Of a DNA stretch of 64,000 nt, positions 1-64,000 are shown one piece after another. Positions within the stretch are counted from its first letter, which is position 1; the number at the start of each line of letters is the position of its first letter. Made by a program: the position numbers and the translations under genes. Source of the DNA: an uncultured Alphaproteobacteria bacterium (lineage in GTDB: Bacteria > Pseudomonadota > Alphaproteobacteria > JAJFIK01). The stretch spans positions 1,354 through 65,353 of the forward strand of contig CAZLPU010000019.1 in assembly GCA_964561475.1 (NCBI GenBank), written 5' to 3'. Under the pieces are notes generated by a model. That model saw nothing but the letters and a program-made list of their open reading frames with translations, had not been told where the DNA came from and searched no databases.

Positions 1-465
1 GTATGCCGCGCAAAAGGCGCCCGGCTGGTCATTGCGGTGACCCTGAATGCGGACGCATTCGGCAAGCACACCCTCAATGAAACGGATCTGAATGTGGACC
101 TGGATCTGCTTACGGAAGATGGAGAAAACACCGAGACCTCCACTCCTCCCGGAGGGCCGGCAGGCCGGTCCCGCGGGCGGCCCAAGGCCCCGGATGCCCA
201 GCGCATGATGATGCGCCAGCTATTCGGACGGGAACAATCCGCACCGGGAATGGGAACAGTGATGCTCGGGGCCCTGAACATCGTCATGGACCGCCTTGCC
301 CGCTCCCGCATGGCCGGTGATCCGCCCGATGTCCTGGTCTGCCCGAAGGTGGCCCATGTCAGCCTGCTCGCCTTCGACCGGGCCGCAGACCTCATTCAGC
401 TTGGCGAGGACGCGGTCGCGGAGCAGCTTCCGGCCATCAAGTCCGCCATGGCCGTGCTGCGGTGA
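1..465 (+). CDS. hypothetical protein, C-terminal portion (gene starts upstream of window)
   Basis: Frame is open from base 1. The track ORF 37..465 begins at a GTG, so the true start is probably upstream of the window. Pro/Gly/Arg-rich linker with a GRPKAP AT-hook-like motif, then a helical C-terminus. No family recognised. Confidence 0.35.
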   Translation, partial: VCRAKGARLVIAVTLNADAFGKHTLNETDLNVDLDLLTEDGENTETSTPPGGPAGRSRGRPKAPDAQRMMMRQLFGREQSAPGMGTVMLGALNIVMDRLARSRMAGDPPDVLVCPKVAHVSLLAFDRAADLIQLGEDAVAEQLPAIKSAMAVLR

Positions 466-632
466 CGGACGGGCGTCTTGGTCTTCCGTCACACAGGCAG
501 CGAATATTTGTTGGATACTTCGGCCAGGAGAGCGGTCCTGAGTTCCAGTCCTTGTCATCGGAGGAACCGCAAGGACTGATGATCCTCAGTCGGCCGATTA
601 CCCCGCGCCCATATATCCGCCCCCTGAAGGGT

Positions 633-1061
633 TCAACCTGAAATATAGTCCTTGAGGGCTTCCGCCTCCGCTTCGACCCGGGCCATACGGGCGCGCACCA
701 CGTCGCCGATGGAGACAAGGCCCACCAGCCGGCCGTTCGTGATGACGGGGACGTGGCGAAACCGTTTTTCGGTCATCAGGGCCATGATGGACTCCACCGT
801 GTCGGTCTCGGCACAGCTGATGACCTTCTCGGTCATGAAATCCGCAACGGGCTGATCCAGCACCGAGCCGCCGTGGACCGCAAGCGCGCGCACAATATCC
901 CGTTCCGAGAGGATGCCCACGGGCTGGCCATCGCTATCGGTGACCAACACCGCACCAATGGACCGGTCCGTCAGGATCAGGACCACATCCATCAGGGTCT
1001 GCCGGCTCTGGGCGGTGTGGACCGTTCCGCCCTTCTCTTTCAAAATGGCACCGACGGTCAT
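633..1061 (-). CDS. CBS domain pair protein
   Basis: 142 aa with two CBS-type motifs (SRQTLMDVVLILTDRSIGAVLVTD ... RHVPVITNGRLVGLVSIGDVV). Confidence 0.85.
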   Translation of the reverse strand: MTVGAILKEKGGTVHTAQSRQTLMDVVLILTDRSIGAVLVTDSDGQPVGILSERDIVRALAVHGGSVLDQPVADFMTEKVISCAETDTVESIMALMTEKRFRHVPVITNGRLVGLVSIGDVVRARMARVEAEAEALKDYISG

Positions 1062-1447
1062 GAACGTCTCCTCTTGCTGGTTTCGTATTGTCGTCGTTCC
1101 GCACAGCCCCCTTCATTGCGATGTTATAAAGTGACCACATTAAGAAAAGGCCAGCCTTTGACGGTCCCCGCCGCCCGTCGGCTTCATCGGAGGGAGCCTT
1201 TGCATCACCAGTATATGGCCCAGGGGCACAGCCCAGGGCAGAATTCTGCCTGGAAAATTTCGTGATTGAAGAGTGAAATGCAATTTAAGGCTGTGGGCCG
1301 GCTGGCGCGTTTTTGGTGTCCCGTGGGCATGCGCCTCAGAGTACCGGGCGGTCCGGAAGCGGTCACAGGCGCGCGTGGGCATAAAAAAGCGGACCCTGAT
1401 TGCTCAAGGTCCGCTCGAACACTCTTAAACTCGCGCCGTTGTGGGGC

Positions 1448-2341
1448 TTATTTCGGGAAGGTATTGGAGAAGGGGAAAGGCTTTTCGTCCCGGACAAAGC
1501 CGATATAGGCCAGCAATTCGCTGAGATAGACGACCATCCGCCGGGTGAAATTGCGCAGTTCCTGGTTCAGCTCATTATTCAGCAGGCAGATAAAGAACTG
1601 GAGCAGGGACAGGAACAGAATGGTCCAGAAGCTCACCCAGGCAATGACGCCGAACAGCACCATGTGGAGCAGCCTGACATAGATATTCTGGCCTTTCTCC
1701 GCCCCGTCCTGGGCATCGGCGCCCAGGGGCGGTACACCTGCACCACCGCCGGAACCGGAGGTCTCGTTGCCATCGCCGCCGCCTGATTTGGGCTCGTCCT
1801 GGCCACCATCGTCATTCATGCTGGCGTGACGGGGTGCGGAGGCTGCATCCTGATCCTCCTCAGAGACGTTGGATTGCATAGTCCCTCCCCTAGTATCGGC
1901 CTCTGGCGTGTTGGTTGCTGTCTCGTCGGCGTCCCGGTCCCACGTCCGGTCATCTTCGGCATTGGAAGCCATGTCACGGTCCGCGCCGGTCGCCTCATGG
2001 TCCGATTCATTCAGGCTGTCGCGGACATCGTCATGCCGGTCTGCCCCCCGGTTGTCGTCCCCGTCGTTTTCACGGGCTTCAACGCTTTGCTCGCGCCGGT
2101 CCTGGTCGTCGATATCATCCTGGCGGTTTGTGGCCATCTCATCGGTCTCCTCACGGTCAGCGGTCTCCTCACGGTCAGCCGCCTCGCGGTCGTCCTCGTC
2201 ACGATCCGGTTTCAGATCCAAGGTCACGGGTTCGTCGCGGGTGCTGCGTGACCGGTCCGGACCATCCTCGTCCAGAATCCGGTCCTCGCCCTCGGCCTCC
2301 GTCTGATTTTGACGCCGGTACATCCAATTCATTTCACTCAT
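1448..2341 (-). CDS. membrane protein with DUF4389-like C-terminal domain and extremely acidic disordered N-terminal region
   Basis: C-terminal ~90 aa are hydrophobic (VLFGVIAWVSFWTILFLSLLQFF...) and end in PFPF, as in DUF4389 proteins. N-terminal ~200 aa are a D/E/R-rich low-complexity region containing an in-frame 18-bp tandem repeat. True start within the ORF is uncertain. Confidence 0.5.
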   Translation of the reverse strand: MSEMNWMYRRQNQTEAEGEDRILDEDGPDRSRSTRDEPVTLDLKPDRDEDDREAADREETADREETDEMATNRQDDIDDQDRREQSVEARENDGDDNRGADRHDDVRDSLNESDHEATGADRDMASNAEDDRTWDRDADETATNTPEADTRGGTMQSNVSEEDQDAASAPRHASMNDDGGQDEPKSGGGDGNETSGSGGGAGVPPLGADAQDGAEKGQNIYVRLLHMVLFGVIAWVSFWTILFLSLLQFFICLLNNELNQELRNFTRRMVVYLSELLAYIGFVRDEKPFPFSNTFPK

Positions 2342-2591
2342 CTCAACCTCGTTTCCTGATCGGAGCTGTCCAGGGAGTAAATGGGGGACTTGGGCTCAAC
2401 TCAATCATCCCGCCCACAATCCCCACGGGCGGGGCGGGCTTCAAAATCGGCAGGCGGGCCAATTCGGCAGGTGGACCGGTCCGGGCGGGTATACCGGGCG
2501 TGTGGAAAAACCGGCCATCCGGGAAACAGGACCACGGGTCAATCACCTCAGGTTGGGCAATACCCCAGGGCGCGGTCCTGCACCAGTCCCT

Positions 2592-3578
2592 TCAGCCTCT
2601 TACGCCACCGGGACGGAAGGGATCCATGAGCGGCATGATCAAAAGACCGGCGAAAAAGCCGCCCAAATGGGCGTCCCAGGCGATCAACTGGTTTTCGCCG
2701 AAAAAACTCATGCCCGTGAAGGCAATGACCAGATTGATGGCGGTCCACACCGCGGCAAACCCAAGGACCCGGCGATCCGTGAGCGGGGCCAGGGGAACAG
2801 CAACGGTTTGGGGCCACCCCAGGGAGGTCACCGCCCTGTGGGCGAACATGAACCGGGCTGCCGCCCCCATCAATCCGGAAATCGCGCCGGAAGCTCCGAC
2901 CACCGGGATGTCCCCCCGGGGATCCACCAGCAGGTGGGCCAGAGCCCCGGCAGTGGCGCAAATCAGGAACATGAGAATGTAGCGGAGGGCACCGACACGC
3001 CGCGCCACGGGCGCTCCGAAAGCCAGCAGAAGAAACGTGTTCCCGATCAGGTGCATGGCATCGCCATGGATCAGGGTGTGGGTCACGAAGGACAGCCAGC
3101 GCCCGGCCTCACCGAACAGGAACGGTGCCGAACCGAACACCCCGTCCCCTTCCGTGATGCGGATTGGGATGAAGCCGAAGGAAAACAGCACCTGGAGGTC
3201 CCGGCCCTCGGGCAACATCAGACGCAGGAAATGGGCGCCGGCGAGAACAGCCATGGTCCACAGCACCACCGACGGCGCATTGATGGCCGGTTCCCTGGGG
3301 CCACGACCTCCGGAACGCCGACCTTGATATTGGGATTCCGGGTATTGGGACTTCGGATACTGGAACCCCGGATCCCGGGACACAAGATCTCGCGACCTGG
3401 GGTCCTGGGGCTGATCCCCAATCTGATGCGGCTGCTGCCAGCCGGGCCGCCGCAAGGGTTCCGGTGCCGGTCCCGGCGTTTGGGCCCGGGGATCGTTACC
3501 CTGTTCGTCGTCCTGCTCCCGGTCCGACCGGATCATGGGGGCCAGCTCCTTCGTGTTTTTCAGGCCTGGGGTGGTCAA
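2592..3578 (-). CDS. rhomboid family intramembrane serine protease
   Basis: Multi-TM C-terminal domain with the GASGAISG serine motif and a downstream His in a TM helix (AHLGGF). N-terminal Pro/Gln-rich region with QYPKSQYPESQY repeats. Confidence 0.85.
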   Translation of the reverse strand: MTTPGLKNTKELAPMIRSDREQDDEQGNDPRAQTPGPAPEPLRRPGWQQPHQIGDQPQDPRSRDLVSRDPGFQYPKSQYPESQYQGRRSGGRGPREPAINAPSVVLWTMAVLAGAHFLRLMLPEGRDLQVLFSFGFIPIRITEGDGVFGSAPFLFGEAGRWLSFVTHTLIHGDAMHLIGNTFLLLAFGAPVARRVGALRYILMFLICATAGALAHLLVDPRGDIPVVGASGAISGLMGAAARFMFAHRAVTSLGWPQTVAVPLAPLTDRRVLGFAAVWTAINLVIAFTGMSFFGENQLIAWDAHLGGFFAGLLIMPLMDPFRPGGVRG

Positions 3579-3583
3579 TCCAC

Positions 3584-4210
3584 CTAGTGGTCCGGCTCGG
3601 ACGGGTCACTGCGTGCCGAAAGCGCCCAATCCACCAATGGCAACCGGTCATTGCCGAAATACATGTCGGTTCCGTCAATGAACATGGTTGGCGAGCCGAA
3701 ACCGCCTCGGTCGATCAGGTCCTGGGTGTTCGCCTTGAGCGTATCTTTGACCGATGGGCTGGCCATGGCCTTATCCATCTCCGCCGGATCGAGGCCCGCG
3801 CCCGTTGCCAGATCATGCAACACCTCAGGCTGGGAAATGTCCCGGTCCGCCCCCCAATAGGCTTCAAAAGCCAGTCTGGCATAACTGGGGAGCGCATCCC
3901 TCTCCTGGGCGGCGACACAGCCGCGCATCACGGAGACGGCCCGGACGGGAAAGACCGTGGGCCAGTTGATGGTGAGACCATAGGCCCGGGCCCAATCCCG
4001 CAGATCCTTGCGGCTGTAGGCGGCCTTGCGGGGATCGGGATTGGCGCGGGCTTCATAAACCCCGGCATTGACCGCATTGAACACGCCGCCGACCAGAATG
4101 GGACGCCAGACAAGGGTTACCCCCCGGCGGTCGGTCAGCGCCTCGATTTGGGAAAAAGCCAGATATGTCCAGGGGCTGGACACATCGAAAAAGAATTCCA
4201 GACGCGCCAT
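3584..4210 (-). CDS. 2-hydroxychromene-2-carboxylate isomerase / DsbA-like thioredoxin-fold protein
   Basis: 208 aa. N-terminus FFFDVSSPWTYLA and the overall pattern are typical of the HCCA isomerase (DsbA-like) family. Confidence 0.75.
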   Translation of the reverse strand: MARLEFFFDVSSPWTYLAFSQIEALTDRRGVTLVWRPILVGGVFNAVNAGVYEARANPDPRKAAYSRKDLRDWARAYGLTINWPTVFPVRAVSVMRGCVAAQERDALPSYARLAFEAYWGADRDISQPEVLHDLATGAGLDPAEMDKAMASPSVKDTLKANTQDLIDRGGFGSPTMFIDGTDMYFGNDRLPLVDWALSARSDPSEPDH

Positions 4211-4593
4211 CCGGTCCTTCCCGTGTTCCCGCGCCGGACCCGGTGTCGGCCTTGAGGTCGCCTTGTGCCGGTCGCGGGACTGATCCTGCCGGGCACCTTA
4301 GGGCATGCCCCCGATGGCGTCGACCGTATTGGGCCGGGCGGCCCCGGCGCCTCTCCATCCTCCAACCGGATTTTGAGTCCCAATGCGGCACGCCGGGGCT
4401 GGCATGGTTCGTGCTGCATCCGGTGCGAACCTGTGTCCTTGGGCGCTCGGGAACGTCAGCCCGGCCGAGGACAAGTGATCGGAAAAGAACGGTTTGAGGC
4501 ATGGCATCGGGCCGGGCGGCGTTATCGCCCTGTCCATGCCTCGTCCTCATAGTAGGACGCGGGATTGAGCAACGGTGCGGGTCTTCGGGGACG

Positions 4594-5373
4594 ATGCAGA
4601 ATACCAAAACGAAAACCGTTTATGACTATTGGACGGGCTTGAAGGGGGACCGGCCAGCGCCCGCGCGCCGGGATGTCTCCCCCCGGGGCCTGAGGGCGAC
4701 CCTGCCCTTTGTCTTCATCGCCGAGCGCCTGGAACCGGATCTGACCGTGTTCCGCCTCGCGGGCACGGGTCTGTGTGAACGGTACGGGCGGGAGTTGCGG
4801 GACCACAGCATCGAGGCCATCTGGTCCCACGCGGACCGTCCGGCGGTCCGGGAACTGATCGACCGGGTGCTGACCAAGCCGGCGCCGGGATTGATCGCCT
4901 TCCGGGCCGAGACCGTCGACCGGCGCGGGATCACCGGAGAAATGCTGCTTCTGCCCCTCAGTGACGATCAGACACCCCCTGACCATCAGTATCATGAGGG
5001 GTTTGCATCCGGCATGCACACCGGTCAGACCTGCCGGAAGCTGCTGGGCTGCGCCTTCGCCACCCAAAGCACGGCCTCCCTGGGTCAACGGCCCCTGGTC
5101 CACCAGACCGTCGTCAGCGCCCGGCTTCTCCAGGATGGAGAACCGCTGCTCCACGCCATCCCCCCATCTGCCGCCGGGGCGGTGACCGGCCCCCTCAACC
5201 GGGCGGGTCCCCATCCAAGCCCTCAGCCCCACATTGCTGTGAACCAGCCACAGAACACTCTTGCTCCTGCAAAACGGACAGGCGCGCCGAACCATCTGCG
5301 GTTGGTCGTGTCGAATGACTGGATCGAGGACGCTGATCCTGGCCAGTCCCAGGAATCCTGTTCCAGGGCCTGA
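4594..5373 (+). CDS. PAS domain-containing protein (small alphaproteobacterial PAS family); C-terminal extent uncertain
   Basis: ATG at 4594 (MQNTKTKTVYDYW...). First ~160 aa have a PAS-like fold signature (LPFVFIAERLEPDLTVFRLAGTGLCERYGRELRD...). The low-complexity tail to 5373 may be a read-through artefact of an open GC-rich frame. Confidence 0.5.
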   Translation: MQNTKTKTVYDYWTGLKGDRPAPARRDVSPRGLRATLPFVFIAERLEPDLTVFRLAGTGLCERYGRELRDHSIEAIWSHADRPAVRELIDRVLTKPAPGLIAFRAETVDRRGITGEMLLLPLSDDQTPPDHQYHEGFASGMHTGQTCRKLLGCAFATQSTASLGQRPLVHQTVVSARLLQDGEPLLHAIPPSAAGAVTGPLNRAGPHPSPQPHIAVNQPQNTLAPAKRTGAPNHLRLVVSNDWIEDADPGQSQESCSRA

Positions 5374-5383
5374 ACGGTTGCGC

Positions 5384-6484
5384 CTATAACGCCACAGCGA
5401 TGCCCATCAGGCCGAAATTGTGGCGTCCTTCCTGGCCTTTGAATTCATCGGACCGGCTCACATAGCTGTAGCTGAACCGGACCCTGCCACTTTCCACCAC
5501 GACGCCCGCACTGACATCATGGACGAACCGTTCCGGATCCACTCCGGGGCTGTCCCTGAATGTGTTGCCCTCGATGAACAGATTGCGCCCTACCCCTCTG
5601 GCGTGGGCGGAGGCGAACACATACCAGCCAGGACCGTCTTTTCGCGGTTCGAAAAAGCCCGTGGACAGAGCAGCGGCGCCGTGGCGGGGCGCGCCCCCAT
5701 CCACCCGGAGGTTATGCCCAAGGCGCAGTTCCGCTCCGGCGCTGGCTTGAACGAACGCATTGCCCAGGGCCACCCGGGTCACGGGACGCACATCTGCGGC
5801 AAGGGTGCCCCGCTGGCCAGAATCGGAAGGGGCTTTGAACAGGGACCAGGCAGGCCAGGTGCGCTGCCAGGCGAACTGGAGCGTCACTTCGTTGCCAAGC
5901 TGATTATCCCAACCTTCCGGAAGCGGATCGTCGATGAACCGGTGCCATTCCCTTTGAAGGGGTTCAGCCTGGGCCAGGGGGCCGACCACGCCAAGGGACA
6001 GGTGAAGCGTGTCGACCGTCTCCCTATGACGGACACTGATGTCGTAGGAGGTCCGGAGCCAGCCCGCCCACGGATGATCCTTGGGCTGGGACTCGGCGAC
6101 GGTGATATTGTCCGGCGTGAAAAAGGAGTGGGCGATAGCGAACCGTTCCGCGGTGAAATCTCTCTGCCCCTCATCGCCGAACAGGGACCGGCCCAGCCAG
6201 AGACCCAGGACCGAGAGGTCTGCCTCGCTTTGTTCGAAAGACACCTGGATCGCGGAGGAATAATACCGGTCCGTGACGCCTCCTTCCCGGGGGGCGAAAA
6301 AGTCGTTTTCCACCGTCACGTTGACGGCCTGGCCCGCCCGGGCGGGGTCAGCGCCCGTTACGGTTACCGTTGCGAGGGCGATGATGAAGCCGATCGCCAG
6401 GAATTTGGGAAAAATCAATGAACCGGAAGCGCGTAAATCTGCGGCCGCATCCATATACTTTGGTGAGCCAGCACCGCTGACCAT
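5384..6484 (-). CDS. LpxR-family lipid A deacylase-like outer membrane protein (DUF2219)
   Basis: Signal peptide (MDAAADLRASGSLIFPKFLAIGFIIALATV). Family-type N-terminal motif VENDFFAPREGGVTDRYYSS. Beta-rich to the C-terminus. Start chosen at an internal Met (alternatives 6454 or 6484). Confidence 0.6.
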   Translation of the reverse strand: MVSGAGSPKYMDAAADLRASGSLIFPKFLAIGFIIALATVTVTGADPARAGQAVNVTVENDFFAPREGGVTDRYYSSAIQVSFEQSEADLSVLGLWLGRSLFGDEGQRDFTAERFAIAHSFFTPDNITVAESQPKDHPWAGWLRTSYDISVRHRETVDTLHLSLGVVGPLAQAEPLQREWHRFIDDPLPEGWDNQLGNEVTLQFAWQRTWPAWSLFKAPSDSGQRGTLAADVRPVTRVALGNAFVQASAGAELRLGHNLRVDGGAPRHGAAALSTGFFEPRKDGPGWYVFASAHARGVGRNLFIEGNTFRDSPGVDPERFVHDVSAGVVVESGRVRFSYSYVSRSDEFKGQEGRHNFGLMGIAVAL

Positions 6485-6589
6485 GGTTTTGCCTCCCGCC
6501 CCGTAACCTTTCCAATGGTTGGTAGCACAGTGGCTTAGCCTTGTCCCTGCCTTCCATGGCGCGATTGTGCGTTGCCGGGGGCGGAGGTC

Positions 6590-6890
6590 CTCGACACCAT
6601 CGCCACATTCATCGCCAAATTCATCTCCGCTGGCCATGAAACCACCGCCGGCGCGCTCACCTGGGCCTTCTATGTACTGGCCCAGGACCAGACCCTTCAG
6701 GACGCCCCCAGACCCTTCAGGACGCCTTGGCGAGGGAGACGGATGCCTTCACGGATGCCTTCACAGGGCAGAGAGCAATCCGGAACCGGTCCTGCCCCTG
6801 ACCATGCGTGTTCTGAAGGAAGCTCTGCGCCTCCTTCTCTCTGCGCCGGACTTGATAGAGGACGGGCCACGCGGGACCGCATGAGTTGAG
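6590..6890 (+). pseudogene. cytochrome P450 gene relic (I-helix to K-helix fragment, frameshifted)
   Basis: Frame 2 encodes FIAKFISAGHETTAGALTWAFYVLAQD (canonical P450 I-helix, AGxET T). A different frame 150 bp downstream encodes LTMRVLKEALRLLLSAP (K-helix ExxR and the usual LRLxPxxP stretch). A 20-bp tandem duplication (6689..6728) and a 12-bp one (6739..6762) lie between them. No N-terminal or heme-binding Cys region is present. Confidence 0.6.
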
Positions 6891-6946
6891 GAGTAGGGGC
6901 CTTCCGGCACGCATGGCCCGACGCCCGATATTTTTATCAGTGCAGA

Positions 6947-6991
6947 GATGAAATGAGTCGGGATGGAATGAGCTGGGATGAAATGAGCCGG
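6947..6991. repeat. three tandem 15-bp units (GATGAAATGAGYCGG)
   Basis: gatgaaatgagtcgg / gatggaatgagctgg / gatgaaatgagccgg, between the P450 relic and the lipoprotein gene end. Confidence 0.65.
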
Positions 6992-7034
6992 GACGATGGG
7001 GCCGCCTGCCCCGCGCCCGACATAAGCCCTCGGG

Positions 7035-7514
7035 TCACTCCTCCCTGCCACCTCCGGCTGCCACCACTGGCGGCATTTCCGATGCGGGGGGAGCCAGGGC
7101 CGGGGCTTCCGGCGGCGGTGCGGTGAGGATCGCGGGCATGCGGACCCGGCGTTCATAGGCCGGCGGCATGGGCAGGCTCTCCCCGGCCACCGGGTCAAGG
7201 ACATCCCGGCTCAGGTCGGCGCGCAGGCGTAGCATGTCCATCCGGGCCATGACGGCGTCCCGGTCCGCCTTGCTCAAGGTGTCCCGTTTCTCAGGCCCTT
7301 GGCCGAGGGCGGGATAGGGATCCTCGGACGGGGGCACCTGGGCCGCCGGATCCAAGGTCTTGGAGCAACCAGCCAGACCCAGGGCCAGACCCACGGTCAG
7401 ACCACACAGGATGGCCATGGGGGTAACGGAACCCGTCAGCCGTCGGACAGGGGCGACCATGGGGTCCCGGTGTCCCGGCTGAGTGGTCGCACGGCAAGAG
7501 AGGCTTCGCGTCAC
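7035..7514 (-). CDS. hypothetical lipoprotein
   Basis: Lipobox LALGLAGCS after a hydrophobic leader. Pro/Ala-rich C-terminus. Overlaps the start region of the next gene on the same strand. Confidence 0.45.
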   Translation of the reverse strand: MTRSLSCRATTQPGHRDPMVAPVRRLTGSVTPMAILCGLTVGLALGLAGCSKTLDPAAQVPPSEDPYPALGQGPEKRDTLSKADRDAVMARMDMLRLRADLSRDVLDPVAGESLPMPPAYERRVRMPAILTAPPPEAPALAPPASEMPPVVAAGGGREE

Positions 7515-8731
7515 AGCACTTCCTGTTCGAGATCGTCAATGACAAGCAGCACCCGGTAACCCGGTTCAACCACCAGCCGTCCTTCATCATCGCGCATCAT
7601 CACACCATCCTTGCGCGTATACCCCGAGACGGGATGCCGAGGAAAGTCCGGGACATAGCCCTCATAGCCCTCGCGGACCCGTTCGAACAGTTCCTCGGCA
7701 TGGGCGAGAGACAGGCGCACACAGCCACCGGAGGCCCTCCGGCCCAGGAACCGCTCATACCGCCGGCTTGCCGCATGAATGGCGTAGCCGGATTTACGGG
7801 TTCTGTAATCGTAATCGAAGAACATGGCGAAAGGCATGGGCGCGCCGTTCCACTGATAGGACCGCACGAACCGGTACATGCGGTTCTCATCAAGACGGAA
7901 CAGGCCCGTGGGCGTATTGGTGAAATAACGCTCCCGCCGTTCCCGACCGGTGGACACCAGCCAACGGTCGGTGAGTTCCACGGTCATGGGGGTCAGGGCA
8001 GGCTTGACCTCGTCCGGCGCCACCCCGGGAAAGCCCGCGAGGGAGACGGCGGATGGGGTGCTCCCCCGCTCAAAGGGCTCCGGCTCTTCGGTTGGCTGGG
8101 GATCCTCACGGGGCTCGGGTTCTGCCGCGGGCTGGGGCTCGTCAGCGGCTGCTGGCGCTTGATCCGCCGACCCCGCCTCTTCGGGATCGGGCGATTCGGG
8201 CTCCGGTAACTCGGGGTCCGGCTCAGGCGTGACCGGAGCCGGGGGCGGTGGCGGAAAGATCCGGGTGCCGGCGCGGCGTTCGAAAATGAACATCTGCTGC
8301 GCCCAGATGCCGCGCTCGGCCTTGTTCACGTAAAGGAAGAGATCGAAGTACGGCCGCAACTCTTCGGGAACCAACTCCAGCATGCGCGACTGGGGGCTGT
8401 AGGCCAGATCGTCCGGACCGAATGGCAGGGCGTAGGGTTCCTGCTCCAGGAACCGTTTGGGCGGATAGGGCTTGAGATCCGGCTCGGCAATGAGATTGGC
8501 GAAAATCTCGTCCCGGGTCATGAGGTCTTCCAGGGGCGGCGGGGCTTTGCGGCGCCCCTGTTCCTCCTGGGTCGCTCGGCGCTCTGATTCGGCTTCGAGC
8601 ACGGTCTTCTGGGCTACAACGCTTCCACTGGTTGCAAACCAGCAGACGGCCACCATTATGCCAAGACGATAGCCTAGAAGTCTGGGTGAAGCAGAGGATG
8701 AAGACGCTGTGGGATCTGTCCGCCGAGCCAT
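7511..8731 (-). CDS. L,D-transpeptidase (YkuD domain) with long Pro/Glu-rich linker
   Basis: C-terminal catalytic motif HAASRRYERFLGRRASGGCVRL (conserved His...Cys of YkuD). Signal/TM segment near the N-terminus. About 100-aa PE-rich low-complexity linker. Confidence 0.75.
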   Translation of the reverse strand: MARRTDPTASSSSASPRLLGYRLGIMVAVCWFATSGSVVAQKTVLEAESERRATQEEQGRRKAPPPLEDLMTRDEIFANLIAEPDLKPYPPKRFLEQEPYALPFGPDDLAYSPQSRMLELVPEELRPYFDLFLYVNKAERGIWAQQMFIFERRAGTRIFPPPPPAPVTPEPDPELPEPESPDPEEAGSADQAPAAADEPQPAAEPEPREDPQPTEEPEPFERGSTPSAVSLAGFPGVAPDEVKPALTPMTVELTDRWLVSTGRERRERYFTNTPTGLFRLDENRMYRFVRSYQWNGAPMPFAMFFDYDYRTRKSGYAIHAASRRYERFLGRRASGGCVRLSLAHAEELFERVREGYEGYVPDFPRHPVSGYTRKDGVMMRDDEGRLVVEPGYRVLLVIDDLEQEVL

Positions 8732-9027
8732 CGTACCGTTTCTCCTCGTGCCGCTTAGAACCAAGCATTGACCGGGTGATCACCGTCTGGGCGGCAATTG
8801 TAACCCGGTATCAGACCCTCATGATTGCGCGCGAAGCGCCGGCAAACGTCAAGGGCATTAATGAATTGGTGATCTTCCTGAACGGTGATCCATGTTGTGA
8901 CATAATCAAAAGCGTTGGGCTGGGCCGTTCAGAACGGGATGGGAACGGTCGGCCCAATGCGGGCCACTGCCCTTGGTATCTGGGGTTCTCCGCACCGGGC
9001 AGGCCGCCGAAGAAGGAACAATAAGCC

Positions 9028-11526
9028 GTGCAGACACGCAAACGGTCAGCCAGCAGTCAGGACAGCCCCGGAAGGCCAGCCGGTCCCTCCGGCAAGGCGG
9101 ATTACTCTTTGCAGGAACGGCCCATCGGACAGGAACGGCCATCGGGTCAGACCCGGCCGGTGCATGACTCCCTGGTCCATGATTCCCTGGCTGACGACTT
9201 CCATCTGGCACCACCCCTCAGCCCCGCCCAGCCTTTCGCGGATTACCAGGGCACGAAAGCCAAGCAGGCCGCTCCAGTTCCCCGGGCACAGGATGACGAT
9301 CTGGGCTTTGCCCGCAGCGCAGGGGGTAAAACCCCGCCAGTGATGCCCGCCCCGCCCCGGACCAACCCCATGGCGGAATGGGCCCGCCGCCTTGAACGGC
9401 CCCACAAGCACAAACAGCGTGCTACCGCGCTGCAGGGCGAGAGTTCTGTTTCCCCACCGACCACGGAGGCAAAAAGGACGGACACGGCGGAAGAACCGGC
9501 CATGGTCCCGCCCCTGGCGCCGCCCGCTCCCGAACCCAAAACCGACACACTGTTCGGCGGGCCAGACGAAGCCTCGGTCTGGACTCTGAAGGCCCCGGTC
9601 AAAGACAGCCCCGTCAGCCAGTCGCCCGAAACGGGCAAGGCGACACGGACCGAGCCGACCGAGACCGCCGCCGCCCCCAAACCGCAGCAAAAGGCGCAAA
9701 GCCAGGACGGGGCGAAGACACAACCGGGCACCACGCCGTCCCCTGCGGATATTCCCCTGCCGGATCCTTTCACTTTCGCGCGCAATCTGGGTGCGGTGGC
9801 CTACCAGGCCCAGTCCCTTCTGCGTGATGTCCTGGTCCAGCAGCAGGAGCCATCCCGCCGGGCCAATACCGATCCCTTCAATATCAGCGGGCCGTTCACC
9901 GACTTCATGGGCCAGATGATGGGGGACCCGGTAAGACTGGTCCGCTCCCAGATGGATTTGTGGCAGGCCCAGGCCGGTCTGTGGCAGTCCATGTGGTCCA
10001 GGGCCCTGGGGCATCCCACGGAACCGGTGGTGGAACCGGAGCCGGGCGACAAGCGCTGGAAAAATCCGGAATGGTCGGAAAATGCCGTTTTCGACTTCAT
10101 CAAGCAGAGCTATCTGATCACGTCGAAATGGATGGTGGACACGGTGTCCCAGGCGGACGGTTTCGAGCCCCACGCCAAGGACCAGCTCACCTTTTTCACG
10201 AAACAGATCACCGATGCGCTGTCCCCGGCCAATTTCGCCCTCACCAATCCGGAAGTCATCCGGGAGACCATGCGCACGAATGGGGAAAACCTGGTCAAGG
10301 GTTTCTCCAATCTGATGGACGACATGGACCGGGGGAACGGGCTGCCCTGGATCCGGCACACGGATCTCGGCAGTTTCCAGGTGGGCGGCAACATCGCCGC
10401 GACGCCCGGGTCGGTGGTCTATGAAAACGAACTGATGCAGCTCATCCAGTACAATCCGTCAACGGATGAAGTGCACGAACGCCCCCTGCTGATCGTGCCG
10501 CCCTGGATCAACAAGTACTACATTCTTGACCTGCGGGAGGAAAACTCCTTCGTCAAATGGGCGGTGGACCAGGGTCACACCGTGTTCGTGGTATCCTGGG
10601 CCAACCCCGATACGGGCCTGAGCGGATGCACCTTCGAGGATTATCTGCGCCTTGGCGTCCTGGATGCCCTCAACGCGATCACCGAGGCCACCGGCGCCCG
10701 GCAGGTCAATGCCATCGGCTACTGCATCGGGGGCACGCTCCTGTCGGCGGCCCTTGCATGGCTTGCGGCCCGGAACAGGGATCCGATCGCCTCGGCCACC
10801 TTCTTTGCCACCCAGGTCGATTTCTCCGAAGCCGGAGAGCTGAGCGTCTTCATCGATGAAAACCAGATCCGCGCCATTGACGAGCAGGTCAAGACCGAGG
10901 GGGGGTGTCTGGAAGGGGTGCATCTGGCGACCATCTTCAACATGCTGCGGGCCAATGATCTGATCTGGTCGTTCGTGGTGAACAATTATCTCCTGGGCCG
11001 GGATCCGCGCCGGTTCGACCTTCTGTACTGGAACGCGGATCAGACCCGCCTGCCCCGGGCCATGCTCTTGACCTATCTGCGGGACTGTTACCTGGACAAT
11101 CGGCTGGCCAAGGGGGAAATGACCCTTTTGAATGAGCGGATCGATCTGTCGAAGGTCAGGGTGCCGATCTATATTCAGTGCTCGAAGGATGACCACATTG
11201 CCCCAAGCCGCTCGGTGTACAAGGGCCGGTCGGCCTTTGGCGGACCGGTGCGCTTTGTCTGCGCGGGCAGCGGCCACATCGCCGGTGTGATCAATCCGCC
11301 CCAGGCGCAAAAATACCAGTACTGGACCAGTGACGGCGACGCGGCGGATTTTGACACTTGGCTCGAAAACGCCGACTGCACGCCTGGATCCTGGTGGCCG
11401 GACTGGAAAGCCTGGATGAGCAATCACAGCGGTCCCATGGTCCCCGCGCGTATCCCCGGCGAAGGCGTGCTCGACGTGATCGAACCGGCGCCGGGCTCCT
11501 ACGTCCGGGTGCGCAGCGCCTGGTGA
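9028..11526 (+). CDS. phaC: class I poly(3-hydroxyalkanoate) synthase PhaC with ~250-aa Pro-rich N-terminal extension
   Basis: Canonical PhaC core from about aa 250 (FARNLGAVAYQAQSLL...). Lipase box GYCIGG, the D and H of the catalytic triad region, and C-terminal motifs are present. Start codon is uncertain (first start after the upstream stop was used). Confidence 0.85.
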   Translation: MQTRKRSASSQDSPGRPAGPSGKADYSLQERPIGQERPSGQTRPVHDSLVHDSLADDFHLAPPLSPAQPFADYQGTKAKQAAPVPRAQDDDLGFARSAGGKTPPVMPAPPRTNPMAEWARRLERPHKHKQRATALQGESSVSPPTTEAKRTDTAEEPAMVPPLAPPAPEPKTDTLFGGPDEASVWTLKAPVKDSPVSQSPETGKATRTEPTETAAAPKPQQKAQSQDGAKTQPGTTPSPADIPLPDPFTFARNLGAVAYQAQSLLRDVLVQQQEPSRRANTDPFNISGPFTDFMGQMMGDPVRLVRSQMDLWQAQAGLWQSMWSRALGHPTEPVVEPEPGDKRWKNPEWSENAVFDFIKQSYLITSKWMVDTVSQADGFEPHAKDQLTFFTKQITDALSPANFALTNPEVIRETMRTNGENLVKGFSNLMDDMDRGNGLPWIRHTDLGSFQVGGNIAATPGSVVYENELMQLIQYNPSTDEVHERPLLIVPPWINKYYILDLREENSFVKWAVDQGHTVFVVSWANPDTGLSGCTFEDYLRLGVLDALNAITEATGARQVNAIGYCIGGTLLSAALAWLAARNRDPIASATFFATQVDFSEAGELSVFIDENQIRAIDEQVKTEGGCLEGVHLATIFNMLRANDLIWSFVVNNYLLGRDPRRFDLLYWNADQTRLPRAMLLTYLRDCYLDNRLAKGEMTLLNERIDLSKVRVPIYIQCSKDDHIAPSRSVYKGRSAFGGPVRFVCAGSGHIAGVINPPQAQKYQYWTSDGDAADFDTWLENADCTPGSWWPDWKAWMSNHSGPMVPARIPGEGVLDVIEPAPGSYVRVRSAW

Positions 11527-11559
11527 GGGCCGGCTTGACTTGATCCCTCCGTGGGCGGC

Positions 11560-12435
11560 CTACCAGGCGAGAAAGACAATGAAAACCGCCAGGGCGATGA
11601 CGATCCAGAATGCCAGTTCACGGATCATGAGCCGGCGGCTCAGCGTCTGAAGGGCGCTGGGATCCTCAAGCTGCCATTGGGCCGCCTGCTCCTTCGACAA
11701 GGGGGCATGGCGGTCGCGCCACCGGTTGACCTCATCGGCAAAAGCCTGGGCGGTGTCGTACGATCCGCCGAGAGAGAATGTGCTCAGGGGAATGCAGACA
11801 TCCGCGCCGGGAATGTGGGGAATGTCCTTGCGTCCGTGATGAGCCAGCCGCTCGGAGGCTTCCCGGGCATAGGCCACGGCGAAGCGGCGGGGGAACAGCC
11901 GCAGACGGACTGTCGCCACGCCGAACCGGCCCAGAGATTCCCAGGCCCAGATCCGGCGGCGCATCAGGGTCACCACCGCAAGACCTTCCGGGGCGAGGAT
12001 GATCATGGGCAGCCCGGCGACAATACTGACCACGGGGACGATCAGCGCACCCGCGCACAGGATCAGCGCACCATAAAGGGCCAGCCGCCTGTCCGGGTCA
12101 TCCCCCAGCACAAGCCAGACCAGCAGGGTCAGGATCAAGGCACTGATGATTTTCATCACCTGGCGGCGGACAGGAGCACGGATGATATGCTGATGGGGCG
12201 CGCCGGCCCTTTCGGATCCTGTGCCGGTGATGGTGTCACTGGGCACCAGGGGCGCTGTCGCGGACGGCATTCCCGGCATGGACAGCCCCTCGCCCGCCCA
12301 ATCAGCCTCCCGAACCTGCGAACCTGTCTCCGGAACTTGAGTCCCAAGCGACAGGCGTGGCGCCCGATCGTCCATTGCTCCGCCCTCCCTCTCATGGGCT
12401 CCTGGTCCGGTCTGCCCCGAGGGCACACGACCCAA
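11560..12435 (-). CDS. hypothetical membrane protein
   Basis: Two hydrophobic helices after MKIISALILTLLVWLVL (ATG at 12156), and a C-terminal TM. The upstream 93 codons may or may not be translated. Confidence 0.4.
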   Translation of the reverse strand: MGRVPSGQTGPGAHEREGGAMDDRAPRLSLGTQVPETGSQVREADWAGEGLSMPGMPSATAPLVPSDTITGTGSERAGAPHQHIIRAPVRRQVMKIISALILTLLVWLVLGDDPDRRLALYGALILCAGALIVPVVSIVAGLPMIILAPEGLAVVTLMRRRIWAWESLGRFGVATVRLRLFPRRFAVAYAREASERLAHHGRKDIPHIPGADVCIPLSTFSLGGSYDTAQAFADEVNRWRDRHAPLSKEQAAQWQLEDPSALQTLSRRLMIRELAFWIVIALAVFIVFLAW

Positions 12436-12724
12436 AAGGACAGACTGGCCCGGGGCTGGGCCCCCACCCAGCCGCTCAGTCTATACGAGCCAGCCCGCCT
12501 TCCAAGCCCCGGCATTTTCCATCCCGCCTTTGAGCCTTGCTTTCAGACGTGCCACACTCTCTCGTTATGTCCGGCACACGTTTATGTCAGGCAAGGGGAC
12601 AATAGCGGCCCTCGTCGTCTTGAGCGTGCACCCTGGTTCCGGCAAATCTTAAGCAATGACATAAGCCCCGCGAGGCAGGCGGCCATCTCCCAGCGACAGG
12701 CGTGATGCAGACAGGAGAGACGGA

Positions 12725-14512
12725 ATGAACAAAGCAATTGACCGGGTCACAGCCGAAGGGCGGCGGGACCGGCGGGGTCCACCTTTCGGCACATCCTTGT
12801 CCAGGATGCTTTGCCTGACCCTGTCTCTCGCGATCCTGCCCGTGGTGAGCGGCTGCGCGGTCCAGCAAGGGGACCAGGGCGCGGCCTCCCGGGCCATGGC
12901 ATCATCCGAGAGCACAGAGACGGGCACAGCCGCCGTGGCCATGCCGGACCGGTTCTCCGCTGACGCGGCCCGGGCCATTCTGGAAAAGGGCGGTAACGCG
13001 GTGGACGCGGCCATTGCCGCGTCCTTCGTGCTGGCCGTGACCCTTCCGGAAGCGGGCAATATCGGCGGCGGGGGGTTCATGACCCTGGTCATGGATGGCG
13101 AAGCGGACTTTCTGGACTACCGGGAGACCGCACCGGCGGCCGCCGACCGGGACATGTATCTCGACGAGAACGGTGAGGTGATCGAGGACGCCAGTGAAAT
13201 CGGCGGCCTCGCCTCGGGCATTCCAGGCACTGTGGCGGGCATGGTCGCGGCCCACGAAAAATATGGCAGCCTGCCCTGGCGCGACCTGGTGGAGCCTGCC
13301 ATCGCTCTCGCGCGGGACGGATTTGAGTTGCCGGAGGGCCTTGCAAGCCGGATCGCCCGGAGTACACAGAAATTCGCGGGCAAGACCAATTTCGCGGACT
13401 ACTTTAAAGGTGAGACCGGTGATCTCCTGGTCCAGACGGAGTTGGCCGAAACCCTGGAACGCATTGCCGACAAGGGCAATGCGGGCTTCTATGAAGGGGA
13501 AACGGCCGCCCAGACTGCCGCGACCATGGTCAAGACCGGTGGCCTGATTACGCAAGAAGACATGGCGGGCTATGAAGCCCTCTGGCGCACGCCCCTCACC
13601 GGTCAGTGGCGGGACTATACGGTGGTCAGCGCACCGCCCCCCAGTTCCGGCGGCGTGGCCCTGATGCAGCTTTTGGGCATGAAGGCGGAACTGGCCGCTG
13701 ATTTCGAAGGTCTGGACCATAACAGCCCCCAATACATTCACCTGATCGCCGAGATCGAAAAGCGGGTCTTTGCGGACCGGGCGGAATATCTGGGAGATCC
13801 GGACTTTACCGAAGTCCCAGTCACCGAGCTTGTGTCGCCTGATTACATCAAGCGCCGGGCAGGGGAAGTGAGCCCGGATGCCATCTCCTCCACGCCGGAT
13901 GTGAAGCCGGGTCTGCGGGAAAGTTTCCAGACCACCCATTTCTCCATCCTGGATTATGACGGGAACGGCGCATCGGTGACCACGACCCTCAACACCAGTT
14001 TCGGGTCCGGTGTCGTGGTGGAAGGCGCGGGCTATCTCATGAACAATGAGATGGACGACTTCTCCATGAAGCCGGGTGTACCCAATGTCTATGGTGTGAT
14101 CGGCGGGGAAGCGAATGCCATCGCTCCCGGCAAGCGGATGCTGTCATCCATGACGCCGACCATCCTGATGGAGGATGACGCGGTGGCCATGGTGGTCGGC
14201 ACGCCGGGCGGACCCACCATTTTCACCTCCGTGTTCCAGGCCATCGTGAACCATGTGGAGTTCGGCATGACAGCGGCGCAGGCCGTGGGGGCCGGACGGT
14301 TCCACCACCAGCTCCTGCCGCCCAACATGGTGTTCTTTGAACGGCGTATCGAGAATTTCGACGAAACAAGTGCGGCTCTGGAAGCCATGGGCTACAACCT
14401 GCGCAGGATCCCTCAGTATGGGGATGTGCACGCGATCACCATCGTGGACGGCGTGGTCGATGCTGCGGCGGACCCGAGAGGCAGAGGCGCCTCCATGGTG
14501 TTCGAGCGGTAG
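12725..14512 (+). CDS. ggt: gamma-glutamyltransferase
   Basis: 595 aa with signal/lipobox-like N-terminus. Conserved GGT autoprocessing region TTHFSILDYDGNGASVTTTLN and small-subunit motifs (GGPTIF, MDDFS). Confidence 0.9.
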   Translation: MNKAIDRVTAEGRRDRRGPPFGTSLSRMLCLTLSLAILPVVSGCAVQQGDQGAASRAMASSESTETGTAAVAMPDRFSADAARAILEKGGNAVDAAIAASFVLAVTLPEAGNIGGGGFMTLVMDGEADFLDYRETAPAAADRDMYLDENGEVIEDASEIGGLASGIPGTVAGMVAAHEKYGSLPWRDLVEPAIALARDGFELPEGLASRIARSTQKFAGKTNFADYFKGETGDLLVQTELAETLERIADKGNAGFYEGETAAQTAATMVKTGGLITQEDMAGYEALWRTPLTGQWRDYTVVSAPPPSSGGVALMQLLGMKAELAADFEGLDHNSPQYIHLIAEIEKRVFADRAEYLGDPDFTEVPVTELVSPDYIKRRAGEVSPDAISSTPDVKPGLRESFQTTHFSILDYDGNGASVTTTLNTSFGSGVVVEGAGYLMNNEMDDFSMKPGVPNVYGVIGGEANAIAPGKRMLSSMTPTILMEDDAVAMVVGTPGGPTIFTSVFQAIVNHVEFGMTAAQAVGAGRFHHQLLPPNMVFFERRIENFDETSAALEAMGYNLRRIPQYGDVHAITIVDGVVDAAADPRGRGASMVFER

Positions 14513-14863
14513 GTTCCGCCGCCAGATTCGGTCTTCCGTGCCGGGAAGAAGCGCGACGGGCCCATTTGGGACCTCCCGGAACAGGCATAGAACGTGGCAT
14601 CGGTGCCCTGGAACCGTTTCGGCTCGAACAGGTTCGGCTCTTGTTTGGTGTCGCCCAACCCGCTGCAGGGTCAGCGGTGCTGCGTACCGAAACTACAAGA
14701 CACAAGAGCCGATCCCGTGTGAACGGAACCGGCTCTATAGGAGCTTTTGACGCTCGTGGTTCCGCCCGGACGGATGAAGCGGGCGCAGGTCGACATCCGT
14801 CTGGGCCGCTGGGTAAACAAAAACTGAGCCAGGGCAGCCAAAGTCGGCCTGTAGGCGATTGTT

Positions 14864-15343
14864 TTACTGGGCAGCCAACGCGCGCAGTTCACCACGGCGC
14901 AGAACGCTATCGCCATTCACGTCCGCTCTCATGAACTGTTCCCGCAAGCGTGCTGCATATTCATCGACAATGACAACACCATCACTGTTGACGTCCAAAT
15001 GGGCAAACCGCAGGGCGGCAAGATCCGAGACGCTCTGTCGGGCCAGACCATTCTTCGCGCTGTCTCCCATCACACCCGAGACGCCCCGCCATTCGCCCCG
15101 GCGCAGGACACCATCACCGTCCTTGTCTGCCTGATCGAAAAGGCCGAGCCAAAGAGTGGCAAATTCCTCACCGATCACGGCACCGTCGCTGTTTGTGTCG
15201 TACTTGCTGAAGGTGTTCCCCACCCACTGCGCATGCTCCTCGATGGTCAAGCCGTCCTGGGCCAGGGCCCAAAGGGTGTTGGCATGGGCGGTGGTAAAGC
15301 TAAGAATGGCAAAGGCAATACCTGCCAGAGCGGTTCGGGACAT
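14864..15343 (-). CDS. secreted EF-hand calcium-binding protein (4 EF-hand loops)
   Basis: Signal peptide, then four DxDxDG-type loops (DTNSDGAVIGEEF, DKDGDGVLRRGEW, DVNSDGVVIVDEY, DVNGDSVLRRGEL). Confidence 0.8.
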   Translation of the reverse strand: MSRTALAGIAFAILSFTTAHANTLWALAQDGLTIEEHAQWVGNTFSKYDTNSDGAVIGEEFATLWLGLFDQADKDGDGVLRRGEWRGVSGVMGDSAKNGLARQSVSDLAALRFAHLDVNSDGVVIVDEYAARLREQFMRADVNGDSVLRRGELRALAAQ

Positions 15344-15465
15344 GGCGATAGCTCCTTATGCTTACGATGTGTGGCAGGCTGGCCCACGCCTGGTGGTTCA
15401 GTCTCTGGGATCCAGCATGGGGTCGGCCTGCGCTTTTCAGTCCAAGTCGGGATAGCGGTTCGGAT

Positions 15466-16179
15466 TTATTGAGGTTTTGCGGTGATCGTGAAGGGCACAC
15501 CGCTTGCGGTTTGCAGGGTGATGTCCACGGATCCGTCCGGATTGGTCTTGGTGACGCTGGCGCTGCCGAAAGTGCGTCCCCCGGGTCCGGTACAGGTGAG
15601 GCCGCCGGAACGGCCACCATTCCCATACTGAGCACCCCGGTTGCAGCTGTAGCTGCCGCCTAGAAAGGTGGTGCCGGAAATGGAGGACTGGACGCCATTG
15701 CCGCTGGCCTTACGCTCAACCTGGTGTCTACCGCCAAGGAAGGTACGACGCTCTGCCTTGGTTGCCACGCCGTCAGAGCCCGCTTCGCGGGTGTATGCTC
15801 CCTCACCGCCGAGGAAATTGCGCCTCGCCCCCTGGGACTGAACGCCGTCAGGACCGGTCACCCGCTGGCCGACGGCCTCGCCGCCAAGAAAAGTGCGCCG
15901 CTGTCCCTGGGTCGCCCGGCCGCCATCGCCGGTCGCCTCACTGGACCATGCACCGGAACCGCCAAGGGTGTTGCGATAAGCACCGCCTTGCGCCGCGGGC
16001 CGTGACCCAAGCCCGGTCACACCCCAGGACCGTCCCATGGGCCCCGTTATGGTGCGTGACGGCTCAGTCTGTTGAGTGGTCTCTTTACCGTCTTTATCAT
16101 CCGCAAGGGACGGAGCAGTGGCAGCCAATGTCAGCACCAGGGCGGAAAGGCCGATCAGATTCACTTTGAGCATGTTCAA
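15466..16179 (-). CDS. secreted Gly-rich repeat protein (five ~24-aa RRTFLGG-type repeats)
   Basis: Signal peptide MNMLKVNLIGLSALVLTLAATAPSLA. Repeats RNTLGG / RRTFLGG / RRNFLGG / RRTFLGG / TTFLGG. No family recognised. Confidence 0.55.
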   Translation of the reverse strand: MNMLKVNLIGLSALVLTLAATAPSLADDKDGKETTQQTEPSRTITGPMGRSWGVTGLGSRPAAQGGAYRNTLGGSGAWSSEATGDGGRATQGQRRTFLGGEAVGQRVTGPDGVQSQGARRNFLGGEGAYTREAGSDGVATKAERRTFLGGRHQVERKASGNGVQSSISGTTFLGGSYSCNRGAQYGNGGRSGGLTCTGPGGRTFGSASVTKTNPDGSVDITLQTASGVPFTITAKPQ

Positions 16180-16313
16180 CTCCTTGGCTACAGCACGGAG
16201 GTTACTGTGGTTGGTCGGTCCGAAGATTTGCGGCCCAGGCGGATCGTTTCCGCCCCGGCAGGTTCTGGTTTACGTCTTCAGGGACCCAGGAACCAGGAAC
16301 AGTCCGTCTCTCT

Positions 16314-16333
16314 TTGTATCCAGTTGTATCCAG
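16314..16333. repeat. tandem 10-bp direct repeat TTGTATCCAG x2 in divergent promoter region
   Basis: Read directly. Lies about 100 bp upstream of the OmpR-family regulator gene and divergent from the secreted-repeat-protein gene. Confidence 0.7.
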
Positions 16334-16430
16334 CGCTGCACGAACCGCCGCAAGCGCTATACTGCATTGAACGGACCAGACGACCCTGCGCCTTCATGGT
16401 CCAATCGGGGCCAAGTGAAATGGTTTTAGA

Positions 16431-17174
16431 ATGATTGGGACGATGCCGGATATACCGTCTCCTCCTGTGCAGATCCTGGTGGTTGATGACGACCCGGAGT
16501 TGCGCAATCTCATTTCTCATCAGCTTGCTGAGTACGGGTTTACTGTGGAGACCGCAGGGAGCGCCGCGGAGGGCCACCAACGTATCATTGAAGGCGGACT
16601 CGATCTCATTCTGCTGGATCTGGGGCTTGGAGATGGTGACGGCATGGACCTGTGCCGGGATCTGCGCCGCGAACGCACTGAACCGATCATTATGCTGACG
16701 GCGAGGGATGATCCCATAGACCGGATCATGGGGATTGAGGTGGGAGCGGACGACTACATTACCAAGCCCTTTCATACCCGTGAACTTGTGGCCCGGATCA
16801 GGGCAGTGTTACGCAGAACCGGAACAAGCGGTTCAGCGGTGTCCGGCCGCACTGTCACGGCCTACCGCTTCGCTGGATGGCATCTCGATCTGATACGCCG
16901 GGAACTGCGCCGGCCCTGCGGTACCTTGATCCATCTCAGTGATGCGGAGTTTGAGTTTCTGGCGGTTCTTGCGGCCCGAGCCGGACGGGTGGTAACCCGG
17001 GACGAGGCCTACCAGGCGCTTCATGGTCGTCTTCCGGATCCGGAGGACCGCAGCCTGGACCTGAGATTGAGCCGACTGCGGCGCAAGGTTGAAGATGATC
17101 CCAAGCAACCGGCCTTGATCAAGACCGTTCGCGGCGGTGGCTATCTTCTGACTGAACAGGTGGAAACCCTATGA
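16431..17174 (+). CDS. OmpR-family response regulator
   Basis: REC domain (ILVVDDDPELRN...ILLDLGLGDGDGMDLCRDLR) plus winged-helix Trans_reg_C (LIKTVRGGGYLL). Overlaps the downstream kinase gene by 4 bp. Confidence 0.9.
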   Translation: MIGTMPDIPSPPVQILVVDDDPELRNLISHQLAEYGFTVETAGSAAEGHQRIIEGGLDLILLDLGLGDGDGMDLCRDLRRERTEPIIMLTARDDPIDRIMGIEVGADDYITKPFHTRELVARIRAVLRRTGTSGSAVSGRTVTAYRFAGWHLDLIRRELRRPCGTLIHLSDAEFEFLAVLAARAGRVVTRDEAYQALHGRLPDPEDRSLDLRLSRLRRKVEDDPKQPALIKTVRGGGYLLTEQVETL

Positions 17175-18556
17175 CTGGCAACCTTCGTCTGCTTCTTGAC
17201 GGTTTGCGTAGCAGCGTGCCGCCAATCACCGCCGGCATCTCACTGGTATGGGTTACGGTTGGCATGGTCACCGTGGTCTACCTTCTACAGCTTCTCATGG
17301 TCTACGCATACAGCGTTCAGCGGTCGGAGGTAGGCATCGGCGTACGCTACACTGTACCCGATCAGGTTGCAGCGATCATCGAAAGCGCCGACAATCTGTC
17401 TGGAACAGACCGGAAAACCCTTCTGCGCGCGGTGAATGGCGTAGGCCTGCATGTGGAGATCATGGACGATTTTCCGCGTCCAGAGGAAGATGGCAGCACA
17501 CGGGGGATCCCTCAGGTCATCCAACGCATGGCTGACTATCTGCCACCGGAGAAAATACACCTGATCAACAGTATGAGGATCTGGCTCTATTACGCCCCCA
17601 ATCAGCCCGCTGTTCTGGACGAGGCGCGCATGGCCCTGCGGCTCAGTGACGGAAAAGTGCTCTATTTTCTTGTATCCGATAATCTGACCGAGCGTTTCGC
17701 AATGGTGTGGAATGTAATGGCGGCTGGTGTCATTGGCCTGATAATCATGGTGGTGATGCTCGTGGCCGTGCGCCGGGTGGTCGCGCCCCTTAAACACATA
17801 GCGCGGGCGGCGGAAAGGCTTGGCCAGGATTTGGCCGCGCCTCCGCTGGAAGAACGGGGCGTCGGCGAACTGCGCACCGTGGCCAACGCTTTCAATACCA
17901 TGCAACATCGCATTCGATCCCTGGTGGATCAGCGCACCCATCTCCTGGCGGGGATCAGTCACGACCTGCGCACAACCCTTGCCCGCCTGCAATTGCGTCT
18001 TGATGATCTGCAGCCCTCTCCCACCAGAGACAAAGCCCTGCGGGAAGCAGACTACATGCTGAGAGTTTTTGATCAGCATATGGATTTTGCACGTTCGTCG
18101 GATCTGCGCGAACCCAAAACACGATTCGACATTGCCCATTTGATCCAGGATATCGCCGATGACGCGCGGGAGGCGGGCAGTGAGGCCGGCTACAGCGGAC
18201 CGGATCGAATGACCATCCAGGGCAGGCCCGATGCTCTGCGCCGGGCACTCACCAACCTGGCGAATAACGCCATCACCTATGGCGAACGAGCCGATCTTGA
18301 ACTTGCTCAGGGTATGGAGGGAACTGTGATCCGGATCATGGACCGTGGTCCGGGGATCTCGCCTGAGAACCGGACAGTCATATTCGAACCCTTCCAACGC
18401 CTTAGCCGGGAAACACCCCCGGCGGGAGCGCCACGAGTTGGGCTTGGCCTCGCCATAGCGCGCGCCATTATTCAGGGGCACGGTGGGACAATCACTGTCG
18501 GGGACCGGGAGGACGGAGGAGCTGTCTTCGAAGTAACCCTCCCGGACCTCTCATAA
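17171..18556 (+). CDS. sensor histidine kinase (two TM, HAMP, HisKA, HATPase)
   Basis: H-box ISHDLRTTLARLQLRLD. G-boxes DRGPGISPE and GLGLAIARAI. Confidence 0.9.
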   Translation: MTGNLRLLLDGLRSSVPPITAGISLVWVTVGMVTVVYLLQLLMVYAYSVQRSEVGIGVRYTVPDQVAAIIESADNLSGTDRKTLLRAVNGVGLHVEIMDDFPRPEEDGSTRGIPQVIQRMADYLPPEKIHLINSMRIWLYYAPNQPAVLDEARMALRLSDGKVLYFLVSDNLTERFAMVWNVMAAGVIGLIIMVVMLVAVRRVVAPLKHIARAAERLGQDLAAPPLEERGVGELRTVANAFNTMQHRIRSLVDQRTHLLAGISHDLRTTLARLQLRLDDLQPSPTRDKALREADYMLRVFDQHMDFARSSDLREPKTRFDIAHLIQDIADDAREAGSEAGYSGPDRMTIQGRPDALRRALTNLANNAITYGERADLELAQGMEGTVIRIMDRGPGISPENRTVIFEPFQRLSRETPPAGAPRVGLGLAIARAIIQGHGGTITVGDREDGGAVFEVTLPDLS

Positions 18557-18574
18557 ACACGCGCTCCATAGCCC

Positions 18575-19006
18575 TCACTTCACCCGGTTCAGGGCCTCAT
18601 CAATGACGACTTCGCCGTCTTCCTTGGTGAAGGGGGCCTTTTGGGGGTCGGGGAGGATATCAAGGACCGCCTCAGATGGGCGGCAGAGTTTCGTGGCGAT
18701 CGGTGTCACGACGATGGGGCGGTTGATCAGGATCGGGTGCTCCAGCATGAGATCGATGAGTTGATCGTCCGTCCAGTCTGGATCGTCAAGGCCCAGATCA
18801 TCATAGGGCGTCCCTTTCCGGCGCAGGAGATCCCGCACGGGGTTGGGCATGGCCATGGCGCGGATCAGATCCACCAGCCGGTCCCGGGACGGAGGGGTTT
18901 TCAGATACTCGATGATCGTGGGCTCCACGCCGCTATTGCGGATCATGGCCAGCACATTGCGGGAAGTGCCGCACTCCGGATTATGATAGATGATGATGTC
19001 CGTCAT
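18575..19006 (-). CDS. arsC: arsenate reductase (glutaredoxin-coupled ArsC family)
   Basis: MTDIIIYHNPECGTSRN...TDDQLIDLMLEHPILINRPIVVTP...LCRPSE is close to the R773 ArsC pattern. Catalytic Cys in HNPECGTSRN. Confidence 0.9.
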   Translation of the reverse strand: MTDIIIYHNPECGTSRNVLAMIRNSGVEPTIIEYLKTPPSRDRLVDLIRAMAMPNPVRDLLRRKGTPYDDLGLDDPDWTDDQLIDLMLEHPILINRPIVVTPIATKLCRPSEAVLDILPDPQKAPFTKEDGEVVIDEALNRVK

Positions 19007-19156
19007 TTCTGCCTCCTCGCTCCGATCCAGGGCCTTTGGGAGTCCCGCTCGATATTGGGGGAACGGGCGACAAGCCCCAATCCATGGACACTGAAGCACA
19101 GGCCGGACGCGGAAAACAGCCCTGGGGGCGTGCCTTGTCTTGAAGGGCGGTGGGAT

Positions 19157-19780
19157 TTACCGGTCCAGGATCAGTTTGACGCCGAGCCCCGCGAGGACGG
19201 CCCCCGTGAGCCGGTCCAGATAGCCCTTCAGACGCCGGTACCGCTCCTTCATGGTCCCCAGGGTCAACGCATAGGCGACAAAGCCGTACCACAGGGTTTC
19301 GATCACCAGCACATTGGCCAGGACGATGCCGTAGAGTGCGAACGGTGCGCCGGCAGGGATCAGCGTGATGAACACGGACCCGAAAAAGACCGCCGGTTTG
19401 GGATTGGACAATTGGGTCACCAGCCCTTTGCGGAACCCGTTGGCCCTACCGGCCCCGCCTCCCGGGATCGCATCAGCCACCGGAAGCGGATCATCCGCAT
19501 GGCGCCAGATCTTCCAGGCAATGTAAATGAGATAGGCTGCACCGGCGATCTTCAGGACCGTGTAGAGCCAGGGCACCGCCAGAAACACAGCCTTCAACCC
19601 AAAAAGCGCTGCCGCCGCCCAGACCGTGGCCCCGACACCGGCCCCCACCGCAGATGCAAGACCCGCCCGGCGGGACGCGGCCACCGACAACTGCGCCACG
19701 ACGACAAAGGTCGGCCCGGGGGATATGGCAGCCATGAGATGGGCCGCCGCAAGACCGGTCAGGATCAGGACAAATTCCAT
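19157..19780 (-). CDS. LysE/RhtB family amino-acid exporter
   Basis: 207 aa, six TM. N-terminal LysE signature ISPGPTFVVV. Confidence 0.85.
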   Translation of the reverse strand: MEFVLILTGLAAAHLMAAISPGPTFVVVAQLSVAASRRAGLASAVGAGVGATVWAAAALFGLKAVFLAVPWLYTVLKIAGAAYLIYIAWKIWRHADDPLPVADAIPGGGAGRANGFRKGLVTQLSNPKPAVFFGSVFITLIPAGAPFALYGIVLANVLVIETLWYGFVAYALTLGTMKERYRRLKGYLDRLTGAVLAGLGVKLILDR

Positions 19781-19853
19781 CGCGTCGTTCCTTCAGCAGC
19801 TTGACCGGACCGTCCGTTCACGCCCAGTCCTATCGTTACATCAAGTCTTGTCG

Positions 19854-20915
19854 TCACGGAAACAGAGGAGGCTGGGTCAATGCGGTGGTTTCGGGGAGGT
19901 CCATCATGAGGTTGAAATTCTGGATGGCCTGGCCGCTGGAGCCCTTCACCAGATTGTCGATGGTGGCGATCACGATGGCCCGGCCCGGGATGCGGTCGGC
20001 GAAGGCGTTGATCATGCAGTGATTGGAGCCCCGGACATGGCGGGTGGCGGGAACCTCCCCCTCCGGCAGGACGTGGACGAAGGGCTCATTTTTATAGACC
20101 GTCTCCAGCGTCGCGCGCACATCCGCGATGCTCTGGCCCGGGGCAAGGCGGACATGGCAGGTCACCAGCTCCCCCCGGCTCATGGGCACCAGATGGGGGG
20201 TGAAATTCACGATGACATCCGTACCCGCCGCTTTGGAGAGTTCCTGTTCGATTTCAGGCGCATGGCGATGGTTCGCCACGCCGTATGGGCTGAGGCCCTC
20301 CCCTGCCTCACAGAACAGATTGGCCTCCTTCAGTCCCCGCCCGGCGCCGGAGACGCCGGACTTGGCATCGATGATCAGATCCTCGGGCGCAACCACCCCG
20401 GCCTTGAGCAGAGGCGCCAGAGCCAGCAGGGTGGCGGTGGGATAACAGCCCGGACAGGCCACGAGCCGGGCGGATTTCACCTGGTCCCGGGCCAGCTCCG
20501 TCAGCCCGTAGACCGCCTCGCCCTGGAGCGCGGTGGCCCGGTGCTCATGGCCGTACCAGCGGGCATAGGTGTCCGGGTTGGTCAGCCGAAAATCCGCCGA
20601 CAGATCGATGACTTTCAGTCCCTGGGGCAGCCCGGCGATGATTTCCTGGGTGGTGCCGTGGGGTAGCCCGCAAAAGACCGCATCCACCCCGCCCCAGTCC
20701 GCATCCTCCACGCTGAGCAGTTCAGCCGCGACCAGTTCCGGGGCGTTCACCAGACGCAGATGGGGAAAGACCGCGGTCAGGGGTTTGCCCGCGTGGGAGT
20801 TTGCCGTCAGCACACGAAGGGAAACATTAGGATGCCCGTCGAGCAGGCGCACCAGATCAGCGCCCGTATAGCCGGATGCACCCAGGACACCGACCCGAAT
20901 GGTCTGAGTGGTCAT
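19854..20915 (-). CDS. argC: N-acetyl-gamma-glutamyl-phosphate reductase
   Basis: IRVGVLGASGYTGADLVRLL NAD-binding N-terminus. Catalytic Cys region LVACPGCYPTA. Confidence 0.9.
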   Translation of the reverse strand: MTTQTIRVGVLGASGYTGADLVRLLDGHPNVSLRVLTANSHAGKPLTAVFPHLRLVNAPELVAAELLSVEDADWGGVDAVFCGLPHGTTQEIIAGLPQGLKVIDLSADFRLTNPDTYARWYGHEHRATALQGEAVYGLTELARDQVKSARLVACPGCYPTATLLALAPLLKAGVVAPEDLIIDAKSGVSGAGRGLKEANLFCEAGEGLSPYGVANHRHAPEIEQELSKAAGTDVIVNFTPHLVPMSRGELVTCHVRLAPGQSIADVRATLETVYKNEPFVHVLPEGEVPATRHVRGSNHCMINAFADRIPGRAIVIATIDNLVKGSSGQAIQNFNLMMDLPETTALTQPPLFP

Positions 20916-21103
20916 GGCGGTCTTTATCCTTGTTTCTTGCGTGAACAACACGTGTTGCCTGAACGGGACGGACACCGAGGGCACTGGGCCGAACCACGAG
21001 ATAAAGCCGATCCGCCCGGGTCAGCCCCCTTTGTACCAGTCCGGGACCGTGAGGGGACCCCTTTTCCTGAAGGCCCCTCTGGCCGCGCCTTTTTCCCCCG
21101 GGA

Positions 21104-23080
21104 TTGGACCAGCCGGGGCCAAGGAAATTCCTTACCTTTCAGGGTTATGATCCCGCTCCATCAGGGGAGGCAGGAATGCTCGGATGGCTCGGAACCCGGG
21201 CGGTACAGAACACGCCCGGCGTTCTGGACCGGATCAGGCACTTCAACAGTGAGCTCGACAGGCTCATGCGCATCCATACGGAGCAGCGCATGGCCAATCC
21301 GGACTTTTTCCGGGAGGTCACCAAGACCGCCAGTGCGAGTCTCCAGGTCGCCAGGGCCGCGATCTGGGAACTGACGACCGATCCCCTGGCCATCACCTGT
21401 TCCGACCTTTTTGAGCGGGAACAGAACGCGCATACTCAAGGCGGTCTACTTTGGGGCGCCGACTACCCGACTTATTTTCGTGCACTTATGAACTGCCGGG
21501 TGATTGATGCCTCCCACGCCTTGACGGACCCAAGGACCCGGGAGTTCGCGCGGGCCTATCTGAAAGACTATGACATCCATTCCCTGCTCGATGCTCAGAT
21601 CCGCTCCGCCAGCGGCCCGAGAGGGGTGGTCTGCTTTGAGAGCGTCGGTGTTGCGCGGACCTGGACACCGGATGAGATTGCCTTTGCGGCCTCTCTGGCG
21701 GAACTGGTGGGGCTTGCCATCGACCGGGAGGAACGCAGCCGGGTCCTGGCCGCCCTTGAGGACTCGAACCGCCAGCTTGAGCAGGCAGCGATCCGGGCGG
21801 AGGCCGCCAGCACCGCCAAATCCGCATTCCTTGCCACCATGAGCCATGAAATCCGCACACCGATGAATGGCGTGCTCGGCATGGTTCAGGCCCTCGGCCA
21901 TACGGATCTGACCGGGGACCAGCGCCAGATGGTGTCGGTGATCGAGGAGGCCGGCGCCTTCCTGATGAAGGTGCTCAACGATGTGCTGGATTTTTCCCGG
22001 ATCGAGGCAGGGCAGTTCGAGATCGAACAGATCCCCTTCAGCCTTGCGGACATCGGGGAGCGGATCAAATCCCTCCAGGGTCTCAGGGCAGACGAAAAGG
22101 GCCTTGACCTCGTGGTTGACGGGTTTGACACCTGGCGCATCGGTGATCCGGCCAGGATCCTTCAGATCGTCAACAACCTCACCCACAATGCGGTCAAGTT
22201 CACGGACACCGGGTCTGTCCGGGTGCGCTGCATACCCGGTGAACTCGAGGACGGCACGCCGCTGGTGACCTTCGAAATCGCCGATACGGGAATTGGCATG
22301 AACCCGGAGCAACTGGGCCGGATCTTCAACCGTTTCACCCAGGCCAGCTCTTCTACGACCCACTGTCACGGGGGCTCGGGCCTGGGCCTGACCATTGTCC
22401 GGGGGCTGGTCGATGCCATGGACGGACAGGTGGATGTGGACAGCGAGCCGGGCCGGGGGTCTGTCTTCCGGGTCCGGTTGCCTCTGGCCCCGACGGCGGA
22501 TCTCCAGCCGGCGCCCCGCCCTCACCCGGCCTCCCACAATGGGGATTGGCTGAAGGACCTGGTCATCCTGGCGGCGGAGGACAATGAGATCAATCAACTG
22601 GTGCTCCGGTCGATGCTGGAGCCCTTTGGCGCCCACCTCACCATGACCAATAATGGCCAGGAAGCCGTCTCCTATTTCCGGTCAAACCCGGTGGATCTTG
22701 TGCTGATGGATATTCAGATGCCGGTCATGGGCGGGGAACAGGCCTTCAAGGCGATCCGGGCGGTGGAAGCCGAGGCGCGGTTACGCAGTACAGACGCACC
22801 GGGCCGGGCCATGGTGCCGGTGATCGCCATGACCGCCAATTCCATGACCCACCAGGTGGATCATTATCTCACGGCGGGATTTGACGGGCATGTCGCCAAG
22901 CCGATCGACCTCGCCACCATGCTCACCACCATCAGGGAGGCGGTGGACCGGGCACGGATCAGGATGACCCCGGCCAATGACGCGGACAGGGATGCGGCGG
23001 GCACGGATGCTGGTGTGCAGGAGCAGGTGGCGGCGGGTAGCCGAGGCAATGGGCCCCGCATCTGGAACGGGGCCCACTGA
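21104..23080 (+). CDS. hybrid sensor histidine kinase (GAF - HisKA - HATPase - REC)
   Basis: GAF-like N-terminus. H-box [16 protein letters not shown]-boxes. C-terminal receiver with DLVLMDIQMP. Confidence 0.85.
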   Translation: MDQPGPRKFLTFQGYDPAPSGEAGMLGWLGTRAVQNTPGVLDRIRHFNSELDRLMRIHTEQRMANPDFFREVTKTASASLQVARAAIWELTTDPLAITCSDLFEREQNAHTQGGLLWGADYPTYFRALMNCRVIDASHALTDPRTREFARAYLKDYDIHSLLDAQIRSASGPRGVVCFESVGVARTWTPDEIAFAASLAELVGLAIDREERSRVLAALEDSNRQLEQAAIRAEAASTAKSAFLATMSHEIRTPMNGVLGMVQALGHTDLTGDQRQMVSVIEEAGAFLMKVLNDVLDFSRIEAGQFEIEQIPFSLADIGERIKSLQGLRADEKGLDLVVDGFDTWRIGDPARILQIVNNLTHNAVKFTDTGSVRVRCIPGELEDGTPLVTFEIADTGIGMNPEQLGRIFNRFTQASSSTTHCHGGSGLGLTIVRGLVDAMDGQVDVDSEPGRGSVFRVRLPLAPTADLQPAPRPHPASHNGDWLKDLVILAAEDNEINQLVLRSMLEPFGAHLTMTNNGQEAVSYFRSNPVDLVLMDIQMPVMGGEQAFKAIRAVEAEARLRSTDAPGRAMVPVIAMTANSMTHQVDHYLTAGFDGHVAKPIDLATMLTTIREAVDRARIRMTPANDADRDAAGTDAGVQEQVAAGSRGNGPRIWNGAH

Positions 23081-23092
23081 GTATCGGGATCG

Positions 23093-23590
23093 TCAGCGTT
23101 TGGAGAACTGGAAGCTCCGGCGGGCCTTGGCGCGGCCGTATTTCTTCCGTTCCACCACCCGGGCATCCCGGGTCAAGAAGCCATGCTTTTTCAGGACCGG
23201 GCGCAGATCCGGTTCGTAATAGGTCAAGGCCTTGGAGATGCCGTGGCGCACGGCGCCCGCCTGACCGGAGAGACCGCCACCCACCACCGTGCAGATGATG
23301 TCGTATTGGGAGTCCCGCTCCGCCACCTGGAGGGGCTGGCGCAGGATCATCCGCAGCACGGGACGGGCGAAATAGCGCTCGATATCCTTGCCGTTCACGG
23401 TCACCACGCCGGTGCCCCGCTTGATCCAGACACGGGCGACCGCGTCCTTCCGCTTGCCCGTGGCATAAGCCCGGCCATGTTCGTCGATCTTAGGTTCCCG
23501 GGAGGCGCTTTCGTCGGCGGCAACGGCGTCCTGGCGCTCCCCATCGGCCAGAGTACTCAGATCCTTCAGTGTACGGGGTTCGTCAGCCAT
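23093..23590 (-). CDS. rpsI: 30S ribosomal protein S9
   Basis: [13 protein letters not shown]...[19 protein letters not shown]...[18 protein letters not shown], with an alphaproteobacterial-type N-terminal extension. Confidence 0.95.
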
Positions 23591-23595
23591 GGTGC

Positions 23596-24063
23596 TCAGG
23601 CCCTCACGGAATTCTTGGGATTACGGCTCTTGAAGTCGATCGTTTCCGGCTTCTGGGCCTCATGGGGATGGTCGGATCCGGCGTAGACGCGCAAATTGGA
23701 GAACTGCTTCTTGGCGAGCGGTCCTTCCTTGGGCAGCATCCGCTGCACGGCTTTCATCAGCACACGCTCGGGAAACCGTCCGTCCAGCAGCTTGTCGGCG
23801 GTGCGGCTCTTGATGCCGCCGGGATAGCCCGTGTGCCAGTAATAGGTCTGCTGAGTACGCTTGTTGCCGGTGAAATGGACCTTGTCCGCGTTGATGACGA
23901 TGACATGGTCGCCGCAATCCACATGGGGGGTGTAGTCCGGGCGGTGCTTGCCGCGCAGGCGCAGGGCGATGAAGCTCGCGAGACGGCCGACAACCGCATC
24001 CTCGGCGTCGATCACGATCCACTTCTTCTCGACATCCTGGGCTCTGATAAATTGTGTCTTCAT
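23596..24063 (-). CDS. rplM: 50S ribosomal protein L13
   Basis: [30 protein letters not shown]...[12 protein letters not shown]. Immediately upstream of rpsI (classic rplM-rpsI operon). Confidence 0.95.
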
Positions 24064-24586
24064 AACACTCACTGCCCCGACCCTTGGCGGGACGGGATCC
24101 TCTGGTCGGTCATCACCGATGGGGTGATAGGAGATGGGTGGTGATACTGCCCCCCGCCCCGCCCGTCAAGGCACATAAATGGATATCTGTGACGAAAGAT
24201 CGTTTGAAATCAATTGGTTAGTTAAGAGGTATCAAAATACCCCATATTCAAAAGTGGTGATCGTGCTTGTGACGAACGTCTTGGACCGGGCGGAGATCGG
24301 ATTGCCCGGGCTCACGCCTCTGATGATGCGGTTTCAGGCTGTGTACTCAAACGCGACCGCATCGCGATGCAGATGCTTGTGGGCGGGGTGCCGAAGTTTC
24401 TCGGCGAGGCGGCCTGGGAAAATCTAGCAACGCCATGGGGTGGTGTTGATATGGGTCCGGCTCCATCTGTGCCGGACTTCGGAAACGCCCAAGACAGTGT
24501 AGTAAGTCCGCACAGGGATTACGATCGAGACCTGCAGGACTTAACCTGCACGATTCCGGCATTGAGGACCGGGACCTGAACGCGCA

Positions 24587-24883
24587 TTGCGGAGGATGAA
24601 GATGTCAGCAGAAGATATTGAGTTCACGTTCTATATCGTTGTGATTGTCGCTTTATCAGGGACTGCTTTCGGCCTTTTCATCGTATCTAAAGTCTTCAAG
24701 CCCCGCCCGGGCCGGCAAAAATCCGGCAGTGAGTATGCCCGCATCCGGGATGTGTGGGACATTCAGTCGGATGTCACGACTGCGGTCGACGCCCTGGGCG
24801 GGGAAATCCGTGCACTGAACGCCCGGATTGCCGATCTGGACAAGCGCCTCGAGCGGGTCGAAAAGGCCCTGCATCTGGATTGA
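24587..24883 (+). CDS. hypothetical small membrane protein
   Basis: 98 aa, one TM (FTFYIVVIVALSGTAFGLFIV) and a coiled-coil C-terminus. Weak support. Confidence 0.35.
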   Translation: MRRMKMSAEDIEFTFYIVVIVALSGTAFGLFIVSKVFKPRPGRQKSGSEYARIRDVWDIQSDVTTAVDALGGEIRALNARIADLDKRLERVEKALHLD

Positions 24884-25005
24884 CCTGCATCCGGATCGGC
24901 CTGAATCCGAAGCAAAGCCAGGAGCACAAACGACGCGCCGCCCCTCCGCGAGGGCGGCGCAGGGGCACCGGGCCGGAGTTTGATCCGGCCCGGTCGGATC
25001 ACGCT

Positions 25006-27648
25006 TTAGAAATCGGCCTGGACCCGGACGCCGATCTCCCGGGGCGCGCCGAGACGCACCCGCTCATCACCGCCGGATGAAACATATTCCTCATCAAACA
25101 GATTGGTGGCCACGAAGGCCAGGGTCACGCCCTTGTAGCGGTAGCCGGTGGTCAGATTGACCAGAACCCGGCTGTCATTGTTGAGGAAGGTGCCCGAGGC
25201 GCTGTTGGCGTTGTTGACGAAGGACTCGCCCTCATAGGTCACGCCCACGGTGCCGAAGAGACCGTTATCCGCCTCGTAAGTCACCCGGAAAGCGCCGGAC
25301 CAGTTGGGCGCAAAACCGAATTCCTGGCCATTGAACGCATTGAGCACTTCATCGAGATCGATCGGCGCGGTCTGGTTCTGGGCCTCGATCAGGGCCTCGG
25401 CCAGAGCGGTGTCGAAGTCCTCGAACTCGGTGTCGGAATAGCCAAGCACACCCTGGATGGAGATATTGTCCGTAGGCTGCCAGAGGGCATCGATCTCGAA
25501 ACCGAAGACCCGGGAGCTGCCCACATTGAAACCGACTTCATCCTGCTGGAGGGTGGACAGGCCCACCACCACCTGCTGGTCTTCCCAATCCGTATAGAAC
25601 GCATTGGCATTCACGAGCAGGCTGCGGTCGAACCAATAGGACCGCAGGGCCAGTTCATAGTTCAGGGTGAATTCGGGATCGAACTGGGAGACGAACTGGC
25701 GGGGAATGTTCAGGTCCGACCCGCCGGCCCGGTATCCCCGGCGCATGGAGAAGCTGACCGACCGGTCCTCGTCAATGTCATAGCGGATGAAACCGGACGG
25801 AAGCCAGGCATCGAAACTCTGGGTCGCGCTGGTGCTGGCCTCCGCCAGGGTGGCGTCAAAAAACCCGTTCACCAGGGCAATGGATCCCTGGACCACAGGA
25901 ACCAGCAGGGGCTCGAAGCCCTCGGGCAGGGCCGGTGCGGCCGGATTGGGCAGGCCCAGGGGATCACCGCTCAGGGTGAGGCCCTCTTCCTGTTCTTCCG
26001 TGTCATAACGGATGCCGAAACCAACGGTGAGGCGGTTGGTGACATCGTATTCGCCGCGCACATAGGCGGCGAAATTCTGCACGTCCAGGGGCTCGCTGGT
26101 CAGGGCGATGAACGATCCGATGTCGGTATAATTGTTCAAAATGACATTGACCGTCCCGTCCGTGGCCGCAGCGATGAAGGCGTCGAAAAAGGCATCCCCT
26201 TCAGGACCCGGCGGAATGGCCCCCACCGGGTTGCCCGGGAACGGCACGCCCCGCAGAGGGGCGAGTTCCGCGACCAGGGTCGCCTCGACGCCGGGGCGGG
26301 TCGCGCCTTCCACAACACCGAGAATGCCGGTCTGGATGCCGGGAGTGAAATTGAACTCTTCCTCGCTGGAGTCCACATAGTAGAGACCGCCCAGGGCCCG
26401 GAACCGTCCGCCTGCATCATAATAGGCGGTGATTTCCTGGGTGAAGATGGTCTGTTCCTCAAGCTGGGTGCCCGAGGGTTCGTACTGATCCACCATGGAG
26501 GGAACCGTGGGGATGTTGAAGGGGTTGTTGATCTGAACCGGCCCCTGGGGAAAACTGGAGGGATCCAGATTGGTTCCATCCGTATCCAGACGCTCGTCAT
26601 TGGTGGCATCGCTGTAGGCGGTGATTGAGGTCAGGGTGATGGCATCGTTCACGTCCCAGCTCACCCGCAGGGAGTAGTTGTACTGGGTGTTTTCGTTGAA
26701 ATCCGGCACGTTCACATAGGTCTGGCGCAGGCTTTCATTGCCGGGCACCACATCGGTGAAATTGACGAAGCCGTTTTCATCCCGGGACCGGCGGTCGGAC
26801 AGGGCATCGGCGACCGTGGCCTGAACATAGTTGAACGTGAACAGGGCCCGGACGGAGTCGACGGGTTCGAACAGCAGTTTCACCCGGCCCTGCCATTGAT
26901 CGTAGAAGTCCGCGCCGTCTTCGCCGGTCACCGGATTGGAGACGTACCCGTCGCTTTCCCGGCGCTCGCCGGAGACCCGGAAGGCCAGCACATCGTCGAT
27001 GATCGGGCCGCCGAGGGCGAATGCGTAGGAATACTCATCCCCTTCGTCCGAATTCAGATAAATGGAGCGGGCCTTGCCGGTCCATTCATAGGTGGGGTCG
27101 ACGGTCCGGATGATGATGGCCCCGGCCAGGGCGTTACGACCCTGGACCGTGGACTGGGCGCCCCTGAGCACTTCCACCTGGGCCACATCCCAGATCGCGT
27201 TGGCACCGAACCGGGTGGTCTGGTCGCCCAGGGTCACGTCATCCACATAGATCTGCGCGAGGGGGGCGGATCCGGCGCCCAGAAGGTTGTCAAACGGGAT
27301 GCCGCGGATGGAGAAGCCGCCTTCGGAGTTGCCGAGATTGACGTTGGCGATGTAGTCGAAAGCATCCCCCAGGGAGACGATGGCGTCCTGTTCCAACTGC
27401 TCACCGGTCACGATGCCGACGGAGGTCACGGTTTCCTGGAGGGAGCGGTCCACCTTTTCGCCGGTGACGATGATCGTCTCGATGCGATTGCCCCGCTCGT
27501 CGGTGACAGCCGCTTCCGGGGCGCTGTTCTGTCCCTCTTCCTGAGCCCCGTCCTGGGCGAAAACCGCACCGGCAGGCTGCAAAAACGCCAGGGCGGCGGT
27601 GAGCGCCAATGTTGAACAGGTCGCGCGATAAACGTGTTTGATCGTCAT
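25006..27648 (-). CDS. TonB-dependent outer membrane receptor
   Basis: Signal peptide MTIKHVYRATCSTLALTAALAFLQPAGAVFA. Plug domain (ETIIVTGEK TonB-box-like). Long beta-barrel. Terminal ...RVQADF (aromatic C-terminus). Confidence 0.9.
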   Translation of the reverse strand: MTIKHVYRATCSTLALTAALAFLQPAGAVFAQDGAQEEGQNSAPEAAVTDERGNRIETIIVTGEKVDRSLQETVTSVGIVTGEQLEQDAIVSLGDAFDYIANVNLGNSEGGFSIRGIPFDNLLGAGSAPLAQIYVDDVTLGDQTTRFGANAIWDVAQVEVLRGAQSTVQGRNALAGAIIIRTVDPTYEWTGKARSIYLNSDEGDEYSYAFALGGPIIDDVLAFRVSGERRESDGYVSNPVTGEDGADFYDQWQGRVKLLFEPVDSVRALFTFNYVQATVADALSDRRSRDENGFVNFTDVVPGNESLRQTYVNVPDFNENTQYNYSLRVSWDVNDAITLTSITAYSDATNDERLDTDGTNLDPSSFPQGPVQINNPFNIPTVPSMVDQYEPSGTQLEEQTIFTQEITAYYDAGGRFRALGGLYYVDSSEEEFNFTPGIQTGILGVVEGATRPGVEATLVAELAPLRGVPFPGNPVGAIPPGPEGDAFFDAFIAAATDGTVNVILNNYTDIGSFIALTSEPLDVQNFAAYVRGEYDVTNRLTVGFGIRYDTEEQEEGLTLSGDPLGLPNPAAPALPEGFEPLLVPVVQGSIALVNGFFDATLAEASTSATQSFDAWLPSGFIRYDIDEDRSVSFSMRRGYRAGGSDLNIPRQFVSQFDPEFTLNYELALRSYWFDRSLLVNANAFYTDWEDQQVVVGLSTLQQDEVGFNVGSSRVFGFEIDALWQPTDNISIQGVLGYSDTEFEDFDTALAEALIEAQNQTAPIDLDEVLNAFNGQEFGFAPNWSGAFRVTYEADNGLFGTVGVTYEGESFVNNANSASGTFLNNDSRVLVNLTTGYRYKGVTLAFVATNLFDEEYVSSGGDERVRLGAPREIGVRVQADF

Positions 27649-27907
27649 TTCAGCCCCCAGATCGCTTGATTCCGCTGGCCCATTACGGGGCCAAGATCCC
27701 ATTCCCAACTGGATTTGATACTGGAGGCCCGGATCCTTATCCCGTGAACTTTTTGTTTCGCGCCGCAATACCCCCGTCATATTGACCCGGTAAGGGGCAC
27801 CGTCGAGGTGGTTCCGTTCAACGGGCATCGGTTCTGCCGTTTGGTCGATCACCGTGCGCAGCACCTGCGCGGGGGGCGGGCCAGGGACGCCATGAAACAG
27901 CGGCGCC

Positions 27908-29125
27908 ATGAAAGAGGTTGAACTGATGAACGCAGATGTCCGGATCCACACCCTTCGCGCGGCGTTGTGCGGCCTGGGGCTGGTTGCCCTGGCGGGATGC
28001 GCCATGGACCGGGACAGTGCCCGTATGGCCCCGGGCGGCTCAGAGTGTCCGTCACCAACCGTGGCCGAGGGTTCCTGTACCGGTGCGCCCGCCGATGTGA
28101 AGCTCAACGACCTCCAGGCGGTGGGCTCCCACAACAGCTACAAGAGATTTCTGCCCCCTGCGGAACAATCCGCCCTGTCGCGCAGGGCATTCCGCCTCGC
28201 CATCGGCATCGATTACGGTCATGTGTCCCTTACGGAGCAACTGGATCTGGGCATGCGCCAGATCGAGCTGGACATTGTCCACGACCCGGAAGGGGGGCGC
28301 TATGCCGATCCCCTGGCCCCGCGCCTCACCGCCGGTCAGAAAGGCTCACGGCCCTTCGACAAAACGGGCCTGCTGGAGCCCGGTTTCAAGGTCCTCCACA
28401 TTCAGGACATTGATGTCCACAGCACCTGCGCCACCTTGATCCTTTGTCTGACGGAAATCCGGGACTGGTCGACGGCCAATCCGGACCATGGCCCGATCCT
28501 CATCATGATGAACGCCAAGGACGCCCCGATCGACCTGGATGGCGCCGTGGTGCCCCTCCCCTTCAATGCTGCCGCCTTTGATGCTCTTGATGGGGAAATC
28601 CTTTCGGTGTTTGCCCGTTCCTCCATCGTCATGCCCGACGATGTGCGCGGTGATGCGCCAACCCTGCGGGATGGTGCCCTGTCGGGCGGCTGGCCGGTGC
28701 TGGCAGAGGCCCGGGGCAAGGTGCTGTTCGCCCTGGACGAGGGCCCGGCGAAAGTGGAGGCCTATCTACGGGGCCGGGCATCCCTGGAGGGACTGCCCAT
28801 GTTCGTGAACTCGGTCTCCGAAGATGCGCCCCATGCGGCCTATTTCACCATCAACAATCCCCGCCGGGACCGCAAACGGATCCTGGACGCGGTCAAGGCC
28901 GGCTTTCTTGTGCGCACCCGGGCGGATGCCAATACCCTTGAGGCCCGGGGCGGGACGACAGGGCGCCGGGACGCGGCTTTTGCGTCAGGGGCCCATTATA
29001 TCTCCACGGATTATTACGAACCCAGGACCGAATGGAGCGATTACAAGGTGCGGCTTCCCGGACGGGGGCCCGTGCGCTGCAATCCGGTGAGACGGGACGA
29101 GAAGTGTGCGCCCATATCGGAATAG
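27908..29125 (+). CDS. lipoprotein, Ca2+-dependent phosphoinositide-specific phospholipase C-like (PI-PLC X-domain-like phosphodiesterase)
   Basis: Lipobox LVALAGCA. GSHNSYK motif and the overall pattern are as in bacterial PI-PLC-C1-like proteins. Confidence 0.65.
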   Translation: MKEVELMNADVRIHTLRAALCGLGLVALAGCAMDRDSARMAPGGSECPSPTVAEGSCTGAPADVKLNDLQAVGSHNSYKRFLPPAEQSALSRRAFRLAIGIDYGHVSLTEQLDLGMRQIELDIVHDPEGGRYADPLAPRLTAGQKGSRPFDKTGLLEPGFKVLHIQDIDVHSTCATLILCLTEIRDWSTANPDHGPILIMMNAKDAPIDLDGAVVPLPFNAAAFDALDGEILSVFARSSIVMPDDVRGDAPTLRDGALSGGWPVLAEARGKVLFALDEGPAKVEAYLRGRASLEGLPMFVNSVSEDAPHAAYFTINNPRRDRKRILDAVKAGFLVRTRADANTLEARGGTTGRRDAAFASGAHYISTDYYEPRTEWSDYKVRLPGRGPVRCNPVRRDEKCAPISE

Positions 29126-29174
29126 ACCGGCACCGGAATAGACTGCTATCGGATTAAATCGGGGCAAGCGTCAC

Positions 29175-30509
29175 TCAGGTCTGGGTCTCCTTAGGCAGAG
29201 TCAAAGCGCTCAAAATCAGCGCGGCGATGACACCGCCGCAACCCATATAGGCCACGAAGTAGGATCCGGTCTGATCATAACTCAGGCTGAAGAGGAACGG
29301 CCCGATCGCACTGCCCAGAACCTGGAGAGACGCTGCGGTCCCGCTGATCTCCCCCAGATACAGTGTGCCGAAACTGCGGACAAAGGCGAGGTGCACCAGA
29401 ACGGCCCAGAACCCGGACCCCACACCAAACCCGCCGATCATCACCCACTTGCCCCAGTCAGCCTCCAGGCGGGTCAGACCGAATGTACCCACCAGTAAAG
29501 CCATCAGCATAAGGATGAGAAAGGGCTTCAGGGCAACCCGGTCCGCGATGGGCCCCAGGCTGAGGGTCAAGATCAACGCCGTCAGGGCCTGGGGCAGAAA
29601 ATAGGTGTAGGCCTCGCCGGCGGGCCGACCCGCTTGTGCAAAGACCGACACGATGTGGAAGGTCACAGCCGTGCCGAACAGGGCCCACATGGCCAGAGAC
29701 AGACCGTAAATCCAGAAAACCGGGCTGCGCCGGGCCTCCCGGGCGGTGGCGCTGGGCCGCTGGGACAGGCTGCTCTGGGGGGTGCCCGGCACCGGCCCGC
29801 CATCGGGTTCCAGGCCGCACTGCTCCGGCCGGTCCCGCACGGTGACAAGGGCAAGGCCCGCGAACAAGACGCCCACCACCAGAGCCATGGTCCACAGCGC
29901 GCCCTGCCAGCCCAATGCGCCGATGGCCAGGGCCAGAACCAGGGGGGCCAGGGAAAACCCCACGGAGGTGATCGGACTGCGCAGGCTGTTCACGAGACCG
30001 CGCCGACGCTCAAACCACAGCATAAGGAGATTGCCCGAGGCATTGGGCAACACCCCCTGCCCGGAAAAGCGCACACCGAAATAACCCGCAAGGATCAGGG
30101 GAAAAGTCACACTGCCCACGGACACCCCCAGCCATCCGGCGAGGGTCTGCCCCATGATCCCGATCATGCTGATGTAGACCAGGGTGCCAGCGAGGGCGAG
30201 ACTCGCGGTGATCAACATCACCCGGGCGCCGAACCGGTCGAACAGACGCCCGGCATAGGGTAACAGCGCCGCACTGGTGGTGGTGCCGACGAGATAGGCG
30301 AAGGACAGTTCCGAGCGGGTGAGATCGAAGGCCCCGATGAAGACATCCGTGAACACCGCAATGCCCACGGTCTGGCCGGGCAGGCTCATCAGGATACCGG
30401 TGGTCGACACCCCCCAGATCACCCATCCGTAGAAAAAGGGCCAGTTGGTGACGCCGTAAGGCCAGTCCGCCGGTAAGATGGAGATCCGGCGGGGATGTTG
30501 GACGGACAT
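29175..30509 (-). CDS. MFS transporter
   Basis: 12 predicted TM segments. MFS-type loop motifs (GRLFDRFGAR). Confidence 0.85.
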   Translation of the reverse strand: MSVQHPRRISILPADWPYGVTNWPFFYGWVIWGVSTTGILMSLPGQTVGIAVFTDVFIGAFDLTRSELSFAYLVGTTTSAALLPYAGRLFDRFGARVMLITASLALAGTLVYISMIGIMGQTLAGWLGVSVGSVTFPLILAGYFGVRFSGQGVLPNASGNLLMLWFERRRGLVNSLRSPITSVGFSLAPLVLALAIGALGWQGALWTMALVVGVLFAGLALVTVRDRPEQCGLEPDGGPVPGTPQSSLSQRPSATAREARRSPVFWIYGLSLAMWALFGTAVTFHIVSVFAQAGRPAGEAYTYFLPQALTALILTLSLGPIADRVALKPFLILMLMALLVGTFGLTRLEADWGKWVMIGGFGVGSGFWAVLVHLAFVRSFGTLYLGEISGTAASLQVLGSAIGPFLFSLSYDQTGSYFVAYMGCGGVIAALILSALTLPKETQT

Positions 30510-30669
30510 GGATGTTTCCCGAGATGGAGCAGAGCCTGCATGGGCGCGATCATCGACCGCGCTCAAGTGTAGCCATGTCCCGGCGCAAAGATCCAGAAAA
30601 CCCTTTCAGGACAGGGGTGTAGGTCCCCGCTCACAGGGAGAGCACCTGCCGGTAGCCACGGAACGGGCC

Positions 30670-30912
30670 CTATATGCGCACCAGGAAAGCAATCTGGAAG
30701 AGGTAATAGCACAGTGCCACGACCAGAAGGATAAGCGGGACAGCCAGAAAGGCGAGTTGGGGTGAAGGCCGGTCGCTCACCACCATGGTCATGAACCAGA
30801 ACAGAAAAAAGGTGATCAGCATGAAGATCCGCCCAAGTTCGCTGGAGGCGGTCAGAGCGATGAGACCGGCAATGACCAGTGCTTTAATCAGCAGAAGGAA
30901 CACATTTCTCAT
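30670..30912 (-). CDS. hypothetical small membrane protein
   Basis: 80 aa with three hydrophobic segments. Weak support. Confidence 0.35.
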   Translation of the reverse strand: MRNVFLLLIKALVIAGLIALTASSELGRIFMLITFFLFWFMTMVVSDRPSPQLAFLAVPLILLVVALCYYLFQIAFLVRI

Positions 30913-30973
30913 TTTTCAATCCGTCCTGTGGCCGGGCGCCTGCTCTCGGCTATTCAACACCGGGACCCGGGTG

Positions 30974-31630
30974 TCAAAACAGTGTGGCAAGGGCTGGAGC
31001 AGATTGGGGCCGGGTCATGATCCGGTACCGGGACAGGTGGGGCAGGCCGATGAACCGGCAGGCGGTGGCATCCGGCCCCTCACCCACCGAGCCATGGCCC
31101 ACGGCCGCCGTGACGTTACCCCAGCACAGGGGGATCCGTTCGACGTGCTTCACACGGATGAGTTGGGATACGGCCTTGATGGCGACACCGCCCATGGTGA
31201 CAATGGTCTTCGGTCGGGCACGGATAAGCACATCCCGCCACAGATCCATGCCGAAGCCAAGGGCTTCATTTCTGTGTTCCAGGGTTTCCCAGGAGGGGGA
31301 TCGGAACGGCACGAGGTTGCCCGCCAGCACCTGCGGCGGCAGCGCGCCAAGCCGTTCGAACAGGGCGCGGACCTGGATCTGGAGAGGACTTTTACCGGCC
31401 GGATGCCTCGCCCAGGCTTCATGCACATAGGCGCTTTGCCCCTCAGCCATGGCAAAAGCACCCTGCCCTGCTTGCGCTTTCGTACCGCCTGGGTTCAATC
31501 CGATAAAGGCACAAGGCGCACCGTCAAGAACCGCCTCGGGGCTGTAGAGAAAGCGCCAGCCCAAGGCGTGGCCCTGGCGCTCATAGGCGGTCTCGATCCT
31601 GGCCGCCAGACCGGCCTTATCGGCGGACAA
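30974..31630 (-). CDS. uracil-DNA glycosylase superfamily protein
   Basis: FIGLNPGG motif (the GxNPG motif of Mug/UDG-like enzymes) and conserved downstream His. Confidence 0.5.
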   Translation of the reverse strand: MSADKAGLAARIETAYERQGHALGWRFLYSPEAVLDGAPCAFIGLNPGGTKAQAGQGAFAMAEGQSAYVHEAWARHPAGKSPLQIQVRALFERLGALPPQVLAGNLVPFRSPSWETLEHRNEALGFGMDLWRDVLIRARPKTIVTMGGVAIKAVSQLIRVKHVERIPLCWGNVTAAVGHGSVGEGPDATACRFIGLPHLSRYRIMTRPQSAPALATLF

Positions 31631-31746
31631 GGCGCATCACTCCAGGGTCTCGGACTGGTCAGTCGTCTGACGATCTGCGCTTTGCTTGACCTGGGACTGG
31701 GCCTCTACCTGGGACTGGGCTTGGGACTTAAGGAGCATCCGGCGCC

Positions 31747-34278
31747 TCAGTCGCCGCCTTGGGGAATGAAGAAGAAGCTGCCGTAGTCGTGACGGGCGGC
31801 GGTGATTTCCTGGAAGGTCGGCTGCTGGGCGGAGCCCGACACGGTGGAGGTGTCATTGAACACCGCTTCCCGGACCACAGGGGCCACATCCTCGATGCTC
31901 AGAATACGCCCTTCCGCGATGCGCAGGATACGCATGAAGTTTTCCGTGAACACCGAGTGGCGTTCCGAGCCCCCATCAAGAACCGGACGGTTGCCGCCGG
32001 AGGTGAGCACCAGACGCGACCGGCGCCGGGCCCGGTCCCGGTACCATTCCGTCAGGCGGCGGCCCTGGGCGGCACTGCGGGGCGACACCAGACGGGTGGG
32101 ATCGCCCGTGCCTGCGTAACAGGAATCCACCACCAGCAGCACCTGGCTTGCATCGATCGCACCCAGAATTTCCGAAATCTGCCGGGAGTCAATCCATTCG
32201 GATTTGGCGCTCTCCCCCTGGCCCGCTTCCGCCGGTACCCAATAGGTGGTGCTCGCATCATCCTTGTCGTACATGCCGTGGCCGGCATAAAACACCAGCA
32301 GGTGGTCCCGGCGCTGGAGCCTCTCCCGATAACTGTCCAGGGCCCGGAGGATTTCCAGCTTGGTGGCATCCCGCAAGGGCGTGACCTCGAAGCCGAACTC
32401 CTCGCGCAGCATATCGCCCACGGCCTCCGCATCCCGCAAGGCCGACGGCAGGGTTTCCCACTGGGCGTAGCTGCTGTTGCCGATCACCAGGGCGTGGTAG
32501 GTGCCAAAATCGATGTTGGAGAGATCGCCTACACGGGGCCCACGGACAACCTCGAGGACCGGTGCGGCGTCCTCGTCCCCTCCGCCCGCGGAAAGCTGAC
32601 CGTTGGAGCGCCAGACCAGAACACCGCGCCGGTTTTGATTGTCGATGGCCGCGATTTCCACCACATCATCGGCGCTCACCAGACCGACCCGTTCATCAAA
32701 CCGTCCGTCATCGGCGATATCGACGGGCTGATCGTTGATGGTGAGCAGAACAAGGTTATCCCGGCTGAACACCCGGCCTTTCAGGCGCACAAAGAAGGAT
32801 ACGGAGGTATCCGCACCGCGGAACACCCGCTTGGTGGGGCCTTCCACACTGAGAATGGTGATCTGGGGCGCGGACAGGGTCTCAATTTCCCGGTTAAGGT
32901 CCGCCAGTTCCTGTTCATAAGCGGCAACCCGGCCCCGCTCGGACGCAATGGTCTGCTCCAGCTCCTCCATCTTGCGGCGCGCGTCCGCAAGGCGGCGTTC
33001 CGCTTCTGCCAGCCGGGCCCGCATGGCTTCCAGTTCTTCCCGGCTGTTTTCCAGGGCCAGGCGGTTGGCATCCCGCTCTTCCGCCGCCGTACGCAGATCG
33101 TCTTCGAGGGAAGTGATCCGGGCCTCCCGCTCCACAAGAGCGGTCTGCAAACGGGCAATTTCCCCCGCCTTCTGCTCCACACTCTGGCGGCGTTCCTCCA
33201 CGGCGCGGGTCAGAGAGGCGACCCGGTCCTGAAGGGTGCGGATTTCAGCGCTGCTGCCTTGGGCACCCGCCTGGGCCGCTGATCGGGCTGCTTCCAGGGC
33301 GGCTTTGGCGGCAGCCAGCGCCACCTGGGTCTCGTTGTAGCGTTTCCGCTCCTCCGCCAACTGATCCTGGAGAGATGTGAGAGACTGACGGGCGTCGTCC
33401 CGCTCTGCCCGGAGCCGGACCAGGGCAGCGTCCCGGTCGGCAATCCGGGCCTCAAGAGCCGCGATGCGCTCACGGAGCTTTTCCGTCTCGCCGGACTGCT
33501 CCAGGGCCAGCGCCTCATCCACAATGCGGATCTGCTGGTCGTGGTTCGTTAGCCGCTGGCGCAGTCCTGCTGCCTCTTTTTCCAATGTGTCGAGACGGGT
33601 TTCCGCCTCAACCCGGCGACTTTCAGCGGTCTCCCGGGCCTTCTCCGAGGCTCTGAGCTGGTCGCGCACCGTGGAGACTTCCTTGCGCAGACGCTCGATC
33701 TCCTGTTCGAGAACGGCAATTCGCTGTTCTTCCTTGGACTGAAAAACAAGATCACCCAGACCGGTCGCCTTGCGGTACCAGAAAAGCGCCTGTTCGGAAT
33801 CCTGCTCCACACCCCGGCCCAATTCGTAAAGCCGCCCCAGACGGAGCATCGCCGTGGTGTCGCCCTTGTCGGCCGCCCGGCGGTACCATTTCGCCGCTTC
33901 GGCATAATCCTCGAAGGTGTCTTCGTAAAGCTCGCCTACGGTGCGGATCGCTTCCGGATCCCCTTTCTCCGCCTGGGTCTTCCAGGCCTGAAGCACCTCC
34001 CGGTAGCTCCCCGGATCGCTGGCGATGAACCGTCCGCCCCGGATGGCGCAATCCCGCTGGGACGTCTTGATCACCCGTCCGGGGATCATCCGGGTCTGAC
34101 GCTGCCCGATCTGACGGACACGGGGAGGAAGCTGGCAGGTGACGATCAAATATTGATCAGCAGGCGCAGCACTCGCTGCCCCGGGTACCGAGACGACCGC
34201 CGCCGGGGTCGCCACCAGTCCCGCCAGAAAGAAAAGAGACCAAAGAAAACGGTGTTTTTTGCTTTGCCGGTTGGACAT
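31747..34278 (-). CDS. secreted Sel1-repeat / long coiled-coil / caspase-like (peptidase C14) protein
   Basis: Signal peptide. Sel1 repeats (AAKWYRRAADKGDTTAM, ALFWYRKATGLGD). About 300-aa heptad coiled coil. C-terminal caspase domain with dyad LLVFYAGHG ... LLVVDSCYAG. Confidence 0.8.
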   Translation of the reverse strand: MSNRQSKKHRFLWSLFFLAGLVATPAAVVSVPGAASAAPADQYLIVTCQLPPRVRQIGQRQTRMIPGRVIKTSQRDCAIRGGRFIASDPGSYREVLQAWKTQAEKGDPEAIRTVGELYEDTFEDYAEAAKWYRRAADKGDTTAMLRLGRLYELGRGVEQDSEQALFWYRKATGLGDLVFQSKEEQRIAVLEQEIERLRKEVSTVRDQLRASEKARETAESRRVEAETRLDTLEKEAAGLRQRLTNHDQQIRIVDEALALEQSGETEKLRERIAALEARIADRDAALVRLRAERDDARQSLTSLQDQLAEERKRYNETQVALAAAKAALEAARSAAQAGAQGSSAEIRTLQDRVASLTRAVEERRQSVEQKAGEIARLQTALVEREARITSLEDDLRTAAEERDANRLALENSREELEAMRARLAEAERRLADARRKMEELEQTIASERGRVAAYEQELADLNREIETLSAPQITILSVEGPTKRVFRGADTSVSFFVRLKGRVFSRDNLVLLTINDQPVDIADDGRFDERVGLVSADDVVEIAAIDNQNRRGVLVWRSNGQLSAGGGDEDAAPVLEVVRGPRVGDLSNIDFGTYHALVIGNSSYAQWETLPSALRDAEAVGDMLREEFGFEVTPLRDATKLEILRALDSYRERLQRRDHLLVFYAGHGMYDKDDASTTYWVPAEAGQGESAKSEWIDSRQISEILGAIDASQVLLVVDSCYAGTGDPTRLVSPRSAAQGRRLTEWYRDRARRRSRLVLTSGGNRPVLDGGSERHSVFTENFMRILRIAEGRILSIEDVAPVVREAVFNDTSTVSGSAQQPTFQEITAARHDYGSFFFIPQGGD

Positions 34279-34426
34279 GCCGCACCTGTTTTTTTTAAGG
34301 AGGGTCAGATATCGCGTTTCCGAACGAAAAGAAGGCGCCTCGTTGTACCACGAGCGCCTTCCCCTCATTCATACCAATCATTCACGAACCAGCCCGGGCA
34401 TTCAAGAAGCAGATTGGGCTGCTGGC

Positions 34427-34480
34427 CCCAAGGTTCAAAACCCAAGGTTCAAAACCCACGGTTCAAAACCCATGGTTCAC
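34427..34480. repeat. 3.9 copies of a 14-bp tandem repeat (CCCAAGGTTCAAAA) between autotransporter stop and Sel1-caspase gene
   Basis: Direct reading: cccaaggttcaaaa / cccaaggttcaaaa / cccacggttcaaaa / cccatggttcac. Each unit contains GGTT-N-AACC inverted arms. Confidence 0.8.
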
Positions 34481-35946
34481 AGATTGAATGGCACCCGGAT
34501 TTCAGCGCTCACCGCGTGGCTGCTCAGACGATCGAGCCCCAGAACGGTGCCGTAATCAAGGGCTACATCGAAACGGTCCATGACATTGCCGGACACGCCG
34601 AAGCCGACAACAAAGCTGCTCCGGTCCGGCTCGTCGGTGATGAAGGTCCCGAAATCGCCGGCGGTGGAGGAGACACCAGACTGGGCCGTGTACTGAGCGC
34701 GCAGGGCCCGGCTGTCGTCGCTGAATTCCCGGACCCATTCACCCCGGGCATGCACCACAAGGATCGCAAAAGGGCCGTAGCCGGAGGCGTAGACCTTCGA
34801 GCCATGGGCGCCGACGGCCAGCTTCACCGATGTGATTTCCTGATCGCCGAAGGTGATGTTCAGACCCTGGGCCCCGGTTTCCCCGTAGCCGTCAATGTCT
34901 GCATTCACATAGTCCAGCCGCAGGGACGGCCCGAAATAAGTGGCCTTCGCAATCCGGAAATCGTAATCGGCGCCGACACTGACGGCGATGGTGTTCCCGT
35001 CGGTCTCCCCGTTCGCCGTCCGGCGCAACTGGCTGCCGCCGTTCAGGTTCAGGTCGAAGATGTTGATGCGCCGGTTCGTTTCGAAATCAGCGGCGGAGTA
35101 CTGGAACATGCCGTAGACGGAGAGCGCTTCGATCCGCGCGGGCTGATAGTACGCATACAGGGTGCCGGTCAACGCGTCCGTGTTGAACTCACCGCCGGCG
35201 GAGGCAGAATCCGCGCCCAGATCGGTGAAATCGGAGGACAACTGGCTGTAACCGAAGGACGCGCCGAGCCAGACGCCGCCATTGAAGGCGTAGTCCACAC
35301 CGGCGGTAATGGCGAAACCGTCGAACTCGAACCCGTTTTCCAGGCGGCTGCGCTCATAATCGCCGAAGAAGAAGCTGCCGTTCAGGAAGGCGCCCCACCG
35401 GCTGATGCCCAGGTCTTCGAATGCATCATCCTGGGCAGCGGCGGCCGCCGCACCGGCCACGAGGAAGCTCATGGGCTGGGCGTCGGACTGGATCTGACCG
35501 GATGCGGCCAAAGCCCGGCCGGTGTCCGCGCCCGGAGCGCTGGCAATCCCGGTCACGGAGCGGATCTGCTGGATCCGGGAATAGACATTGGTGAACTGCT
35601 GGGTGTTCAGTTCCGTGAGGCTGGAGCCCTGGGCGCTGAACTCTTCCGGCGCCACCTGCTCGAAGCCGTTGGAACCGCCCTGACGAAGCAGGGAGTTGCA
35701 GCGCTGGAACAGGTCCTCTTCATCGGAACTCAGCCCGCCACCGCCGCTCAAGGCTGCCAGATCCGGACAAATGGCCTGGACGAGCTGGCGCATTTCGCCG
35801 GTATTGCCGTCCTCGGAAAATCCGTTCGTCTCCTGAGCGGACACCGGTGCCGCCAGAGCGAAACACGCGGCGGCGAATGTGACCGCCGCGCCCCGTGTGC
35901 GCTGCGGCATGCCGTTGATCAGCTTCACATGCTTACTGAAAATCAT
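34477..35946 (-). CDS. autotransporter-type outer membrane beta-barrel protein (short passenger)
   Basis: Signal peptide MIFSKHVKLINGMPQRTRGAAVTFAAACFALAAPVSA. C-terminal ~280 aa have alternating beta-strand pattern rich in G/Y/F (GAFLNGSFFFGDYERS...GVDYAFNGGVWLGASFGY). Confidence 0.6.
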   Translation of the reverse strand: MIFSKHVKLINGMPQRTRGAAVTFAAACFALAAPVSAQETNGFSEDGNTGEMRQLVQAICPDLAALSGGGGLSSDEEDLFQRCNSLLRQGGSNGFEQVAPEEFSAQGSSLTELNTQQFTNVYSRIQQIRSVTGIASAPGADTGRALAASGQIQSDAQPMSFLVAGAAAAAAQDDAFEDLGISRWGAFLNGSFFFGDYERSRLENGFEFDGFAITAGVDYAFNGGVWLGASFGYSQLSSDFTDLGADSASAGGEFNTDALTGTLYAYYQPARIEALSVYGMFQYSAADFETNRRINIFDLNLNGGSQLRRTANGETDGNTIAVSVGADYDFRIAKATYFGPSLRLDYVNADIDGYGETGAQGLNITFGDQEITSVKLAVGAHGSKVYASGYGPFAILVVHARGEWVREFSDDSRALRAQYTAQSGVSSTAGDFGTFITDEPDRSSFVVGFGVSGNVMDRFDVALDYGTVLGLDRLSSHAVSAEIRVPFNL

Positions 35947-36310
35947 GGCCCCTCTACCCTTGCTCCCCATGCGCGCTATGCACGTCTTAATACTACTCTG
36001 AACGCTGCGGCATTATGGATAAGTGTGCAGTACCGGGTCAAGCCCGAGAAGAGTGTCATGATGAAGACTGTATTGGCGCGCGGATCAAGGTCTCAGCGCG
36101 GTCGAACCCACTGACATTGCCATAAGCTCATGTGATGGCCCGTTGAATCCATTTTCCAGGTATGGCCCGCTGACGAACACGGGGGCGGAGCAGAAAAAGA
36201 ATACAATCCAACCTGGGGGTTATAGTTTTCAGACCGTTGCCTGATCGATACATCACAAGCCGGGTCCCATGGCCCCTTATCCCGCTTTCCAAACCAGATG
36301 AGGCCGTCCC

Positions 36311-38005
36311 ATGCGCACCAAGACCATCTCAGGACCCGACCGCTTCCCCGATGGAGCGGAGCAGGTCAGCGGGACCATCATCATCCGGTTTGTCTCCCTT
36401 TTGATCCTGGCGGTGACCATCCTGGCGCTGTCCCGCGGCGCACCGGCCCTCGCCAATGAAGGGGCCGCATACGGCGGTGCCCAGGACAGGGACATAGACC
36501 GGGAGCGGGACCGGGAGCGCATCGCCCTGGTCATCGGCAACAGCAATTACCGGGATGCGCCCCTGGCCAATCCCATCCAGGATGCCCGGGTGATGAAAGA
36601 GGCCCTGGAGAAAGTGGGGTTCCAGGTCAATCTGCTGATTGATGAAGACCAGAAGACCATCAAACGGGCGATCCAGCAGCTTGGCCAGGATCTCCGGGCG
36701 GCCTCGAAGGATGCCATCGGGTTCTTCTATTTCGCCGGTCACGGCATCCAGTCCAACGGGGTGAACTACCTTATTCCTCTGAATGCGGAAATCACCACGG
36801 AAGCGGACCTGGAGATCGAGGCCGTGGATGCCAACTGGGTGCTGCGCTACATGGAGCAGGCGGGCAATTCCATCAATTTCCTGGTGCTGGATGCCTGCCG
36901 GAACAATCCGCTGGAACGCTCTTTCCGCAGCGCCACCAGGGGGCTTGCCCGGATGCGCGCGCCCACGGGCAGCGTGATCGTCTATGCCACCCGTCCCGGC
37001 GATGTGGCCCTTGATGACAGCGACTTCGCCGGCGCCCTGGCCGAAGAAATCCAAAAGCCCGGCGTGGCCACGGAAGAAATGCTCCGCAATGTGGGTGCCA
37101 AGGTCTATGAGACGACCCGGGGCCGCCAGCAGCCTTATGTGGAATCCTCCCTGATCGTACCGTTCTATTTCGCCGGCCCGCCGGAAGAGACCACCACGCG
37201 CCCGGCGGAACCGGAAATCGACTACCGGGTGGGCATGACGTTCCGGGATTGTCCGAACTGCCTGGAAATGGTCGTGCTGCCGGCGGGACGCTTCACCATG
37301 GGCGCGGCCCCGGACGAACAGGGGGCGACGGGCTGGGAACAGCCCACACGGATCGTCACCCTGTCCGAGAAGATCGCTATGTCGAAATACGAGGTCACCT
37401 GGGATCACTGGGACCGGTGCGTTGCGGACGGGTTTTGCCGACGGATCGCCAACGGACCGGTGCGGGATCAGGCTGCCCATCCGGTCAGCACGGTCCGGTG
37501 GCGGGACATCACCGGGCAAGGTGCTCAGTACAGGGGCTTTCTGGAATGGCTGAACGCGGCCCTTGAGGACAAGCCCTACCGTCTGCCCAGCGAGGCCGAA
37601 TGGGAATACGCCGCCCGCGCCGGCGCCCAGAGCCGGTTTGCCTGGGGGGATGAAGACCCGGTCTGCCTCACCGACGCAGCGAATGGGGCGGCCTTCAGCG
37701 CCTGCCAGCATAGCCGGCCCATTGAGGTCGGCCGGTTCCAGCCCAATGGCTTCGGTCTCTACGACATGCACGGCAATGTTGAGGAGTGGGTGCAGGATTG
37801 CTGGCACCCCTCCTACCGGGGTGCACCCCGGAACGGTTCCGCCTGGATGGGTGCCTCCGGGGGCGAATGCTCCCGGGCCGTGGTGCGGGGCGGCGCCTGG
37901 AACCACACCCCTGCCCTCCTGCGCTCGGCGGACCGCAACTGGGCGGAACGGGGGGCGGCCTATGACAGTCTGGGTTTCCGGGTGGTGCGGGACCTGCCCC
38001 GCTAG
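36311..38005 (+). CDS. caspase-like (peptidase C14) domain fused to FGE-sulfatase (SUMF1-like) domain
   Basis: N-terminal TM/signal. Caspase dyad FFYFAGHG ... LVLDACRNNP. C-terminal FGE-sulfatase motifs RLPSEAEWEYAARAG, GLYDMHGNVEEWVQD, RVVRGGAW. The FGE catalytic Cys pair is absent. Confidence 0.8.
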   Translation: MRTKTISGPDRFPDGAEQVSGTIIIRFVSLLILAVTILALSRGAPALANEGAAYGGAQDRDIDRERDRERIALVIGNSNYRDAPLANPIQDARVMKEALEKVGFQVNLLIDEDQKTIKRAIQQLGQDLRAASKDAIGFFYFAGHGIQSNGVNYLIPLNAEITTEADLEIEAVDANWVLRYMEQAGNSINFLVLDACRNNPLERSFRSATRGLARMRAPTGSVIVYATRPGDVALDDSDFAGALAEEIQKPGVATEEMLRNVGAKVYETTRGRQQPYVESSLIVPFYFAGPPEETTTRPAEPEIDYRVGMTFRDCPNCLEMVVLPAGRFTMGAAPDEQGATGWEQPTRIVTLSEKIAMSKYEVTWDHWDRCVADGFCRRIANGPVRDQAAHPVSTVRWRDITGQGAQYRGFLEWLNAALEDKPYRLPSEAEWEYAARAGAQSRFAWGDEDPVCLTDAANGAAFSACQHSRPIEVGRFQPNGFGLYDMHGNVEEWVQDCWHPSYRGAPRNGSAWMGASGGECSRAVVRGGAWNHTPALLRSADRNWAERGAAYDSLGFRVVRDLPR

Positions 38006-38064
38006 GACACGGACTCGGTGCCATGCTCCGCACACCACATTCACGGCCCTATTGACGGCCACAC

Positions 38065-39531
38065 TTACGGTTTGGGACGCACACTGTAGTCCTGGGAGGC
38101 CAGTGACCAGGCGATGGGCCGATTGCGGTCTCCGCCGCGCCAAACATCGGAAAGGGCCTTGACCACCTTGGCCAGTTCCGCCTGCCCGTTCTCGGCGACC
38201 TTGAACGGTTCATCCCCTTCCGGATCAAGCAGGGCACCGAAATCAACCTCGTCCTCGGTCAGGATGGCAATGACCTGGCCCTGGCCGTAGGGCTCACCGG
38301 CCACGAACTCGAAACCGTAGAAGGGTTCCGGGAAGGTGATGGTTTCGCCCGCGGCAATCCGGCTGGTGCGATCCTCCCGGTTCAAAAGCCCGTTGGGAAA
38401 GATCTGGGTCAGTGTTCCGTCCGGGGCATAATCCAGCAAAATGAGCCAGCCCGCCTTTTGGGTGGAGACCCGCATCCGGATCACCTCTCCGGCCCGATAA
38501 TCCGGCCCTGCCATTGTTTCAACCGTGAGCCCCGCCGCATTGGAGGCCACCACAATATCCGTCACGTCGTTGACCGAGGCCAATCCTTCCTCGGTGAGAG
38601 TATCCGCCTGGGACGTATTTTCCTTGGACAGAAGCAGCGAACGCATGGCGTTGGCGGAGGCTTCCAGGGTGGGCGTGAACCCCAGGCCCAGGGTGCGGCA
38701 GGACTCGTTTTTCTGGCACCAGGCTTCGGTCTTCTCCCGGGAGTAGCGCAAGAGTTCGGCGGTGCTCACATGGCCGTTCAAATTGAAATCAGCCTTGAAA
38801 TCCCGCAGACCCTCCAGGAAATGCCGGGTGAAGATCCCCCGCCCGTTTTCCTCCCAGGACATTTGGAAGGAGGCCGCGGCGGTCCAGATCTGATGCTCTT
38901 CCTCCCCGAATGCGAAACTTTCCTCGCTCCGGAATGCGGTCACCGTATCCGGCGCCACGTCCCGGGCCTCCCCGAACAGGGTACGCGGACGGGCATCTGA
39001 CGTTTCGGAGACGGACAAACCGATAGAACGGGAAATGGTGCCTGAATGGCAGGCGTCCACAATGAGAATGACCCTCCGGCCCTTCAGCTTCTTGAGGGTG
39101 GCGTAGATGTCATCATCGAGGATCTGACGGGGCTGGCGGCCTGCCTCGAAATCGTAAGGGACCAGGGTCTCATCAAGCCCGTCCGTTTCATCGTCATTCC
39201 TGTCGCGAACCTGTGATCCGTGTCCGGCATAATAGATCACCACCCGGTCACCGGGGTTGGTCTGGCGCACGAGGCCGTTCAGGGCAGCCCTGATGGAACT
39301 GCGCCGGGCCCGCCGGTTGATGAGCCGTTTCACTTCATCCTGCTTGAAACCCCACTGACTGATGAGAAAGTCATAGACTTCTTCGGCATCGTTTTTGGGG
39401 CCCATGAGCGGGGTCACCGCCTTGTACTCGGCAATGCCGATGACCAGCGCCCTCTGGCCTGCATGGCCCGTTCCTCCGAGGAACCACAATGTGACAGCAC
39501 ATATCGTCAGAGCAAGGACCAAACGGGCCAT
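38065..39531 (-). CDS. secreted caspase-like (peptidase C14) protein with DUF4384-like C-terminal domain
   Basis: Signal peptide. Dyad VVIYYAGHGSQ ... LIVDACHSGT. C-terminal beta-rich domain of the kind found after bacterial caspase domains. Confidence 0.8.
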   Translation of the reverse strand: MARLVLALTICAVTLWFLGGTGHAGQRALVIGIAEYKAVTPLMGPKNDAEEVYDFLISQWGFKQDEVKRLINRRARRSSIRAALNGLVRQTNPGDRVVIYYAGHGSQVRDRNDDETDGLDETLVPYDFEAGRQPRQILDDDIYATLKKLKGRRVILIVDACHSGTISRSIGLSVSETSDARPRTLFGEARDVAPDTVTAFRSEESFAFGEEEHQIWTAAASFQMSWEENGRGIFTRHFLEGLRDFKADFNLNGHVSTAELLRYSREKTEAWCQKNESCRTLGLGFTPTLEASANAMRSLLLSKENTSQADTLTEEGLASVNDVTDIVVASNAAGLTVETMAGPDYRAGEVIRMRVSTQKAGWLILLDYAPDGTLTQIFPNGLLNREDRTSRIAAGETITFPEPFYGFEFVAGEPYGQGQVIAILTEDEVDFGALLDPEGDEPFKVAENGQAELAKVVKALSDVWRGGDRNRPIAWSLASQDYSVRPKP

Positions 39532-41168
39532 CAGGGCCTCCCCGGTTGATAGGTGGTGAAGGCGAGAACACCCAGCCTGTGGGGCATGTCCTCCAATGCT
39601 GCGATCAGGAGCGAGCGCAGATCCTCCAGCCTCTTAGTGTCGTGCAATCTGGCGAATTGGGCGCCCATGGGTCCCATGCCGGGACCTGCGGCAATGGCAA
39701 TGAGGTGGTCAGCGCCGAAAGGAGGCACCACCTCGATATCATCCAGACTGAACCCGCTGCCGATCACGGATCCAAGGCTCTCGATCACCTGAATGGTGCC
39801 GTCGGAGGCCAGATTGATCAGGGCAAGGTGTTTTTCCTCCAGACCCTGCACATTGACGGTCACTTGATCCTTGTGGAAATAAAGGCTTTTGCGAGGCCTC
39901 AGACGCATCTCCACCGTCCGCCCCAGGGCCGACAGGATGATATCCTCGACAAGCTGCCATTTTTCGATGACCGACTGGAGATCTTCAGGTTTGTCCGGGC
40001 GGATCGTGGCGATTACATCCCCATTGGACACCACCGCACCCGTGGCGGTATCCCAGATGAGATCGGCGGTGGTGATATCGTCAATGAGCCGCGCCAGGGG
40101 AATGCGGGCGGCCGCGTCCGGCGGAACCTCCGAGCCCAGAATGTAGAGGGTCACCGGTCTGGGCTGGGAAATGGGTTGGGGCCGGGCGGTGCCCGCGCGC
40201 AACACAGCCTGCCCCCGCAACACGGGCTGGAGGTCGAGCCGGGGCAATTGCCGCCCGCTTGAGACCATACGGACGGTTTCCAGAACGAAGGCGCGGATTT
40301 CGCTCGTGGTCAGAATGCCGTCCTGGTCCTGGTCCGCCTGCCCCCTCAAGGCCCGGGCAAAGGCCCAACTCAGTGCCCCTCTGATTTCACCGTCGATTTT
40401 GAGTTCCGGGGAAAGCTCATCATCCTGAACGGCGGCCAGGTGGAAGACATGGCTGAGATCCACGATATCGCCATCTCCACCGACCGGCTCTGGACGCTCC
40501 AGGTCGTCCACGGGAATGTCCCCGTAATCGGTGTAGCGGGAGGCCAGCCTGGGCGCGCGGGGATCAAATCTGCGGGTCAGGGTGCCGGAATGGCAACTGT
40601 CCGTCACCAGAATGACAAACCGGTCCTTTGCCCGGATGAGCATCTGAAAAATGTCATTATCGACGATCCGTTCCCGGCTGGTCACACCCTCCCCGGCCAA
40701 TGGCGAAAAGGCCGCCAGCAGAAGGGTTTCATCCCGGCCATCGACCTCCTCACCCTTGTAGAACTCCGGTTCCTGGCCGCCATGCCCGGCATAGGAGAAG
40801 ATGATCGTGTCACCGGGACTGGAAGCCTCGAGAAGATCGTCCCAGGCCTGAAGAATGGCATCCCTGGTGGCGTTATGGTTCAACAGAAGGACCGTCTTCC
40901 GGGCGCCGATTTCCGCAAGGGAGGCGGCGATATCCTCCGCGTCCCGGACAGCACCGGCGAGGGGTTCCAGGACTGCATAATCGTCAATGCCGACCACCAG
41001 ACCGAAGGTCTCGCTGCGGTGAGCCTCTTCCCTTTGATTGTCACTTCTGGCCGGTCCCGGCGCAATCACGATAGCGAGGAGAAGCGCCAGAACCCAGGAA
41101 GACCACCCTGAAGAACCTGTGACCATGCTTTTCATCCATACACCTGTCCGTGTGCCCCTCATCAGCAA
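39531..41168 (-). CDS. secreted caspase-like (peptidase C14) protein with EF-hand insertion and DUF4384-like C-terminal domain
   Basis: Probable start at Met 41135 (MKSMVTGSS...signal). Dyad IIFSYAGHGGQ ... ILVTDSCHSGT. EF-hand loop DQDQDGILTTSEI. Overlaps the OmpA-like gene start by 7 bp and abuts the downstream caspase gene. Confidence 0.8.
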   Translation of the reverse strand: MLMRGTRTGVWMKSMVTGSSGWSSWVLALLLAIVIAPGPARSDNQREEAHRSETFGLVVGIDDYAVLEPLAGAVRDAEDIAASLAEIGARKTVLLLNHNATRDAILQAWDDLLEASSPGDTIIFSYAGHGGQEPEFYKGEEVDGRDETLLLAAFSPLAGEGVTSRERIVDNDIFQMLIRAKDRFVILVTDSCHSGTLTRRFDPRAPRLASRYTDYGDIPVDDLERPEPVGGDGDIVDLSHVFHLAAVQDDELSPELKIDGEIRGALSWAFARALRGQADQDQDGILTTSEIRAFVLETVRMVSSGRQLPRLDLQPVLRGQAVLRAGTARPQPISQPRPVTLYILGSEVPPDAAARIPLARLIDDITTADLIWDTATGAVVSNGDVIATIRPDKPEDLQSVIEKWQLVEDIILSALGRTVEMRLRPRKSLYFHKDQVTVNVQGLEEKHLALINLASDGTIQVIESLGSVIGSGFSLDDIEVVPPFGADHLIAIAAGPGMGPMGAQFARLHDTKRLEDLRSLLIAALEDMPHRLGVLAFTTYQPGRP

Positions 41169-42120
41169 TCCTGCCGTCCGTAACAGATCTCCACTCGACG
41201 GTCCATGCGCAGCCGTTCCTCCCGGGAGTAGCGGTCGGGATTGTCCGGCTGATAGGGTTCGGTCTCGCCTTTGCCGGTGACCGTAATCGCGCCCGTATAG
41301 CCCTTGTCCTTCAGGAAATCAGCCACGGTCCGGGCCCGTCGGATTGAGAGGGTCATGTTGTAGCCTGCGGGTCCGGAACTGTCGGAATGGCCGATCAGGG
41401 TAATGTCCGGCGTCCCGATCAGGCGCAGATTGATGAAGAGCTGCTCAGCATTCCTCAGGCTGACCCCGGTCAATTGTCTTGAGTTGCTGCCGAACCGAAT
41501 GGGAACGGCCACCCGGCGGATCTTGATCCCCCGCACCTGGGGGGCGCCCAGTCCGGTGGGGCGCCCTCCCCTGGTGGGTGTCGCCACGAAGTCCGGTGCG
41601 AGCAGGCGGGCCGTTTCGGCGTTTTTCATCAATCTGCGGACGATTTCCTCGCTGGGCCCCGGTTCCGGGGTCAAATCCGGATTGTCCACGGCATCGAGGG
41701 CCTGTTCGAAATGGAACTGGGCCGCGCCATAGTCCTTGCGGTCCAGGGCAATTTCGCCAAGAGTGGCGGAAATCTGCCACAGTCTTGCATAGGTCAGGGT
41801 TTCTTCAAGATAATCCGCATACCGCTCCCGCGGTTTACCGGCGCGAATCTCCGTCAGAACCTTCTGATAGCGCAGGGCAGCCACCCGCTTGCCCAAGTCC
41901 CGGACGAATGACGATGAGCAGGTCTCATCCCTGAGGGCCTCTTCATACAAGACCTCGAGTGCCGCCACATCCCGATCCCGCAAGGCCCGCTGGGCCTCCT
42001 CAAACAGCACCGCGCAATTGCGGATCTCCTGCGCCCTGGTCTGGGACGGTGCAGCGATCACGGCGCTCAATATTGCGCCCCCGAGCAGGATGGCTCCAGT
42101 CAAGATCCTCATCATGACCA
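41162..42120 (-). CDS. OmpA-family protein (TPR-like N-terminal region, OmpA C-terminal peptidoglycan-binding domain)
   Basis: Signal peptide MVMMRILTGAILLGGAILSAVIAAPSQTRA. C-terminal OmpA motif GHSDSSGPAGYNMTLSIRRARTVADFL. The annotated ORF extends to 42778, but the upstream part is Pro/Gly/Arg low complexity. Confidence 0.7.
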
Positions 42121-42174
42121 TTCTCCCATTCGGTGCCCCGTTCAGCCGGCCTTTGGGACCGGCCCCATGTCCCC

Positions 42175-43902
42175 TCAGACGGACCACTGGTCCAGCCAGG
42201 ATCGGTCCAGTCCATGTTTCCCATAATAGGCCTCGAGACGCTGGCGGTTCTTGCGCCCTTGAGACAGACCAAGATAATCGACCGCATTGTGGTGGAGCAA
42301 TTTGCGGAAGTCTTCCATGCTCCGGCCGGTGCTCTGGAAATGGCTGGTCAGGGCCGGGATGTAGGTTTCGTGGTCGGATTCCCGGCCCACCATGATCCAG
42401 TCGGTACCGAAGAGCAGCCGGTTCGCCGCATTGGGATAGTTCGTATAGAATGCAGATAACTGAGCGGCCAGGTCCCGTTTGCGCCGGGCTGGGAATTCCC
42501 TGGAGAACACGCTCTCCAGATAGCTGAGATCGGAATAGACCCGGGCCACATCCTCCCGTTCCATCATTTCTCCGACGGTGAATTCCCACGGCTTGCCCGG
42601 CGGGTTCCGGAAGGCCTCCTGAAAATCGCCGAAATGCCCCATATTGATGCGCAGTTTCGGATAGCGGGTGATCACCGGCTCCCAGAACCGGGGATGGGCG
42701 CGCCGGGCGAATGCGTCGCCCGCGCCCTGGCTGTCGTTGGTGTGGGTGATGATAGGTACTTCGTGCTCGGAGCACCATTCATAAAGCCGTCTCAGGGCCT
42801 CATCGATCCGCTGGGGGAAGCGGTCATGGGCCTGGGCCCGTTCCGGATAACAGACCGTTCCGTTCTGATTGCCCCAGGGATAAAATCCCATGGGCGGGTA
42901 GAGTTTGACGCCGACAAACCCGCGGTTCATGACCGCGTCTTCGACCATGGGCATCGCCTCGCCGGTGGCCAGTTCCCGCCAAGGGCAGAACGGCACCATG
43001 GTATGCATCCGCGCCCCCGACTCCTCGGCCACCCAGCGCTGGAGCCGGTCCATCAGGACAATCTGATCCGCCAGGGACGAGCGGGGCCGGTCATCGAGCC
43101 AGTAATCGAAATCCACGAGAAAGGGGGTGAACAGACGGACACCATCTGTCCGCCCATAGAGTTTGAGATACTCGCCAATGATCTGCCTGCGGGGTTTCAG
43201 CAGGAGAAGACCCCAACGCAAGGTATTGCTTATGGTCCCACGGGCGGCCAGCGCGCCTTCCGCAAGCCGACCCAGATCCTGATCGGTCATGCCGTCCAGG
43301 CTGCGGGCCATGGCGGTCTGGCCCGTCTCCCTGCGAAGGTCATCCAGAAAATCCTCAGCTCCCGGATCCCGGGCCAGAGCATCGTTTGACTCTCTGGGGC
43401 TTTCCGGCGAACCGGTCCGTGTGCTGCGGGCCCGCTCCTGGGCACCGGCCAGAACGGATTTGAGAATGTCGACGTCGCTTTCGCTCGTGGTCTCCACCCG
43501 GGCCCCGTTCAACCGGGCCAGTTCCTGGGCGGCGGTGAGCGAACGCCTGGACAACAGATCCACCAGCGCCCGGCCCACTCCGCCGAATACGGAGCGCCTC
43601 GCCTGGGCAAAGCAATAGGGATCCTCGAAATCCTCAAAAACCACCCGGCGCACAAATCCGCCGACGGGCAGGTCCGAGGCATTGAAGACGTGGGCGTGAA
43701 CGTCGATGGGAAAGGATGTTCCCTGTGCCTGTTGAACCCGGGAAATGTCCGGCGGTGCCGGAGTGCAATTGGTCAGCCCCAGGAGTGCAAACCCGGTCAT
43801 GCCCGTGAGAACGGATCGACGGTCCCGCAACGGATGGCCCCCGCTTCCAACCCCTGGAAATCCGTCCCCGCTGTAATTTTTGTCCGGTCTCGTCTTGGCC
43901 AT
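42175..43902 (-). CDS. TAT-exported amidohydrolase-2 family metal-dependent hydrolase
   Basis: Twin-arginine leader RDRRSVLTGMTGFALLGL. HxH start of the TIM barrel (IDVHAHVF). Conserved late Asp (LLFGTDW). Confidence 0.65.
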   Translation of the reverse strand: MAKTRPDKNYSGDGFPGVGSGGHPLRDRRSVLTGMTGFALLGLTNCTPAPPDISRVQQAQGTSFPIDVHAHVFNASDLPVGGFVRRVVFEDFEDPYCFAQARRSVFGGVGRALVDLLSRRSLTAAQELARLNGARVETTSESDVDILKSVLAGAQERARSTRTGSPESPRESNDALARDPGAEDFLDDLRRETGQTAMARSLDGMTDQDLGRLAEGALAARGTISNTLRWGLLLLKPRRQIIGEYLKLYGRTDGVRLFTPFLVDFDYWLDDRPRSSLADQIVLMDRLQRWVAEESGARMHTMVPFCPWRELATGEAMPMVEDAVMNRGFVGVKLYPPMGFYPWGNQNGTVCYPERAQAHDRFPQRIDEALRRLYEWCSEHEVPIITHTNDSQGAGDAFARRAHPRFWEPVITRYPKLRINMGHFGDFQEAFRNPPGKPWEFTVGEMMEREDVARVYSDLSYLESVFSREFPARRKRDLAAQLSAFYTNYPNAANRLLFGTDWIMVGRESDHETYIPALTSHFQSTGRSMEDFRKLLHHNAVDYLGLSQGRKNRQRLEAYYGKHGLDRSWLDQWSV

Positions 43903-44423
43903 ACCACCCCCCCTGCCCGGCTTCTGTCCGAGGAAGCTGGCACACCCGGTAAGGATGATCAAGCAGCCTGATGTACCTATGCTTGTCACTATACGCGCTG
44001 CGTGCGGACCGCCTCCCTGGCCTTGAGCACGATCACTTGGAGCCTCCAGCGCAGACGGGCTCCGGACACATCAGTCTTGCGCTTGAAACAAGCGTTATCT
44101 CAAAGACTTGGAGAATGTTGCCGATCCCTTGGATGGATGCTTCCGCCCCAGTGTAGACCTACGGGCCAGGTCTTGGTGCCTTGTCGCGATACGGATGGGA
44201 GGTTTCGTCAAGGGTGTGTCGGCGCTGTCACGCACCCAGATTGCTCCCTGTTGGTGGTGCACAGGATTGATGTTGCAAAGGGGGTGAGAGCAGGACCGAC
44301 GCAGTGCCAGCCCATACCGGGCCATCCAAGACCTCGACCAGAACGCACGACAGTATCGAAAAACCGGAAACCCTTCCGGAGGACCATACCCGATGTGGCG
44401 GAGACACGCCCCTCGCCCCGGCC

Positions 44424-44468
44424 CCTCGCGGTTCGGGCCCTCTTGGTTCGGGCCATCGCCGTTCGGGA
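44424..44468. repeat. three tandem 15-bp units containing GTTCGGG
   Basis: cctcgcggttcgggc / cctcttggttcgggc / catcgccgttcggga, about 220 bp upstream of the RTX-like gene. Confidence 0.65.
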
Positions 44469-44684
44469 CAGGCCTCCCAGACTGCAATTGCAGTCCGCAC
44501 GGCTTCGACCGGACCTTCTTGCGCGACCCCGGTTTTCCTTGAAACGCCCGCCCTTTCTGCGCTGACCGTCAGGGCACCCTTCTTGCGCCCACCGTGCCCA
44601 TGGAGGTGGCGACGCCCGATGCTTCTCATGTCAGCACCGGCTTTGTCACCGGATCATTGGACCCATAGACAGAGCAAGAGGTGA

Positions 44685-46628
44685 ATGATGGCCAGCCTGC
44701 CAGCAACACGTCCCATTATCGGCACCAACACTGACGATCTCATCCACGGCAGTAAGCACTCGGATGTCATGTCCGGCCGGGCGGGGGACGACACCCTGAC
44801 CGGTCAGAACGGCAATGACGAAGTCTGGGGCGGCAGCGGTGATGACAGCCTTCACGGTAACAATGGTCATGACATCCTCTACGGTTCCGGCGGCCCGAGC
44901 CTCGTGCAGGTCACGGGTATCCAGATCAAGGATGATTACCCGGTGTCGGTCGTGTTCGAGGGCGAGACCGCCGGGTACCGGAACACCTTCGGCTACTACA
45001 AAATCGACGAGGATGGCGGCATTTATGATGTCGAGTTCATCTGGGAAAATGCCTCACTCCAAGGCAGTGGCGGGTCCCTGATTCAAGGAGAGAGCCGCGA
45101 GTATCTGGACGTTGCCCCGGGAGAGACCATCGCGTTCTTCATCATCTCCAACGGCTACAACCTCAACAATCAGTACCGGAACATTAATCTTGAGACTGGC
45201 ACTCTCGCCTTTCTGAATTCCGACGGCACCCAGGCGACCATCAACAGCAAGGCCCCCCGGCTCTATCACATCGCGGAGGATGGCACGCAAACTCTCGTCC
45301 AGATCAATCCCTACCATACCGCCGCCTACGGAGAGACCGTTGGCCTCAACCCGGACAGCATTCTCCATACCACCGGTGTTTTCAAGGCGGACAAGGGCAC
45401 GATTACCCTTGGTTTTGAGGATCTTTACGGCGGTGGCGACCGGGACTTCGATGATAGTGTCTTCACGGTTGATATTGGCACAGTGAACGCAAATGTACTC
45501 AACGCCCACTACCGCACCCAGCAGAAAGGTGAAACTGTCAATCGTGGCGAGGGGATAGACCGGCCCGTGGTGGTCACGTCCGACAATGACACCCTCCATG
45601 GCGGCACAGGCAGCGACGAGCTCCATGGCCGTTCCGGTCATGATCTTCTGTTTGGAGACAATGGTGATGATGACCTCCACGGAGGCAGCGGCTCAGACAC
45701 TCTGGACGGTGGCTCCGGTCACGATGAACTCTTTGGCAATTCGGGAAATGACGTGCTCAAGGGGTGGATGGGCAATGATGAACTCTCAGGAAACTCCGGT
45801 GACGATACACTTCACGGCGAACGGGGAGAGGACACTCTCTATGGCGGTTCAGGTCATGATGTCCTGAATGGCGGCGAGGACAACGACCTGCTGAACGGCG
45901 GCAGCGGCGATGACCATCTGGATGGTGGTTACGGGTCGGATGTTCTGAAGGGTGGTGGCGGCGCCGACACTCTCACCGGCGGCAATGGGGACGACCGGCT
46001 TTATGGCGGCCACGATGACGATACCTTCCTTGGTGATGCCGGTAACGACTATTTCCACGGCGGTAAGGGTCTGAACACTGTCGACTACAGCGACTTTGAC
46101 GATGGCGTCCGCTTGTCCCTTCACAACAAGACCGCCCACGGAACAGGCCTCGGTCGCGACAGTCTGTTTCATATCCAACGGGCCATCACCGGCGATGGCG
46201 ACGATCTTCTCAAAGGATCCGCCAGGGATGACATCCTGGAAGCTGGCGGCGGTAACGACGATCTGCGGGGCCTGATCGGTGCCGACACCATGACCGGCGG
46301 TGCGGGTGAAGACCGGTTCATCTGGCGCAAGCACGATCTCAACGCCCTGGACGTCATCACGGATTTCAATTTCGATGAGGATGTTATCGACTTCACCGCA
46401 CTGGGTCTTGCCGGCGACACCCTCACGTCCACAGGGAGCCAGATCATCCATCAAAATGGGAGCTACGAGATCAATGATGCCATACTGCTCTCCCAACTGG
46501 ATGGCTCACTGATCCTCAGTGTCGATCTGAATAAGGGGTCAGGGGACTACACTGACGTCTGTGAACTTGAGAATGCGGCATCCTTCTTCACGCTGGAAGA
46601 GCCGGGCTTCGACTGGCTGCACTACTAA
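44685..46628 (+). CDS. secreted calcium-binding protein with DUF4114 domain and hemolysin-type (RTX) nonapeptide repeats
   Basis: N-terminal and C-terminal runs of GGxGxDxL(x) repeats (GGSGDDSLHGNNGHDILYG; GGSGSDTLDGGSGHDELFG, etc.). Central DUF4114-like segment (FEGETAGYRNTFGYY...GFEDLYGGGDRDFDDSVF). No signal peptide, as expected for a type I secretion substrate. Confidence 0.8.
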   Translation: MMASLPATRPIIGTNTDDLIHGSKHSDVMSGRAGDDTLTGQNGNDEVWGGSGDDSLHGNNGHDILYGSGGPSLVQVTGIQIKDDYPVSVVFEGETAGYRNTFGYYKIDEDGGIYDVEFIWENASLQGSGGSLIQGESREYLDVAPGETIAFFIISNGYNLNNQYRNINLETGTLAFLNSDGTQATINSKAPRLYHIAEDGTQTLVQINPYHTAAYGETVGLNPDSILHTTGVFKADKGTITLGFEDLYGGGDRDFDDSVFTVDIGTVNANVLNAHYRTQQKGETVNRGEGIDRPVVVTSDNDTLHGGTGSDELHGRSGHDLLFGDNGDDDLHGGSGSDTLDGGSGHDELFGNSGNDVLKGWMGNDELSGNSGDDTLHGERGEDTLYGGSGHDVLNGGEDNDLLNGGSGDDHLDGGYGSDVLKGGGGADTLTGGNGDDRLYGGHDDDTFLGDAGNDYFHGGKGLNTVDYSDFDDGVRLSLHNKTAHGTGLGRDSLFHIQRAITGDGDDLLKGSARDDILEAGGGNDDLRGLIGADTMTGGAGEDRFIWRKHDLNALDVITDFNFDEDVIDFTALGLAGDTLTSTGSQIIHQNGSYEINDAILLSQLDGSLILSVDLNKGSGDYTDVCELENAASFFTLEEPGFDWLHY

Positions 46629-46687
46629 TCAATACGGGCCTTTCACCCATAGGCATACGACGCGCACGCACAACAATTCGCCAATCG

Positions 46688-46720
46688 AGCCGGCCCTGTT
46701 CCAACGGGCCGGCTTTTTTG
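46688..46720 (+). terminator. rho-independent terminator after RTX-like gene
   Basis: GC-rich hairpin agccggccc-tgttccaa-cgggccggct followed by TTTTTTG. Confidence 0.6.
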
Positions 46721-47106
46721 CTTCGCACACCTCGTCACAGTACTCTTGATCCGCGCCCTTGCCCGGCGGCAACCATGGCCAGCAGCCGCCATTGCTCCCC
46801 TCCGCAAAACCGTCGATTCATAGCATATCACTGCGCCTGATAGGATGAGCACGATCCCGATGACCGAGGTCAAAGCGCATGATCGTGACTTAAACCACTC
46901 TGCCCCGTTCCGCTGATTTCTCCCCACACAGAGGAGCCAAGGATCCGGGTGCCGGGCATTGCCCCATAGAAACCCACAATGAACAATGCAGTAGGGCGTA
47001 AGATCGTCCAACCCGCTCCAGGCCCAGAATACCTGCCCCATGGGAGTCGCCAGAAATGGTCTGAAGAAGTGACCTTGCGGAGCATCATCCAATGATCCAA
47101 CATGCT

Positions 47107-47134
47107 CAATGGAAATGGAAATGGAAATGGAAAT
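47107..47134. repeat. hexanucleotide microsatellite (AATGGA)x4.7
   Basis: Read directly: aatggaaatggaaatggaaatggaaatg, in the lower-GC convergent spacer between the RTX-like gene and algI. Confidence 0.8.
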
Positions 47135-47208
47135 GTGAGGGGACATGCAAAAAGCCTGTGGAAGCGCAACGCTTCCACCGGCTGGTCACCTCAGGAATGA
47201 TGACAGGA

Positions 47209-48741
47209 TCAGAAATTGAAGTAGATGAACTCGGTCAGATCGCCCAGCCGATAGAGCTGGATGATCGCCACCAGCCCCATCATCCCATAGGCCGTCGCCC
47301 AACCGGCCGTAGGCCGCCAGATCAAGATGCCCATCACCCGAGACCAAAGACCCGAAACAGTGCCCCCAGCACTGCGGCGAACCTTTGCCACCTCACCGAT
47401 CACAGGGCGATACTTCGAAACAATCTCGATACTGTTGGGTGCCAGCAGACAAATCATCCCAAGACCGATCAAGTGCAACCACATTTGGTCCGTACCGGTC
47501 ATGGCGGATGCCCAGCGCGCCGGCTCAAGCACCTCGGATACACCAACCATCCCTTCAAGAACCTCAAGGGCACCGCCGACGCTCTCCGCCCGGAAGAACA
47601 CCCAGGCCACCACAACGGCAGTCAGGGTCAGAACACGGGCCACGGTCTGGCGCAACGAGGCGGGAACGGCGCCCACGATGGCTGAGCCCTTGGCCAGGTG
47701 GTTCCAGGCGTGGTTGATGATCAGATAGGTCCCGTGAAGCCCGCCCCAGATCACGAAGGTCCAGGCAGCGCCATGCCAGAGACCGCCAAGCAACATGGTG
47801 ATCAAGAGATTGGCATAGCGGCGCACCTGCCCCTTCCTGTTCCCACCCAGAGCAATGTAGAGATAATCGCGGAGAAACCGGGACAGGGTCATATGCCACC
47901 GGCGCCAGAAGTCACTGATGCTCGCCGCCTTGTATGGGGAGTTGAAATTCATCGGCAGACGGATACCAAACAGCCTGGCCAGACCCAATGCCATGTCACA
48001 ATAGCCGGAAAAGTCGAAATAGATCTGGAAAGTGTAAGCCAGAGCCCCTCCCCAGGCCGCCTCGAAGGGGACGCCCCGGCCCGCTTCCGCCATTTCAAAC
48101 ACCGTATTGGCGTATGGCGCAATTCCGTCCGCCAGAACGATCTTCTTGAACAGGCCGATCGCGAACAAGGTGAAGCCGACAGCGAGGTTCATCCCCAGTC
48201 TGGAAGAGAAGATCCCCATACGGAACTGAGGAATTGTGTCCTTCTGCAGTACGATCGGACCGGCGATCAGCTGAGGGAAGAATACGATGAAGAGCATGTA
48301 TCTCGGGAAATCGCATGGCGCTGCCTCGCCGTTCCAGGTATCGCACAGCAGGGAAATCTGCTGAAAGGTGAAAAATGAGATGGCCAGGGGCAAGATGATG
48401 GTGGGGACATCAAAACTCACACCGCTAACCGCAGAAATGTTCCCGAGAATGAACGCCCAGTACTTGAAATAGGCGAGAGCCGCAAGGTTCCCGGCAATGC
48501 CCAGGATCAACAAGGCCTTTGACCGGCGAACGATCAGGATCCGGTGCACGATATAGTTAAGGACGACGGAACCGAGTAGCAGAACCAGATAAGCAACACT
48601 CCACCAGGCATAGAAAGCCAGGGAGGCGGCGATCAGCCAAAAGATGACTCCCTGCTCCGCACGCAAATGACGCAGGATCAGAAAGCCGATCAGCACAACG
48701 GGCAGAAACAGGAACATGAACTCGATGGAACTGAAAACCAT
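47209..48741 (-). CDS. algI: MBOAT family O-acyltransferase (AlgI-like)
   Basis: 510 aa polytopic. MBOAT signature region ...WRRWHMTLSRFLRDYLYIALGGNRKG with conserved His. Confidence 0.85.
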   Translation of the reverse strand: MVFSSIEFMFLFLPVVLIGFLILRHLRAEQGVIFWLIAASLAFYAWWSVAYLVLLLGSVVLNYIVHRILIVRRSKALLILGIAGNLAALAYFKYWAFILGNISAVSGVSFDVPTIILPLAISFFTFQQISLLCDTWNGEAAPCDFPRYMLFIVFFPQLIAGPIVLQKDTIPQFRMGIFSSRLGMNLAVGFTLFAIGLFKKIVLADGIAPYANTVFEMAEAGRGVPFEAAWGGALAYTFQIYFDFSGYCDMALGLARLFGIRLPMNFNSPYKAASISDFWRRWHMTLSRFLRDYLYIALGGNRKGQVRRYANLLITMLLGGLWHGAAWTFVIWGGLHGTYLIINHAWNHLAKGSAIVGAVPASLRQTVARVLTLTAVVVAWVFFRAESVGGALEVLEGMVGVSEVLEPARWASAMTGTDQMWLHLIGLGMICLLAPNSIEIVSKYRPVIGEVAKVRRSAGGTVSGLWSRVMGILIWRPTAGWATAYGMMGLVAIIQLYRLGDLTEFIYFNF

Positions 48742-48771
48742 GACAGTGTTTCCTTTTCTCCGGCGGGAGCC

Positions 48772-49935
48772 CTAGAGTTTTGCGCTGAGATCAGCAAGAA
48801 GGGAACGGGAGCCGGCATGGCCCAGGGCGGAACCAGCCGTGGCCAACTCGATTGCTCTGCTGACGTCTTTTTCAACAAGGTCGCCCTGGGCATAAAGCCG
48901 TCCCAGCTCCTCCATGGCTCCGGCATGGCCCAGGGCCTTTCCCTGCTTCAGCAGCGCAATGGCCCCCTCGCGCTTCAAGCCCCCCTCCTCTTTCAAGTGG
49001 AGCCTCGCCAAGGTGACCATGGCACCGCTATGACCAAGATCGGCGGCATGGCGCAGCAGATTGACTGCTCCCGCCACGGTGTTTTTCTCCCGGTCCTGGA
49101 GGAGCAACTTGGCGAGTTCGTGAACCGCCCCGATGTCACCAAGCTGAGCCGAACGGCGAAACCACACTTCCGCCTCGAGACGATCCTGGGGCAGAAATTC
49201 TCCGTCTCGGCCCATACGCGCCAGTGTTTTGGCAGCGCTTGAAGAACCCTCCCTGGCTCGTGTAATGAAGGCGCCAATGGCCCGGTCGGCCCAGTACTGG
49301 GCATCCTCCGGATGACCAAATTTGTGCTGGATTCCATCCCGAAGCAGTCGCGCATACTGGATCGTCGCCGTCGGGAAGCCATGGATGGCCGCCTGCCGGT
49401 AATGATGAAGAGCTCTGGTCATGTCCGCATCGACGCCGATACCCTTGCGAAAATGAGCAGCAAGCTGAACATGGGCTTTCGGGTACCCCCATCCGAGACT
49501 CTGCTTGAACCAGGCAAGGGCAATGATCTGGCAGTCCACGCCGGTCATGCGTTGGTAGAGACGTCCCAGTTCATAGGCTGCTTCCCCCCGTGCCTCGAAG
49601 GTCTGCTCAACTGCACGTTCGAAAAGAACCCGGGCCTGGTCTAGATTCGCACCGGACCAGAGCTTCTTCCGGTGGGCGCGACCCAGATGGTACATGGCTT
49701 CCGGATGACCGGCCTCAACAAGCCTGCGCAGCACCATCACGGATTCCTCCACATCACCGGTTTTCTGCAGATCCAGAGCCACCTTAATCATTGCTGAATC
49801 CGTCCCCCTGCCTTCATTGATTTCTCCGCAGGCAGAGAGGCTCCCAAGCAGGAGAGCCGCCGCCGCGACAGCCGTGGAAAAGCGCACCGCCCGACCAACG
49901 CGAGCTCTCATGGTCTTGGCCTTACTTCTGGTCAT
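48772..49935 (-). CDS. Sel1-repeat lipoprotein (AlgK-like)
   Basis: Lipobox LLLGSLSAC. At least 6 Sel1 repeats (EAMYHLGRAH, KAHVQLAAHF, GHAGAMEELGRLY ...). Confidence 0.7.
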   Translation of the reverse strand: MTRSKAKTMRARVGRAVRFSTAVAAAALLLGSLSACGEINEGRGTDSAMIKVALDLQKTGDVEESVMVLRRLVEAGHPEAMYHLGRAHRKKLWSGANLDQARVLFERAVEQTFEARGEAAYELGRLYQRMTGVDCQIIALAWFKQSLGWGYPKAHVQLAAHFRKGIGVDADMTRALHHYRQAAIHGFPTATIQYARLLRDGIQHKFGHPEDAQYWADRAIGAFITRAREGSSSAAKTLARMGRDGEFLPQDRLEAEVWFRRSAQLGDIGAVHELAKLLLQDREKNTVAGAVNLLRHAADLGHSGAMVTLARLHLKEEGGLKREGAIALLKQGKALGHAGAMEELGRLYAQGDLVEKDVSRAIELATAGSALGHAGSRSLLADLSAKL

Positions 49936-51163
49936 GGCTCGCCCTCCACACACGGCAGTTGCGTCCCTGGTAAACGTGGACGGACTGATCGGACCAGGCG
50001 GGCTGCTGGCTCCGGATTCCAATTGGACAGCCAAGAGGTACATCCCGTCCGCGCTCCGACGGTTCATCGGCCCCATCAAGGTCAGCCACTTTGCTCAGCT
50101 CAAATACCATCTTGCGCGCGAGCCGGCTGTCGAAATGATAGGCATCCGTGAAATAGCTGAGGTCGCGGGTCAGCTCATTGTCGAAGTCCAAATCAACCAC
50201 CGGTGCCAGACGAGCGAGTTTCCGGCGAAATTCCATGCTTCGCAGGACAATGCCGTAATCCACCGCACGCCATTGCATGTCTGCGATCGTCGGTGGAATG
50301 ACAAAGACCAGTTTCACACCGCTTTGGTGACACCACCGGGCTATCTCCTCGACGAGCCCGAAAAGGCTGTCGGAGAAGGTGAAGGAACCCCAATCATTCC
50401 GTGCACTTTTGCGCACCTGCCGCTCAAATTTTCCCGTAAGGTCACGGTCGGGACGTTCCGTATGCCAGAAACCTCTCCAAGGACCGAAGGTGATAAGATC
50501 CGATGCGGAGTGTTTGGTGCGCGGCCTTCTTTCAGGCGGGAGGATACAACCGGCACACAAGTCAGGATCAAGCAGATTCTCAAGACTTGGGTCATTAAAG
50601 AGCGTCTGTGCTTTCGCACCAGCCACAGACCAAGGTAAAAGACCTCTGAGGCTGTCCAGGGTCTCTCCGTGCTGCTCCTCAATGAGCCGCCATCCCACAC
50701 CAGCAACAAACCAGCTTGTGTAATAGGAAAGCGGATTGCGGGCCATGTGAACGGCTTCCGGAACACGGTTCAGACCACCCCTGTGCCCATCGTAAAAGCT
50801 GCGCAGGGGCAGGCTGACGATCAGGGTTTTGATGGGGACGTTTCTTTGTAAGTGTACAAATGTATCGTAAATCTCCGGGATCGTTGCACCGCCATAGGCG
50901 AAATTGTAAACGCCGTCGACGCTCAGTTCTTTCCAATACCGGTCCTGGAGAGCTCGCGCCCGGCTGTCTCCCAAAACAAAGTGCTCCGCCGTCTGCCGGG
51001 GAAACTCTATCATCTTCCACAAGGCGTAATGGGCCTTTTCGCTTACCGTTTTGCGGTCCAGACCGAGGCCGAACCGCTGGTTCATGGCGAATGGATCCAC
51101 AAAGAAGTTGAAGGCTGCGGGTGCCGAACCCGCAACCATCAGAAGTATGATGATCACCATATA
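49922..51163 (-). CDS. SGNH/GDS-type hydrolase-like membrane-anchored protein (AlgX/AlgJ-like polysaccharide O-acetylation partner)
   Basis: N-terminal TM anchor. HFVLGDSRA block (GDS motif). Sits between an MBOAT and a GT2 in one operon. Overlaps the Sel1 gene by 14 bp. Confidence 0.5.
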   Translation of the reverse strand, partial: YMVIIILLMVAGSAPAAFNFFVDPFAMNQRFGLGLDRKTVSEKAHYALWKMIEFPRQTAEHFVLGDSRARALQDRYWKELSVDGVYNFAYGGATIPEIYDTFVHLQRNVPIKTLIVSLPLRSFYDGHRGGLNRVPEAVHMARNPLSYYTSWFVAGVGWRLIEEQHGETLDSLRGLLPWSVAGAKAQTLFNDPSLENLLDPDLCAGCILPPERRPRTKHSASDLITFGPWRGFWHTERPDRDLTGKFERQVRKSARNDWGSFTFSDSLFGLVEEIARWCHQSGVKLVFVIPPTIADMQWRAVDYGIVLRSMEFRRKLARLAPVVDLDFDNELTRDLSYFTDAYHFDSRLARKMVFELSKVADLDGADEPSERGRDVPLGCPIGIRSQQPAWSDQSVHVYQGRNCRVWRASHDQK

Positions 51164-51358
51164 CGGTGTGACGTTGGGTCTTCTCGGTTTCACAGGCCAC
51201 TCCCTGATCAGTAAGATTGGATCCAAAGGGAGCAATGCCTGCGCCACGGTCGACAGCGCAAAGGACAAGGATCTCCGCCCCTTTTCCGCTACCGGAGGGG
51301 TTTTCCGGAGGAGGGTGACGCAAAGTGCAATGGCAGGTGTCGCAGATGGCTCGACAGG

Positions 51359-52972
51359 TCAGAAGAACAGAGAGCGGATCAGTGGCAGACCCGGTGCCGG
51401 CATCAGGCCGGTCAGGAGAATGACCAACGCGAACAGGGCGGTGACATAGAGGGTGGTCAGATAGACCGCCATGGAGTCCCGGAACAGTTTGAGCAGCCTG
51501 CCCCCATCCACATCGGATTTCTGGTTCCCCCGGTTGGACCACCGCTGGGTTGCCAGCCGGAAAAAGCAATAGACCTTGACCGACGCATTGATAAGTTGAT
51601 TGAGATACAGAATAATTGGATAGGCAAGGTGTATCTTGCGGGAGTAGGAAAACAGAAACAGTGACAGGAGCATCCGCGTGATGGCAATAAAGACCGTATA
51701 CCCCAGAAGATAGCGCCAATCGATCAGAACGGCAGTCGAGACAGCCAGAACGGGGCTCACTAGCATTGTCCACATGGAGATGCGCTGATCCACCAGGCAC
51801 CACCAGATGAAAAAGGGCATTCGACCCGGCCCCAGAGCGATCGCCCGAGAACCGTTACGAAGCATGTTGCCCGACCATCGCCGGAAGTTCTGAACCATGC
51901 GATCCAGACCGGAACCCTCAATGATTTCCACCGTGTAGCCAAGGGCATCCGGCACATAGAGCATCTTGTGACCGCCTTTGAGCAGGTAATACCAAGTGCT
52001 CTTATCGTCGCCCGAGAGAAAGCGGAAGGTGCCCCATAACCAGTGCTCCAGATGATCCGCTTCCAGAAGGCGGATAAACTCCAACTGGAGTAAATGACGG
52101 GCACGGAATACGGACATACGCCCTGTCAATGTGAGAACACGGCCCGAGAGCGCGTGGGATTGCATGGCAATCCGCCGCTGGGCAAATCGCATGGTCAGCC
52201 ACACCGCAATCCAACGGGGACCAATGCAGAGGACCTCTTCATCCGTGGTCACGGCCTGAAGCTTGGGATAGAGGGCAAAGAGCGGGAGACAGCGGCCGAC
52301 ACACCCCACATCCAGTATGAAGTCACCATCCATGAAGATGATCAAATCATCAGGCTGAACACCGCCACGGTTCATTGCCCGCAGCACCAAACCGATCGCC
52401 AGACGCTTCCCTGGCTGGTTCTGGCGAATGATCCTGAGGGTGATATCCAGTTCGGACATTTCCCTGCGGAGTAGTCCCTCGATCAGGTCCTCATCATACC
52501 GGTCGCCGGAGCCGAGCCAGATTGTTCCGGGAACACCTGCTTCCCTCACCTCCCGGCAAATGGACCGGATCACCCGCTCCGTGATGGTGCGCTCCTCCTT
52601 ATAAGTGGTCATCATGAAATGGAGATGGCGCGGGCGCCAACCCTGCTGCCATAGGGCCGCACCATCCTTGCGCATTTTCGGATAGACGAAAGTCCCGTAA
52701 ATTGCTGCACGGATTGTATGGGTGAACCACCAACCGTAGCGCCAGATCCCAAGAAACCCAATCACCAGGGTAATTGTCTGGGTCCGGTTATCCCAGAAAA
52801 CAGTCTCTACATACTGGGTGGCGACAAAGCAAAGGCCAAAATAGACGAACAGGCTGAACAACACCGTAGGCGTCCATTTGGCAAATCCCTGCGGCCTGAA
52901 CGTGATCTCGTCGACCGGGTAGTTCTGCAGAGTTGCCCGCGCGACCTGATCCTTCGACATCAGTTCAACCAA
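51359..52972 (-). CDS. family-2 glycosyltransferase, processive membrane synthase (Alg8-like)
   Basis: DGD (IFMDGDFILD), QNFRRWSGNMLRNG (Q-x-x-R-R-W catalytic motif of chitin/HA/Alg8-type synthases). Multiple TM at both ends. Confidence 0.8.
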   Translation of the reverse strand: MVELMSKDQVARATLQNYPVDEITFRPQGFAKWTPTVLFSLFVYFGLCFVATQYVETVFWDNRTQTITLVIGFLGIWRYGWWFTHTIRAAIYGTFVYPKMRKDGAALWQQGWRPRHLHFMMTTYKEERTITERVIRSICREVREAGVPGTIWLGSGDRYDEDLIEGLLRREMSELDITLRIIRQNQPGKRLAIGLVLRAMNRGGVQPDDLIIFMDGDFILDVGCVGRCLPLFALYPKLQAVTTDEEVLCIGPRWIAVWLTMRFAQRRIAMQSHALSGRVLTLTGRMSVFRARHLLQLEFIRLLEADHLEHWLWGTFRFLSGDDKSTWYYLLKGGHKMLYVPDALGYTVEIIEGSGLDRMVQNFRRWSGNMLRNGSRAIALGPGRMPFFIWWCLVDQRISMWTMLVSPVLAVSTAVLIDWRYLLGYTVFIAITRMLLSLFLFSYSRKIHLAYPIILYLNQLINASVKVYCFFRLATQRWSNRGNQKSDVDGGRLLKLFRDSMAVYLTTLYVTALFALVILLTGLMPAPGLPLIRSLFF

Positions 52973-54528
52973 CTCTGGAGCAGGCGGATCGGACCCAGAC
53001 TGGTTGATTTCTCGAAGATGACCAGTGCCGGTTCACCGGTCTGCAATACACCCACTTCCGTAATCCCGATCTCGACGATTGCCGTCGGCGTTTCCTTATC
53101 CCGCCACTGATAATCACCCGAGACCTCATCGAAGAATGCTTCCGTGCGATTGATCTCTCGAATAACGCCGTCCACCCAGGTGTTCTTGGCACGCAGGAAA
53201 ACCCTTGTGCTGTCACCAATCCTCAAATCGCCAACAACGGTTTGCGCCACGAATGCCCGCACATGCTCCGTACCGACCTGTTCCAGGGTCAGGATCGCGT
53301 CTCCCTGCCTCGTGAAATTGCCTTCCGCTGCCGTGACGGCGACAACCCGTGCAGGCCAACTCGCGCGAACAATCAATCGGGCCTGACTTTCCTTGAGGAG
53401 AGCAAGGGTCTGTCTCGCCGCTGCCACTTCCCCCCGCGCTCTGACCACGGCAGCGGTGGTATCGATCTTTTCACCAACGAACCGCCCGCCGGTGAAGAGG
53501 TCGTCCCCCTGAGTTTCCTGGTACAGTGTCTCCAGCTCATTCAGATGAATGTCCTTGCGTTCCAGTTCAGACTCCAGGGCAGTGATCTTACTGCGGATGA
53601 TATCCACCTGCGACTGGGTGGTCCAACCCTTGCGCCGAAGCTCCATCTGTGCGGCAAGCTGGCGTCTCGAACCGCCGATCTCGCTTCGCAGGGCCCGGAT
53701 CTGTGACTTCATCTGGGCAATATTGTTCCGGGCAATCAGGTTGTAGCCCTTGGCCCTGGCGGCGGCCTGGCGGGCCAGGATCTCCTGCTCCTCCAACTCC
53801 GCTTCTGCCAGGGCAAGAGCCCGCATGGCATCACGAACGTCCTCGTCCAGATCCTGATCCTGCATGCGCATGAGGATCTCACCACGCTTGACAACCTGTT
53901 GGGGCACAACCCGAATATCCAGAATCCTGCCCCTCGACGGCGAGGTCAGGTCAACAGTCTCCGCACTGATGACTGCAGTATCCACCTGCATGTGAAACAG
54001 GGCTGAGTAGATTGCAAGCCCGACATAGCTGAAGACGAAAGCCCCGAGAAAGAGGTAGAAGACCGACATTCCAATCGTCTTCAAGGGCCACCGGCGTACT
54101 GGAATTTCATTCTTTGGATTGGTGTCGGGCTTGGTTGATACCGGCGTGACTGGAACATCAATACGCTGAATGGTGTCTTCCACCGGAACCATGGAGCCAC
54201 GGACCAGTTCTTCAATAAAGTGGCTCATCAGGGCTTTCTGCCGGTCGTCCAGATCCAGAAATTCAACCGCAAACGTCCCTTCCGGTACATCAACGCGAAC
54301 CGTCCGGGCAATCACCCGGTATGAAACAAAAAAGCCTTGGAATGGAATGGACAGATGATATGCCGCCTCCTGACCCAATTCGATTTCCGGACCGGCAGGG
54401 GTATCGGCGAGGAATCCACCAAGGGACCAGTTGCGAATCCGAATCCGGCATCCCTCGCGCGTTGCTCCGATCGGGGCCGTGACCCGATGAAAACGACGCT
54501 GACATGGACGTTCACGGACTACCTTCAT
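52960..54528 (-). CDS. PilZ domain + HlyD-like membrane-fusion protein (Alg44-like c-di-GMP receptor/copolymerase)
   Basis: N-terminal PilZ motifs (RERPCQRRFHR ... NWSLGG = RxxxR ... D/NxSxxG). One TM. Long coiled-coil plus beta-barrel HlyD-type periplasmic domain. Confidence 0.8.
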   Translation of the reverse strand: MKVVRERPCQRRFHRVTAPIGATREGCRIRIRNWSLGGFLADTPAGPEIELGQEAAYHLSIPFQGFFVSYRVIARTVRVDVPEGTFAVEFLDLDDRQKALMSHFIEELVRGSMVPVEDTIQRIDVPVTPVSTKPDTNPKNEIPVRRWPLKTIGMSVFYLFLGAFVFSYVGLAIYSALFHMQVDTAVISAETVDLTSPSRGRILDIRVVPQQVVKRGEILMRMQDQDLDEDVRDAMRALALAEAELEEQEILARQAAARAKGYNLIARNNIAQMKSQIRALRSEIGGSRRQLAAQMELRRKGWTTQSQVDIIRSKITALESELERKDIHLNELETLYQETQGDDLFTGGRFVGEKIDTTAAVVRARGEVAAARQTLALLKESQARLIVRASWPARVVAVTAAEGNFTRQGDAILTLEQVGTEHVRAFVAQTVVGDLRIGDSTRVFLRAKNTWVDGVIREINRTEAFFDEVSGDYQWRDKETPTAIVEIGITEVGVLQTGEPALVIFEKSTSLGPIRLLQSWLN

Positions 54529-54678
54529 GGACTCATTCCGCAGCAGAGGTATCCGTGCCCCGCAGGGATTATACCGTTGAGTGCCAGGTCAAAATCGAAG
54601 GGAACGCTTCCCTTCCGGCCTGGCGTGAACACCGCCTGGCTCCCATTCTGCGGCACTTGCTCGTGCATTTCGGGAGGC

Positions 54679-55239
54679 TCACAGGAGGCCGTGGATCTTT
54701 CCAAGACCGACAGCCGCCACATGATTGTTGAGGCAAATGGCACCGGACCGGACAAAACCGCAAATCTCCTCCCCTGTCCGCCGCAACACCGCAATCTCTT
54801 CCAATTCATCCGGCTCCACTCTCTCGACCGGTGTCAGGTTCTTCGCATGAAAGTAGTGTCCCGTGCCCGCACCAAGATTGCCATGCACACCCGCACTGCC
54901 CAGCGATGTCCAATCGGCGGCATGGAACCCGGTTTCTTCTGCCAGTTCACGCCTCGCCGCGGCCAATGGCGTCTCGCCTGGCTCCACAAGGCCGCCCTGA
55001 AGCGTGTAAGTATACCGCCCGATACCATGCTTATACTGACGGTTAAGGAGAAATCTCCCACCCTCGCATTCTGCCAGGATCGCAACAAAGTCCGGAAGAA
55101 TAAGACGGTGAAAGTCTTCAATCTCCTTGCCAGAAGGTAAAGACACCTTCTGAACCCTAAGCTCCATCCACGGGCGGGAGACATAGACGGTGCGTTCGTC
55201 CAGCACCCGCCACGGCACTTCCCGGTCCCTCTCCGTCAT
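54679..55239 (-). CDS. NUDIX hydrolase
   Basis: Nudix box GGLVEPGETPLAAARRELAEETG. Confidence 0.8.
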   Translation of the reverse strand: MTERDREVPWRVLDERTVYVSRPWMELRVQKVSLPSGKEIEDFHRLILPDFVAILAECEGGRFLLNRQYKHGIGRYTYTLQGGLVEPGETPLAAARRELAEETGFHAADWTSLGSAGVHGNLGAGTGHYFHAKNLTPVERVEPDELEEIAVLRRTGEEICGFVRSGAICLNNHVAAVGLGKIHGLL

Positions 55240-55322
55240 GGCCCATATCCCCCATCCTGCGCGTTCACGGACGTTACCCCTATCAGGTTAGGCTTAGCTG
55301 AAGGTAAGCTTGGTCATCACCA

Positions 55323-55339
55323 TTGCCTCATCCGCACCA
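55323..55339 (-). promoter_or_regulatory. weak candidate sigma-54 (-24/-12) promoter upstream of nudix-alg44-alg8 operon
   Basis: Minus strand reads TGGTGCGGATGAGGCAA (GG and GC spaced as in TGGCAC-N5-TTGCA), 85-100 nt upstream of the NUDIX start. Confidence 0.25.
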
Positions 55340-55550
55340 CTCCATGGCCGATCCGTTCTTGGTCAGGATACCCATCAGTCCCTTTCACACTCCGTAACAG
55401 GACGGTAACAGGTCCGGGATCGGCTGGGGATGTCTGCCATTTCGGAAGGGTCTCCCAAAGTGCAAAAGCGGAATGGGCGGATCGACAGACAGCAACCCCA
55501 TAAAACCCTATAATATACTGTTTTTATTGAGTTATTTTCTTGAGATAGTT

Positions 55551-55567
55551 TGGCTGCAGCCCTGCAT
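55551..55567 (+). promoter_or_regulatory. candidate sigma-54 (-24/-12) promoter upstream of algD
   Basis: TGGCTGCAGCCCTGCAT matches the conserved positions of TGGCACG-N4-TTGCA (TGGC...TGCA, correct spacing). An AT-rich block (possible IHF site) lies immediately upstream. The algD ATG lies 47 nt downstream, with SD GAGGGAT. Confidence 0.45.
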
Positions 55568-55613
55568 CCCTCTCTGCCCAGTACGGCGAGACGTCAAATG
55601 AGGGATACGGACG

Positions 55614-57032
55614 ATGGACAATGTCATCACACTGCAAGCTGCTGCCCTGACTTCTTCTGTTGCAAATCGGTCGGCGGCAGCCCCGTCACCCCACCGCCAG
55701 CCGCTCAGCATCTTTGGTCTGGGTTATGTCGGCTCCGTTTCCATGGCCTGCTTCGCGGATCGCGGTCATGGGGTGATCGGGGTTGATCCGGACCACCGGA
55801 AAACCGCACGGATTGCCCAAGGTGAGTCTCCGATTGTGGAAAAGGACCTGAACGAACTGCTCCACGACGGTGTCCAGGAAGGCCGCATCTCGGTTTCCGC
55901 AAGTGCCGCCTATGCGGTCCTCAACTCCAACATCAGCTTTGTCTGTGTGGGAACACCAAGCACGCCTGACGGACGGTGTGACCTCAGCTATCTGAAGGCT
56001 GTCTGTAATGACATCGGTACAACCCTCGCCGATAAGGATGGCTTCCACGTGATTGCGTTCCGGAGCACTGTATCCCCTGGCGCGTGCCGAAAAACCCTGA
56101 TCCCGATCCTGGAAGAGGCGTCCGGCAAAACTGTCGGCGTTGACTTCGGCGTTGCATTCCACCCTGAATTTCTGCGGGAGGCCACCGCCGTCGATGACTT
56201 CCGCAACCCGCCGAAAACGGTGGTAGGTGCAACGGACCTGCGCACCGCACGGATGATCGGTGATCTCTATGCCGGCATTGATGATGAGCCGATCTTCACC
56301 AGTGTTGAAGCAGCGGAAATGGTCAAGTATGTGGACAATTGCTGGCACGCAACCAAAGTGGCCTTTGCGAATGAAGTCGGGCGTCTGTGCAAGGCCCTCA
56401 ACGTGGACAGTCACGATGTGATGGACGTATTCGTTCAGGATACCAAGCTCAACTTGTCCGCGTACTACATGAAGCCGGGTTTTGCCTTTGGTGGTTCCTG
56501 TCTGCCGAAAGATGTGCGCGGCCTCGCCCGGGTCAGCAGCGATATGGGCGTTGAGGTGCCATTACTCGACAGCCTGATTCCCAGCAACAAGGCACACATT
56601 GACCACGCCATGGGCCTCGTCAAGAAAGCCGGAGCCAAGAAGGTCGCCATGCTGGGTATTACATTCAAACCGGGAACGGACGACCTGCGGGAGAGTCCCA
56701 TGCTGACCCTCCTCGATCAGCTTCTCGCCAGCGGCATCGATGTTCAGGTCTATGATGCCAATGTACAGTGTACGGGCAAACTCGGCCACTACCTTCAGCA
56801 CGCCAAAGCCGATGACGGCCAGGGCGCACGGATTGAAGCTGTCATGGAGGACCTTCTCCACGAATCGGCATCAGACGCATTACGCGGTTGCGACACAGTC
56901 ATCATGGCCCATGGGACACCGGATATGAAGAAGGCCATCGCCCGCCTGCCCGACCGGGTCACGGTTATCGATCTTGCACGGGTGGACCGGCAAAAGGAAG
57001 CTCGCGGCAGCTATAAGGGGCTCTGCTGGTAA
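55614..57032 (+). CDS. algD: GDP-mannose 6-dehydrogenase
   Basis: Strongly AlgD-like over the whole length (FGLGYVGSV NAD fold; NLSAYYMKPGFAFGGSCLPKDVRGL catalytic Cys; GITFKPGTDDLRESP; C-terminal GLCW versus GICW in Pseudomonas AlgD). Confidence 0.9.
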   Translation: MDNVITLQAAALTSSVANRSAAAPSPHRQPLSIFGLGYVGSVSMACFADRGHGVIGVDPDHRKTARIAQGESPIVEKDLNELLHDGVQEGRISVSASAAYAVLNSNISFVCVGTPSTPDGRCDLSYLKAVCNDIGTTLADKDGFHVIAFRSTVSPGACRKTLIPILEEASGKTVGVDFGVAFHPEFLREATAVDDFRNPPKTVVGATDLRTARMIGDLYAGIDDEPIFTSVEAAEMVKYVDNCWHATKVAFANEVGRLCKALNVDSHDVMDVFVQDTKLNLSAYYMKPGFAFGGSCLPKDVRGLARVSSDMGVEVPLLDSLIPSNKAHIDHAMGLVKKAGAKKVAMLGITFKPGTDDLRESPMLTLLDQLLASGIDVQVYDANVQCTGKLGHYLQHAKADDGQGARIEAVMEDLLHESASDALRGCDTVIMAHGTPDMKKAIARLPDRVTVIDLARVDRQKEARGSYKGLCW

Positions 57033-57060
57033 CCGGTTCATCTTTGGAATGAGTACCTGA

Positions 57061-57103
57061 AGCAAGACCGCCGCCGGCAAGGGCAGGTCTTGCTTTACTT
57101 TTC
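57061..57103 (+). terminator. rho-independent terminator after algD
   Basis: Hairpin agcaagacc-N16-ggtcttgct followed by TTTACTTTT. Confidence 0.5.
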
Positions 57104-57105
57104 CA

Positions 57106-60100
57106 TGGCATACAAACCCCGTGGGGTGGCAGCCGGGAGAAAGTGTATCGTGCCAGAAAAAGACGCGTTCAGCGGAGGCGGCGGAGAGGGGGCACGCCTC
57201 GCCGCTCTGCACAGTTACAATATCTGTGACACCGGACCCGAAGAGGTCTTTGACCGGATCACCCGTACAGCGGCAATGGTGTTCGATGCGCCGATGTGCG
57301 CGCTTTCCCTGGTCACCGAGGACCGGCAGTGGTTCAAATCCCGCATTGGCATTGATGCTTCCGAAACACCCAGGGATCTTGCCTTCTGCAGTCATACCAT
57401 TTTGAGTGATGACGTGCTGGTGGTCACCGATGCCAAGACGGATACGCGGTTCAAGGACAATGCTCTTGTTCAGGGGCCGCCCTATATCCGTTTTTATGCT
57501 GGCGCCCCAATCACCACGCCCGACGGTTACAGATTGGGTGCCCTATGTGTTCTTGACCGCAGAGCCCGCGCACCGCTCAGCCCGCAGCAACGCCAGGCTC
57601 TGTCGGATCTAGCCGGAATGGTGGGAGACGCCCTCGAAACCCGGAGGAACAATACCGGTCTGAGGAGAGCGCGGGATTTGATCCGGGATGTGGTTGATCT
57701 CATTCCAGATGAAGTTCTTGTCTTCGATGCCAAGGGTGATTTCTTGACTGCGAATGTCAGGGGCAGCGCGTGGCTTGACCAGACCCTGAACAAATCCGCA
57801 TCTCCCCTGACCTATTCAAGAATTGTCGCCACGCTGGCTGAAAACTGGACCTTGACAGAAGAGACCATCAGCAAGTGTGATACTGATTTTCAGAGTGCCC
57901 TGGAAAGGATCTTTACGGAGACCACCGGTCAGGTGGACCTGAGGTCGGCGCAGGGCGTTTACCTGCGCACAACCATGTGCAGGACCGCGGGCGGTGAACG
58001 GGTCATGGTCCTGCGTGATCTAAGCGAAACCGCTCGCAGGCTGCGGGAAACGCTCTGGTCCAAGACGGTGATTGATGAGGTGGAGCGTCTGGCCCGAATT
58101 GGCTATTTCGTCTTTGAAGCAGAAACTCTGGAAACATCGTTTCTGTCACCGGGGCTCAAAGCCCTGGCGCCGACGCTGCCAAGCCACGATCATGTTCAGG
58201 GTCTTGATGAACTGCTGGAGCGCGTGCATCCCGATGACCGGGAACACGTTCAGCAGGCCGTCGCCGATACGCTGAACGGGCGGACCAATCTCAACCTTGA
58301 ACTCCGGACACTGACTGCCGATGGAAAGATTGAATATCTCTGGCTTTCCGACGCCAGAATTATCGATCCGGAGACGAACCGGGAACACAGAATCGGTATC
58401 GTACAGGACATCACGGAACGGATCGAAAAGGAGTCCGCCCTCCGGCGCAGTGTCGCCATGCGGGATGCCGTCCGTGAAAGCGCCCTGGATTGCATCATCA
58501 CCATCAATGACTCCGGTGATATTGTTGATTTCAATAATGCGGCATCCCGTGTTTTCGGCTATCCGATCCCCTATGCCATTGGCCGACGGTTGAGTGATCT
58601 CATCATTCCTCCGGGATTGCGTGCGCTCCACGATCGTGGTTTGAGCCACTATATGGCAACGGGTGAGCATAAAGTCCTTGGCAAGAGAATTGAGATTACG
58701 GGAATGCGCGCGGACGGCTCCGAAATTCCTGTGGAGCTGGCCATCACCCCCTTCGAGGTCGACGGGACCCAGTTTTTTACTGCCTATCTTCGTGATATCT
58801 CTGAGCGGATCAAGTCAGAAGCGCTGTTGAGGAAGAGCGAAGACAGCTTGGCCCAAGCCCAGGAAATCGCCCAGCTTGGCAGTTGGGAATGGGACATCAT
58901 CGAGGACAAGTTCGAATGGTCCCGACAGGTGTCAAAGATCCTTGGTCTGCCTGAGGATCAATCCCTGACATTTTCCGATTACATCGGCAGTATCCATCAT
59001 GACGACCGCCACAAGGTGGAAAGCCTGATCGAAACCCATATCAGGCGTGGCCGAAATTACGAGATCGAGCACAGGATCTTGCAGCCGGATGGTGATGTCC
59101 GAACGATATTCGGGAAGGGCATCCCGAAGTTCGACGAGACCGGTGCGCTGATCAGGGTGTTTGGCACTGTCCAGGATGTGACAGCCATCAGGGATAGTGA
59201 GATCGAACTCAAGGAGGCCAAGGAGGCCGCCGAGGCGGCAAGTCGGGCCAAATCCGGGTTCCTGGCGACCATGAGCCATGAAATCAGGACACCCCTCAAC
59301 GGTATCATCGGTGGACTGAACCTCCTGAGAGATACGGAACTCTCAGTTGAGCAGCGGGGCCACACCGAACTGGCCCTTCAGTCCGGGGAGAGCCTCCTGA
59401 CCTTGATCAACGACCTGTTGGATTTCTCCAAGATCGAGGCAGGTCATCTGGAATTGGAGTTCATGCCCTTCGAGCTTCGGGATCTTGTCTATCGTTCGGT
59501 GGAAATTCTGGGCCCCCTTGCCCAGGCCAAGGGTCTGCCAATCTTCTCGGATATTTCCAATGTCCTCCCCTTCGGCATCCGTTCAGATCCATCGCGGATC
59601 CGCCAGGTACTGATCAACCTGTTGTCCAACGCCATCAAGTTCACGAATCAAGGACGGGTGGTCGTCCGTCTTTCTTCCAGAACCAGTGAAGAAGAAGAAG
59701 ACGGACAGGTCTGGCTTCGTTTCGAGGTCGAGGACACGGGCATCGGGATTCCCGCAGACCATCAAAATCTTCTGTTTTCGGAGTTTCAGCAGCTTGATAC
59801 GTCGTACACCCGGAGATTCGGGGGAACCGGACTTGGCCTCGCCATTTCCCAGCGTCTTGTGCACGCTTTGGGCGGTTCCATCGGGGTGAACAGTACTGAA
59901 GGCAGAGGAAGCTGTTTCTGGTTCGAGATCCCGGCGGAAGTGACCAAGATTGTGGAGCCCACTGGGACCGATGCGGACGGTGTGGAACCGGACGCCTTGG
60001 ATGGCCGGATCCTTCTGGTTGAAGACAGTCAGACCAATGCCTATGTGGCGCAGACCCTTTTGCGGCGCAAGGGGGCGATTGTCGATCATGTCAGCAATGG

Positions 60101-60785
60101 GCTCGAGGCGCTCCGAGCCGTCGGCGAACGCTCTTATGATATCGTGCTGATGGACCTGTCCATGCCGGAAATGGATGGGCTGACCGCCACACGCCGGATC
60201 AGGACCTGTGCATGCTCCCAGAACAGCATTCCGATCATTGCCATGACCGCCAACGCCTCCATGGAGGATCAGGCCCGCTGTTTTGAGGCGGGTATGAATG
60301 ATTTCGTGGTCAAACCAGTCAGGCGCGGTCCGTTCTTGAGAACCGTGTCACACTGGCTGGCCAATGAACCCGAGACCGAACAGACCACCGCCACCGACAG
60401 CGTGATTGAAGGCAAACCCGTGCTCGATGAAGATCACTTGCGGGAGTCCTGGTCAAACCTGGGCGATGATATCTGCACAGAGATTATCGGTCTTTTCCTT
60501 GAAGAGGTGGATTGTCGTCTCGACACCATCAGGCACAATGCCGCCCAGGACCGGATCGACCTCCCCGCCATGGCCAAGGAAGCCCATGCGCTGAAAAGCG
60601 CCGCGGGCAATGTGGGCGCGCGCCAGCTTCAGTTTCTCGCGGAATTCATTGAACGTCACGCCACCCAGGGCGGTTTTGAACCAAGGGAATCGGTCAAGGA
60701 TCTGGAAATCGTCGCCCTCCGGACAAAGGAAGCATTGGGCCGCGACCGGGCGGCCATGCCATCAAAGGCTGTAACTGGTGAATGA
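57106..60785 (+). CDS. multidomain hybrid sensor histidine kinase (GAF - 3x PAS/PAC - HisKA - HATPase - REC - HPt)
   Basis: ATG 57106 (MAYKPRG). GAF ([25 protein letters not shown]). PAS blocks. H-box [15 protein letters not shown]-boxes. Receiver [15 protein letters not shown]-terminal HPt [12 protein letters not shown]. Confidence 0.85.
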
Positions 60786-62223
60786 TCGCAAACACATATT
60801 GCTGGTCGAAGACAGCCCTTCACTTGCGCGCACCTATGAAGCCGACATGCTTCAGGCCGGGCACAGAGTGAAAGTGTGCCGGGACGGAGGCGCTGCCCGC
60901 AACACGGATCCTTCCGCCTTCGACCTGATCCTGCTGGATCTCGGCCTTCCTGATGCGGACGGGATGGACCTTCTGGGCAACTGGCGGGAAGCGGGCCACA
61001 CCACGCCGGTCATTGTGATTACCGCGGACGGGTCCATCGGCAAGGCCGTGGATGCCATGCGACTGGGCGCCAAGGATTTTCTGGTCAAACCCTTCAACAG
61101 CACACGCCTGCTCACGACACTGAAGAACAGCTTTGAGCAGGAACGCCTCGCCACCCGTGTGGCGGTCTATGAAGAAAAGGTTATCCGCTTCCAAGCCCAC
61201 GGCATGATCGGCAGTTCCATGATCATGCAATCCATCTATAACACCCTTCAGCATGCCGCCCAAAGCAGTGCGACCGTGTTCGTCACGGGAGAAACGGGTA
61301 CAGGCAAGGAACTTGCGGCACGCTCCGTCCACGAATTAGGGCCGAGGGCGAGCAGGCGGCTCCTGGCCCTGAATTGTGCCGCCTTTCCCAAGGACCTGAT
61401 CGAAAGTGAACTCTTCGGCCATGTGAAAGGAGCCTTCACCGGCGCGAACACCGACCGGGAAGGGGCCGTCAGCCTTGCGGACAAAGGGACCCTGTTTCTC
61501 GACGAAATCTGTGAAATGGATCTCAGCCTCCAGGCAAAGCTGTTACGCTTTCTTCAACTGGGTACCTTCACCCGGGTTGGCGAGACCAAGGAGCGGCAGG
61601 TGGATGTCCGGATTGTTGCCGCCACCAATCGGGATCCCATCGGAGAAGTCCGTGCAGGCCGCTTCCGGGAGGACCTGTACTACCGGCTCCACGTCATTCC
61701 TGTTCACCTGCCGCCCCTGCGCGACCGGGAAAGCGACGTGGTCGAGATCGCCCGGACCTTTCTCAAGGCCATGGCCGAAGAAGAGAACAAGCAGTTTGCG
61801 GATTTCACGGATGAAGCCATCGACTTCATGCTGTCCTATCCCTGGCCAGGTAATATTCGTGAGCTGAATAATGTCCTGCGGAATATCATTGTCTTGAACG
61901 ATGGTCCGGCGGTGACCGATACCATGCTGAAAACGGTTCTCGATCCCAACCGTCCGCCTACGGTCTTAGGAGGTCCCATCAGGCAGGAAACGGCACACCC
62001 TGTTCCTGCCCCACCCCAGGGGACATGGAACGGACTGGCCTTGTCCATTCGCAGTCCTGGAGACATCCGTCCCCTCTGGCAACTTGAACGGCGCATCATC
62101 GAAGATGCCATCGCCGCCTGTTCCGGCAACATCCAGAAAGCAAGCCGGCTCCTTGCCATCAGCCCCTCGACCATCTACCGCAAACGGGACGGATGGGCCG
62201 CCAAGGAACGGGAAGCCTCCTGA
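60778..62223 (+). CDS. sigma-54-dependent response regulator (NtrC/AlgB-like: REC - AAA+ sigma54 activator - Fis HTH)
   Basis: REC (ILLVEDSPSLARTY...LILLDLGLPDADG). Walker A GETGTGKE. GAFTGA motif. ESELFGH. C-terminal HTH. Start overlaps the upstream kinase stop by 8 bp. Confidence 0.9.
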   Translation: MNDRKHILLVEDSPSLARTYEADMLQAGHRVKVCRDGGAARNTDPSAFDLILLDLGLPDADGMDLLGNWREAGHTTPVIVITADGSIGKAVDAMRLGAKDFLVKPFNSTRLLTTLKNSFEQERLATRVAVYEEKVIRFQAHGMIGSSMIMQSIYNTLQHAAQSSATVFVTGETGTGKELAARSVHELGPRASRRLLALNCAAFPKDLIESELFGHVKGAFTGANTDREGAVSLADKGTLFLDEICEMDLSLQAKLLRFLQLGTFTRVGETKERQVDVRIVAATNRDPIGEVRAGRFREDLYYRLHVIPVHLPPLRDRESDVVEIARTFLKAMAEEENKQFADFTDEAIDFMLSYPWPGNIRELNNVLRNIIVLNDGPAVTDTMLKTVLDPNRPPTVLGGPIRQETAHPVPAPPQGTWNGLALSIRSPGDIRPLWQLERRIIEDAIAACSGNIQKASRLLAISPSTIYRKRDGWAAKEREAS

Positions 62224-62342
62224 ACCGACCCCGCCCCCGACACGAGCCATGGATCCTTTGCGAAACACATCAAAGAAGCGAAATATGCGTGGATGGAGCT
62301 GAGCGGACCCTGCGACCCCAAGCGGCCGACCGGCCGCCGGGC

Positions 62343-62496
62343 GGTCAGCCCGCCCCGCCGGAGGCGCCACGCGCCGTGAGGCCAAAAATGGTGGAGTTGG
62401 TGGAAGAAACCGTGAACCACCCGAACCCGCAGGGTTCGCAAGCGCGACCGCGCGTCGGCCGGTCAGCCGCCCCATCGGAGGCGCCGCGCGCCGCGA
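62343..62496. repeat. pair of ~36-bp imperfect direct repeats 118 bp apart, ending 12 bp from tRNA-Lys 3' end
   Basis: ggtcagcccgccccgccggaggcgccacgcgccgtga (62343-62379) versus ggtcagccgccccatcggaggcgccgcgcgccgcga (62461-62496). Confidence 0.6.
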
Positions 62497-62507
62497 TATC
62501 AAACGAA

Positions 62508-62583
62508 TGGTGGGCACGCTGGGACTCGAACCCAGGACCGCCAGATTAAAAGTCCGGTGCTCTACCAGCTGAGCTACGTGCCC
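62508..62583 (-). tRNA. tRNA-Lys (anticodon UUU), CCA encoded
   Basis: Minus-strand sequence folds as a cloverleaf: acceptor GGGCACG/CGTGCCC, D arm GCTC-AGCTGGTA-GAGC, anticodon arm CCGGA-CTTTTAA-TCTGG, T arm CTGGG-TTCGAGT-CCCAG, then ACCA. Confidence 0.85.
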
Positions 62584-62720
62584 GATCGGGGAAAATCGAT
62601 CAAGAGAGGGGGTGTTTAGCCCAGGGTCCGGGCCATGTCCAGTGCAACATGGCCAAAAAGGTCCCCGGGCAGAAATCCCGGCAGAAATGGGTCCGGCGGC
62701 CCGTCCGCAGTGCGCTGGGA

Positions 62721-63152
62721 TCAGAGGCCGAAAAAGCCTTTCTTCCGGTCCTTGCCGGACTCTTTGCCGCTGGCGGCGCCTTTGGAGACCCCTTTGCCAC
62801 CCTTGGGTCCGCCGCTCGGCCCGCTGCCCAGGAACCGCCGTCGGGCCTTGGGCGCGGAAAGTTCGTTTTTCAGGTCCGCGGCCGCTTCCTCCGCTTCCAT
62901 CTCCAGGCGGGAATCCTCGCCGTAGCGGGCGGCCAGCACTTCGGCCACGATGTTGCGCTGATACCGGCGCGGGGGCTTGCCGCCGGGAGGGATGGACCGG
63001 CGGGCGGTGTCGGGCCGGTTGACGGTCACGACGGCCAGCTTTTGGGGCTCACGGGTCGCATCGGCGGTTCCCTGGCGGGAGTGATCCGAAACGGAGGCCG
63101 CCCGGGCCAGAGGTTTCAGCGCTAGGTTTGTGGTCTTGAATTCCGAAGCCAT
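62721..63152 (-). CDS. hypothetical protein with Lys/Gly-rich C-terminal tail
   Basis: 143 aa. Codon usage and orientation consistent with neighbours. No family recognised. Confidence 0.4.
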   Translation of the reverse strand: MASEFKTTNLALKPLARAASVSDHSRQGTADATREPQKLAVVTVNRPDTARRSIPPGGKPPRRYQRNIVAEVLAARYGEDSRLEMEAEEAAADLKNELSAPKARRRFLGSGPSGGPKGGKGVSKGAASGKESGKDRKKGFFGL

Positions 63153-63178
63153 GGTCGTGCTCCTCTTTTCCGCCGCGC

Positions 63179-64000
63179 TCAGCGCACCACCTCGGTGGTA
63201 TGTTCGCGGATCTTTTCGCCTTTGCGCGCCCAGTGGAATTCCTCGTTGGTCAGCAGGGCCACATCAATATCGCCGCCCACGGTCTCGATGGTCATGCCCA
63301 CATGCTGCTGGAAGGCATTGATGCTCACCAGCATCTCGGCGGTCTTGGCCAAATCCGCTTCCGGAAGGCTTTCCACGGCCATGAGGATCGGATGGGTGTG
63401 CACGTCGTATTGGTAATCGTCCAGCCGGCTCATCACGTCCTGGATCAGATCGACGATCTCGTCTTCGCTATAGCCTTCCGCAAACCGTTGACGCTGGGAC
63501 CGGTTCAACTGAGGCATCTGGGCGATGGTGCGGTCGCGGATGCCCACGGCCAGATCGACGATCTGTTCCTGGAGGAATTCATCCAGTTCCCGGTCGATGC
63601 CCGTGAGGAATGTGTGGATCATCCGGTCATGGGCAAAGGGCGCGATAACCACCGGTTCGTCCGTGTGGATGCTTTTCACGTCGGACAGACGGCGGCGCAG
63701 CTTTCCGTTCACGGCGAAACCCACCAGATAGGCCACCATTTGCGGGGTGATCTGGTGCTCGCCATAGCCGGTGAAGACGATGCCGGTGTTCGGGAAGAAA
63801 TCCGGGAAGAAATCCTTGGTCACCGCCAGCGCGGCAATATCCCGCAGCTTACGGACCGTATTTTTATCAGGACGGGCCTCGCCGAACGTTTCGTCGATCA
63901 GGTTCTGGATATCGACGGCGAATTTGCGCTGGAGTTCCTTGGCGAACCCGGCATCAAAGCCCGGCAGGTCAGGACGGGGCTCACCCTCGTCATACTGGAT
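63179..64000 (-). CDS. hypothetical protein, C-terminal portion (gene continues beyond window end)
   Basis: Minus-strand frame has no stop from 64000 down to 63179. The track start at 63823 is a GTG inside a longer frame. No family recognised. Confidence 0.45.
   Translation of the reverse strand: MQYDEGEPRPDLPGFDAGFAKELQRKFAVDIQNLIDETFGEARPDKNTVRKLRDIAALAVTKDFFPDFFPNTGIVFTGYGEHQITPQMVAYLVGFAVNGKLRRRLSDVKSIHTDEPVVIAPFAHDRMIHTFLTGIDRELDEFLQEQIVDLAVGIRDRTIAQMPQLNRSQRQRFAEGYSEDEIVDLIQDVMSRLDDYQYDVHTHPILMAVESLPEADLAKTAEMLVSINAFQQHVGMTIETVGGDIDVALLTNEEFHWARKGEKIREHTTEVVR

Follow-up and report, generated by a model that had tools for sequence, protein, structure and literature searches.

Four genes for caspase-like (Peptidase_C14) proteins crowd into 10 kb of the 64-kb window (the whole stretch of DNA analysed), beside genes for an OmpA-like protein, an amidohydrolase and an autotransporter-type barrel, and the question raised by this locus is whether these genes constitute one proteolytic system, several, or none. 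The reading considered fairly probable here is that the locus combines two modules (arguably three) of exported clan-CD (C14) cysteine proteases, each conserved independently, namely a three-gene operon (F-E-D), a gene pair (B-A) and, as the arguable third, the single gene C.

Four caspase-like proteins with intact dyads

The four caspase open reading frames reported in an earlier reading of this DNA (hereafter the preliminary description) were recovered at the same coordinates:

31747..34278, reverse strand: gene A, 843 aa counted from Met31 of the open reading frame; in order, signal peptide, Cys-pair N-domain, Sel1 repeats, coiled coil, beta domain and C-terminal paracaspase-like C14 domain
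31750-32496, reverse strand: Peptidase_C14 domain of gene A (His 32278-32280, Cys 32119-32121)
36311..38005, forward strand: gene C, 564 aa, starting with a signal peptide or signal anchor
36518-37168, forward strand: paracaspase-like Peptidase_C14 domain of gene C (His 36740-36742, Cys 36896-36898)
38065..39531, reverse strand: gene D, 488 aa; signal peptide, metacaspase-like domain, invariant Cys pair and DUF4384 beta-sandwich
38662-39456, reverse strand: metacaspase-like domain of gene D (His 39220-39222, Cys 39049-39051)
39531..41162, reverse strand: gene E, 543 aa, starting with a signal peptide
40227-41009, reverse strand: metacaspase/GSU0716-like domain of gene E (His 40782-40784, Cys 40593-40595)

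All four genes matched Pfam Peptidase_C14 with E-values of 1e-16 to 1e-33 (A, 1.5e-20; C, 9.1e-33; D, 1.1e-22; E, 2.5e-16), and no further caspase gene was found in the 64 kb. The His-Cys dyads were YAGHG (H667) and DSCY (C720) in A, FAGHG (H144) and DACR (C196) in C, YAGHG (H104) and DACH (C161) in D, and YAGHG (H127) and DSCH (C190) in E. Alignment to solved enzymes placed the D dyad on that of Yca1, with the D Cys at the Ala position of the C276A mutant, the E dyad on the catalytic residues of GSU0716, and the catalytic His of A on the MALT1 His. Moreover, the dyad was invariant or nearly so across the D, E and A families; in the A family, C48, C77 and D718-S719-C720 were invariant and H667 was kept in at least 90%. 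As the preliminary description had claimed, A, C, D and E are genuine C14 proteases with intact dyads, and their partner modules differ (Sel1 repeats plus coiled coil in A, FGE-sulfatase in C, DUF4384 in D and DUF4384-like in E). The caspase domains share 25-38% identity and fall into two subtypes, D and E being metacaspase/GSU0716-like and A and C nearest to MALT1; judged from these sequences they are old paralogs, and the earlier phrase "paralogous expansion with domain shuffling" overstated their recency.

One hydrophobic 15-mer was found in each of the proteins A to F, always at the N-terminus, and because this is the single such segment in each protein, A, C, D and E are predicted to be exported from the cytoplasm, in line with the signal peptide or N-terminal transmembrane segment previously assigned to each caspase. 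In gene C the leader could be a membrane anchor in place of a cleaved signal. In the D family, a signal-like N-terminus was present in 30/30 members and the Cys pair C272/C278 was invariant, and a conserved Cys pair was also found in the F and A families.

The generic 'caspase' model of PADLOC matched all four proteins (E-values 2e-10 to 5e-24), several diverged paralogs are typical for conflict systems, and FGS/lectin-fold domains and Sel1/OmpA modules occur in those of PMC7159879, all of which would suit anti-phage or biological-conflict (abortive-infection) effectors such as type III CRISPR CHAT/caspase proteins, gasdermin-activating proteases and EACC1/NTPase-linked caspases. However, none of the four, at 31-75 bits, reached the 140 bits that NCBIfam requires for EACC1-type caspases, the proteins bear export signals, no DGR repeat was present, and no STAND, MoxR, vWA, NTPase, gasdermin or CRISPR gene was found within the 64-kb window. 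In addition, full-length D-like matches in IMG/VR numbered only four, all at contig ends, the others being giant-virus p20 domains. A conflict role is considered quite improbable.

The F-E-D operon

The conserved operon comprises genes D and E and the following further features:

38068-38544, reverse strand: DUF4384 beta-sandwich of gene D (Pfam E-value 6.7e-17)
39543-39920, reverse strand: DUF4384-like beta-sandwich of gene E (profile comparison, hhalign 98%, E-value 1.5e-13)
39927-40160, reverse strand: small middle domain of gene E
41162..42115, reverse strand: gene F, 317 aa; signal peptide, helical N-domain and OmpA-like domain
41531-42028, reverse strand: helical N-domain of gene F, weakly TPR-like, with a conserved Cys pair
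41180-41503, reverse strand: OmpA-like peptidoglycan-binding domain of gene F (Pfam OmpA E-value 1.2e-10)

Both junctions are TGATG stop/start overlaps, with the F stop on the E ATG and the E stop on the D ATG, which bears out the proposal that two of the caspases overlap in an operon with an OmpA-like gene. Orthologs of all three genes occur in unchanged order at three further loci (L001-L003), F being orthologous to gene 1 of the L003 operon (E-value 7e-59). Across 53 D-ortholog loci, F, E and D were all present in 40 and strictly adjacent in 33; the remaining 13 had no E or F nearby, some of them lying on short contigs and some being OmpA-fused. The triad ranges over Alphaproteobacteria, Gammaproteobacteria and Desulfobacterota, with hosts including Rhizobium, Ensifer, Shinella, Azospirillum, Competibacteraceae, Thiomargarita and Desulfogranum, and F has more than 150 full-length relatives at 50% clustering. 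Fusions of OmpA+C14+DUF4384 (many), F-like+E-like (P0227) and Trypsin+C14+DUF4384 were also found, and those joining OmpA to a caspase support the linkage of F, E and D.

The C-terminal domain of F resembles those of Pal, YiaD, YfiB and MotB, and keeps two conserved residues, Asp and Arg, of the motif for peptidoglycan binding; the motif GH(S/T)D...LS..RA is retained in the consensus of the F family; the roles of two residues of the OmpA-like motif are described in PMC6572160. Unlike Pal and OmpA-like anchors, F lacks a lipobox and a porin or transmembrane part; its helical N-domain, with a disulfide-type Cys pair, is specific to the family, and two caspases always adjoin F.

The most likely mechanism for this translationally coupled operon, as far as sequence features can suggest one, is a pair of periplasmic proteases that are tethered to peptidoglycan, specific for Arg/Lys and able to bind Ca2+. 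F would be soluble in the periplasm and bind peptidoglycan non-covalently through its OmpA-like domain, while the proteases probably dock on its helical N-domain. E and D would be two diverged metacaspase-type enzymes, both apparently competent for catalysis, and the DUF4384 domains at their ends, both of which are macroglobulin (MG)-like beta-sandwiches, probably serve partner or substrate recognition. Together, the three proteins may process or degrade envelope proteins at the cell wall.

Release or surface display of the proteases as host-interaction or nutrient-acquisition factors, after the manner of secreted clan-CD gingipains and clostripain-like enzymes, is unlikely. Gingipains (C25) and clostripain-like proteases (C11) belong to families other than that of the C14 genes here and, unlike D and E, use a T9SS secretion route, act extracellularly and have no peptidoglycan-anchor partner. 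Moreover, an OmpA-like peptidoglycan-binding domain, which acts in the periplasm, is joined to E and D by gene coupling and, in many relatives, by fusion. Neither protease showed associated secretion-system genes (T2SS, T9SS CTD or T1SS signals), and hosts of the triad include free-living soil and sludge bacteria.

Specificity and calcium features of D and E

Each of the two proteases carries a putative Ca2+-binding loop:

38755-38790, reverse strand: EF-like loop of gene D, DFNLNGHVSTAE
40299-40334, reverse strand: EF-hand loop of gene E, DQDQDGILTTSE

The S1-pocket Asp residues (equivalents of TbMCA2 D95 and D211) were invariant in the D and E families, and this acidic pocket predicts cleavage after Arg or Lys. 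With regard to the metacaspase Ca2+ site as defined in PMC4357240 and PMC9622860, three of the four Asp residues (D173, D189 and D190) were invariant in both families, and the fourth ligand (TbMCA2 Asp220, Cys+7) was an invariant Arg in both. The preliminary description had placed an EF-hand in one protein; an EF-hand-type loop does exist, but in D as well as in E, and below Pfam thresholds (E-value 0.019). Since the metacaspase acidic cluster and the EF-like loop are both conserved, a Ca2+ link for D and E is plausible; the preliminary description had raised Ca2+ control as a possibility. The Ca2+ level in the periplasm tracks that of the medium, and Ca2+ may therefore be a structural cofactor instead of a signal.

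Metacaspases are cytosolic enzymes, and to our knowledge no periplasmic metacaspase is known. Compared with type I/II metacaspases (Yca1, TbMCA2, AtMC4 and AtMC9) and GSU0716 (PDB 3bij), D and E have a signal peptide and no N-terminal prodomain. They further differ from metacaspases in the Arg at the fourth Ca2+ ligand, the additional EF-like loop, the C-terminal DUF4384 sandwich and the tie, via operon or fusion, to an OmpA-like peptidoglycan binder.

The B-A pair

Gene A, whose exact 843-aa protein is present in NCBI, lies downstream of an autotransporter gene:

about 33739-33996, reverse strand: Sel1 repeats of gene A (Pfam E-value 6.9e-14)
about 32854-33741, reverse strand: coiled coil of gene A, ~300 aa (coiled-coil-type matches)
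34477..35910, reverse strand: gene B, short autotransporter with signal peptide, ~170-aa passenger and beta-barrel (Pfam Autotransporter E-value 1.1e-37)

B lies 108 nt upstream of A on the same strand. Homologous barrels adjoined A homologs at all six loci looked up, and B-like barrels were found near A in 46/80 A-family metagenome loci versus 0/80 control loci. A-family genes have a conserved partner in the autotransporter B. In this second module, a paracaspase-like protease would sit on a long Sel1/coiled-coil stalk, and the short barrel would be its outer-membrane anchor or else its substrate.

MALT1 is Arg-specific. Among solved structures, MALT1 was nearest to the caspase domains of both A and C (E-values 2e-6 and 4e-13, respectively), which keep the Asp two residues ahead of the catalytic Cys; the resemblance is one of sequence. 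Unlike MALT1, A and C lack death and Ig domains, are predicted to be exported and carry other partner domains.

The two sets of loci bear on the earlier proposal of a single dedicated system for regulated proteolysis outside the cytoplasm, possibly gated by Ca2+, to which the four caspases would belong along with the autotransporter, the OmpA-like protein and the TAT amidohydrolase. Seven genes, each with an export signal, lie in 12 kb; 12/53 D-ortholog loci have a C-like caspase no more than 10 kb from the triad; L001 and L003 hold several caspases each; and one locus (L151) pairs A-type with DUF4384-type caspases. However, no G-like amidohydrolase, B-like barrel or A-like gene was found around the 53 D orthologs, and the 80 A-family loci yielded one D-like, one C-like and one F-like gene and no E-like gene. 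Furthermore, the genes use both strands and form at least three transcription units, and the caspase domains split into two subtypes at 25-31% identity. A single system is very unlikely, being largely refuted by the D-ortholog (n = 53) and A-family (n = 80) comparison: F-E-D is conserved, but the 12-kb cluster as a whole is scattered in related genomes, and the suggested co-occurrence of caspase, OmpA-like and amidohydrolase genes held for the first two (40/53) but not for the amidohydrolase (0/53).

At the other extreme, unrelated exported hydrolases might be adjacent by chance and form no multi-protein modules, which would fit the lack of conservation of the whole cluster and the assorted envelope and secreted-protein genes of the wider region. 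Against this stand the TGATG overlaps of F/E/D, their cross-phylum conservation, the fusion proteins and the excess of B-like barrels near A over controls (46/80 versus 0/80). Chance adjacency is extremely unlikely overall and, for F-E-D and B-A, is refuted by the conservation data.

Previously described architectures

Exported prokaryotic caspases and OmpA neighbours have been known since 2012, and the modules F-E-D and B-A themselves are uncharacterised. In a survey that tested no function, Asplund-Samuelsson et al. (PMC3501461) described prokaryotic caspase homologs (orthocaspases) with N-terminal transmembrane or signal segments and extracellular localisation, C14 fusions with Sel1, FGE-sulfatase (the architecture of gene C) and peptidoglycan-binding domains, 14 metacaspase operons that include OmpA, and alphaproteobacterial operons with more than one metacaspase. 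In contrast, the OmpA-C14-C14/DUF4384 triad and the autotransporter-Sel1/coiled-coil-C14 pair were not defined there as recurrent units, and the literature search turned up no paper in which either module is defined or tested; the earlier statement of novelty is partly correct. The preliminary description had also missed B as a partner of A and F-E-D as a widely conserved triad.

Gene C and the neighbouring gene G

Two features complete the cluster:

37226-37996, forward strand: PvdO-like FGE-sulfatase/C-type-lectin-fold domain of gene C (Pfam FGE-sulfatase E-value 4.5e-49)
42175..43902, reverse strand: gene G, Amidohydro_2 (Pfam E-value 5.7e-19) with a twin-arginine-like RDRRSVL leader

PvdO is a periplasmic protein. 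The C-terminal domain of C matched it over the full domain (PDB 5hha, E-value 6e-46) and has kin in the non-catalytic FGE-fold/C-type-lectin (FGS) domains, including PorK/GldK and TvpA. Like PvdO, it is free of Cys after the RGG.W motif, the region where FGE carries its two catalytic cysteines, and it lacks those residues. Unlike PvdO, the domain is fused to a caspase and stays far under the NCBIfam PvdO equivalog cut-off (197 versus 500 bits), and neither a pyoverdine cluster nor a DGR or DGR-type repeat was found with gene C. C may represent a third, stand-alone exported caspase, with targeting by the non-catalytic lectin-fold domain.

The presence of G and B as amidohydrolase and autotransporter neighbours was confirmed, and the surroundings of the cluster are a mixture of envelope and secreted-protein genes. 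With G-like amidohydrolases in 0/53 D-ortholog loci and 0/80 A-family loci, G is a mere neighbour and not a conserved partner; it shares the strand of F, starts from an upstream position only ~57 nt away, and may be co-transcribed with F in the window.

Gene organization of the caspase-like region

Seven genes occupy 31.7-43.9 kb of the window (G+C content, 62%), and the cluster consists of two conserved modules, an OmpA-like gene with two metacaspase-like genes (F-E-D) and an autotransporter gene with a Sel1/coiled-coil/caspase gene (B-A), together with one already catalogued architecture (gene C).

Genes of the caspase-like region (coordinates, strand, product)
31747-34278, minus strand: A, caspase-like protein with Sel1 repeats and coiled coil, 843 aa
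34477-35910, minus strand: B, autotransporter, 477 aa
36311-38005, plus strand: C, caspase-like protein with FGE-sulfatase domain, 564 aa
38065-39531, minus strand: D, caspase-like protein with DUF4384, 488 aa
39531-41162, minus strand: E, caspase-like protein, 543 aa
41162-42115, minus strand: F, OmpA-like protein, 317 aa
42175-43902, minus strand: G, amidohydrolase (Amidohydro_2), about 575 aa

The gene calls of A, C, D, E, and F were confirmed by identical proteins deposited in NCBI. Several long open reading frames antisense to or overlapping real genes (30785-31786 on the plus strand, 31759-33282, 34153-36114, and 36329-38143) were treated as non-coding, since frames of this kind are common in high-G+C DNA and translated into low-complexity sequence rich in Arg, Gly, and Pro. 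Between 31.0 and 44.7 kb, predicted promoters and terminators were no more numerous than in shuffled controls.

Caspase domains and predicted export

All four caspase-like proteins scored well above the Pfam Peptidase_C14 cut-off of 21.4 bits (A, 74.3 bits, E-value 1.5e-20; C, 114.3 bits, 9.1e-33; D, 81.4 bits, 1.1e-22; E, 60.5 bits, 2.5e-16), with the caspase-hemoglobinase fold of family C14. The GHG and D[AS]C motifs of the His-Cys dyad were intact in each protein and kept in the family alignments, with Cys161 of D aligned to the mutated residue of Yca1 C276A, the dyad motifs of E to those of GSU0716, and the His of A to that of MALT1. The four dyad-bearing C14 proteases claimed in the preliminary description were thus confirmed by Pfam scores and by alignment to solved enzymes, and its domain assignments were likewise recovered by Pfam, both for the partner domains (Sel1 and coiled-coil-type in A, FGE-sulfatase in C, DUF4384 in D) and for the neighbors (OmpA in F, Amidohydro_2 in G, and an autotransporter beta-domain in B). 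Pairwise identity among the four caspase domains was 25-31%, except for D and E (38%); the nearest relatives of D and E were metacaspases and GSU0716, and those of A and C the paracaspase MALT1. Judged by sequence, the four caspases are not a recent expansion, and a profile search of the 64 kb, using related genes for caspases, DUF4384 proteins, and trypsins as queries, detected no further copies.

For export, each of the proteins A to F had one hydrophobic 15-mer, located N-terminally, with basic residues ahead of it and Ala-X-Ala-like sites behind it; the leader of C could alternatively be a signal anchor. In the D family, an N-terminal signal-like segment was present in 30 of 30 aligned members, among which the Cys pair C272/C278 was invariant. 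Conserved Cys pairs were also observed in the N-domain of F and in A (C48/C77), all consistent with disulfides formed in an oxidising compartment. In addition, OmpA-like, PvdO-like, and Sel1 domains are typically extracytoplasmic, and export of A to F is strongly predicted. The cluster proteases are genuine members of family C14, predicted to be exported and probably active. The leader of G contained a twin-arginine-like RDRRSVL followed by TGMTGFALLGL.

The F-E-D module

The three genes of this triad are joined by TGATG overlaps, at the F stop/E start and the E stop/D start. The same order of OmpA-like (about 305 aa), C14 (about 525 aa), and C14-DUF4384 (about 483 aa) genes was kept in two unrelated assemblies, with orthology E-values of 7e-59, 7e-105, and 4e-109, respectively, and with D homologs sharing 42-45% identity (best D ortholog, 45%). 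A comparative scan restricted to a single genome from each species yielded 80 loci, 53 of them with a D ortholog; E- and F-like genes were both found in 40/53, and in 33 of these 40 the triad was strictly adjacent and co-oriented. Its hosts include Rhizobium, Pararhizobium, Ensifer, Shinella, Azospirillum, and Roseibium, as well as Cohaesibacter, Boseongicola, Competibacteraceae, Thiomargarita, and Desulfogranum. Gene fusions tie the parts of the triad together: an OmpA+C14+DUF4384 architecture, about 660-680 aa in length, is found in many relatives of D, others are Trypsin+C14+DUF4384 proteins, and one relative (P0227, 915 aa) joins an F-like to an E-like part.

The F family was compact: a search of 1.84 billion representatives found over 150 full-length relatives, each about 300 aa long. 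F matched the OmpA profile with 42 bits (cut-off, 27.2), and the peptidoglycan-contact motif GH(S/T)D...LS..RA was kept across 29 family members, with peptidoglycan binding by F being predicted; the roles of the motif's two contact residues are set out in PMC6572160. The DUF4384 domain (PF14326) of D scored 61.8 bits (cut-off, 27; E-value, 6.7e-17). E itself was sub-threshold for PF14326 (14.1 bits), its hhalign match to the D-family domain was 98%, and many E orthologs carry PF14326.

Additional genes accompany the triad in some lineages. In Rhizobiaceae-type loci (among L016-L052; e.g., L051:792-12397 of Pararhizobium sp. O133), it is preceded by two tightly packed same-strand genes, the first encoding a NOX-like membrane reductase of 556 aa with Ferric_reduct, FAD, and NAD domains, and the second a protein of 1092 aa in which several cytochrome c domains are combined with DUF4384 at the C-terminus; this arrangement suggests periplasmic redox chemistry linked to the caspase pair. 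In some Alphaproteobacteria (L003:11551-15656, and also L001, L004, and L007), five extra genes follow, all with signal peptides.

Genes following the triad in locus L003
DUF4384 protein, 372 aa
OmpA protein, 168 aa
DUF4384 protein, 196 aa
trypsin-like protease, 298 aa
caspase-like protein, 277 aa

The last of these lacks the dyad, as YFAGIG replaces the His motif and the catalytic Cys is absent, and is likely a pseudo-protease. The five-gene extension was absent from the window.

Predicted specificity and calcium binding of D and E

The S1-pocket aspartates of the metacaspase TbMCA2 are Asp95 and Asp211 (PMC4357240). Their equivalents, positioned via the Yca1 alignment, were invariant in D (D48 and D159) and in E (D74 and D188), and from these acidic residues D and E are predicted to cleave after Arg or Lys. 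The metacaspase Ca2+ site is formed by Asp173, 189, 190, and 220 (TbMCA2; PMC4357240, PMC9622860); equivalents of Asp173, 189, and 190 are invariant (D120, D139, and D140 in D), and at the position of Asp220 (Cys+7) both families have an invariant Arg (R168 in D and R197 in E). Furthermore, a canonical EF-hand-type loop was identified in D (DFNLNGHVSTAE) and E (DQDQDGILTTSE), conserved across both families and placed between two caspase-domain helices in models of the two proteins. The EF-hand Pfam score was 14.9 bits and thus sub-threshold (cut-off, 25.9), and a relative, P0239, reached 25.0 bits, slightly short of the same cut-off. Ca2+ binding by D and E is plausible from these residues, whereas the Ca2+ control raised in the preliminary description is doubtful, as Ca2+ levels in the periplasm follow those of the medium.

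The B-A module

The autotransporter beta-domain of B (PF03797) was matched with 130.6 bits over residues 202-474 (E-value, 1.1e-37), following an N-terminal hydrophobic segment and a short passenger of about 170 aa. Few proteins share the architecture of A (Sel1, coiled coil, and C14): about 20 full-length homologs were found, with identities of 29-38%. In all six independent loci, an autotransporter beta-domain gene was found within 6 kb of the A homolog, in varying orientation, and these barrels were homologous to B (blastp E-values, 9e-41 to 3e-14), the best match spanning B nearly end to end. Of 80 metagenomic A-family loci, 46 contained a B-like barrel, which lay within 500 bp of A in 32 loci; where at least 6 kb of flank was available, the proportion was 31/41. 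A control search around D-like genes, with B as the sole query and a looser threshold, detected a B-like barrel in 0/80 loci (1.35 Mb). These counts exclude B as a partner of the E/D system and identify it as a conserved partner of A, for which it may serve as either an outer-membrane anchor or a substrate.

In the A-family set, Ser/Thr protein kinase genes adjoined A-family genes in 30/80 loci (L160-L239; also seen in L156, L157, and L159) and PP2C phosphatase genes in 12/80, often together with the autotransporter. Neither a kinase nor a PP2C gene was found near A in the window.

Gene C and its lectin-fold domain

The FGE-sulfatase profile matched C with 167.8 bits (E-value, 4.5e-49), and the FGE fold was present. 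The closest match of the C-terminal domain was periplasmic PvdO, over the full length (E-value, 6e-46), followed by weaker matches to PorK/GldK, TvpA, and FGE; C was far under the PvdO equivalog cut-off. Inspection of the sequence after RGGAWN (the RGG.W motif) revealed no Cys in the region where FGE has its two catalytic cysteines. C is best read as carrying a non-catalytic lectin-fold binding domain, rather than as a catalytic FGE. Diversification of this domain by a diversity-generating retroelement (DGR) was rejected, as no template/variable repeat involved 37.2-38.0 kb; the ORFs scanned in the window included no reverse transcriptase. C-like genes occurred near the triad in 12/53 loci and were multiple in L001 and L003; C14+FGE-sulfatase was the fifth commonest architecture in a 2012 survey (PMC3501461).

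Separate company of the modules and rejected associations

The preliminary description had regarded the four caspases and their envelope neighbors as one dedicated system. In the 80 A-family loci, D-, C-, and F-like genes were each seen once and E-like genes never, and in the 53 D-ortholog loci A- or B-like genes were never seen. The modules thus keep separate company in relatives, and the 12-kb cluster is accordingly a set of modules lying side by side; exported caspase-family proteases in conserved modules were upheld, and the single 12-kb system was contradicted by the co-occurrence counts. G was also rejected as a conserved partner, with a G-like amidohydrolase in 0/53 D-ortholog and 0/80 A-family loci.

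An assignment to the EACC1/NTPase-linked conflict caspases was rejected, since all scores against the EACC1-associated caspase model (31-75 bits) were below the cut-off of 140 and no STAND, MoxR, or vWA NTPase was found in the window. FGS, Sel1, and OmpA modules do occur in NTPase-centred conflict systems (PMC7159879), but those systems have NTPase partners that are absent here. Matches in defence-system libraries were limited to a generic caspase model, noise from coiled coils (JetC and LmuB), and OmpA hits of the MotB type, and NCBIfam matches were all under cut-off.

Phage association was rejected as well: only four full-length D-like matches were found in IMG/VR (L084-L087), and as all lie at contig ends, they probably represent host sequence flanking predicted prophages. 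On viral contigs, relatives of the D caspase domain were mostly p20-only and located on giant-virus (GVMAG) contigs (L089-L150, IMG/VR).

Possible roles and relation to previous work

Caspase homologs of bacteria are mostly considered as effectors of death or immunity acting in the cytoplasm, and we know of no exported one with a known substrate or role. In silico, the general phenomenon is already known: Asplund-Samuelsson et al. (2012; PMC3501461) reported N-terminal transmembrane or signal segments with likely extracellular localisation, fusions to Sel1, FGE-sulfatase, and peptidoglycan-binding domains, OmpA within 14 metacaspase operons, and multi-metacaspase operons in Alphaproteobacteria. 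In the open-access literature, no paper was found that defined or tested the F-E-D triad or the B-A pair, or that described a periplasmic, OmpA-linked, or autotransporter-linked caspase system. New here are the two modules themselves, how widely they occur, the fusions, and the macroglobulin-like nature of DUF4384. The present analysis replaces a vague caspase cluster with two sharply defined gene sets.

It is conceivable, at rather long odds, that F-E-D forms the core of a widespread periplasmic caspase machine and B-A a second, outer-membrane-linked caspase device. In such a machine, E and D would both be active metacaspase-like enzymes tethered to peptidoglycan by F, with an initiating or regulatory part for E and an executioner part for D, and the macroglobulin-like DUF4384 sandwich would be a shared adaptor recruiting lineage-specific partners. 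In some Alphaproteobacteria, these partners would be a trypsin-like protease, a pseudo-caspase, and additional OmpA and DUF4384 proteins; in Rhizobiaceae, they would be the NOX-like reductase and the multi-haem cytochrome-DUF4384 protein. F-E-D might thereby constitute an extracytoplasmic proteolytic cascade that senses or executes cell death or damage to the envelope. Should the triad prove to be a protease pair tethered to peptidoglycan, it would represent a new class of envelope proteolysis beside the DegP, Prc/Tsp, and CtpA types, and, if true, would inform the pre-eukaryotic origin of caspase regulation via Ca2+ and adaptor domains. Because cultured genera with sequenced genomes, such as Rhizobium, Ensifer, Shinella, and Azospirillum, also carry the triad, periplasmic caspase function is directly testable.

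Wider genomic context

The wider window is ordinary chromosome, encoding a TonB receptor, two-component systems, GGT, PhaC, an MFS transporter, PI-PLC, an RTX protein, and an alginate-like polysaccharide cluster; the single find of the Rfam and tRNA scan was a tRNA-Lys at 62.5 kb. Two more secreted Ca2+-binding proteins are encoded near the caspases (RTX/DUF4114 protein and PI-PLC), two envelope-remodelling genes are also present, and the alginate-like exopolysaccharide cluster spans 47209-57032.

Selected genes of the wider window
5384-6637: LpxR-type lipid A deacylase, envelope remodelling
7511-8764: YkuD L,D-transpeptidase, envelope remodelling
27908-29125: Ca2+-dependent PI-PLC with a signal or lipoprotein-like leader, upstream of the caspase region (E-value, 1.8e-114)
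44685-46628: RTX calcium-binding repeat protein with DUF4114, just past G (HemolysinCabind E-value, 2.8e-59)
47209-48741: MBOAT O-acyltransferase, alginate-like cluster
48772-50079: Sel1-repeat protein, alginate-like cluster
51359-52972: family-2 glycosyltransferase, alginate-like cluster
52960-54528: PilZ+HlyD protein, alginate-like cluster
55614-57032: UDP-glucose/GDP-mannose dehydrogenase, alginate-like cluster

What the first reader, a model, noticed from the sequence alone, without database searches (positions are those of the whole stretch)
36311..38005. Caspase-like domain fused to an FGE-sulfatase-like domain that lacks the formylglycine-generating cysteine pair
The C-terminal half has the hallmark FGE/SUMF1 blocks (RLPSEAEWEYAARAG, GLYDMHGNVEEWVQD, RVVRGGAW). 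The segment after RGGAW (NHTPALLRSADRNW) has no cysteines where catalytic FGEs carry the redox-active Cys pair. The domain is therefore probably a non-catalytic ligand-binding or sensor module attached to a protease, giving a sensor-protease architecture.
Basis: partly seen in the sequence, partly recalled or inferred. Interest (0 to 1): 0.6.

Follow-up and report, generated by a model that had tools for sequence, protein, structure and literature searches.

The report
Exported caspase-like protease with PvdO-like domain
This gene encodes a probably exported caspase-type protease joined to a formylglycine-enzyme-like domain that cannot make formylglycine and most likely acts as a binding module; the description is correct, but this design is very common in bacteria and was first reported in 2012.

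Summary
ORF 36311-38005 (+), 564 aa, has a Peptidase_C14 domain (res 70-286, E 9e-33) and an FGE-sulfatase domain (res 319-560, E 4.5e-49). The caspase His144/Cys196 dyad is intact. The loop where human, Streptomyces and Thermomonospora FGEs carry the C-x4-C pair is 3 residues shorter and has no cysteine, so this is not a formylglycine-generating enzyme.

- The FGE-like half is specifically PvdO-like (PDB 5hha, E 1e-45, TM 0.83).
- The protein has a signal-peptide-like N-terminus, as do 109 of its 120 best homologs, so it probably works in the periplasm or envelope.
- The architecture is not rare: 20,480 50%-identity clusters match at E<=1e-30, and the fusion was catalogued in 2012.

The loops that replace the FGE active site are among the most variable parts of the domain across the family. 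The same domain type also occurs as 10-11 tandem copies in giant proteins with FG-GAP repeats or a dockerin domain, and as 4 copies behind a TIR-STAND module. This favours a binding or targeting module over an enzyme. Ligand-triggered "sensing" is not shown. PvdO's genetic link to an oxidation step keeps a catalytic reading alive. No conserved gene partner was found.

Verdict: a real, ordinary new member of a known but functionally untested family.

The parts
36300..36303 (+). GAGG Shine-Dalgarno-like motif, 7 nt upstream of the ATG start
   Evidence: Read directly from the sequence.
36311..38005 (+). Complete gene, 564 aa plus stop: caspase-like protease fused to a PvdO-like FGE-fold domain
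   Evidence: ORF list. GC3 0.80. The exact protein is on record in NCBI and Logan assemblies.
36311..36454 (+). Residues 1-48, a Sec-type signal-peptide-like N-terminus: the n-region ends at R26, the hydrophobic core is FVSLLILAVTILAL, and the c-region is SRGAPALA with a likely cut before NEG
   Evidence: Sequence. The AF2 model has a helix at 20-42 and low-confidence flanks. 109 of 120 homologs have an N-terminal hydrophobic segment, often directly before the caspase domain. Cleavage and export are inferred; no signal-peptide predictor was available.
36518..37168 (+). Peptidase_C14 (caspase / orthocaspase, paracaspase-like) domain, residues 70-286
   Evidence: Pfam E 9.1e-33. Best solved relatives are MALT1 paracaspase chains, E about 2e-13. 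Foldseek gives TM 0.77 to the MALT1 caspase domain 3v4o.
36740..36742 (+). Catalytic His144 (FAGHG)
   Evidence: Aligns with the His of MALT1 YAGHG. His in 116 of 120 homologs.
36896..36898 (+). Catalytic Cys196 (LDACR). D194, two residues before it, together with D91 and D235, matches the acidic S1-pocket residues of MALT1
   Evidence: Aligns with the Cys of MALT1 LDMCR. Cys in 117 of 120 homologs. D91, D194 and D235 are nearly invariant. The S1-pocket assignment (MALT1 D365/D462/E500) comes from my own knowledge of MALT1. The D235-E500 match is extrapolated one residue beyond the end of the alignment.
37169..37264 (+). Inter-domain linker (residues 287-318). It ends in a conserved C314-x-x-C317 motif
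   Evidence: Low pLDDT around 291-300. C314 and C317 are each Cys in 113 of 120 homologs and co-occur. The same motif is in PvdO as KDCKDCPEM.
37265..37990 (+). FGE-sulfatase-fold domain, PvdO-like, residues 319-560
   Evidence: Pfam E 4.5e-49. NCBIfam PvdO model scores 196.8 bits, below its 500-bit cut-off. PDB PvdO 5hha matches at E 1.2e-45 over the whole domain. Foldseek gives TM 0.83 to 5hha and about 0.65 to true FGEs.
37895..37972 (+). Residues 529-554, the loop region that replaces the FGE catalytic Cys-x4-Cys / copper site. It has no cysteine, is 3 residues shorter than in FGEs, and is hypervariable in the family
   Evidence: Alignment A2. Verified FGE motifs. Column counts. Cys counts. 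Entropy profile.

Best explanation
The gene encodes a Sec-exported cysteine protease of the caspase superfamily (periplasmic or envelope-associated). It is an orthocaspase with paracaspase-like motifs.

The protease half keeps its His144/Cys196 dyad and an acidic S1 pocket, so it should cleave after Arg or Lys.

The C-terminal half is a PvdO-like member of the FGE / C-type-lectin fold. It has lost the copper-binding cysteine pair and cannot generate formylglycine. It most likely serves as a binding module that brings the protease to a ligand, substrate or envelope structure.

Shown here: domain identities, dyad, absence of the Cys pair, signal-like N-terminus, family-wide variability of the former active-site loops, and modular reuse of the domain.

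Inferred: export, P1 specificity, the binding role, and the identity of the ligand (unknown).

It is a new member of a very large, previously catalogued, experimentally uncharacterised architecture family.
For: - Domain calls.
- PvdO is the best solved relative by sequence and by fold.
- The dyad aligns to MALT1 and is conserved in 116 and 117 of 120 homologs.
- D91, D194 and D235 are nearly invariant.
- The catalytic Cys pair of three verified FGEs is absent here and replaced by a shorter loop. It is absent in 119 of 120 homologs, and none of 356 domain copies has a C-x4-C.
- Positions 531-533, 535-536 and 541-553 are among the most variable in the domain.
- The same domain type forms 10-11 tandem copies in giant proteins with FG-GAP repeats or a dockerin domain, and 4 copies behind TIR-nSTAND1. 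That is the behaviour of a binding module.
- Family members often add PG_binding_1, SH3_3 or PEGA domains, which fits an envelope location.
- The N-terminus is signal-like in 109 of 120 homologs.
- Eight cysteines, with conserved co-occurring pairs, fit disulfides in an oxidising compartment.
- Precedents for non-enzymatic FGE-fold proteins: FGS domains as binders (PMC7159879), DGR-diversified CLec/FGE sensors fused to orthocaspases (PMC7517822; bioRxiv 10.1101/2023.09.22.558884), Tsi3 T6SS immunity proteins (bioRxiv 10.1101/2021.05.21.445229), and PorK among the PDB matches.
Against: - No ligand, substrate or activity has been measured for any member of this fusion family.
- PvdO, the nearest characterised relative, is genetically needed for oxidation of dihydropyoverdine (PMC6206403), so a PvdO-like domain may be catalytic in some way not yet understood.
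- A conserved CxxC motif (C314/C317) shared with PvdO could be redox-active rather than structural.
- Export rests on a hand reading of the N-terminus, which has an unusually long n-region of about 25 residues.
- No conserved neighbouring gene points to a pathway.
- Inter-domain geometry is uncertain (pTM 0.55).
Confidence: 0.6

Rival explanations
1. Bifunctional enzyme. The PvdO-like domain is a true periplasmic oxidoreductase acting on a small molecule or peptide-derived metabolite, as PvdO is proposed to act on dihydropyoverdine. The caspase domain performs a proteolytic step on the same substrate or pathway.
For: - PvdO is the closest relative.
- PvdO is required in vivo for the last oxidation of the pyoverdine fluorophore and is periplasmic (PMC6206403, PMC9305348).
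- The CxxC and other cysteines are conserved between PvdO and this family.
- Asplund-Samuelsson et al. speculated about coupled proteolysis and modification (PMC3501461).
Against: - The score is far below the PvdO equivalog cut-off (196.8 versus 500 bits).
- No pvd genes or NRPS genes were found among the window ORFs scanned.
- Purified PvdO has no cofactor and no activity in vitro (PMC6206403).
- The loops at the former active site vary freely across the family.
- The domain occurs in long tandem arrays, which is unusual for an enzyme.
- There is no conserved biosynthetic neighbourhood.
Confidence: 0.2
2. Part of an immune or conflict system of the caspase-plus-sensor type. The FGE-like domain is an antigen sensor, possibly diversified by a retroelement, and ligand binding triggers protease-mediated cell death or signalling.
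For: - FGE/FGS domains serve as predicted sensors in STAND and vWA-MoxR systems and as DGR targets, some fused to orthocaspases (PMC7159879, PMC7517822, PMC13581612; bioRxiv 10.1101/2023.09.22.558884).
- A TIR-nSTAND1-4xFGE protein is among the relatives.
- The PADLOC 'caspase' model hits the protease domain.
- Three more caspase-like genes lie next door.
Against: - The signal-like N-terminus places the protein outside the cytoplasm.
- No NTPase, vWA, MoxR, EAD or reverse-transcriptase match appeared in the ORFs scanned.
- No template repeat for the C-terminal region exists in the window.
- The PADLOC hit covers only the generic caspase domain.
- Gene neighbourhoods of homologs are unrelated housekeeping or mixed genes.
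Confidence: 0.1
3. A genuine formylglycine-generating enzyme fused to a protease, with the catalytic cysteines relocated elsewhere in the domain.
For: - The Pfam family name, and JGI annotations of homologs as 'formylglycine-generating enzyme required for sulfatase activity'.
- The domain holds eight cysteines.
Against: - The catalytic loop is shortened and Cys-free here and in the whole family.
- The conserved cysteines are shared with PvdO, which is not an FGE.
- The fold is nearer to PvdO than to FGEs (TM 0.83 versus about 0.65).
- No sulfatase gene turned up among the neighbouring ORFs scanned.
Confidence: 0.02

Closest known systems
PvdO of Pseudomonas aeruginosa (PDB 5hha), periplasmic pyoverdine maturation protein
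   Same: - Best sequence match (E 1.2e-45 across the whole domain) and best fold match (TM 0.83, 37% identity).
- The same shortened, Cys-free loop in place of the FGE active site.
- Shared CxxC and DCW...C cysteines.
- Sec signal peptide and periplasmic location for PvdO (PMC9305348), and a signal-like N-terminus here.
   Different: - PvdO is a stand-alone protein of about 285 aa encoded in the pvdMNO operon.
- This protein scores 196.8 bits against a 500-bit equivalog cut-off.
- It is fused to a protease.
- No pyoverdine genes were found among the window ORFs scanned.
Formylglycine-generating enzyme (human SUMF1; S. coelicolor and T. curvata FGE)
   Same: - Same fold (Foldseek E about 1e-16, TM about 0.65).
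- The family signature blocks RLPSEAEWEYAARAG and DMHGNVEEW are present.
   Different: Lacks the C-x4-C copper-binding pair. The loop is 3 residues shorter. Only about 24-26% identity.
Orthocaspase/metacaspase-FGE-sulfatase fusions catalogued by Asplund-Samuelsson et al. 2012 (for example Microcystis MaOC4, Trichodesmium, Haliscomenobacter)
   Same: Same two-domain order. FGE-sulfatase was the fifth most frequent partner of prokaryotic metacaspases, in 33 of 671 sequences (PMC3501461). MaOC4 is described in PMC5756287.
   Different: - This one belongs to a signal-peptide-bearing, PvdO-like group whose named homologs are Alphaproteobacteria.
- Some cyanobacterial versions are cytoplasmic or membrane-spanning, some lack the dyad, and some are DGR targets (PMC3501461, PMC7517822).
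MALT1 paracaspase
   Same: - Best solved relative of the protease half.
- The His and Cys motifs (YAGHG/FAGHG, LDMCR/LDACR) and the three acidic S1 residues line up.
- It therefore probably works alike: Arg-directed cleavage, and possibly activation by dimerisation.
   Different: MALT1 is a cytoplasmic eukaryotic signalling protease with death and Ig domains. Identity is only about 20%. There is no evidence here for scaffold-driven activation.
Non-enzymatic FGE-fold proteins: PorK/GldK (T9SS ring lipoprotein), TvpA (DGR variable protein, 2y3c), Tsi3 (T6SS immunity)
   Same: - FGE fold without the catalytic cysteines, used for protein or ligand binding in the envelope.
- PorK matches at E 1e-17 and TvpA at TM 0.67.
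- Tsi3 was shown to bind its effector and to lack the FGE cysteines (bioRxiv 10.1101/2021.05.21.445229).
   Different: These are more distant in sequence than PvdO. None is fused to a protease. No lipobox, no DGR and no T6SS or T9SS genes were found here.

Membership tests
Catalytic formylglycine-generating enzymes (SUMF1/FGE) | Two active-site cysteines (human C336 and C341, motif GGS[YF][LM]CHxSYCxRYR) that bind Cu(I) | tested here: not met
   The loop reads GGAWNHTPALLRSADR. It is 3 residues shorter and has no Cys between G528 and G555. The same holds in 119 of 120 homologs.
Catalytic formylglycine-generating enzymes (SUMF1/FGE) | FGE fold (Pfam PF03781) | tested here: met
   Pfam E 4.5e-49. 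Foldseek E about 1e-16 to several FGE structures.
Catalytic formylglycine-generating enzymes (SUMF1/FGE) | Converts Cys in a CxPxR motif of sulfatases to formylglycine, and is usually found with sulfatase genes | not testable with these tools
   The activity needs an assay. No sulfatase domain was found among the neighbouring ORFs scanned.
PvdO (dihydropyoverdine dehydrogenase, NCBIfam NF051459) | Score above the curated equivalog cut-off of 500 bits | tested here: not met
   196.8 bits.
PvdO (dihydropyoverdine dehydrogenase, NCBIfam NF051459) | Stand-alone periplasmic protein encoded with pvdM, pvdN and pvdP in a pyoverdine cluster | tested here: not met
   The domain is fused to a caspase domain. 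No pvd or NRPS genes were found among the window ORFs scanned. PvdO's gene context is described in PMC6206403.
PvdO-like subgroup of the FGE fold | Closest sequence and fold similarity to PvdO, including the Cys-free shortened loop and the shared CxxC and DCW..C cysteines | tested here: met
   E 1.2e-45 over residues 2-254 of the domain query. TM 0.83. Alignment A2.
Peptidase family C14 (caspase superfamily; prokaryotic orthocaspases) | p20-type fold with a His-Cys catalytic dyad | tested here: met
   Pfam E 9.1e-33. His144 and Cys196 align with the MALT1 dyad and are conserved in homologs.
Peptidase family C14 (caspase superfamily; prokaryotic orthocaspases) | Cleavage after basic residues (acidic S1 pocket), as in metacaspases, paracaspases and orthocaspases | tested here: inconclusive
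   D91, D194 and D235 sit at the positions of MALT1 D365, D462 and E500 (alignment, my own residue counting, one position extrapolated). They are nearly invariant. No enzymatic data exist.
DGR variable proteins with a C-terminal CLec/FGE domain | Variable repeat in the C-terminal part of the domain, with a matching template repeat and a reverse transcriptase nearby | tested here: not met
   blastn of 37501-38005 against the window found only chance-level short matches. No reverse transcriptase was found among the ORFs scanned.
NTPase-centred conflict systems (STAND, vWA-MoxR ternary systems) with FGS sensors and caspase effectors | Linked NTPase, vWA or EAD components, and a cytoplasmic location | tested here: not met
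   No such domains were found in the neighbouring ORFs scanned. The N-terminus is signal-like. PADLOC hits only a generic caspase model.

The most novel reading that the evidence does not exclude
The window's unusual cluster could form an envelope surveillance or remodelling system. The cluster holds four genes for caspase-like proteases with signal-like N-termini, each carrying a different accessory module: Sel1 plus coiled coil, a PvdO-like lectin fold, DUF4384, and an unassigned C-terminal region. An autotransporter beta-barrel gene and an OmpA-like gene lie in the same cluster.

In this reading it would be a periplasmic counterpart of the cytoplasmic caspase-based conflict systems. The hypervariable loops of the FGE-like domain would recognise a foreign or damage-derived ligand, such as a phage or T6SS component or a peptidoglycan fragment. 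Ligand binding would switch the protease on by induced proximity.
Probability: 0.1. Interest if true: 0.65.

Novelty: new member of a known kind. Interest (0 to 1): 0.25.

Why it matters
Prokaryotic caspase homologues are abundant, but almost none has a known substrate or role. The caspase-FGE-like fusion is one of their commonest architectures and is routinely mis-annotated as 'formylglycine-generating enzyme required for sulfatase activity' or 'nonheme iron enzyme'.

Three points give a concrete, testable picture and correct that annotation:
- this group, whose named homologs are Alphaproteobacteria, is PvdO-like;
- it is probably exported;
- it has an active-looking protease next to a domain whose former active site is variable.

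The picture to test is an Arg/Lys-directed envelope protease with a lectin-fold targeting domain.

It adds no new principle. The architecture, the loss of the cysteines in non-FGE members of the fold, and the binder interpretation are all in the literature.

Tried and rejected
- True FGE: rejected on the loop alignment.
- PvdO orthologue: rejected on the score cut-off and gene context.
- DGR target: no template repeat.
- Defence system: PADLOC gave only a generic caspase hit.
- Conserved operon partners:
  - tblastn of 12 window neighbours against 81 related loci found nothing consistent.
  - Clustering 1196 ORFs from 88 loci gave no partner family shared widely.
  - Only 4 of 22 fusion-bearing loci have a second caspase gene nearby, and two of those four (L087, L088) carry the same protein.
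  - Three Pfam-annotated neighbourhoods of homologs were unrelated to each other.
- Source organism: the only other record of this exact protein is a 2.3-kb Logan contig. The GTDB representative scan found only relatives of 45% identity or less. The cluster look-up gave no names. Named homologs are Alphaproteobacteria, so that origin is an inference.
Only Cys co-occurrence could be used.
- The Ringel et al. 2018 PvdO paper (PMC5818194) is not held. I therefore could not map PvdO's reported essential glutamate onto this protein and make no claim about it.
- The afdb50 fold library was unavailable.
- The 604-aa antisense ORF 36329-38143 was dismissed as a high-GC artefact. The sense frame has GC3 0.80 and strong domain hits.
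Full report

Yes. The ORF runs from 36311 to 38005 on the + strand and is 564 aa with the stop included. Its third-position GC is 0.80, as expected for a real gene in this window of about 62% GC. A GAGG motif lies 7 nt upstream of the ATG.

Pfam places a Peptidase_C14 domain at residues 70-286 (E 9.1e-33) and an FGE-sulfatase domain at 319-560 (E 4.5e-49).

The quoted sequence blocks are present at 424-438, 482-496 and 531-544. One was slightly mis-copied: the sequence is AVVRGGAW, not RVVRGGAW.

The 604-aa ORF on the opposite strand (36329-38143) is the usual high-GC shadow.

**2. The protease half**

The best solved relatives are MALT1 paracaspase chains (E about 2e-13). The predicted structure matches the MALT1 caspase domain with TM 0.77.

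FAGHG and LDACR align with MALT1 YAGHG and LDMCR. This makes His144 and Cys196 the dyad. They are His in 116 and Cys in 117 of the 120 best homologs.

I counted along the MALT1 chain from H415 and C464 (established knowledge). The acidic S1-pocket residues D365 and D462 fall on D91 and D194. E500 falls on D235, one residue beyond the end of the alignment. All three are nearly invariant in the family alignment. Cleavage after Arg or Lys, as in paracaspases, metacaspases and orthocaspases, is therefore the expected specificity. This is an inference.

**3. The FGE-like half**

I verified the catalytic motif of real FGEs against PDB chains:
- human: [20 protein letters not shown]. The C336S and C341S mutant entries 2aft and 2afy identify the two cysteines.
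- S. coelicolor: GGSYLCHDSYCNRYR.
- T. curvata: GGSFLCHESYCNRYR.

The window protein reads GGAWNHTPALLRSADR. In the alignment it shares a 3-residue deletion over the first cysteine with PvdO and PorK, and it has P534 opposite the second. There is no cysteine anywhere between G528 and G555. The same is true of 119 of 120 homologs. No C-x4-C motif was found in 356 domain copies from 253 relatives.

The domain does hold eight other cysteines. C314/C317 (a CxxC just before the domain), C376, C497 and C520 are conserved. C314 and C317 appear and disappear together. C314/C317, C497 and C520 are also present in PvdO. They are best read as disulfides of an exported protein, not as a relocated FGE site. 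I could not measure distances, because model coordinates are not exposed.

The CxxC remains an open detail.

**4. What the domain is closest to**

The closest relative is PvdO, not FGE.
- The NCBIfam PvdO model is the top hit at 196.8 bits, well under its 500-bit equivalog cut-off.
- PDB 5hha matches at E 1.2e-45 over the full domain.
- The AlphaFold model has mean pLDDT 86, both domains confident, and pTM 0.55, so the inter-domain pose is uncertain.
- The model superposes on 5hha with TM 0.83, against about 0.65 for true FGEs.

PvdO is a Sec-exported periplasmic protein (PMC9305348). It is needed in vivo for the last oxidation of the pyoverdine fluorophore, yet the purified protein has no detectable cofactor and no activity (PMC6206403).

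The window protein is not a PvdO orthologue. It is fused to a protease, and no pyoverdine or NRPS genes were found among the window ORFs scanned.

**5. Location**

The N-terminus is MRTKTISGPDRFPDGAEQVSGTIIIR-FVSLLILAVTILAL-SRGAPALA|NEG. It has a positive end to the n-region, a 14-residue hydrophobic core and an A-x-A site. The model shows a lone helix at 20-42.

Of the 120 best homologs, 109 have an N-terminal hydrophobic segment. In many it is a textbook signal peptide placed directly before the caspase domain.

Family members frequently carry extra PG_binding_1, SH3_3 or PEGA domains.

The protein therefore most likely works in the periplasm or at the envelope.

**6. How common and how new**

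The word-indexed search returned 7533 hits among the 8000 candidates scored. Nearly all of the best 120 carry both Pfam domains. Where they have names, these are 'SUMF1/EgtB/PvdO family nonheme iron enzyme' or 'formylglycine-generating enzyme required for sulfatase activity', from Alphaproteobacteria such as Defluviicoccus, Dongia, Rhodospirillaceae and Hyphomicrobiaceae.

The exhaustive search of 1.84 billion cluster representatives found 20,480 proteins at E<=1e-30.

The best full-length relatives are about 38-47% identical, so this protein is a new sequence in an old family.

The fusion was reported in 2012 as the fifth most frequent partner of prokaryotic metacaspases, in 33 of 671 sequences. 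The authors then speculated about combined proteolysis and formylglycine modification (PMC3501461). It recurs in later orthocaspase reviews (PMC5756287).

**7. Binder or enzyme?**

Several lines favour a binding module.
- Across the family, the loops that replace the FGE active site (530-537 and 541-554) and an insert at 447-467 are the most variable stretches of the domain. The fold-signature blocks are almost invariant. A conserved catalytic centre would look the opposite.
- The same PvdO-like domain type is reused as 10 and 11 tandem copies in proteins of 3008 and 4448 aa, with FG-GAP repeats or a dockerin domain. It also occurs as four copies behind a TIR-nSTAND1 module.
- The three neighbouring caspase paralogues carry Sel1 repeats, DUF4384 or an unassigned domain. 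By analogy, the FGE-like domain plays the 'accessory' role in this protein.
- The literature treats Cys-less FGE/FGS domains as C-type-lectin-fold binders (PMC7159879, PMC13581612). Examples include DGR-diversified versions fused to orthocaspases (PMC7517822; bioRxiv 10.1101/2023.09.22.558884) and the T6SS immunity protein Tsi3 (bioRxiv 10.1101/2021.05.21.445229). PorK, a T9SS ring lipoprotein, is also among the PDB matches.

Against this stand the genetic evidence that PvdO is needed for an oxidation, and the conserved CxxC.

'Sensor' in the sense of ligand-triggered activation has no support either way.

**8. Context**

There is no conserved partner.
- The window's neighbours have no counterparts next to related genes.
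- ORF clustering over 88 loci found no shared family beyond the gene itself.
- Only 4 of 22 fusion-bearing loci have another caspase gene nearby, and two of those four carry the same protein.
- Three annotated neighbourhoods are unrelated to one another. One lies among toxin-antitoxin genes, one beside ribosomal protein genes, and one beside a Sel1/SPOR protein and another caspase gene.
- There is no template repeat for a DGR.
- PADLOC gives only a generic caspase hit.

The local four-caspase cluster is therefore a peculiarity of this genome, not a defining feature of the family.

**9. Verdict**

The most likely mechanism is an exported Arg/Lys-directed cysteine protease that is targeted by a PvdO-like lectin-fold domain to an unknown envelope ligand or substrate (confidence about 0.6).

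Novelty is low. It is a new member of a known, abundant and experimentally uncharacterised architecture. Interest is 0.25.

Noticed in passing
window 31747-42778: The region holds a cluster of four caspase-domain genes, each with a hydrophobic, signal-like N-terminus and intact GHG / D[AS]C motifs. They are 31747-34368(-) with Sel1 repeats, a long coiled coil and a C-terminal C14 domain; 36311-38005(+) with C14 plus the FGE-like domain; 38065-39531(-) with C14 plus DUF4384; and 39531-41168(-) with C14 plus an unassigned C-terminal region. An autotransporter beta-domain gene and an OmpA-like gene lie among them. Such clustering is not typical of the family: only 4 of 22 related loci have a second caspase gene.
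   Followed up: partly
window 38065-42121 (- strand): The OmpA-like gene, the 545-aa caspase gene and the 488-aa caspase-DUF4384 gene overlap at their junctions. Coordinates 41162-41168 overlap by 7 nt, and 39531 is shared by a stop and a start. This suggests one translationally coupled operon, convergent with the finding's gene, with only 59 bp between the two stop codons and no terminator-like hairpin.
   Followed up: partly
window 41162-42778 (-): The listed 538-aa OmpA-like ORF is probably over-extended at its 5' end and overlaps the Amidohydro_2 gene (42175-43989). A start at about 42121 (MVMMRILTGAILLGG..., a signal-like sequence) would give a 319-aa protein.
   Followed up: partly
window 34477-35970 (-): A 497-aa protein has an autotransporter beta-barrel at residues 202-474 but only a very short passenger of about 150 residues. 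It is transcribed divergently from the finding's gene, and a sigma-70-like promoter match for it lies at 36041-36012.
   Followed up: no
window 37250-37261 (residues 314-317): A CxxC motif (DCPNC) sits just before the FGE-like domain. It is conserved in 113 of 120 homologs, the two cysteines co-occur, and the motif is also present in PvdO (KDCKDC). It could be a structural disulfide, or a redox-active pair relevant to PvdO's unexplained oxidase role.
   Followed up: partly
P0121, P0125, P0122 (relatives): Some giant proteins carry 10-11 tandem PvdO-like FGE domains with FG-GAP repeats or a dockerin domain. Another relative is a TIR-nSTAND1 protein with four such domains. The same domain subtype is therefore used both in surface-type repeat proteins and in NLR-like proteins.
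   Followed up: partly
window 44685-46628 (+): This gene encodes an RTX calcium-binding repeat protein with 11 matched repeat stretches and a DUF4114 domain. It lies just downstream of the caspase cluster, in a part of the window with lower GC, about 0.56-0.59 from 44 kb onward.
   Followed up: no
L085 5747-7745 (Dongia mobilis): Next to a homologous caspase-FGE gene lie an HvfC_N gene, an MbnB/TglH/ChrH (DUF692) gene and a small 88-aa ORF, which together look like a RiPP or metal-binding-peptide cassette. This was seen in one locus only, on the opposite strand.
   Followed up: no

What the first reader, a model, noticed from the sequence alone, without database searches (positions are those of the whole stretch)
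47209..57032. Compact alginate-like exopolysaccharide locus (algD divergent from nudix-alg44-alg8-algX/J-algK-algI) in an alphaproteobacterial-type genome, lacking algE/G/L/A in this window
A PilZ+HlyD fusion (Alg44-type), an Alg8-type GT2 with the QxxRRW motif, a Sel1 lipoprotein (AlgK-type), an MBOAT (AlgI-type) plus an SGNH-like partner, and a bona fide AlgD-like GDP-mannose 6-dehydrogenase together are diagnostic of a c-di-GMP-regulated acetylated polymannuronate pathway. Here the gene order is rearranged and the set is reduced. No AlgE porin, AlgG epimerase, AlgL lyase or AlgA appear within about 15 kb, and a NUDIX gene (possibly GDP-sugar hydrolase) heads the operon. Outside the gammaproteobacteria such loci are uncommon. 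The product might be a non-epimerised acetylated mannuronan, or a related polymer.
Basis: partly seen in the sequence, partly recalled or inferred. Interest (0 to 1): 0.7.

Follow-up and report, generated by a model that had tools for sequence, protein, structure and literature searches.

The report
Compact alginate-like exopolysaccharide gene cluster
The genes are real and most likely make an acetylated, alginate-type (mannuronic acid) slime polymer. They belong to a widespread but unstudied family in marine bacteria that lacks the usual alginate outer-membrane pore and modifying enzymes and uses different partner proteins.

Summary
On the minus strand, 47209-55239 carries NUDIX, a PilZ-MFP protein, a GT2, an SGNH-like protein, a Sel1 lipoprotein and an MBOAT. 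A GDP-mannose 6-dehydrogenase diverges from them at 55614-57032. Against a Pseudomonas alg operon, the GT2 is 39.5% identical to Alg8, the dehydrogenase 43% to AlgD and the MBOAT 42% to AlgI. The PilZ-MFP matches Alg44 along its full length (hhalign 99.3%). No AlgE, AlgG, AlgL, AlgX or AlgF homologue occurs anywhere in the 64 kb.

The interpretation needs three corrections.
1. The "AlgX/J" gene is a canonical-order SGNH protein of DltD/DUF1574 type, not the permuted AlgX family.
2. The Alg44-like protein carries about 140 extra residues. They form an EmrA/HlyD-type alpha-hairpin that Alg44 lacks.
3. The locus is not rare. All 33 other loci that carry the five core genes keep the same order, and none has AlgE/G/L/X/K.

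The system also extends beyond the given coordinates. It includes an RTX/DUF4114 lectin-like protein (44685-46628) and a hybrid kinase with a sigma-54 activator (57090-62223). Positionally conserved -24/-12 promoters are present. This window lacks the family's usual periplasmic beta-propeller/(alpha/alpha)6 enzyme and ManC/PMM.

Verdict: a new variant of a known kind, of moderate interest.

The parts
44572..44587 (+). Candidate sigma-54 (-24/-12) promoter of the RTX/DUF4114 gene, GGGCACCCTTCTTGCG, 97 nt upstream of the ATG
   Evidence: It matches 9 of 12 consensus positions with GG-N10-GC. Stronger matches lie at 72-100 nt upstream of the orthologous gene in L013, L015 and L016.
44685..46628 (+). 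Secreted RTX / DUF4114 protein (647 aa), a probable Ca2+-dependent glycan-binding matrix protein
   Evidence: Pfam finds HemolysinCabind x12 and DUF4114. It is 36-54% identical to genes next to the core in L013, L015, L016 and L017, and the family is present in 16 of 25 loci of at least 15 kb. DUF4114 is described as a Ca-dependent sugar-binding module (PMC9109919). It shows no similarity to AlgG or AlgL.
46695..46718 (+). Terminator-like hairpin plus T-run after the RTX gene
47148..47178 (-). Terminator-like hairpin (9 pairs) plus T-run about 30 nt after the MBOAT stop; the operon ends here
   Evidence: Relatives have a roughly 645-aa gene at this position, and tblastn finds no trace of it here.
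47209..48741 (-). AlgI-like MBOAT (510 aa), the membrane acyl (acetyl) donor translocase
   Evidence: Pfam MBOAT E 4e-35. It is 42% identical to AlgI over 386 aa, E 4e-85. The WRRWH and WHG motifs are visible.
48772..49935 (-). Sel1-repeat lipoprotein (387 aa; lipobox LSAC), the AlgK analogue
   Evidence: Sel1 hit; hhalign against AlgK gives 95% probability and E 3e-8 over 139 columns. It always sits between the SGNH and MBOAT genes.
49922..51193 (-). Membrane-anchored SGNH-fold protein of DltD/DUF1574 type (423 aa), the presumed periplasmic O-acetyltransferase partner of the MBOAT
   Evidence: G75-D76-S77 and D350/H353 are invariant in 37 homologues. The AF2 model has pLDDT 85 with an N-terminal TM helix. 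The Foldseek top hits are DltD (6o93, 7dxm, 3bma), followed by SGNH esterases, PatB and OatA. A Colwellia orthologue hits DUF1574 at E 3e-6.
51231..51246 (-). Sigma-54 (-24/-12) promoter TGGCGCAGGCATTGCT, 37 nt upstream of the SGNH gene start
   Evidence: It has one mismatch to TGGCAC-N5-TTGCW. The same element lies at 35 nt in L013 and at 34 nt in L015, where it is a perfect match.
51359..52960 (-). Alg8-like family-2 glycosyltransferase / polymer synthase (533 aa)
   Evidence: 39.5% identity to Alg8, E 1e-90. 108 columns are invariant with Alg8, including DGD, GDDKS and RW; a further shared motif reads TTDE here and TTNE in Alg8. It falls in a clade distinct from Pseudomonas Alg8.
52960..54528 (-). 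Alg44-like co-polymerase (522 aa): N-terminal PilZ domain, one TM helix, and a full-length EmrA/HlyD-type periplasmic adaptor with an alpha-hairpin
   Evidence: hhalign against Alg44 gives 99.3% probability and E 4e-20 over residues 1-515, with about 140 inserted residues at 231-375. RxxxR (R11, R15) and NxSxxG (S35, G37, G38) are invariant. The profile hits EmrA 4tko at E 5e-13 across residues 189-465.
54679..55239 (-). NUDIX nucleoside-diphosphate-sugar pyrophosphatase-like protein (186 aa)
   Evidence: NUDIX domain; the best PDB relatives are ADP-ribose/ADP-sugar pyrophosphatases. It is 38% identical to the NUDIX gene of the ManC-PMM-NUDIX string in L017.
55551..55566 (+). Weak sigma-54-like element TGGCTGCAGCCCTGCA, 47 nt upstream of the dehydrogenase ATG
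   Evidence: It matches 8 of 12 positions with GG-N10-GC. On its own it is not convincing.
55614..57032 (+). AlgD-like GDP-mannose 6-dehydrogenase (472 aa)
   Evidence: PDB 1mfz scores 396 bits and E 2e-117 along the full length, against 233 bits for the best UDP-glucose dehydrogenase. It is 42.9% identical to AlgD.
57090..60785 (+). Hybrid sensor kinase with GAF, PAS domains, HisKA, HATPase, REC and Hpt
   Evidence: A homologous kinase lies next to the core in L013, L015 and L016.
60778..62223 (+). NtrC-type sigma-54-dependent response regulator
   Evidence: REC, Sigma54_activat and HTH_8 domains. It is 47-48% identical to the regulator next to the core in L013 and L015, and one is present in 17 of 25 loci of at least 15 kb.

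Best explanation
This is a synthase-dependent exopolysaccharide system of the alginate lineage that most likely makes an O-acetylated poly-mannuronate.

Shown steps (homology and context):
- An AlgD-like dehydrogenase would supply GDP-mannuronate.
- An Alg8-like GT2 is paired by translational coupling with an Alg44-like protein whose PilZ domain keeps both c-di-GMP-binding motifs.
- An AlgI-like MBOAT is paired with a membrane-anchored SGNH protein that has an intact Ser-Asp-His motif set.
- A Sel1 lipoprotein is encoded between the SGNH and MBOAT genes.
- An adjacent hybrid kinase and NtrC-type activator, together with positionally conserved -24/-12 promoters, place at least the SGNH-Sel1-MBOAT genes and the RTX/DUF4114 gene under sigma-54 control.

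Inferred steps:
- c-di-GMP binding to the PilZ domain switches polymerisation and inner-membrane translocation on, as in Alg44.
- The MBOAT passes acetyl groups to the SGNH protein, which O-acetylates the polymer in the periplasm. This is a two-protein module like PatA/PatB, in place of AlgI/J/F/X.
- With no AlgG-type epimerase, the polymer stays mannuronan.
- The NUDIX enzyme trims the GDP-sugar pool.
- The secreted RTX/DUF4114 protein binds the polymer with Ca2+ outside the cell.

The route across the outer membrane is not encoded in the locus. The EmrA/HlyD-type alpha-hairpin in the Alg44-like protein suggests docking to a TolC-type channel encoded elsewhere.
For: - Pairwise identities to Pseudomonas AlgD, Alg8, AlgI and Alg44.
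- AlgD is by far the best PDB hit for the dehydrogenase.
- The GT2 gives no PDB hit, BcsA included, at E<=1.
- Profile match to Alg44 along the full length, and to AlgK repeats.
- PilZ motifs invariant in six family members and in Alg44.
- Catalytic GT2 motifs shared with Alg8.
- SGNH motifs, model and fold hits.
- In relatives the same core sits next to ManC (PMI-GMP), PMM, GMD and NUDIX, i.e. a complete GDP-mannuronate supply.
- 33 of 33 loci with all five core genes are colinear. None of the 71 related loci examined has an AlgE, AlgG, AlgL, AlgX or AlgK homologue.
- A sigma-54 promoter is conserved 34-37 nt upstream of the SGNH gene in three loci. Others precede the PilZ, ManC and RTX genes.
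- The hairpin insertion is mapped. EmrA, HlyD and MacA are the best PDB matches for the family profile. Pseudomonas Alg44 matches only the beta-barrel part of the adaptor models.
- In the wider Alg8-like superfamily, some GT2s are fused to a PL14 lyase domain or to a pectate-lyase/epimerase-like domain (weak hit, below Pfam's cut-off). This fits uronan chemistry.
Against: - No polymer has been analysed for any member of this family, and no paper in the searched library links alg8 to these genera.
- The GT2 belongs to a clade separate from characterised Alg8, so linkage or even donor could differ.
- The window lacks ManC and PMM and also the periplasmic beta-propeller/(alpha/alpha)6 protein found in 25 of 29 informative relatives. 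The local system may therefore depend on unlinked genes, or behave differently.
- No strong sigma-54 element precedes the NUDIX or PilZ genes in this window.
- The MBOAT also scores 167 bits to the DltB model and the partner's nearest folds are DltD. An acyl group other than acetyl is therefore not excluded.
- The TolC idea rests only on the presence of a hairpin. No TolC-like gene is seen in the window's annotated ORFs or in five annotated relatives.
Confidence: 0.6

Rival explanations
1. An ordinary alginate pathway that is merely split. AlgE, AlgG, AlgL, AlgX/J/F and AlgA lie elsewhere in the genome, and the product is normal acetylated, epimerised alginate exported through an AlgE porin.
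For: Only about 64 kb of a 68.7-kb contig is visible. ManC and PMM must be encoded elsewhere in this organism, because relatives have them in the locus and this window does not.
Against: None of the 71 related loci from many taxa has an AlgE, AlgG, AlgL, AlgX or AlgK homologue within up to 10 kb on either side, as far as each contig extends. The family has its own SGNH partner in place of AlgX/J and its own periplasmic enzyme in place of AlgL/AlgG. The Alg44-like protein has a different periplasmic architecture.
Confidence: 0.12
2. The polymer is not a mannuronan. The Alg8-like synthase uses another donor or makes another linkage, such as a different uronan or a neutral glycan, and the dehydrogenase serves another pathway.
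For: The GT2 clade is separate from characterised Alg8 at about 40% identity. GMD was detected in only 14 of 25 long loci. Its position varies: divergent, downstream of MBOAT, or between the GT2 and SGNH genes.
Against: GMD, ManC, PMM and NUDIX recur next to the core in different arrangements, which is what selection for GDP-mannuronate supply would produce. The dehydrogenase is clearly of AlgD type. The catalytic motifs are shared with Alg8.
Confidence: 0.15
3. In this organism the locus is a decaying or non-functional remnant. It has lost the periplasmic beta-propeller/(alpha/alpha)6 enzyme and the precursor genes.
For: The roughly 645-aa gene found after MBOAT in 25 of 29 informative relatives is missing, as are ManC and PMM. 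The region has lower G+C than its flanks. The SGNH protein is unusually divergent, at most 48% identical to any relative, whereas the GT2 reaches 74%.
Against: All genes are intact, and each of the five core proteins aligns to its homologues over nearly its whole length. The catalytic and ligand-binding residues are retained. A terminator-like hairpin follows MBOAT directly. Four other loci (L068, L069, L073, L084) also lack the gene, with GMD or ManC following MBOAT.
Confidence: 0.08

Closest known systems
Pseudomonas/Azotobacter alginate system (algD-8-44-K-E-G-X-L-I-J-F-A)
   Same: It shares homologues of AlgD (43% identity), Alg8 (39.5%), AlgI (42%) and Alg44 (full-length profile match with the PilZ motifs kept). 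It also has a Sel1/TPR lipoprotein in the role of AlgK. The logic is synthase-dependent and c-di-GMP-gated.
   Different: It has no AlgE porin, AlgG epimerase, AlgL lyase, AlgX/AlgJ or AlgF. Acetylation uses a single canonical-order SGNH protein of DltD/DUF1574 type. The Alg44-like protein carries an EmrA/HlyD-type hairpin of about 140 residues. Control is by sigma-54 and an NtrC-type regulator with conserved promoters. A RTX/DUF4114 protein accompanies it. The gene order differs.
'Atypical' alginate operons of environmental bacteria (Bundalovic-Torma et al. 2020, PMC7112194)
   Same: That survey already reported divergent alginate operons that have lost algKE and/or algGXLIJF.
   Different: The non-Pseudomonas, non-Azotobacter species visible in its tables are Alcanivorax, Nitratiruptor, Thermovibrio, Tolumonas, Dinoroseobacter and Halothece. 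Labrenzia is not in its files, and Polymorphum appears only in the genome lists. This architecture, with its SGNH protein, hairpin and RTX/DUF4114 protein, is not described there.
Roseobacter/Rhizobium replicon-borne alginate-like cluster (e.g. Loktanella salsilacus plasmid NZ_CP072993)
   Same: It is alphaproteobacterial, and it has GMD, an Alg8-like GT (36% identical to the window GT2) and an MBOAT.
   Different: It is closer to the canonical system: the GT is 44% identical to Alg8, and it has two AlgX-like proteins, an AlgG-like beta-helix protein, an annotated AlgF and a large TPR protein. None of these is in the window.
Two-protein MBOAT + SGNH acyl-transfer modules (PatA/PatB for peptidoglycan; DltB/DltD for teichoic acids)
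   Same: A membrane MBOAT sits next to a single-pass anchored SGNH-fold protein with Ser, Asp and His. DltD is the best fold match. The AlgI with AlgJ/X versus PatA/PatB analogy is drawn in PMC9487903.
   Different: The MBOAT is clearly closest to AlgI. There is no DltA or DltC in the locus, and the target is presumably a secreted uronan.
TolC-dependent tripartite exporters (EmrAB-TolC, HlyBD-TolC, MacAB-TolC)
   Same: The periplasmic part of the Alg44-like protein aligns continuously with EmrA from the lipoyl domain through the hairpin to the beta-barrel. It also aligns with the HlyD and MacA hairpin regions.
   Different: The inner-membrane partner is a glycosyltransferase synthase, not an ABC, MFS or RND pump. 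There is an N-terminal PilZ domain. No outer-membrane factor is linked, and docking is untested.

Membership tests
Alginate biosynthesis system (alg operon) | Alg8-type GT2 mannuronan synthase | tested here: met
   39.5% identity over 430 aa, E 1e-90. 108 invariant columns including the catalytic motifs. No BcsA or other PDB hit. It does sit in a separate clade from Pseudomonas Alg8.
Alginate biosynthesis system (alg operon) | Alg44 co-polymerase: PilZ domain, TM helix and periplasmic adaptor domain | tested here: met
   hhalign gives 99.3% probability and E 4e-20, residues 1-515 against Alg44 20-393. It has an extra hairpin of about 140 residues that Alg44 lacks.
Alginate biosynthesis system (alg operon) | c-di-GMP binding by the PilZ domain (RxxxR and D/NxSxxG) | tested here: met
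   R11, R15, S35, G37 and G38 are invariant in six family members and in Alg44. Actual binding cannot be tested here.
Alginate biosynthesis system (alg operon) | AlgD GDP-mannose 6-dehydrogenase | tested here: met
   1mfz scores 396 bits along the full length against 233 bits for the best UDP-glucose dehydrogenase. 42.9% identity.
Alginate biosynthesis system (alg operon) | AlgI MBOAT | tested here: met
   42% identity over 386 aa, E 4e-85.
Alginate biosynthesis system (alg operon) | AlgK TPR lipoprotein | tested here: inconclusive
   It is a Sel1 lipoprotein with a lipobox. hhalign gives 95% probability over 139 repeat columns. The NCBIfam AlgK model scores 33 bits against a cut-off of 700, and MotX scores higher.
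Alginate biosynthesis system (alg operon) | AlgE outer-membrane porin | tested here: not met
   No tblastn hit in the window or in any of the 71 related loci searched.
Alginate biosynthesis system (alg operon) | AlgG C5-epimerase and AlgL lyase | tested here: not met
   No hits in the window or in related loci. The family's own periplasmic enzyme, which is absent here, shows no profile similarity to either.
Alginate biosynthesis system (alg operon) | AlgX/AlgJ circularly permuted SGNH-like acetyltransferases and AlgF | tested here: not met
   The motif order here is GDS (75-77) then DxxH (350-353), whereas the AlgX family has H-S-G-N (PMC9487903). No AlgX or AlgJ appears in the Foldseek top 50. 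hhalign against AlgX gives only 50% probability. Loktanella AlgF has no hit in the window. AlgJ itself was not available for comparison.
Alginate biosynthesis system (alg operon) | Product is a mannuronate/guluronate polymer | not testable with these tools
   This needs EPS composition analysis.
SGNH hydrolase clan, DltD/DUF1574 branch | Block I GDS serine and Block V DxxH in canonical order, on an alpha/beta/alpha fold | tested here: met
   The residues are invariant. The AF2 model has pLDDT 85. The top folds are DltD, then SGNH esterases, PatB and OatA, although TM-scores are modest at 0.37-0.42.
SGNH hydrolase clan, DltD/DUF1574 branch | Pfam DUF1574 (PF07611) at gathering score | tested here: not met
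   The window protein scores 10.8 bits and the Colwellia orthologue 27.3 bits, against a cut-off of 29.1. A few family members carry the precomputed hit.
TolC-dependent periplasmic adaptor (EmrA/HlyD type) | Lipoyl domain, alpha-helical hairpin and beta-barrel in one chain | tested here: met
   The family profile matches EmrA 4tko at E 5e-13, residues 189-465 against 18-301. It also matches the HlyD (5c21), 8dck and MacA hairpin regions and the NCBIfam EmrA, MdtN and HlyD models. No 3D model was made.
TolC-dependent periplasmic adaptor (EmrA/HlyD type) | Works with an outer-membrane factor and a pump | not testable with these tools
   No TolC-like gene was seen in the annotated parts of the window or in five annotated relatives. 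The partner here is a GT2 synthase.
Sigma-54 regulon with an NtrC-type activator | -24 GG / -12 GC promoter upstream of target genes, with an adjacent enhancer-binding protein | tested here: met
   The element lies 34-37 nt upstream of the SGNH gene in the window, L013 and L015. Others precede the PilZ, ManC and RTX genes. The activator is at 60778-62223. Window-wide, the pattern is not enriched; the support comes from positional conservation.

The most novel reading that the evidence does not exclude
The family may be a distinct type of synthase-dependent polysaccharide secretion machine. In it, a c-di-GMP-gated Alg8/Alg44-like synthase would be coupled through a full EmrA/HlyD-type alpha-hairpin to a TolC-type outer-membrane channel. 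That would be a tripartite-efflux-pump architecture used for polymer export, in place of the TPR-plus-porin exit (AlgK/AlgE, BcsC, PgaA, PelB/C) used by all characterised systems. The product, an acetylated mannuronan, would then be organised outside the cell by a co-regulated Ca2+-dependent RTX/DUF4114 lectin.
Probability: 0.2. Interest if true: 0.8.

Novelty: new variant of a known kind. Interest (0 to 1): 0.55.

Why it matters
Alginate-type polymers are studied almost only in Pseudomonas and Azotobacter. This locus represents a large, conserved family. It is found mainly in marine Alphaproteobacteria (Roseibium/Labrenzia, Pelagibius, Coralliovum, Kiloniella and Emcibacter, many of them associated with corals, sponges or algae) and in a few Gammaproteobacteria.

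The family keeps the synthase core but replaces every periplasmic and outer-membrane accessory. It therefore offers three things:
- a natural minimal set for asking which alginate components are really essential;
- a candidate bacterial source of unepimerised acetylated mannuronan in the sea;
- a concrete, testable case of how a synthase-dependent polymer can leave the cell without a dedicated porin.

It also assigns a probable role to an SGNH family (the DUF1574 branch) that has no characterised member.

Tried and rejected
- Source organism: exact look-ups of the dehydrogenase and the PilZ protein found no record. 'Alphaproteobacterial' therefore rests only on the taxonomy of the nearest named homologues.
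- Genomic island: G+C dips across roughly 45-62 kb and a tRNA-Lys sits at 62508-62583. No repeat of at least 13 nt of the tRNA region marks another boundary, so an island is not shown.
- Riboswitches or other known RNAs: Rfam found only the tRNA.
- The RTX protein as an AlgE1-7-like secreted epimerase or a lyase: no profile similarity to AlgG or AlgL, and Pfam shows only RTX repeats and DUF4114. Rejected.
- TolC, type I secretion or porin genes in the window: none among the ORFs scanned.
- A sigma-54 promoter directly upstream of the NUDIX or PilZ genes in the window: only weak 8-of-12 matches.
- The sequence search of the 423-aa protein against the PDB gave only noise.

Full report
**What is in the sequence**

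The minus strand between 47209 and 55239 carries six intact genes:
- NUDIX, 54679-55239;
- a 522-aa PilZ plus membrane-fusion protein, 52960-54528;
- a 533-aa family-2 glycosyltransferase, 51359-52960, whose start overlaps the preceding stop;
- a 423-aa protein with no family hit, 49922-51193;
- a 387-aa Sel1-repeat lipoprotein, 48772-49935;
- a 510-aa MBOAT, 47209-48741.

A 472-aa nucleotide-sugar dehydrogenase diverges from them at 55614-57032. The gene starts follow the calls made on two identical Logan contigs.

**Test against real alginate proteins**

I recovered a Pseudomonas paraeruginosa alg operon (L003) and eight other Pseudomonas or Azotobacter loci, using the Alg44 PilZ sequence printed by the PDB search. 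BLASTP gave these matches:

| Window protein | Alg protein | Identity | Length | E-value |
|---|---|---|---|---|
| GT2 | Alg8 | 39.5% | 430 aa | 1e-90 |
| Dehydrogenase | AlgD | 42.9% | 445 aa | 3e-130 |
| MBOAT | AlgI | 42% | 386 aa | 4e-85 |
| PilZ-MFP | Alg44 | 26.8% | 235 aa | 5e-13 |
| Sel1 protein | AlgK | 26.8% | 82 aa | 3e-4 |

- The dehydrogenase's best PDB hit is P. aeruginosa GDP-mannose 6-dehydrogenase, at 396 bits along the full length. The best UDP-glucose dehydrogenase scores 233 bits.
- The GT2 has no PDB sequence match at E<=1, so it is not close to BcsA.
- The GT2 shares 108 invariant columns with Alg8, including the DGD, GDDKS and RW motifs. A further shared motif reads TTDE here and TTNE in Alg8.
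- Profile comparison gives 99.3% probability for the PilZ-MFP family against Alg44 across the whole length. It gives 95% for the Sel1 family against AlgK repeats.
- The RxxxR and (D/N)xSxxG motifs that bind c-di-GMP are invariant in six family members and in Alg44.

**What is absent**

tblastn with Pseudomonas AlgE, AlgG, AlgX and AlgL finds nothing anywhere in the 64 kb. The same is true for the AlgF, AlgG-like and AlgX-like proteins of a Loktanella cluster. ManC and PMM of relatives are absent as well.

**The 'AlgX/J' gene is a different kind of SGNH protein**

- It has no Pfam, NCBIfam or PDB sequence hit.
- Its homologues are all annotated as hypothetical proteins.
- In an alignment of 37 of them, G75-D76-S77 and D350/H353 are invariant. 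These correspond to Block I and Block V of SGNH hydrolases, in the canonical order.
- The AlphaFold model (pLDDT 85) has one N-terminal transmembrane helix and an alpha/beta domain.
- Its best solved-structure matches are DltD, followed by SGNH esterases, PatB and OatA. No AlgX or AlgJ appears in the top 50.
- A Colwellia orthologue hits Pfam DUF1574 at E 3e-6.
- DUF1574 belongs to the SGNH clan and has no characterised member. AlgX and AlgJ are circularly permuted (H-S-G-N) (PMC9487903).

The MBOAT partner is therefore a functional analogue of AlgX/J, not a member of that family. The module resembles the two-protein PatA/PatB or DltB/DltD arrangement.

**The Alg44-like protein has a different periplasmic architecture**

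The profile alignment with Alg44 leaves about 140 residues of the window protein (roughly 231-375) unmatched. They lie exactly where membrane-fusion proteins carry their alpha-helical hairpin. A profile of the six family members finds Aquifex EmrA (4tko) at E 5e-13 over residues 189-465, and also matches the hairpin regions of HlyD, a type I secretion adaptor and MacA. Pseudomonas Alg44 matches only the beta-barrel part of the same adaptor models. This is a sequence-level result; I made no 3D model of this protein.

**The locus belongs to a large conserved family**

- The GT2 search returned 2354 hits. The closest are 62-74% identical. Almost all source-named hits are marine Alphaproteobacteria, and JGI labels some of them 'glycosyltransferase Alg8'.
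- Five loci from genomes and metagenomes were examined: Coralliovum pocilloporae, a Colwellia MAG, a contig carrying a Pelagibius protein, and two others. All have the same core. Most or several of them also have a sigma-54 activator with a sensor kinase, a RTX/DUF4114 protein, GMD, ManC, PMM and sometimes NUDIX. All five have a Pfam-less gene of about 645 aa after the MBOAT.
- A metagenome scan anchored on the SGNH protein gave 66 more loci.
- Across these 71 loci, 33 carry all five core genes, and all 33 are colinear.
- The 645-aa gene is present in 25 of 29 informative loci.
- Among the 25 loci of at least 15 kb, the RTX/DUF4114 gene is present in 16, the sigma-54 activator in 17 and GMD in 14.
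- None of the 71 has an AlgE, AlgG, AlgL, AlgX or AlgK homologue.

The lack of these genes is a property of the family, not an accident of this window. The claim that such loci are uncommon outside the gammaproteobacteria does not hold for this family.

**Place in the Alg8-like superfamily**

An exhaustive search of cluster representatives found only 512 Alg8-like clusters, 172 of them at E<=1e-30. In a neighbour-joining tree, the window family and four further representatives form a clade apart from the one that holds Pseudomonas Alg8 and a Loktanella GT. The Loktanella cluster lies on a plasmid and is closer to canonical: it has AlgX-like proteins, an AlgG-like protein and an annotated AlgF.

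**What this window lacks relative to its family**

In the window, a terminator-like hairpin follows the MBOAT stop directly, and tblastn finds no remnant of the gene. Four other loci also lack it. ManC and PMM must be encoded elsewhere in this organism.

**Regulation**

Immediately downstream of the dehydrogenase lie a hybrid kinase (GAF, PAS, HisKA, HATPase, REC, Hpt) and an NtrC-type sigma-54 activator. The activator is 47-48% identical to the regulators next to the core in relatives.

A -24/-12 element, TGGCGCAGGCATTGCT, lies 37 nt upstream of the SGNH gene at 51231-51246. The same element lies at 35 nt in L013 and at 34 nt in L015, where it is a perfect match. Good matches also precede the PilZ gene (L013, L016, L017), the ManC operon (L015, L017) and the RTX gene (L013, L015, L016). 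The window's RTX gene has a weaker one at 44572-44587.

Window-wide, the pattern is not enriched. The evidence is its positional conservation. No strong element precedes the NUDIX or PilZ genes in this window.

**The RTX/DUF4114 neighbour**

The gene at 44685-46628 encodes a protein in which Pfam finds only RTX repeats and a DUF4114 domain. It is 36-54% identical to the genes next to the core in four relatives. DUF4114 is described as a Ca2+-dependent sugar-binding module and has been proposed to bind EPS in Myxococcus PilY1.1 (PMC9109919). I infer a secreted, calcium-dependent polymer-binding protein. It is not an Azotobacter-type epimerase.

**Most likely mechanism**

GDP-mannuronate from the AlgD-like enzyme is polymerised and pushed across the inner membrane by the Alg8-like/Alg44-like pair when c-di-GMP binds the PilZ domain. 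The MBOAT and the SGNH protein O-acetylate the polymer in the periplasm. With no AlgG-type epimerase, it stays mannuronan. The NUDIX enzyme, which belongs to the NDP-sugar pyrophosphatase group, may trim the GDP-sugar pool.

The homology and context are shown. The chemistry and the c-di-GMP switch are inferred. Export across the outer membrane is unexplained. The hairpin suggests a TolC-type partner, but nothing tests this here.

**Prior knowledge**

Bundalovic-Torma et al. 2020 reported 'atypical' alginate operons that lack algKE or the modification genes. The atypical hosts visible in their tables are other taxa. Full-text searches found no paper that links alg8 with the genera carrying this family.

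**Verdict**

This is a new variant of a known kind. The finding is real and was largely read correctly, but it is one member of an already abundant, uncharacterised family rather than a rarity.

Noticed in passing
window 45000-62300; tRNA-Lys 62508-62583 (-): The whole system (RTX gene, core genes, kinase and regulator) lies in a stretch of lower G+C, 0.55-0.60 against 0.61-0.65 in the flanks. The stretch ends at a tRNA-Lys gene. In the Pelagibius-type locus L015 a phage-type integrase flanks the RTX gene. Horizontal acquisition is possible, but no att-like repeat was found.
   Followed up: partly
window 47110-47135: A short hexamer run, (TGGAAA)x4, lies in the 580-bp gene-free gap between the RTX and MBOAT genes. 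This is the position where relatives have the 645-aa gene.
   Followed up: no
window 31747-41168: Four proteins with caspase (Peptidase_C14) domains are clustered here. One has Sel1 repeats, one an FGE-sulfatase domain and one DUF4384. An OmpA-domain protein (41162-42778) and an autotransporter beta-domain protein (34477-35970) lie next to them. This cluster is unrelated to the polysaccharide locus and its function is unexplained.
   Followed up: no
window 21104-23080 (+): A second hybrid histidine kinase with GAF, HisKA, HATPase and REC domains. The kinase of relative L013 matches it at 36% identity, about as well as it matches the kinase next to the locus (35.9%).
   Followed up: no
P0374, P0367 and other 850-960-aa representatives: Many Alg8-like GT2s in the representative library are 850-960 aa long. 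One 777-aa example (P0374) carries a C-terminal PL14 polysaccharide-lyase domain. Another (P0367) has a weak pectate-lyase/epimerase-like hit, below Pfam's cut-off. These would be fusions of a synthase with a modifying enzyme.
   Followed up: partly
L018 (Loktanella salsilacus plasmid NZ_CP072993, 169709-194995): A second, more canonical alginate-like cluster on a roseobacter plasmid. It has GMD, an Alg8-like GT (44% identical to Alg8), a nucleotidyltransferase, an AlgG-like beta-helix protein, an MBOAT, two AlgX-like proteins, an annotated AlgF and a large TPR protein. GT2 homologues with similar identity to the window protein also lie on large Rhizobium replicons; their neighbourhoods were not examined.
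   Followed up: partly
L020, L023, L025, L080 (metagenome loci): In this subgroup the 645-aa gene sits between the GT2 and SGNH genes instead of after the MBOAT. In L023 and L025, NUDIX follows the MBOAT, and GMD follows NUDIX in L025. L021 and L026 show the same MBOAT-NUDIX-GMD string. The accessory genes move around a fixed five-gene core.
   Followed up: partly
window 55614-55703: The dehydrogenase has about 30 N-terminal residues that AlgD lacks. Relatives have extensions of 24-58 residues. This may be a real extension or a mis-set start codon.
   Followed up: no
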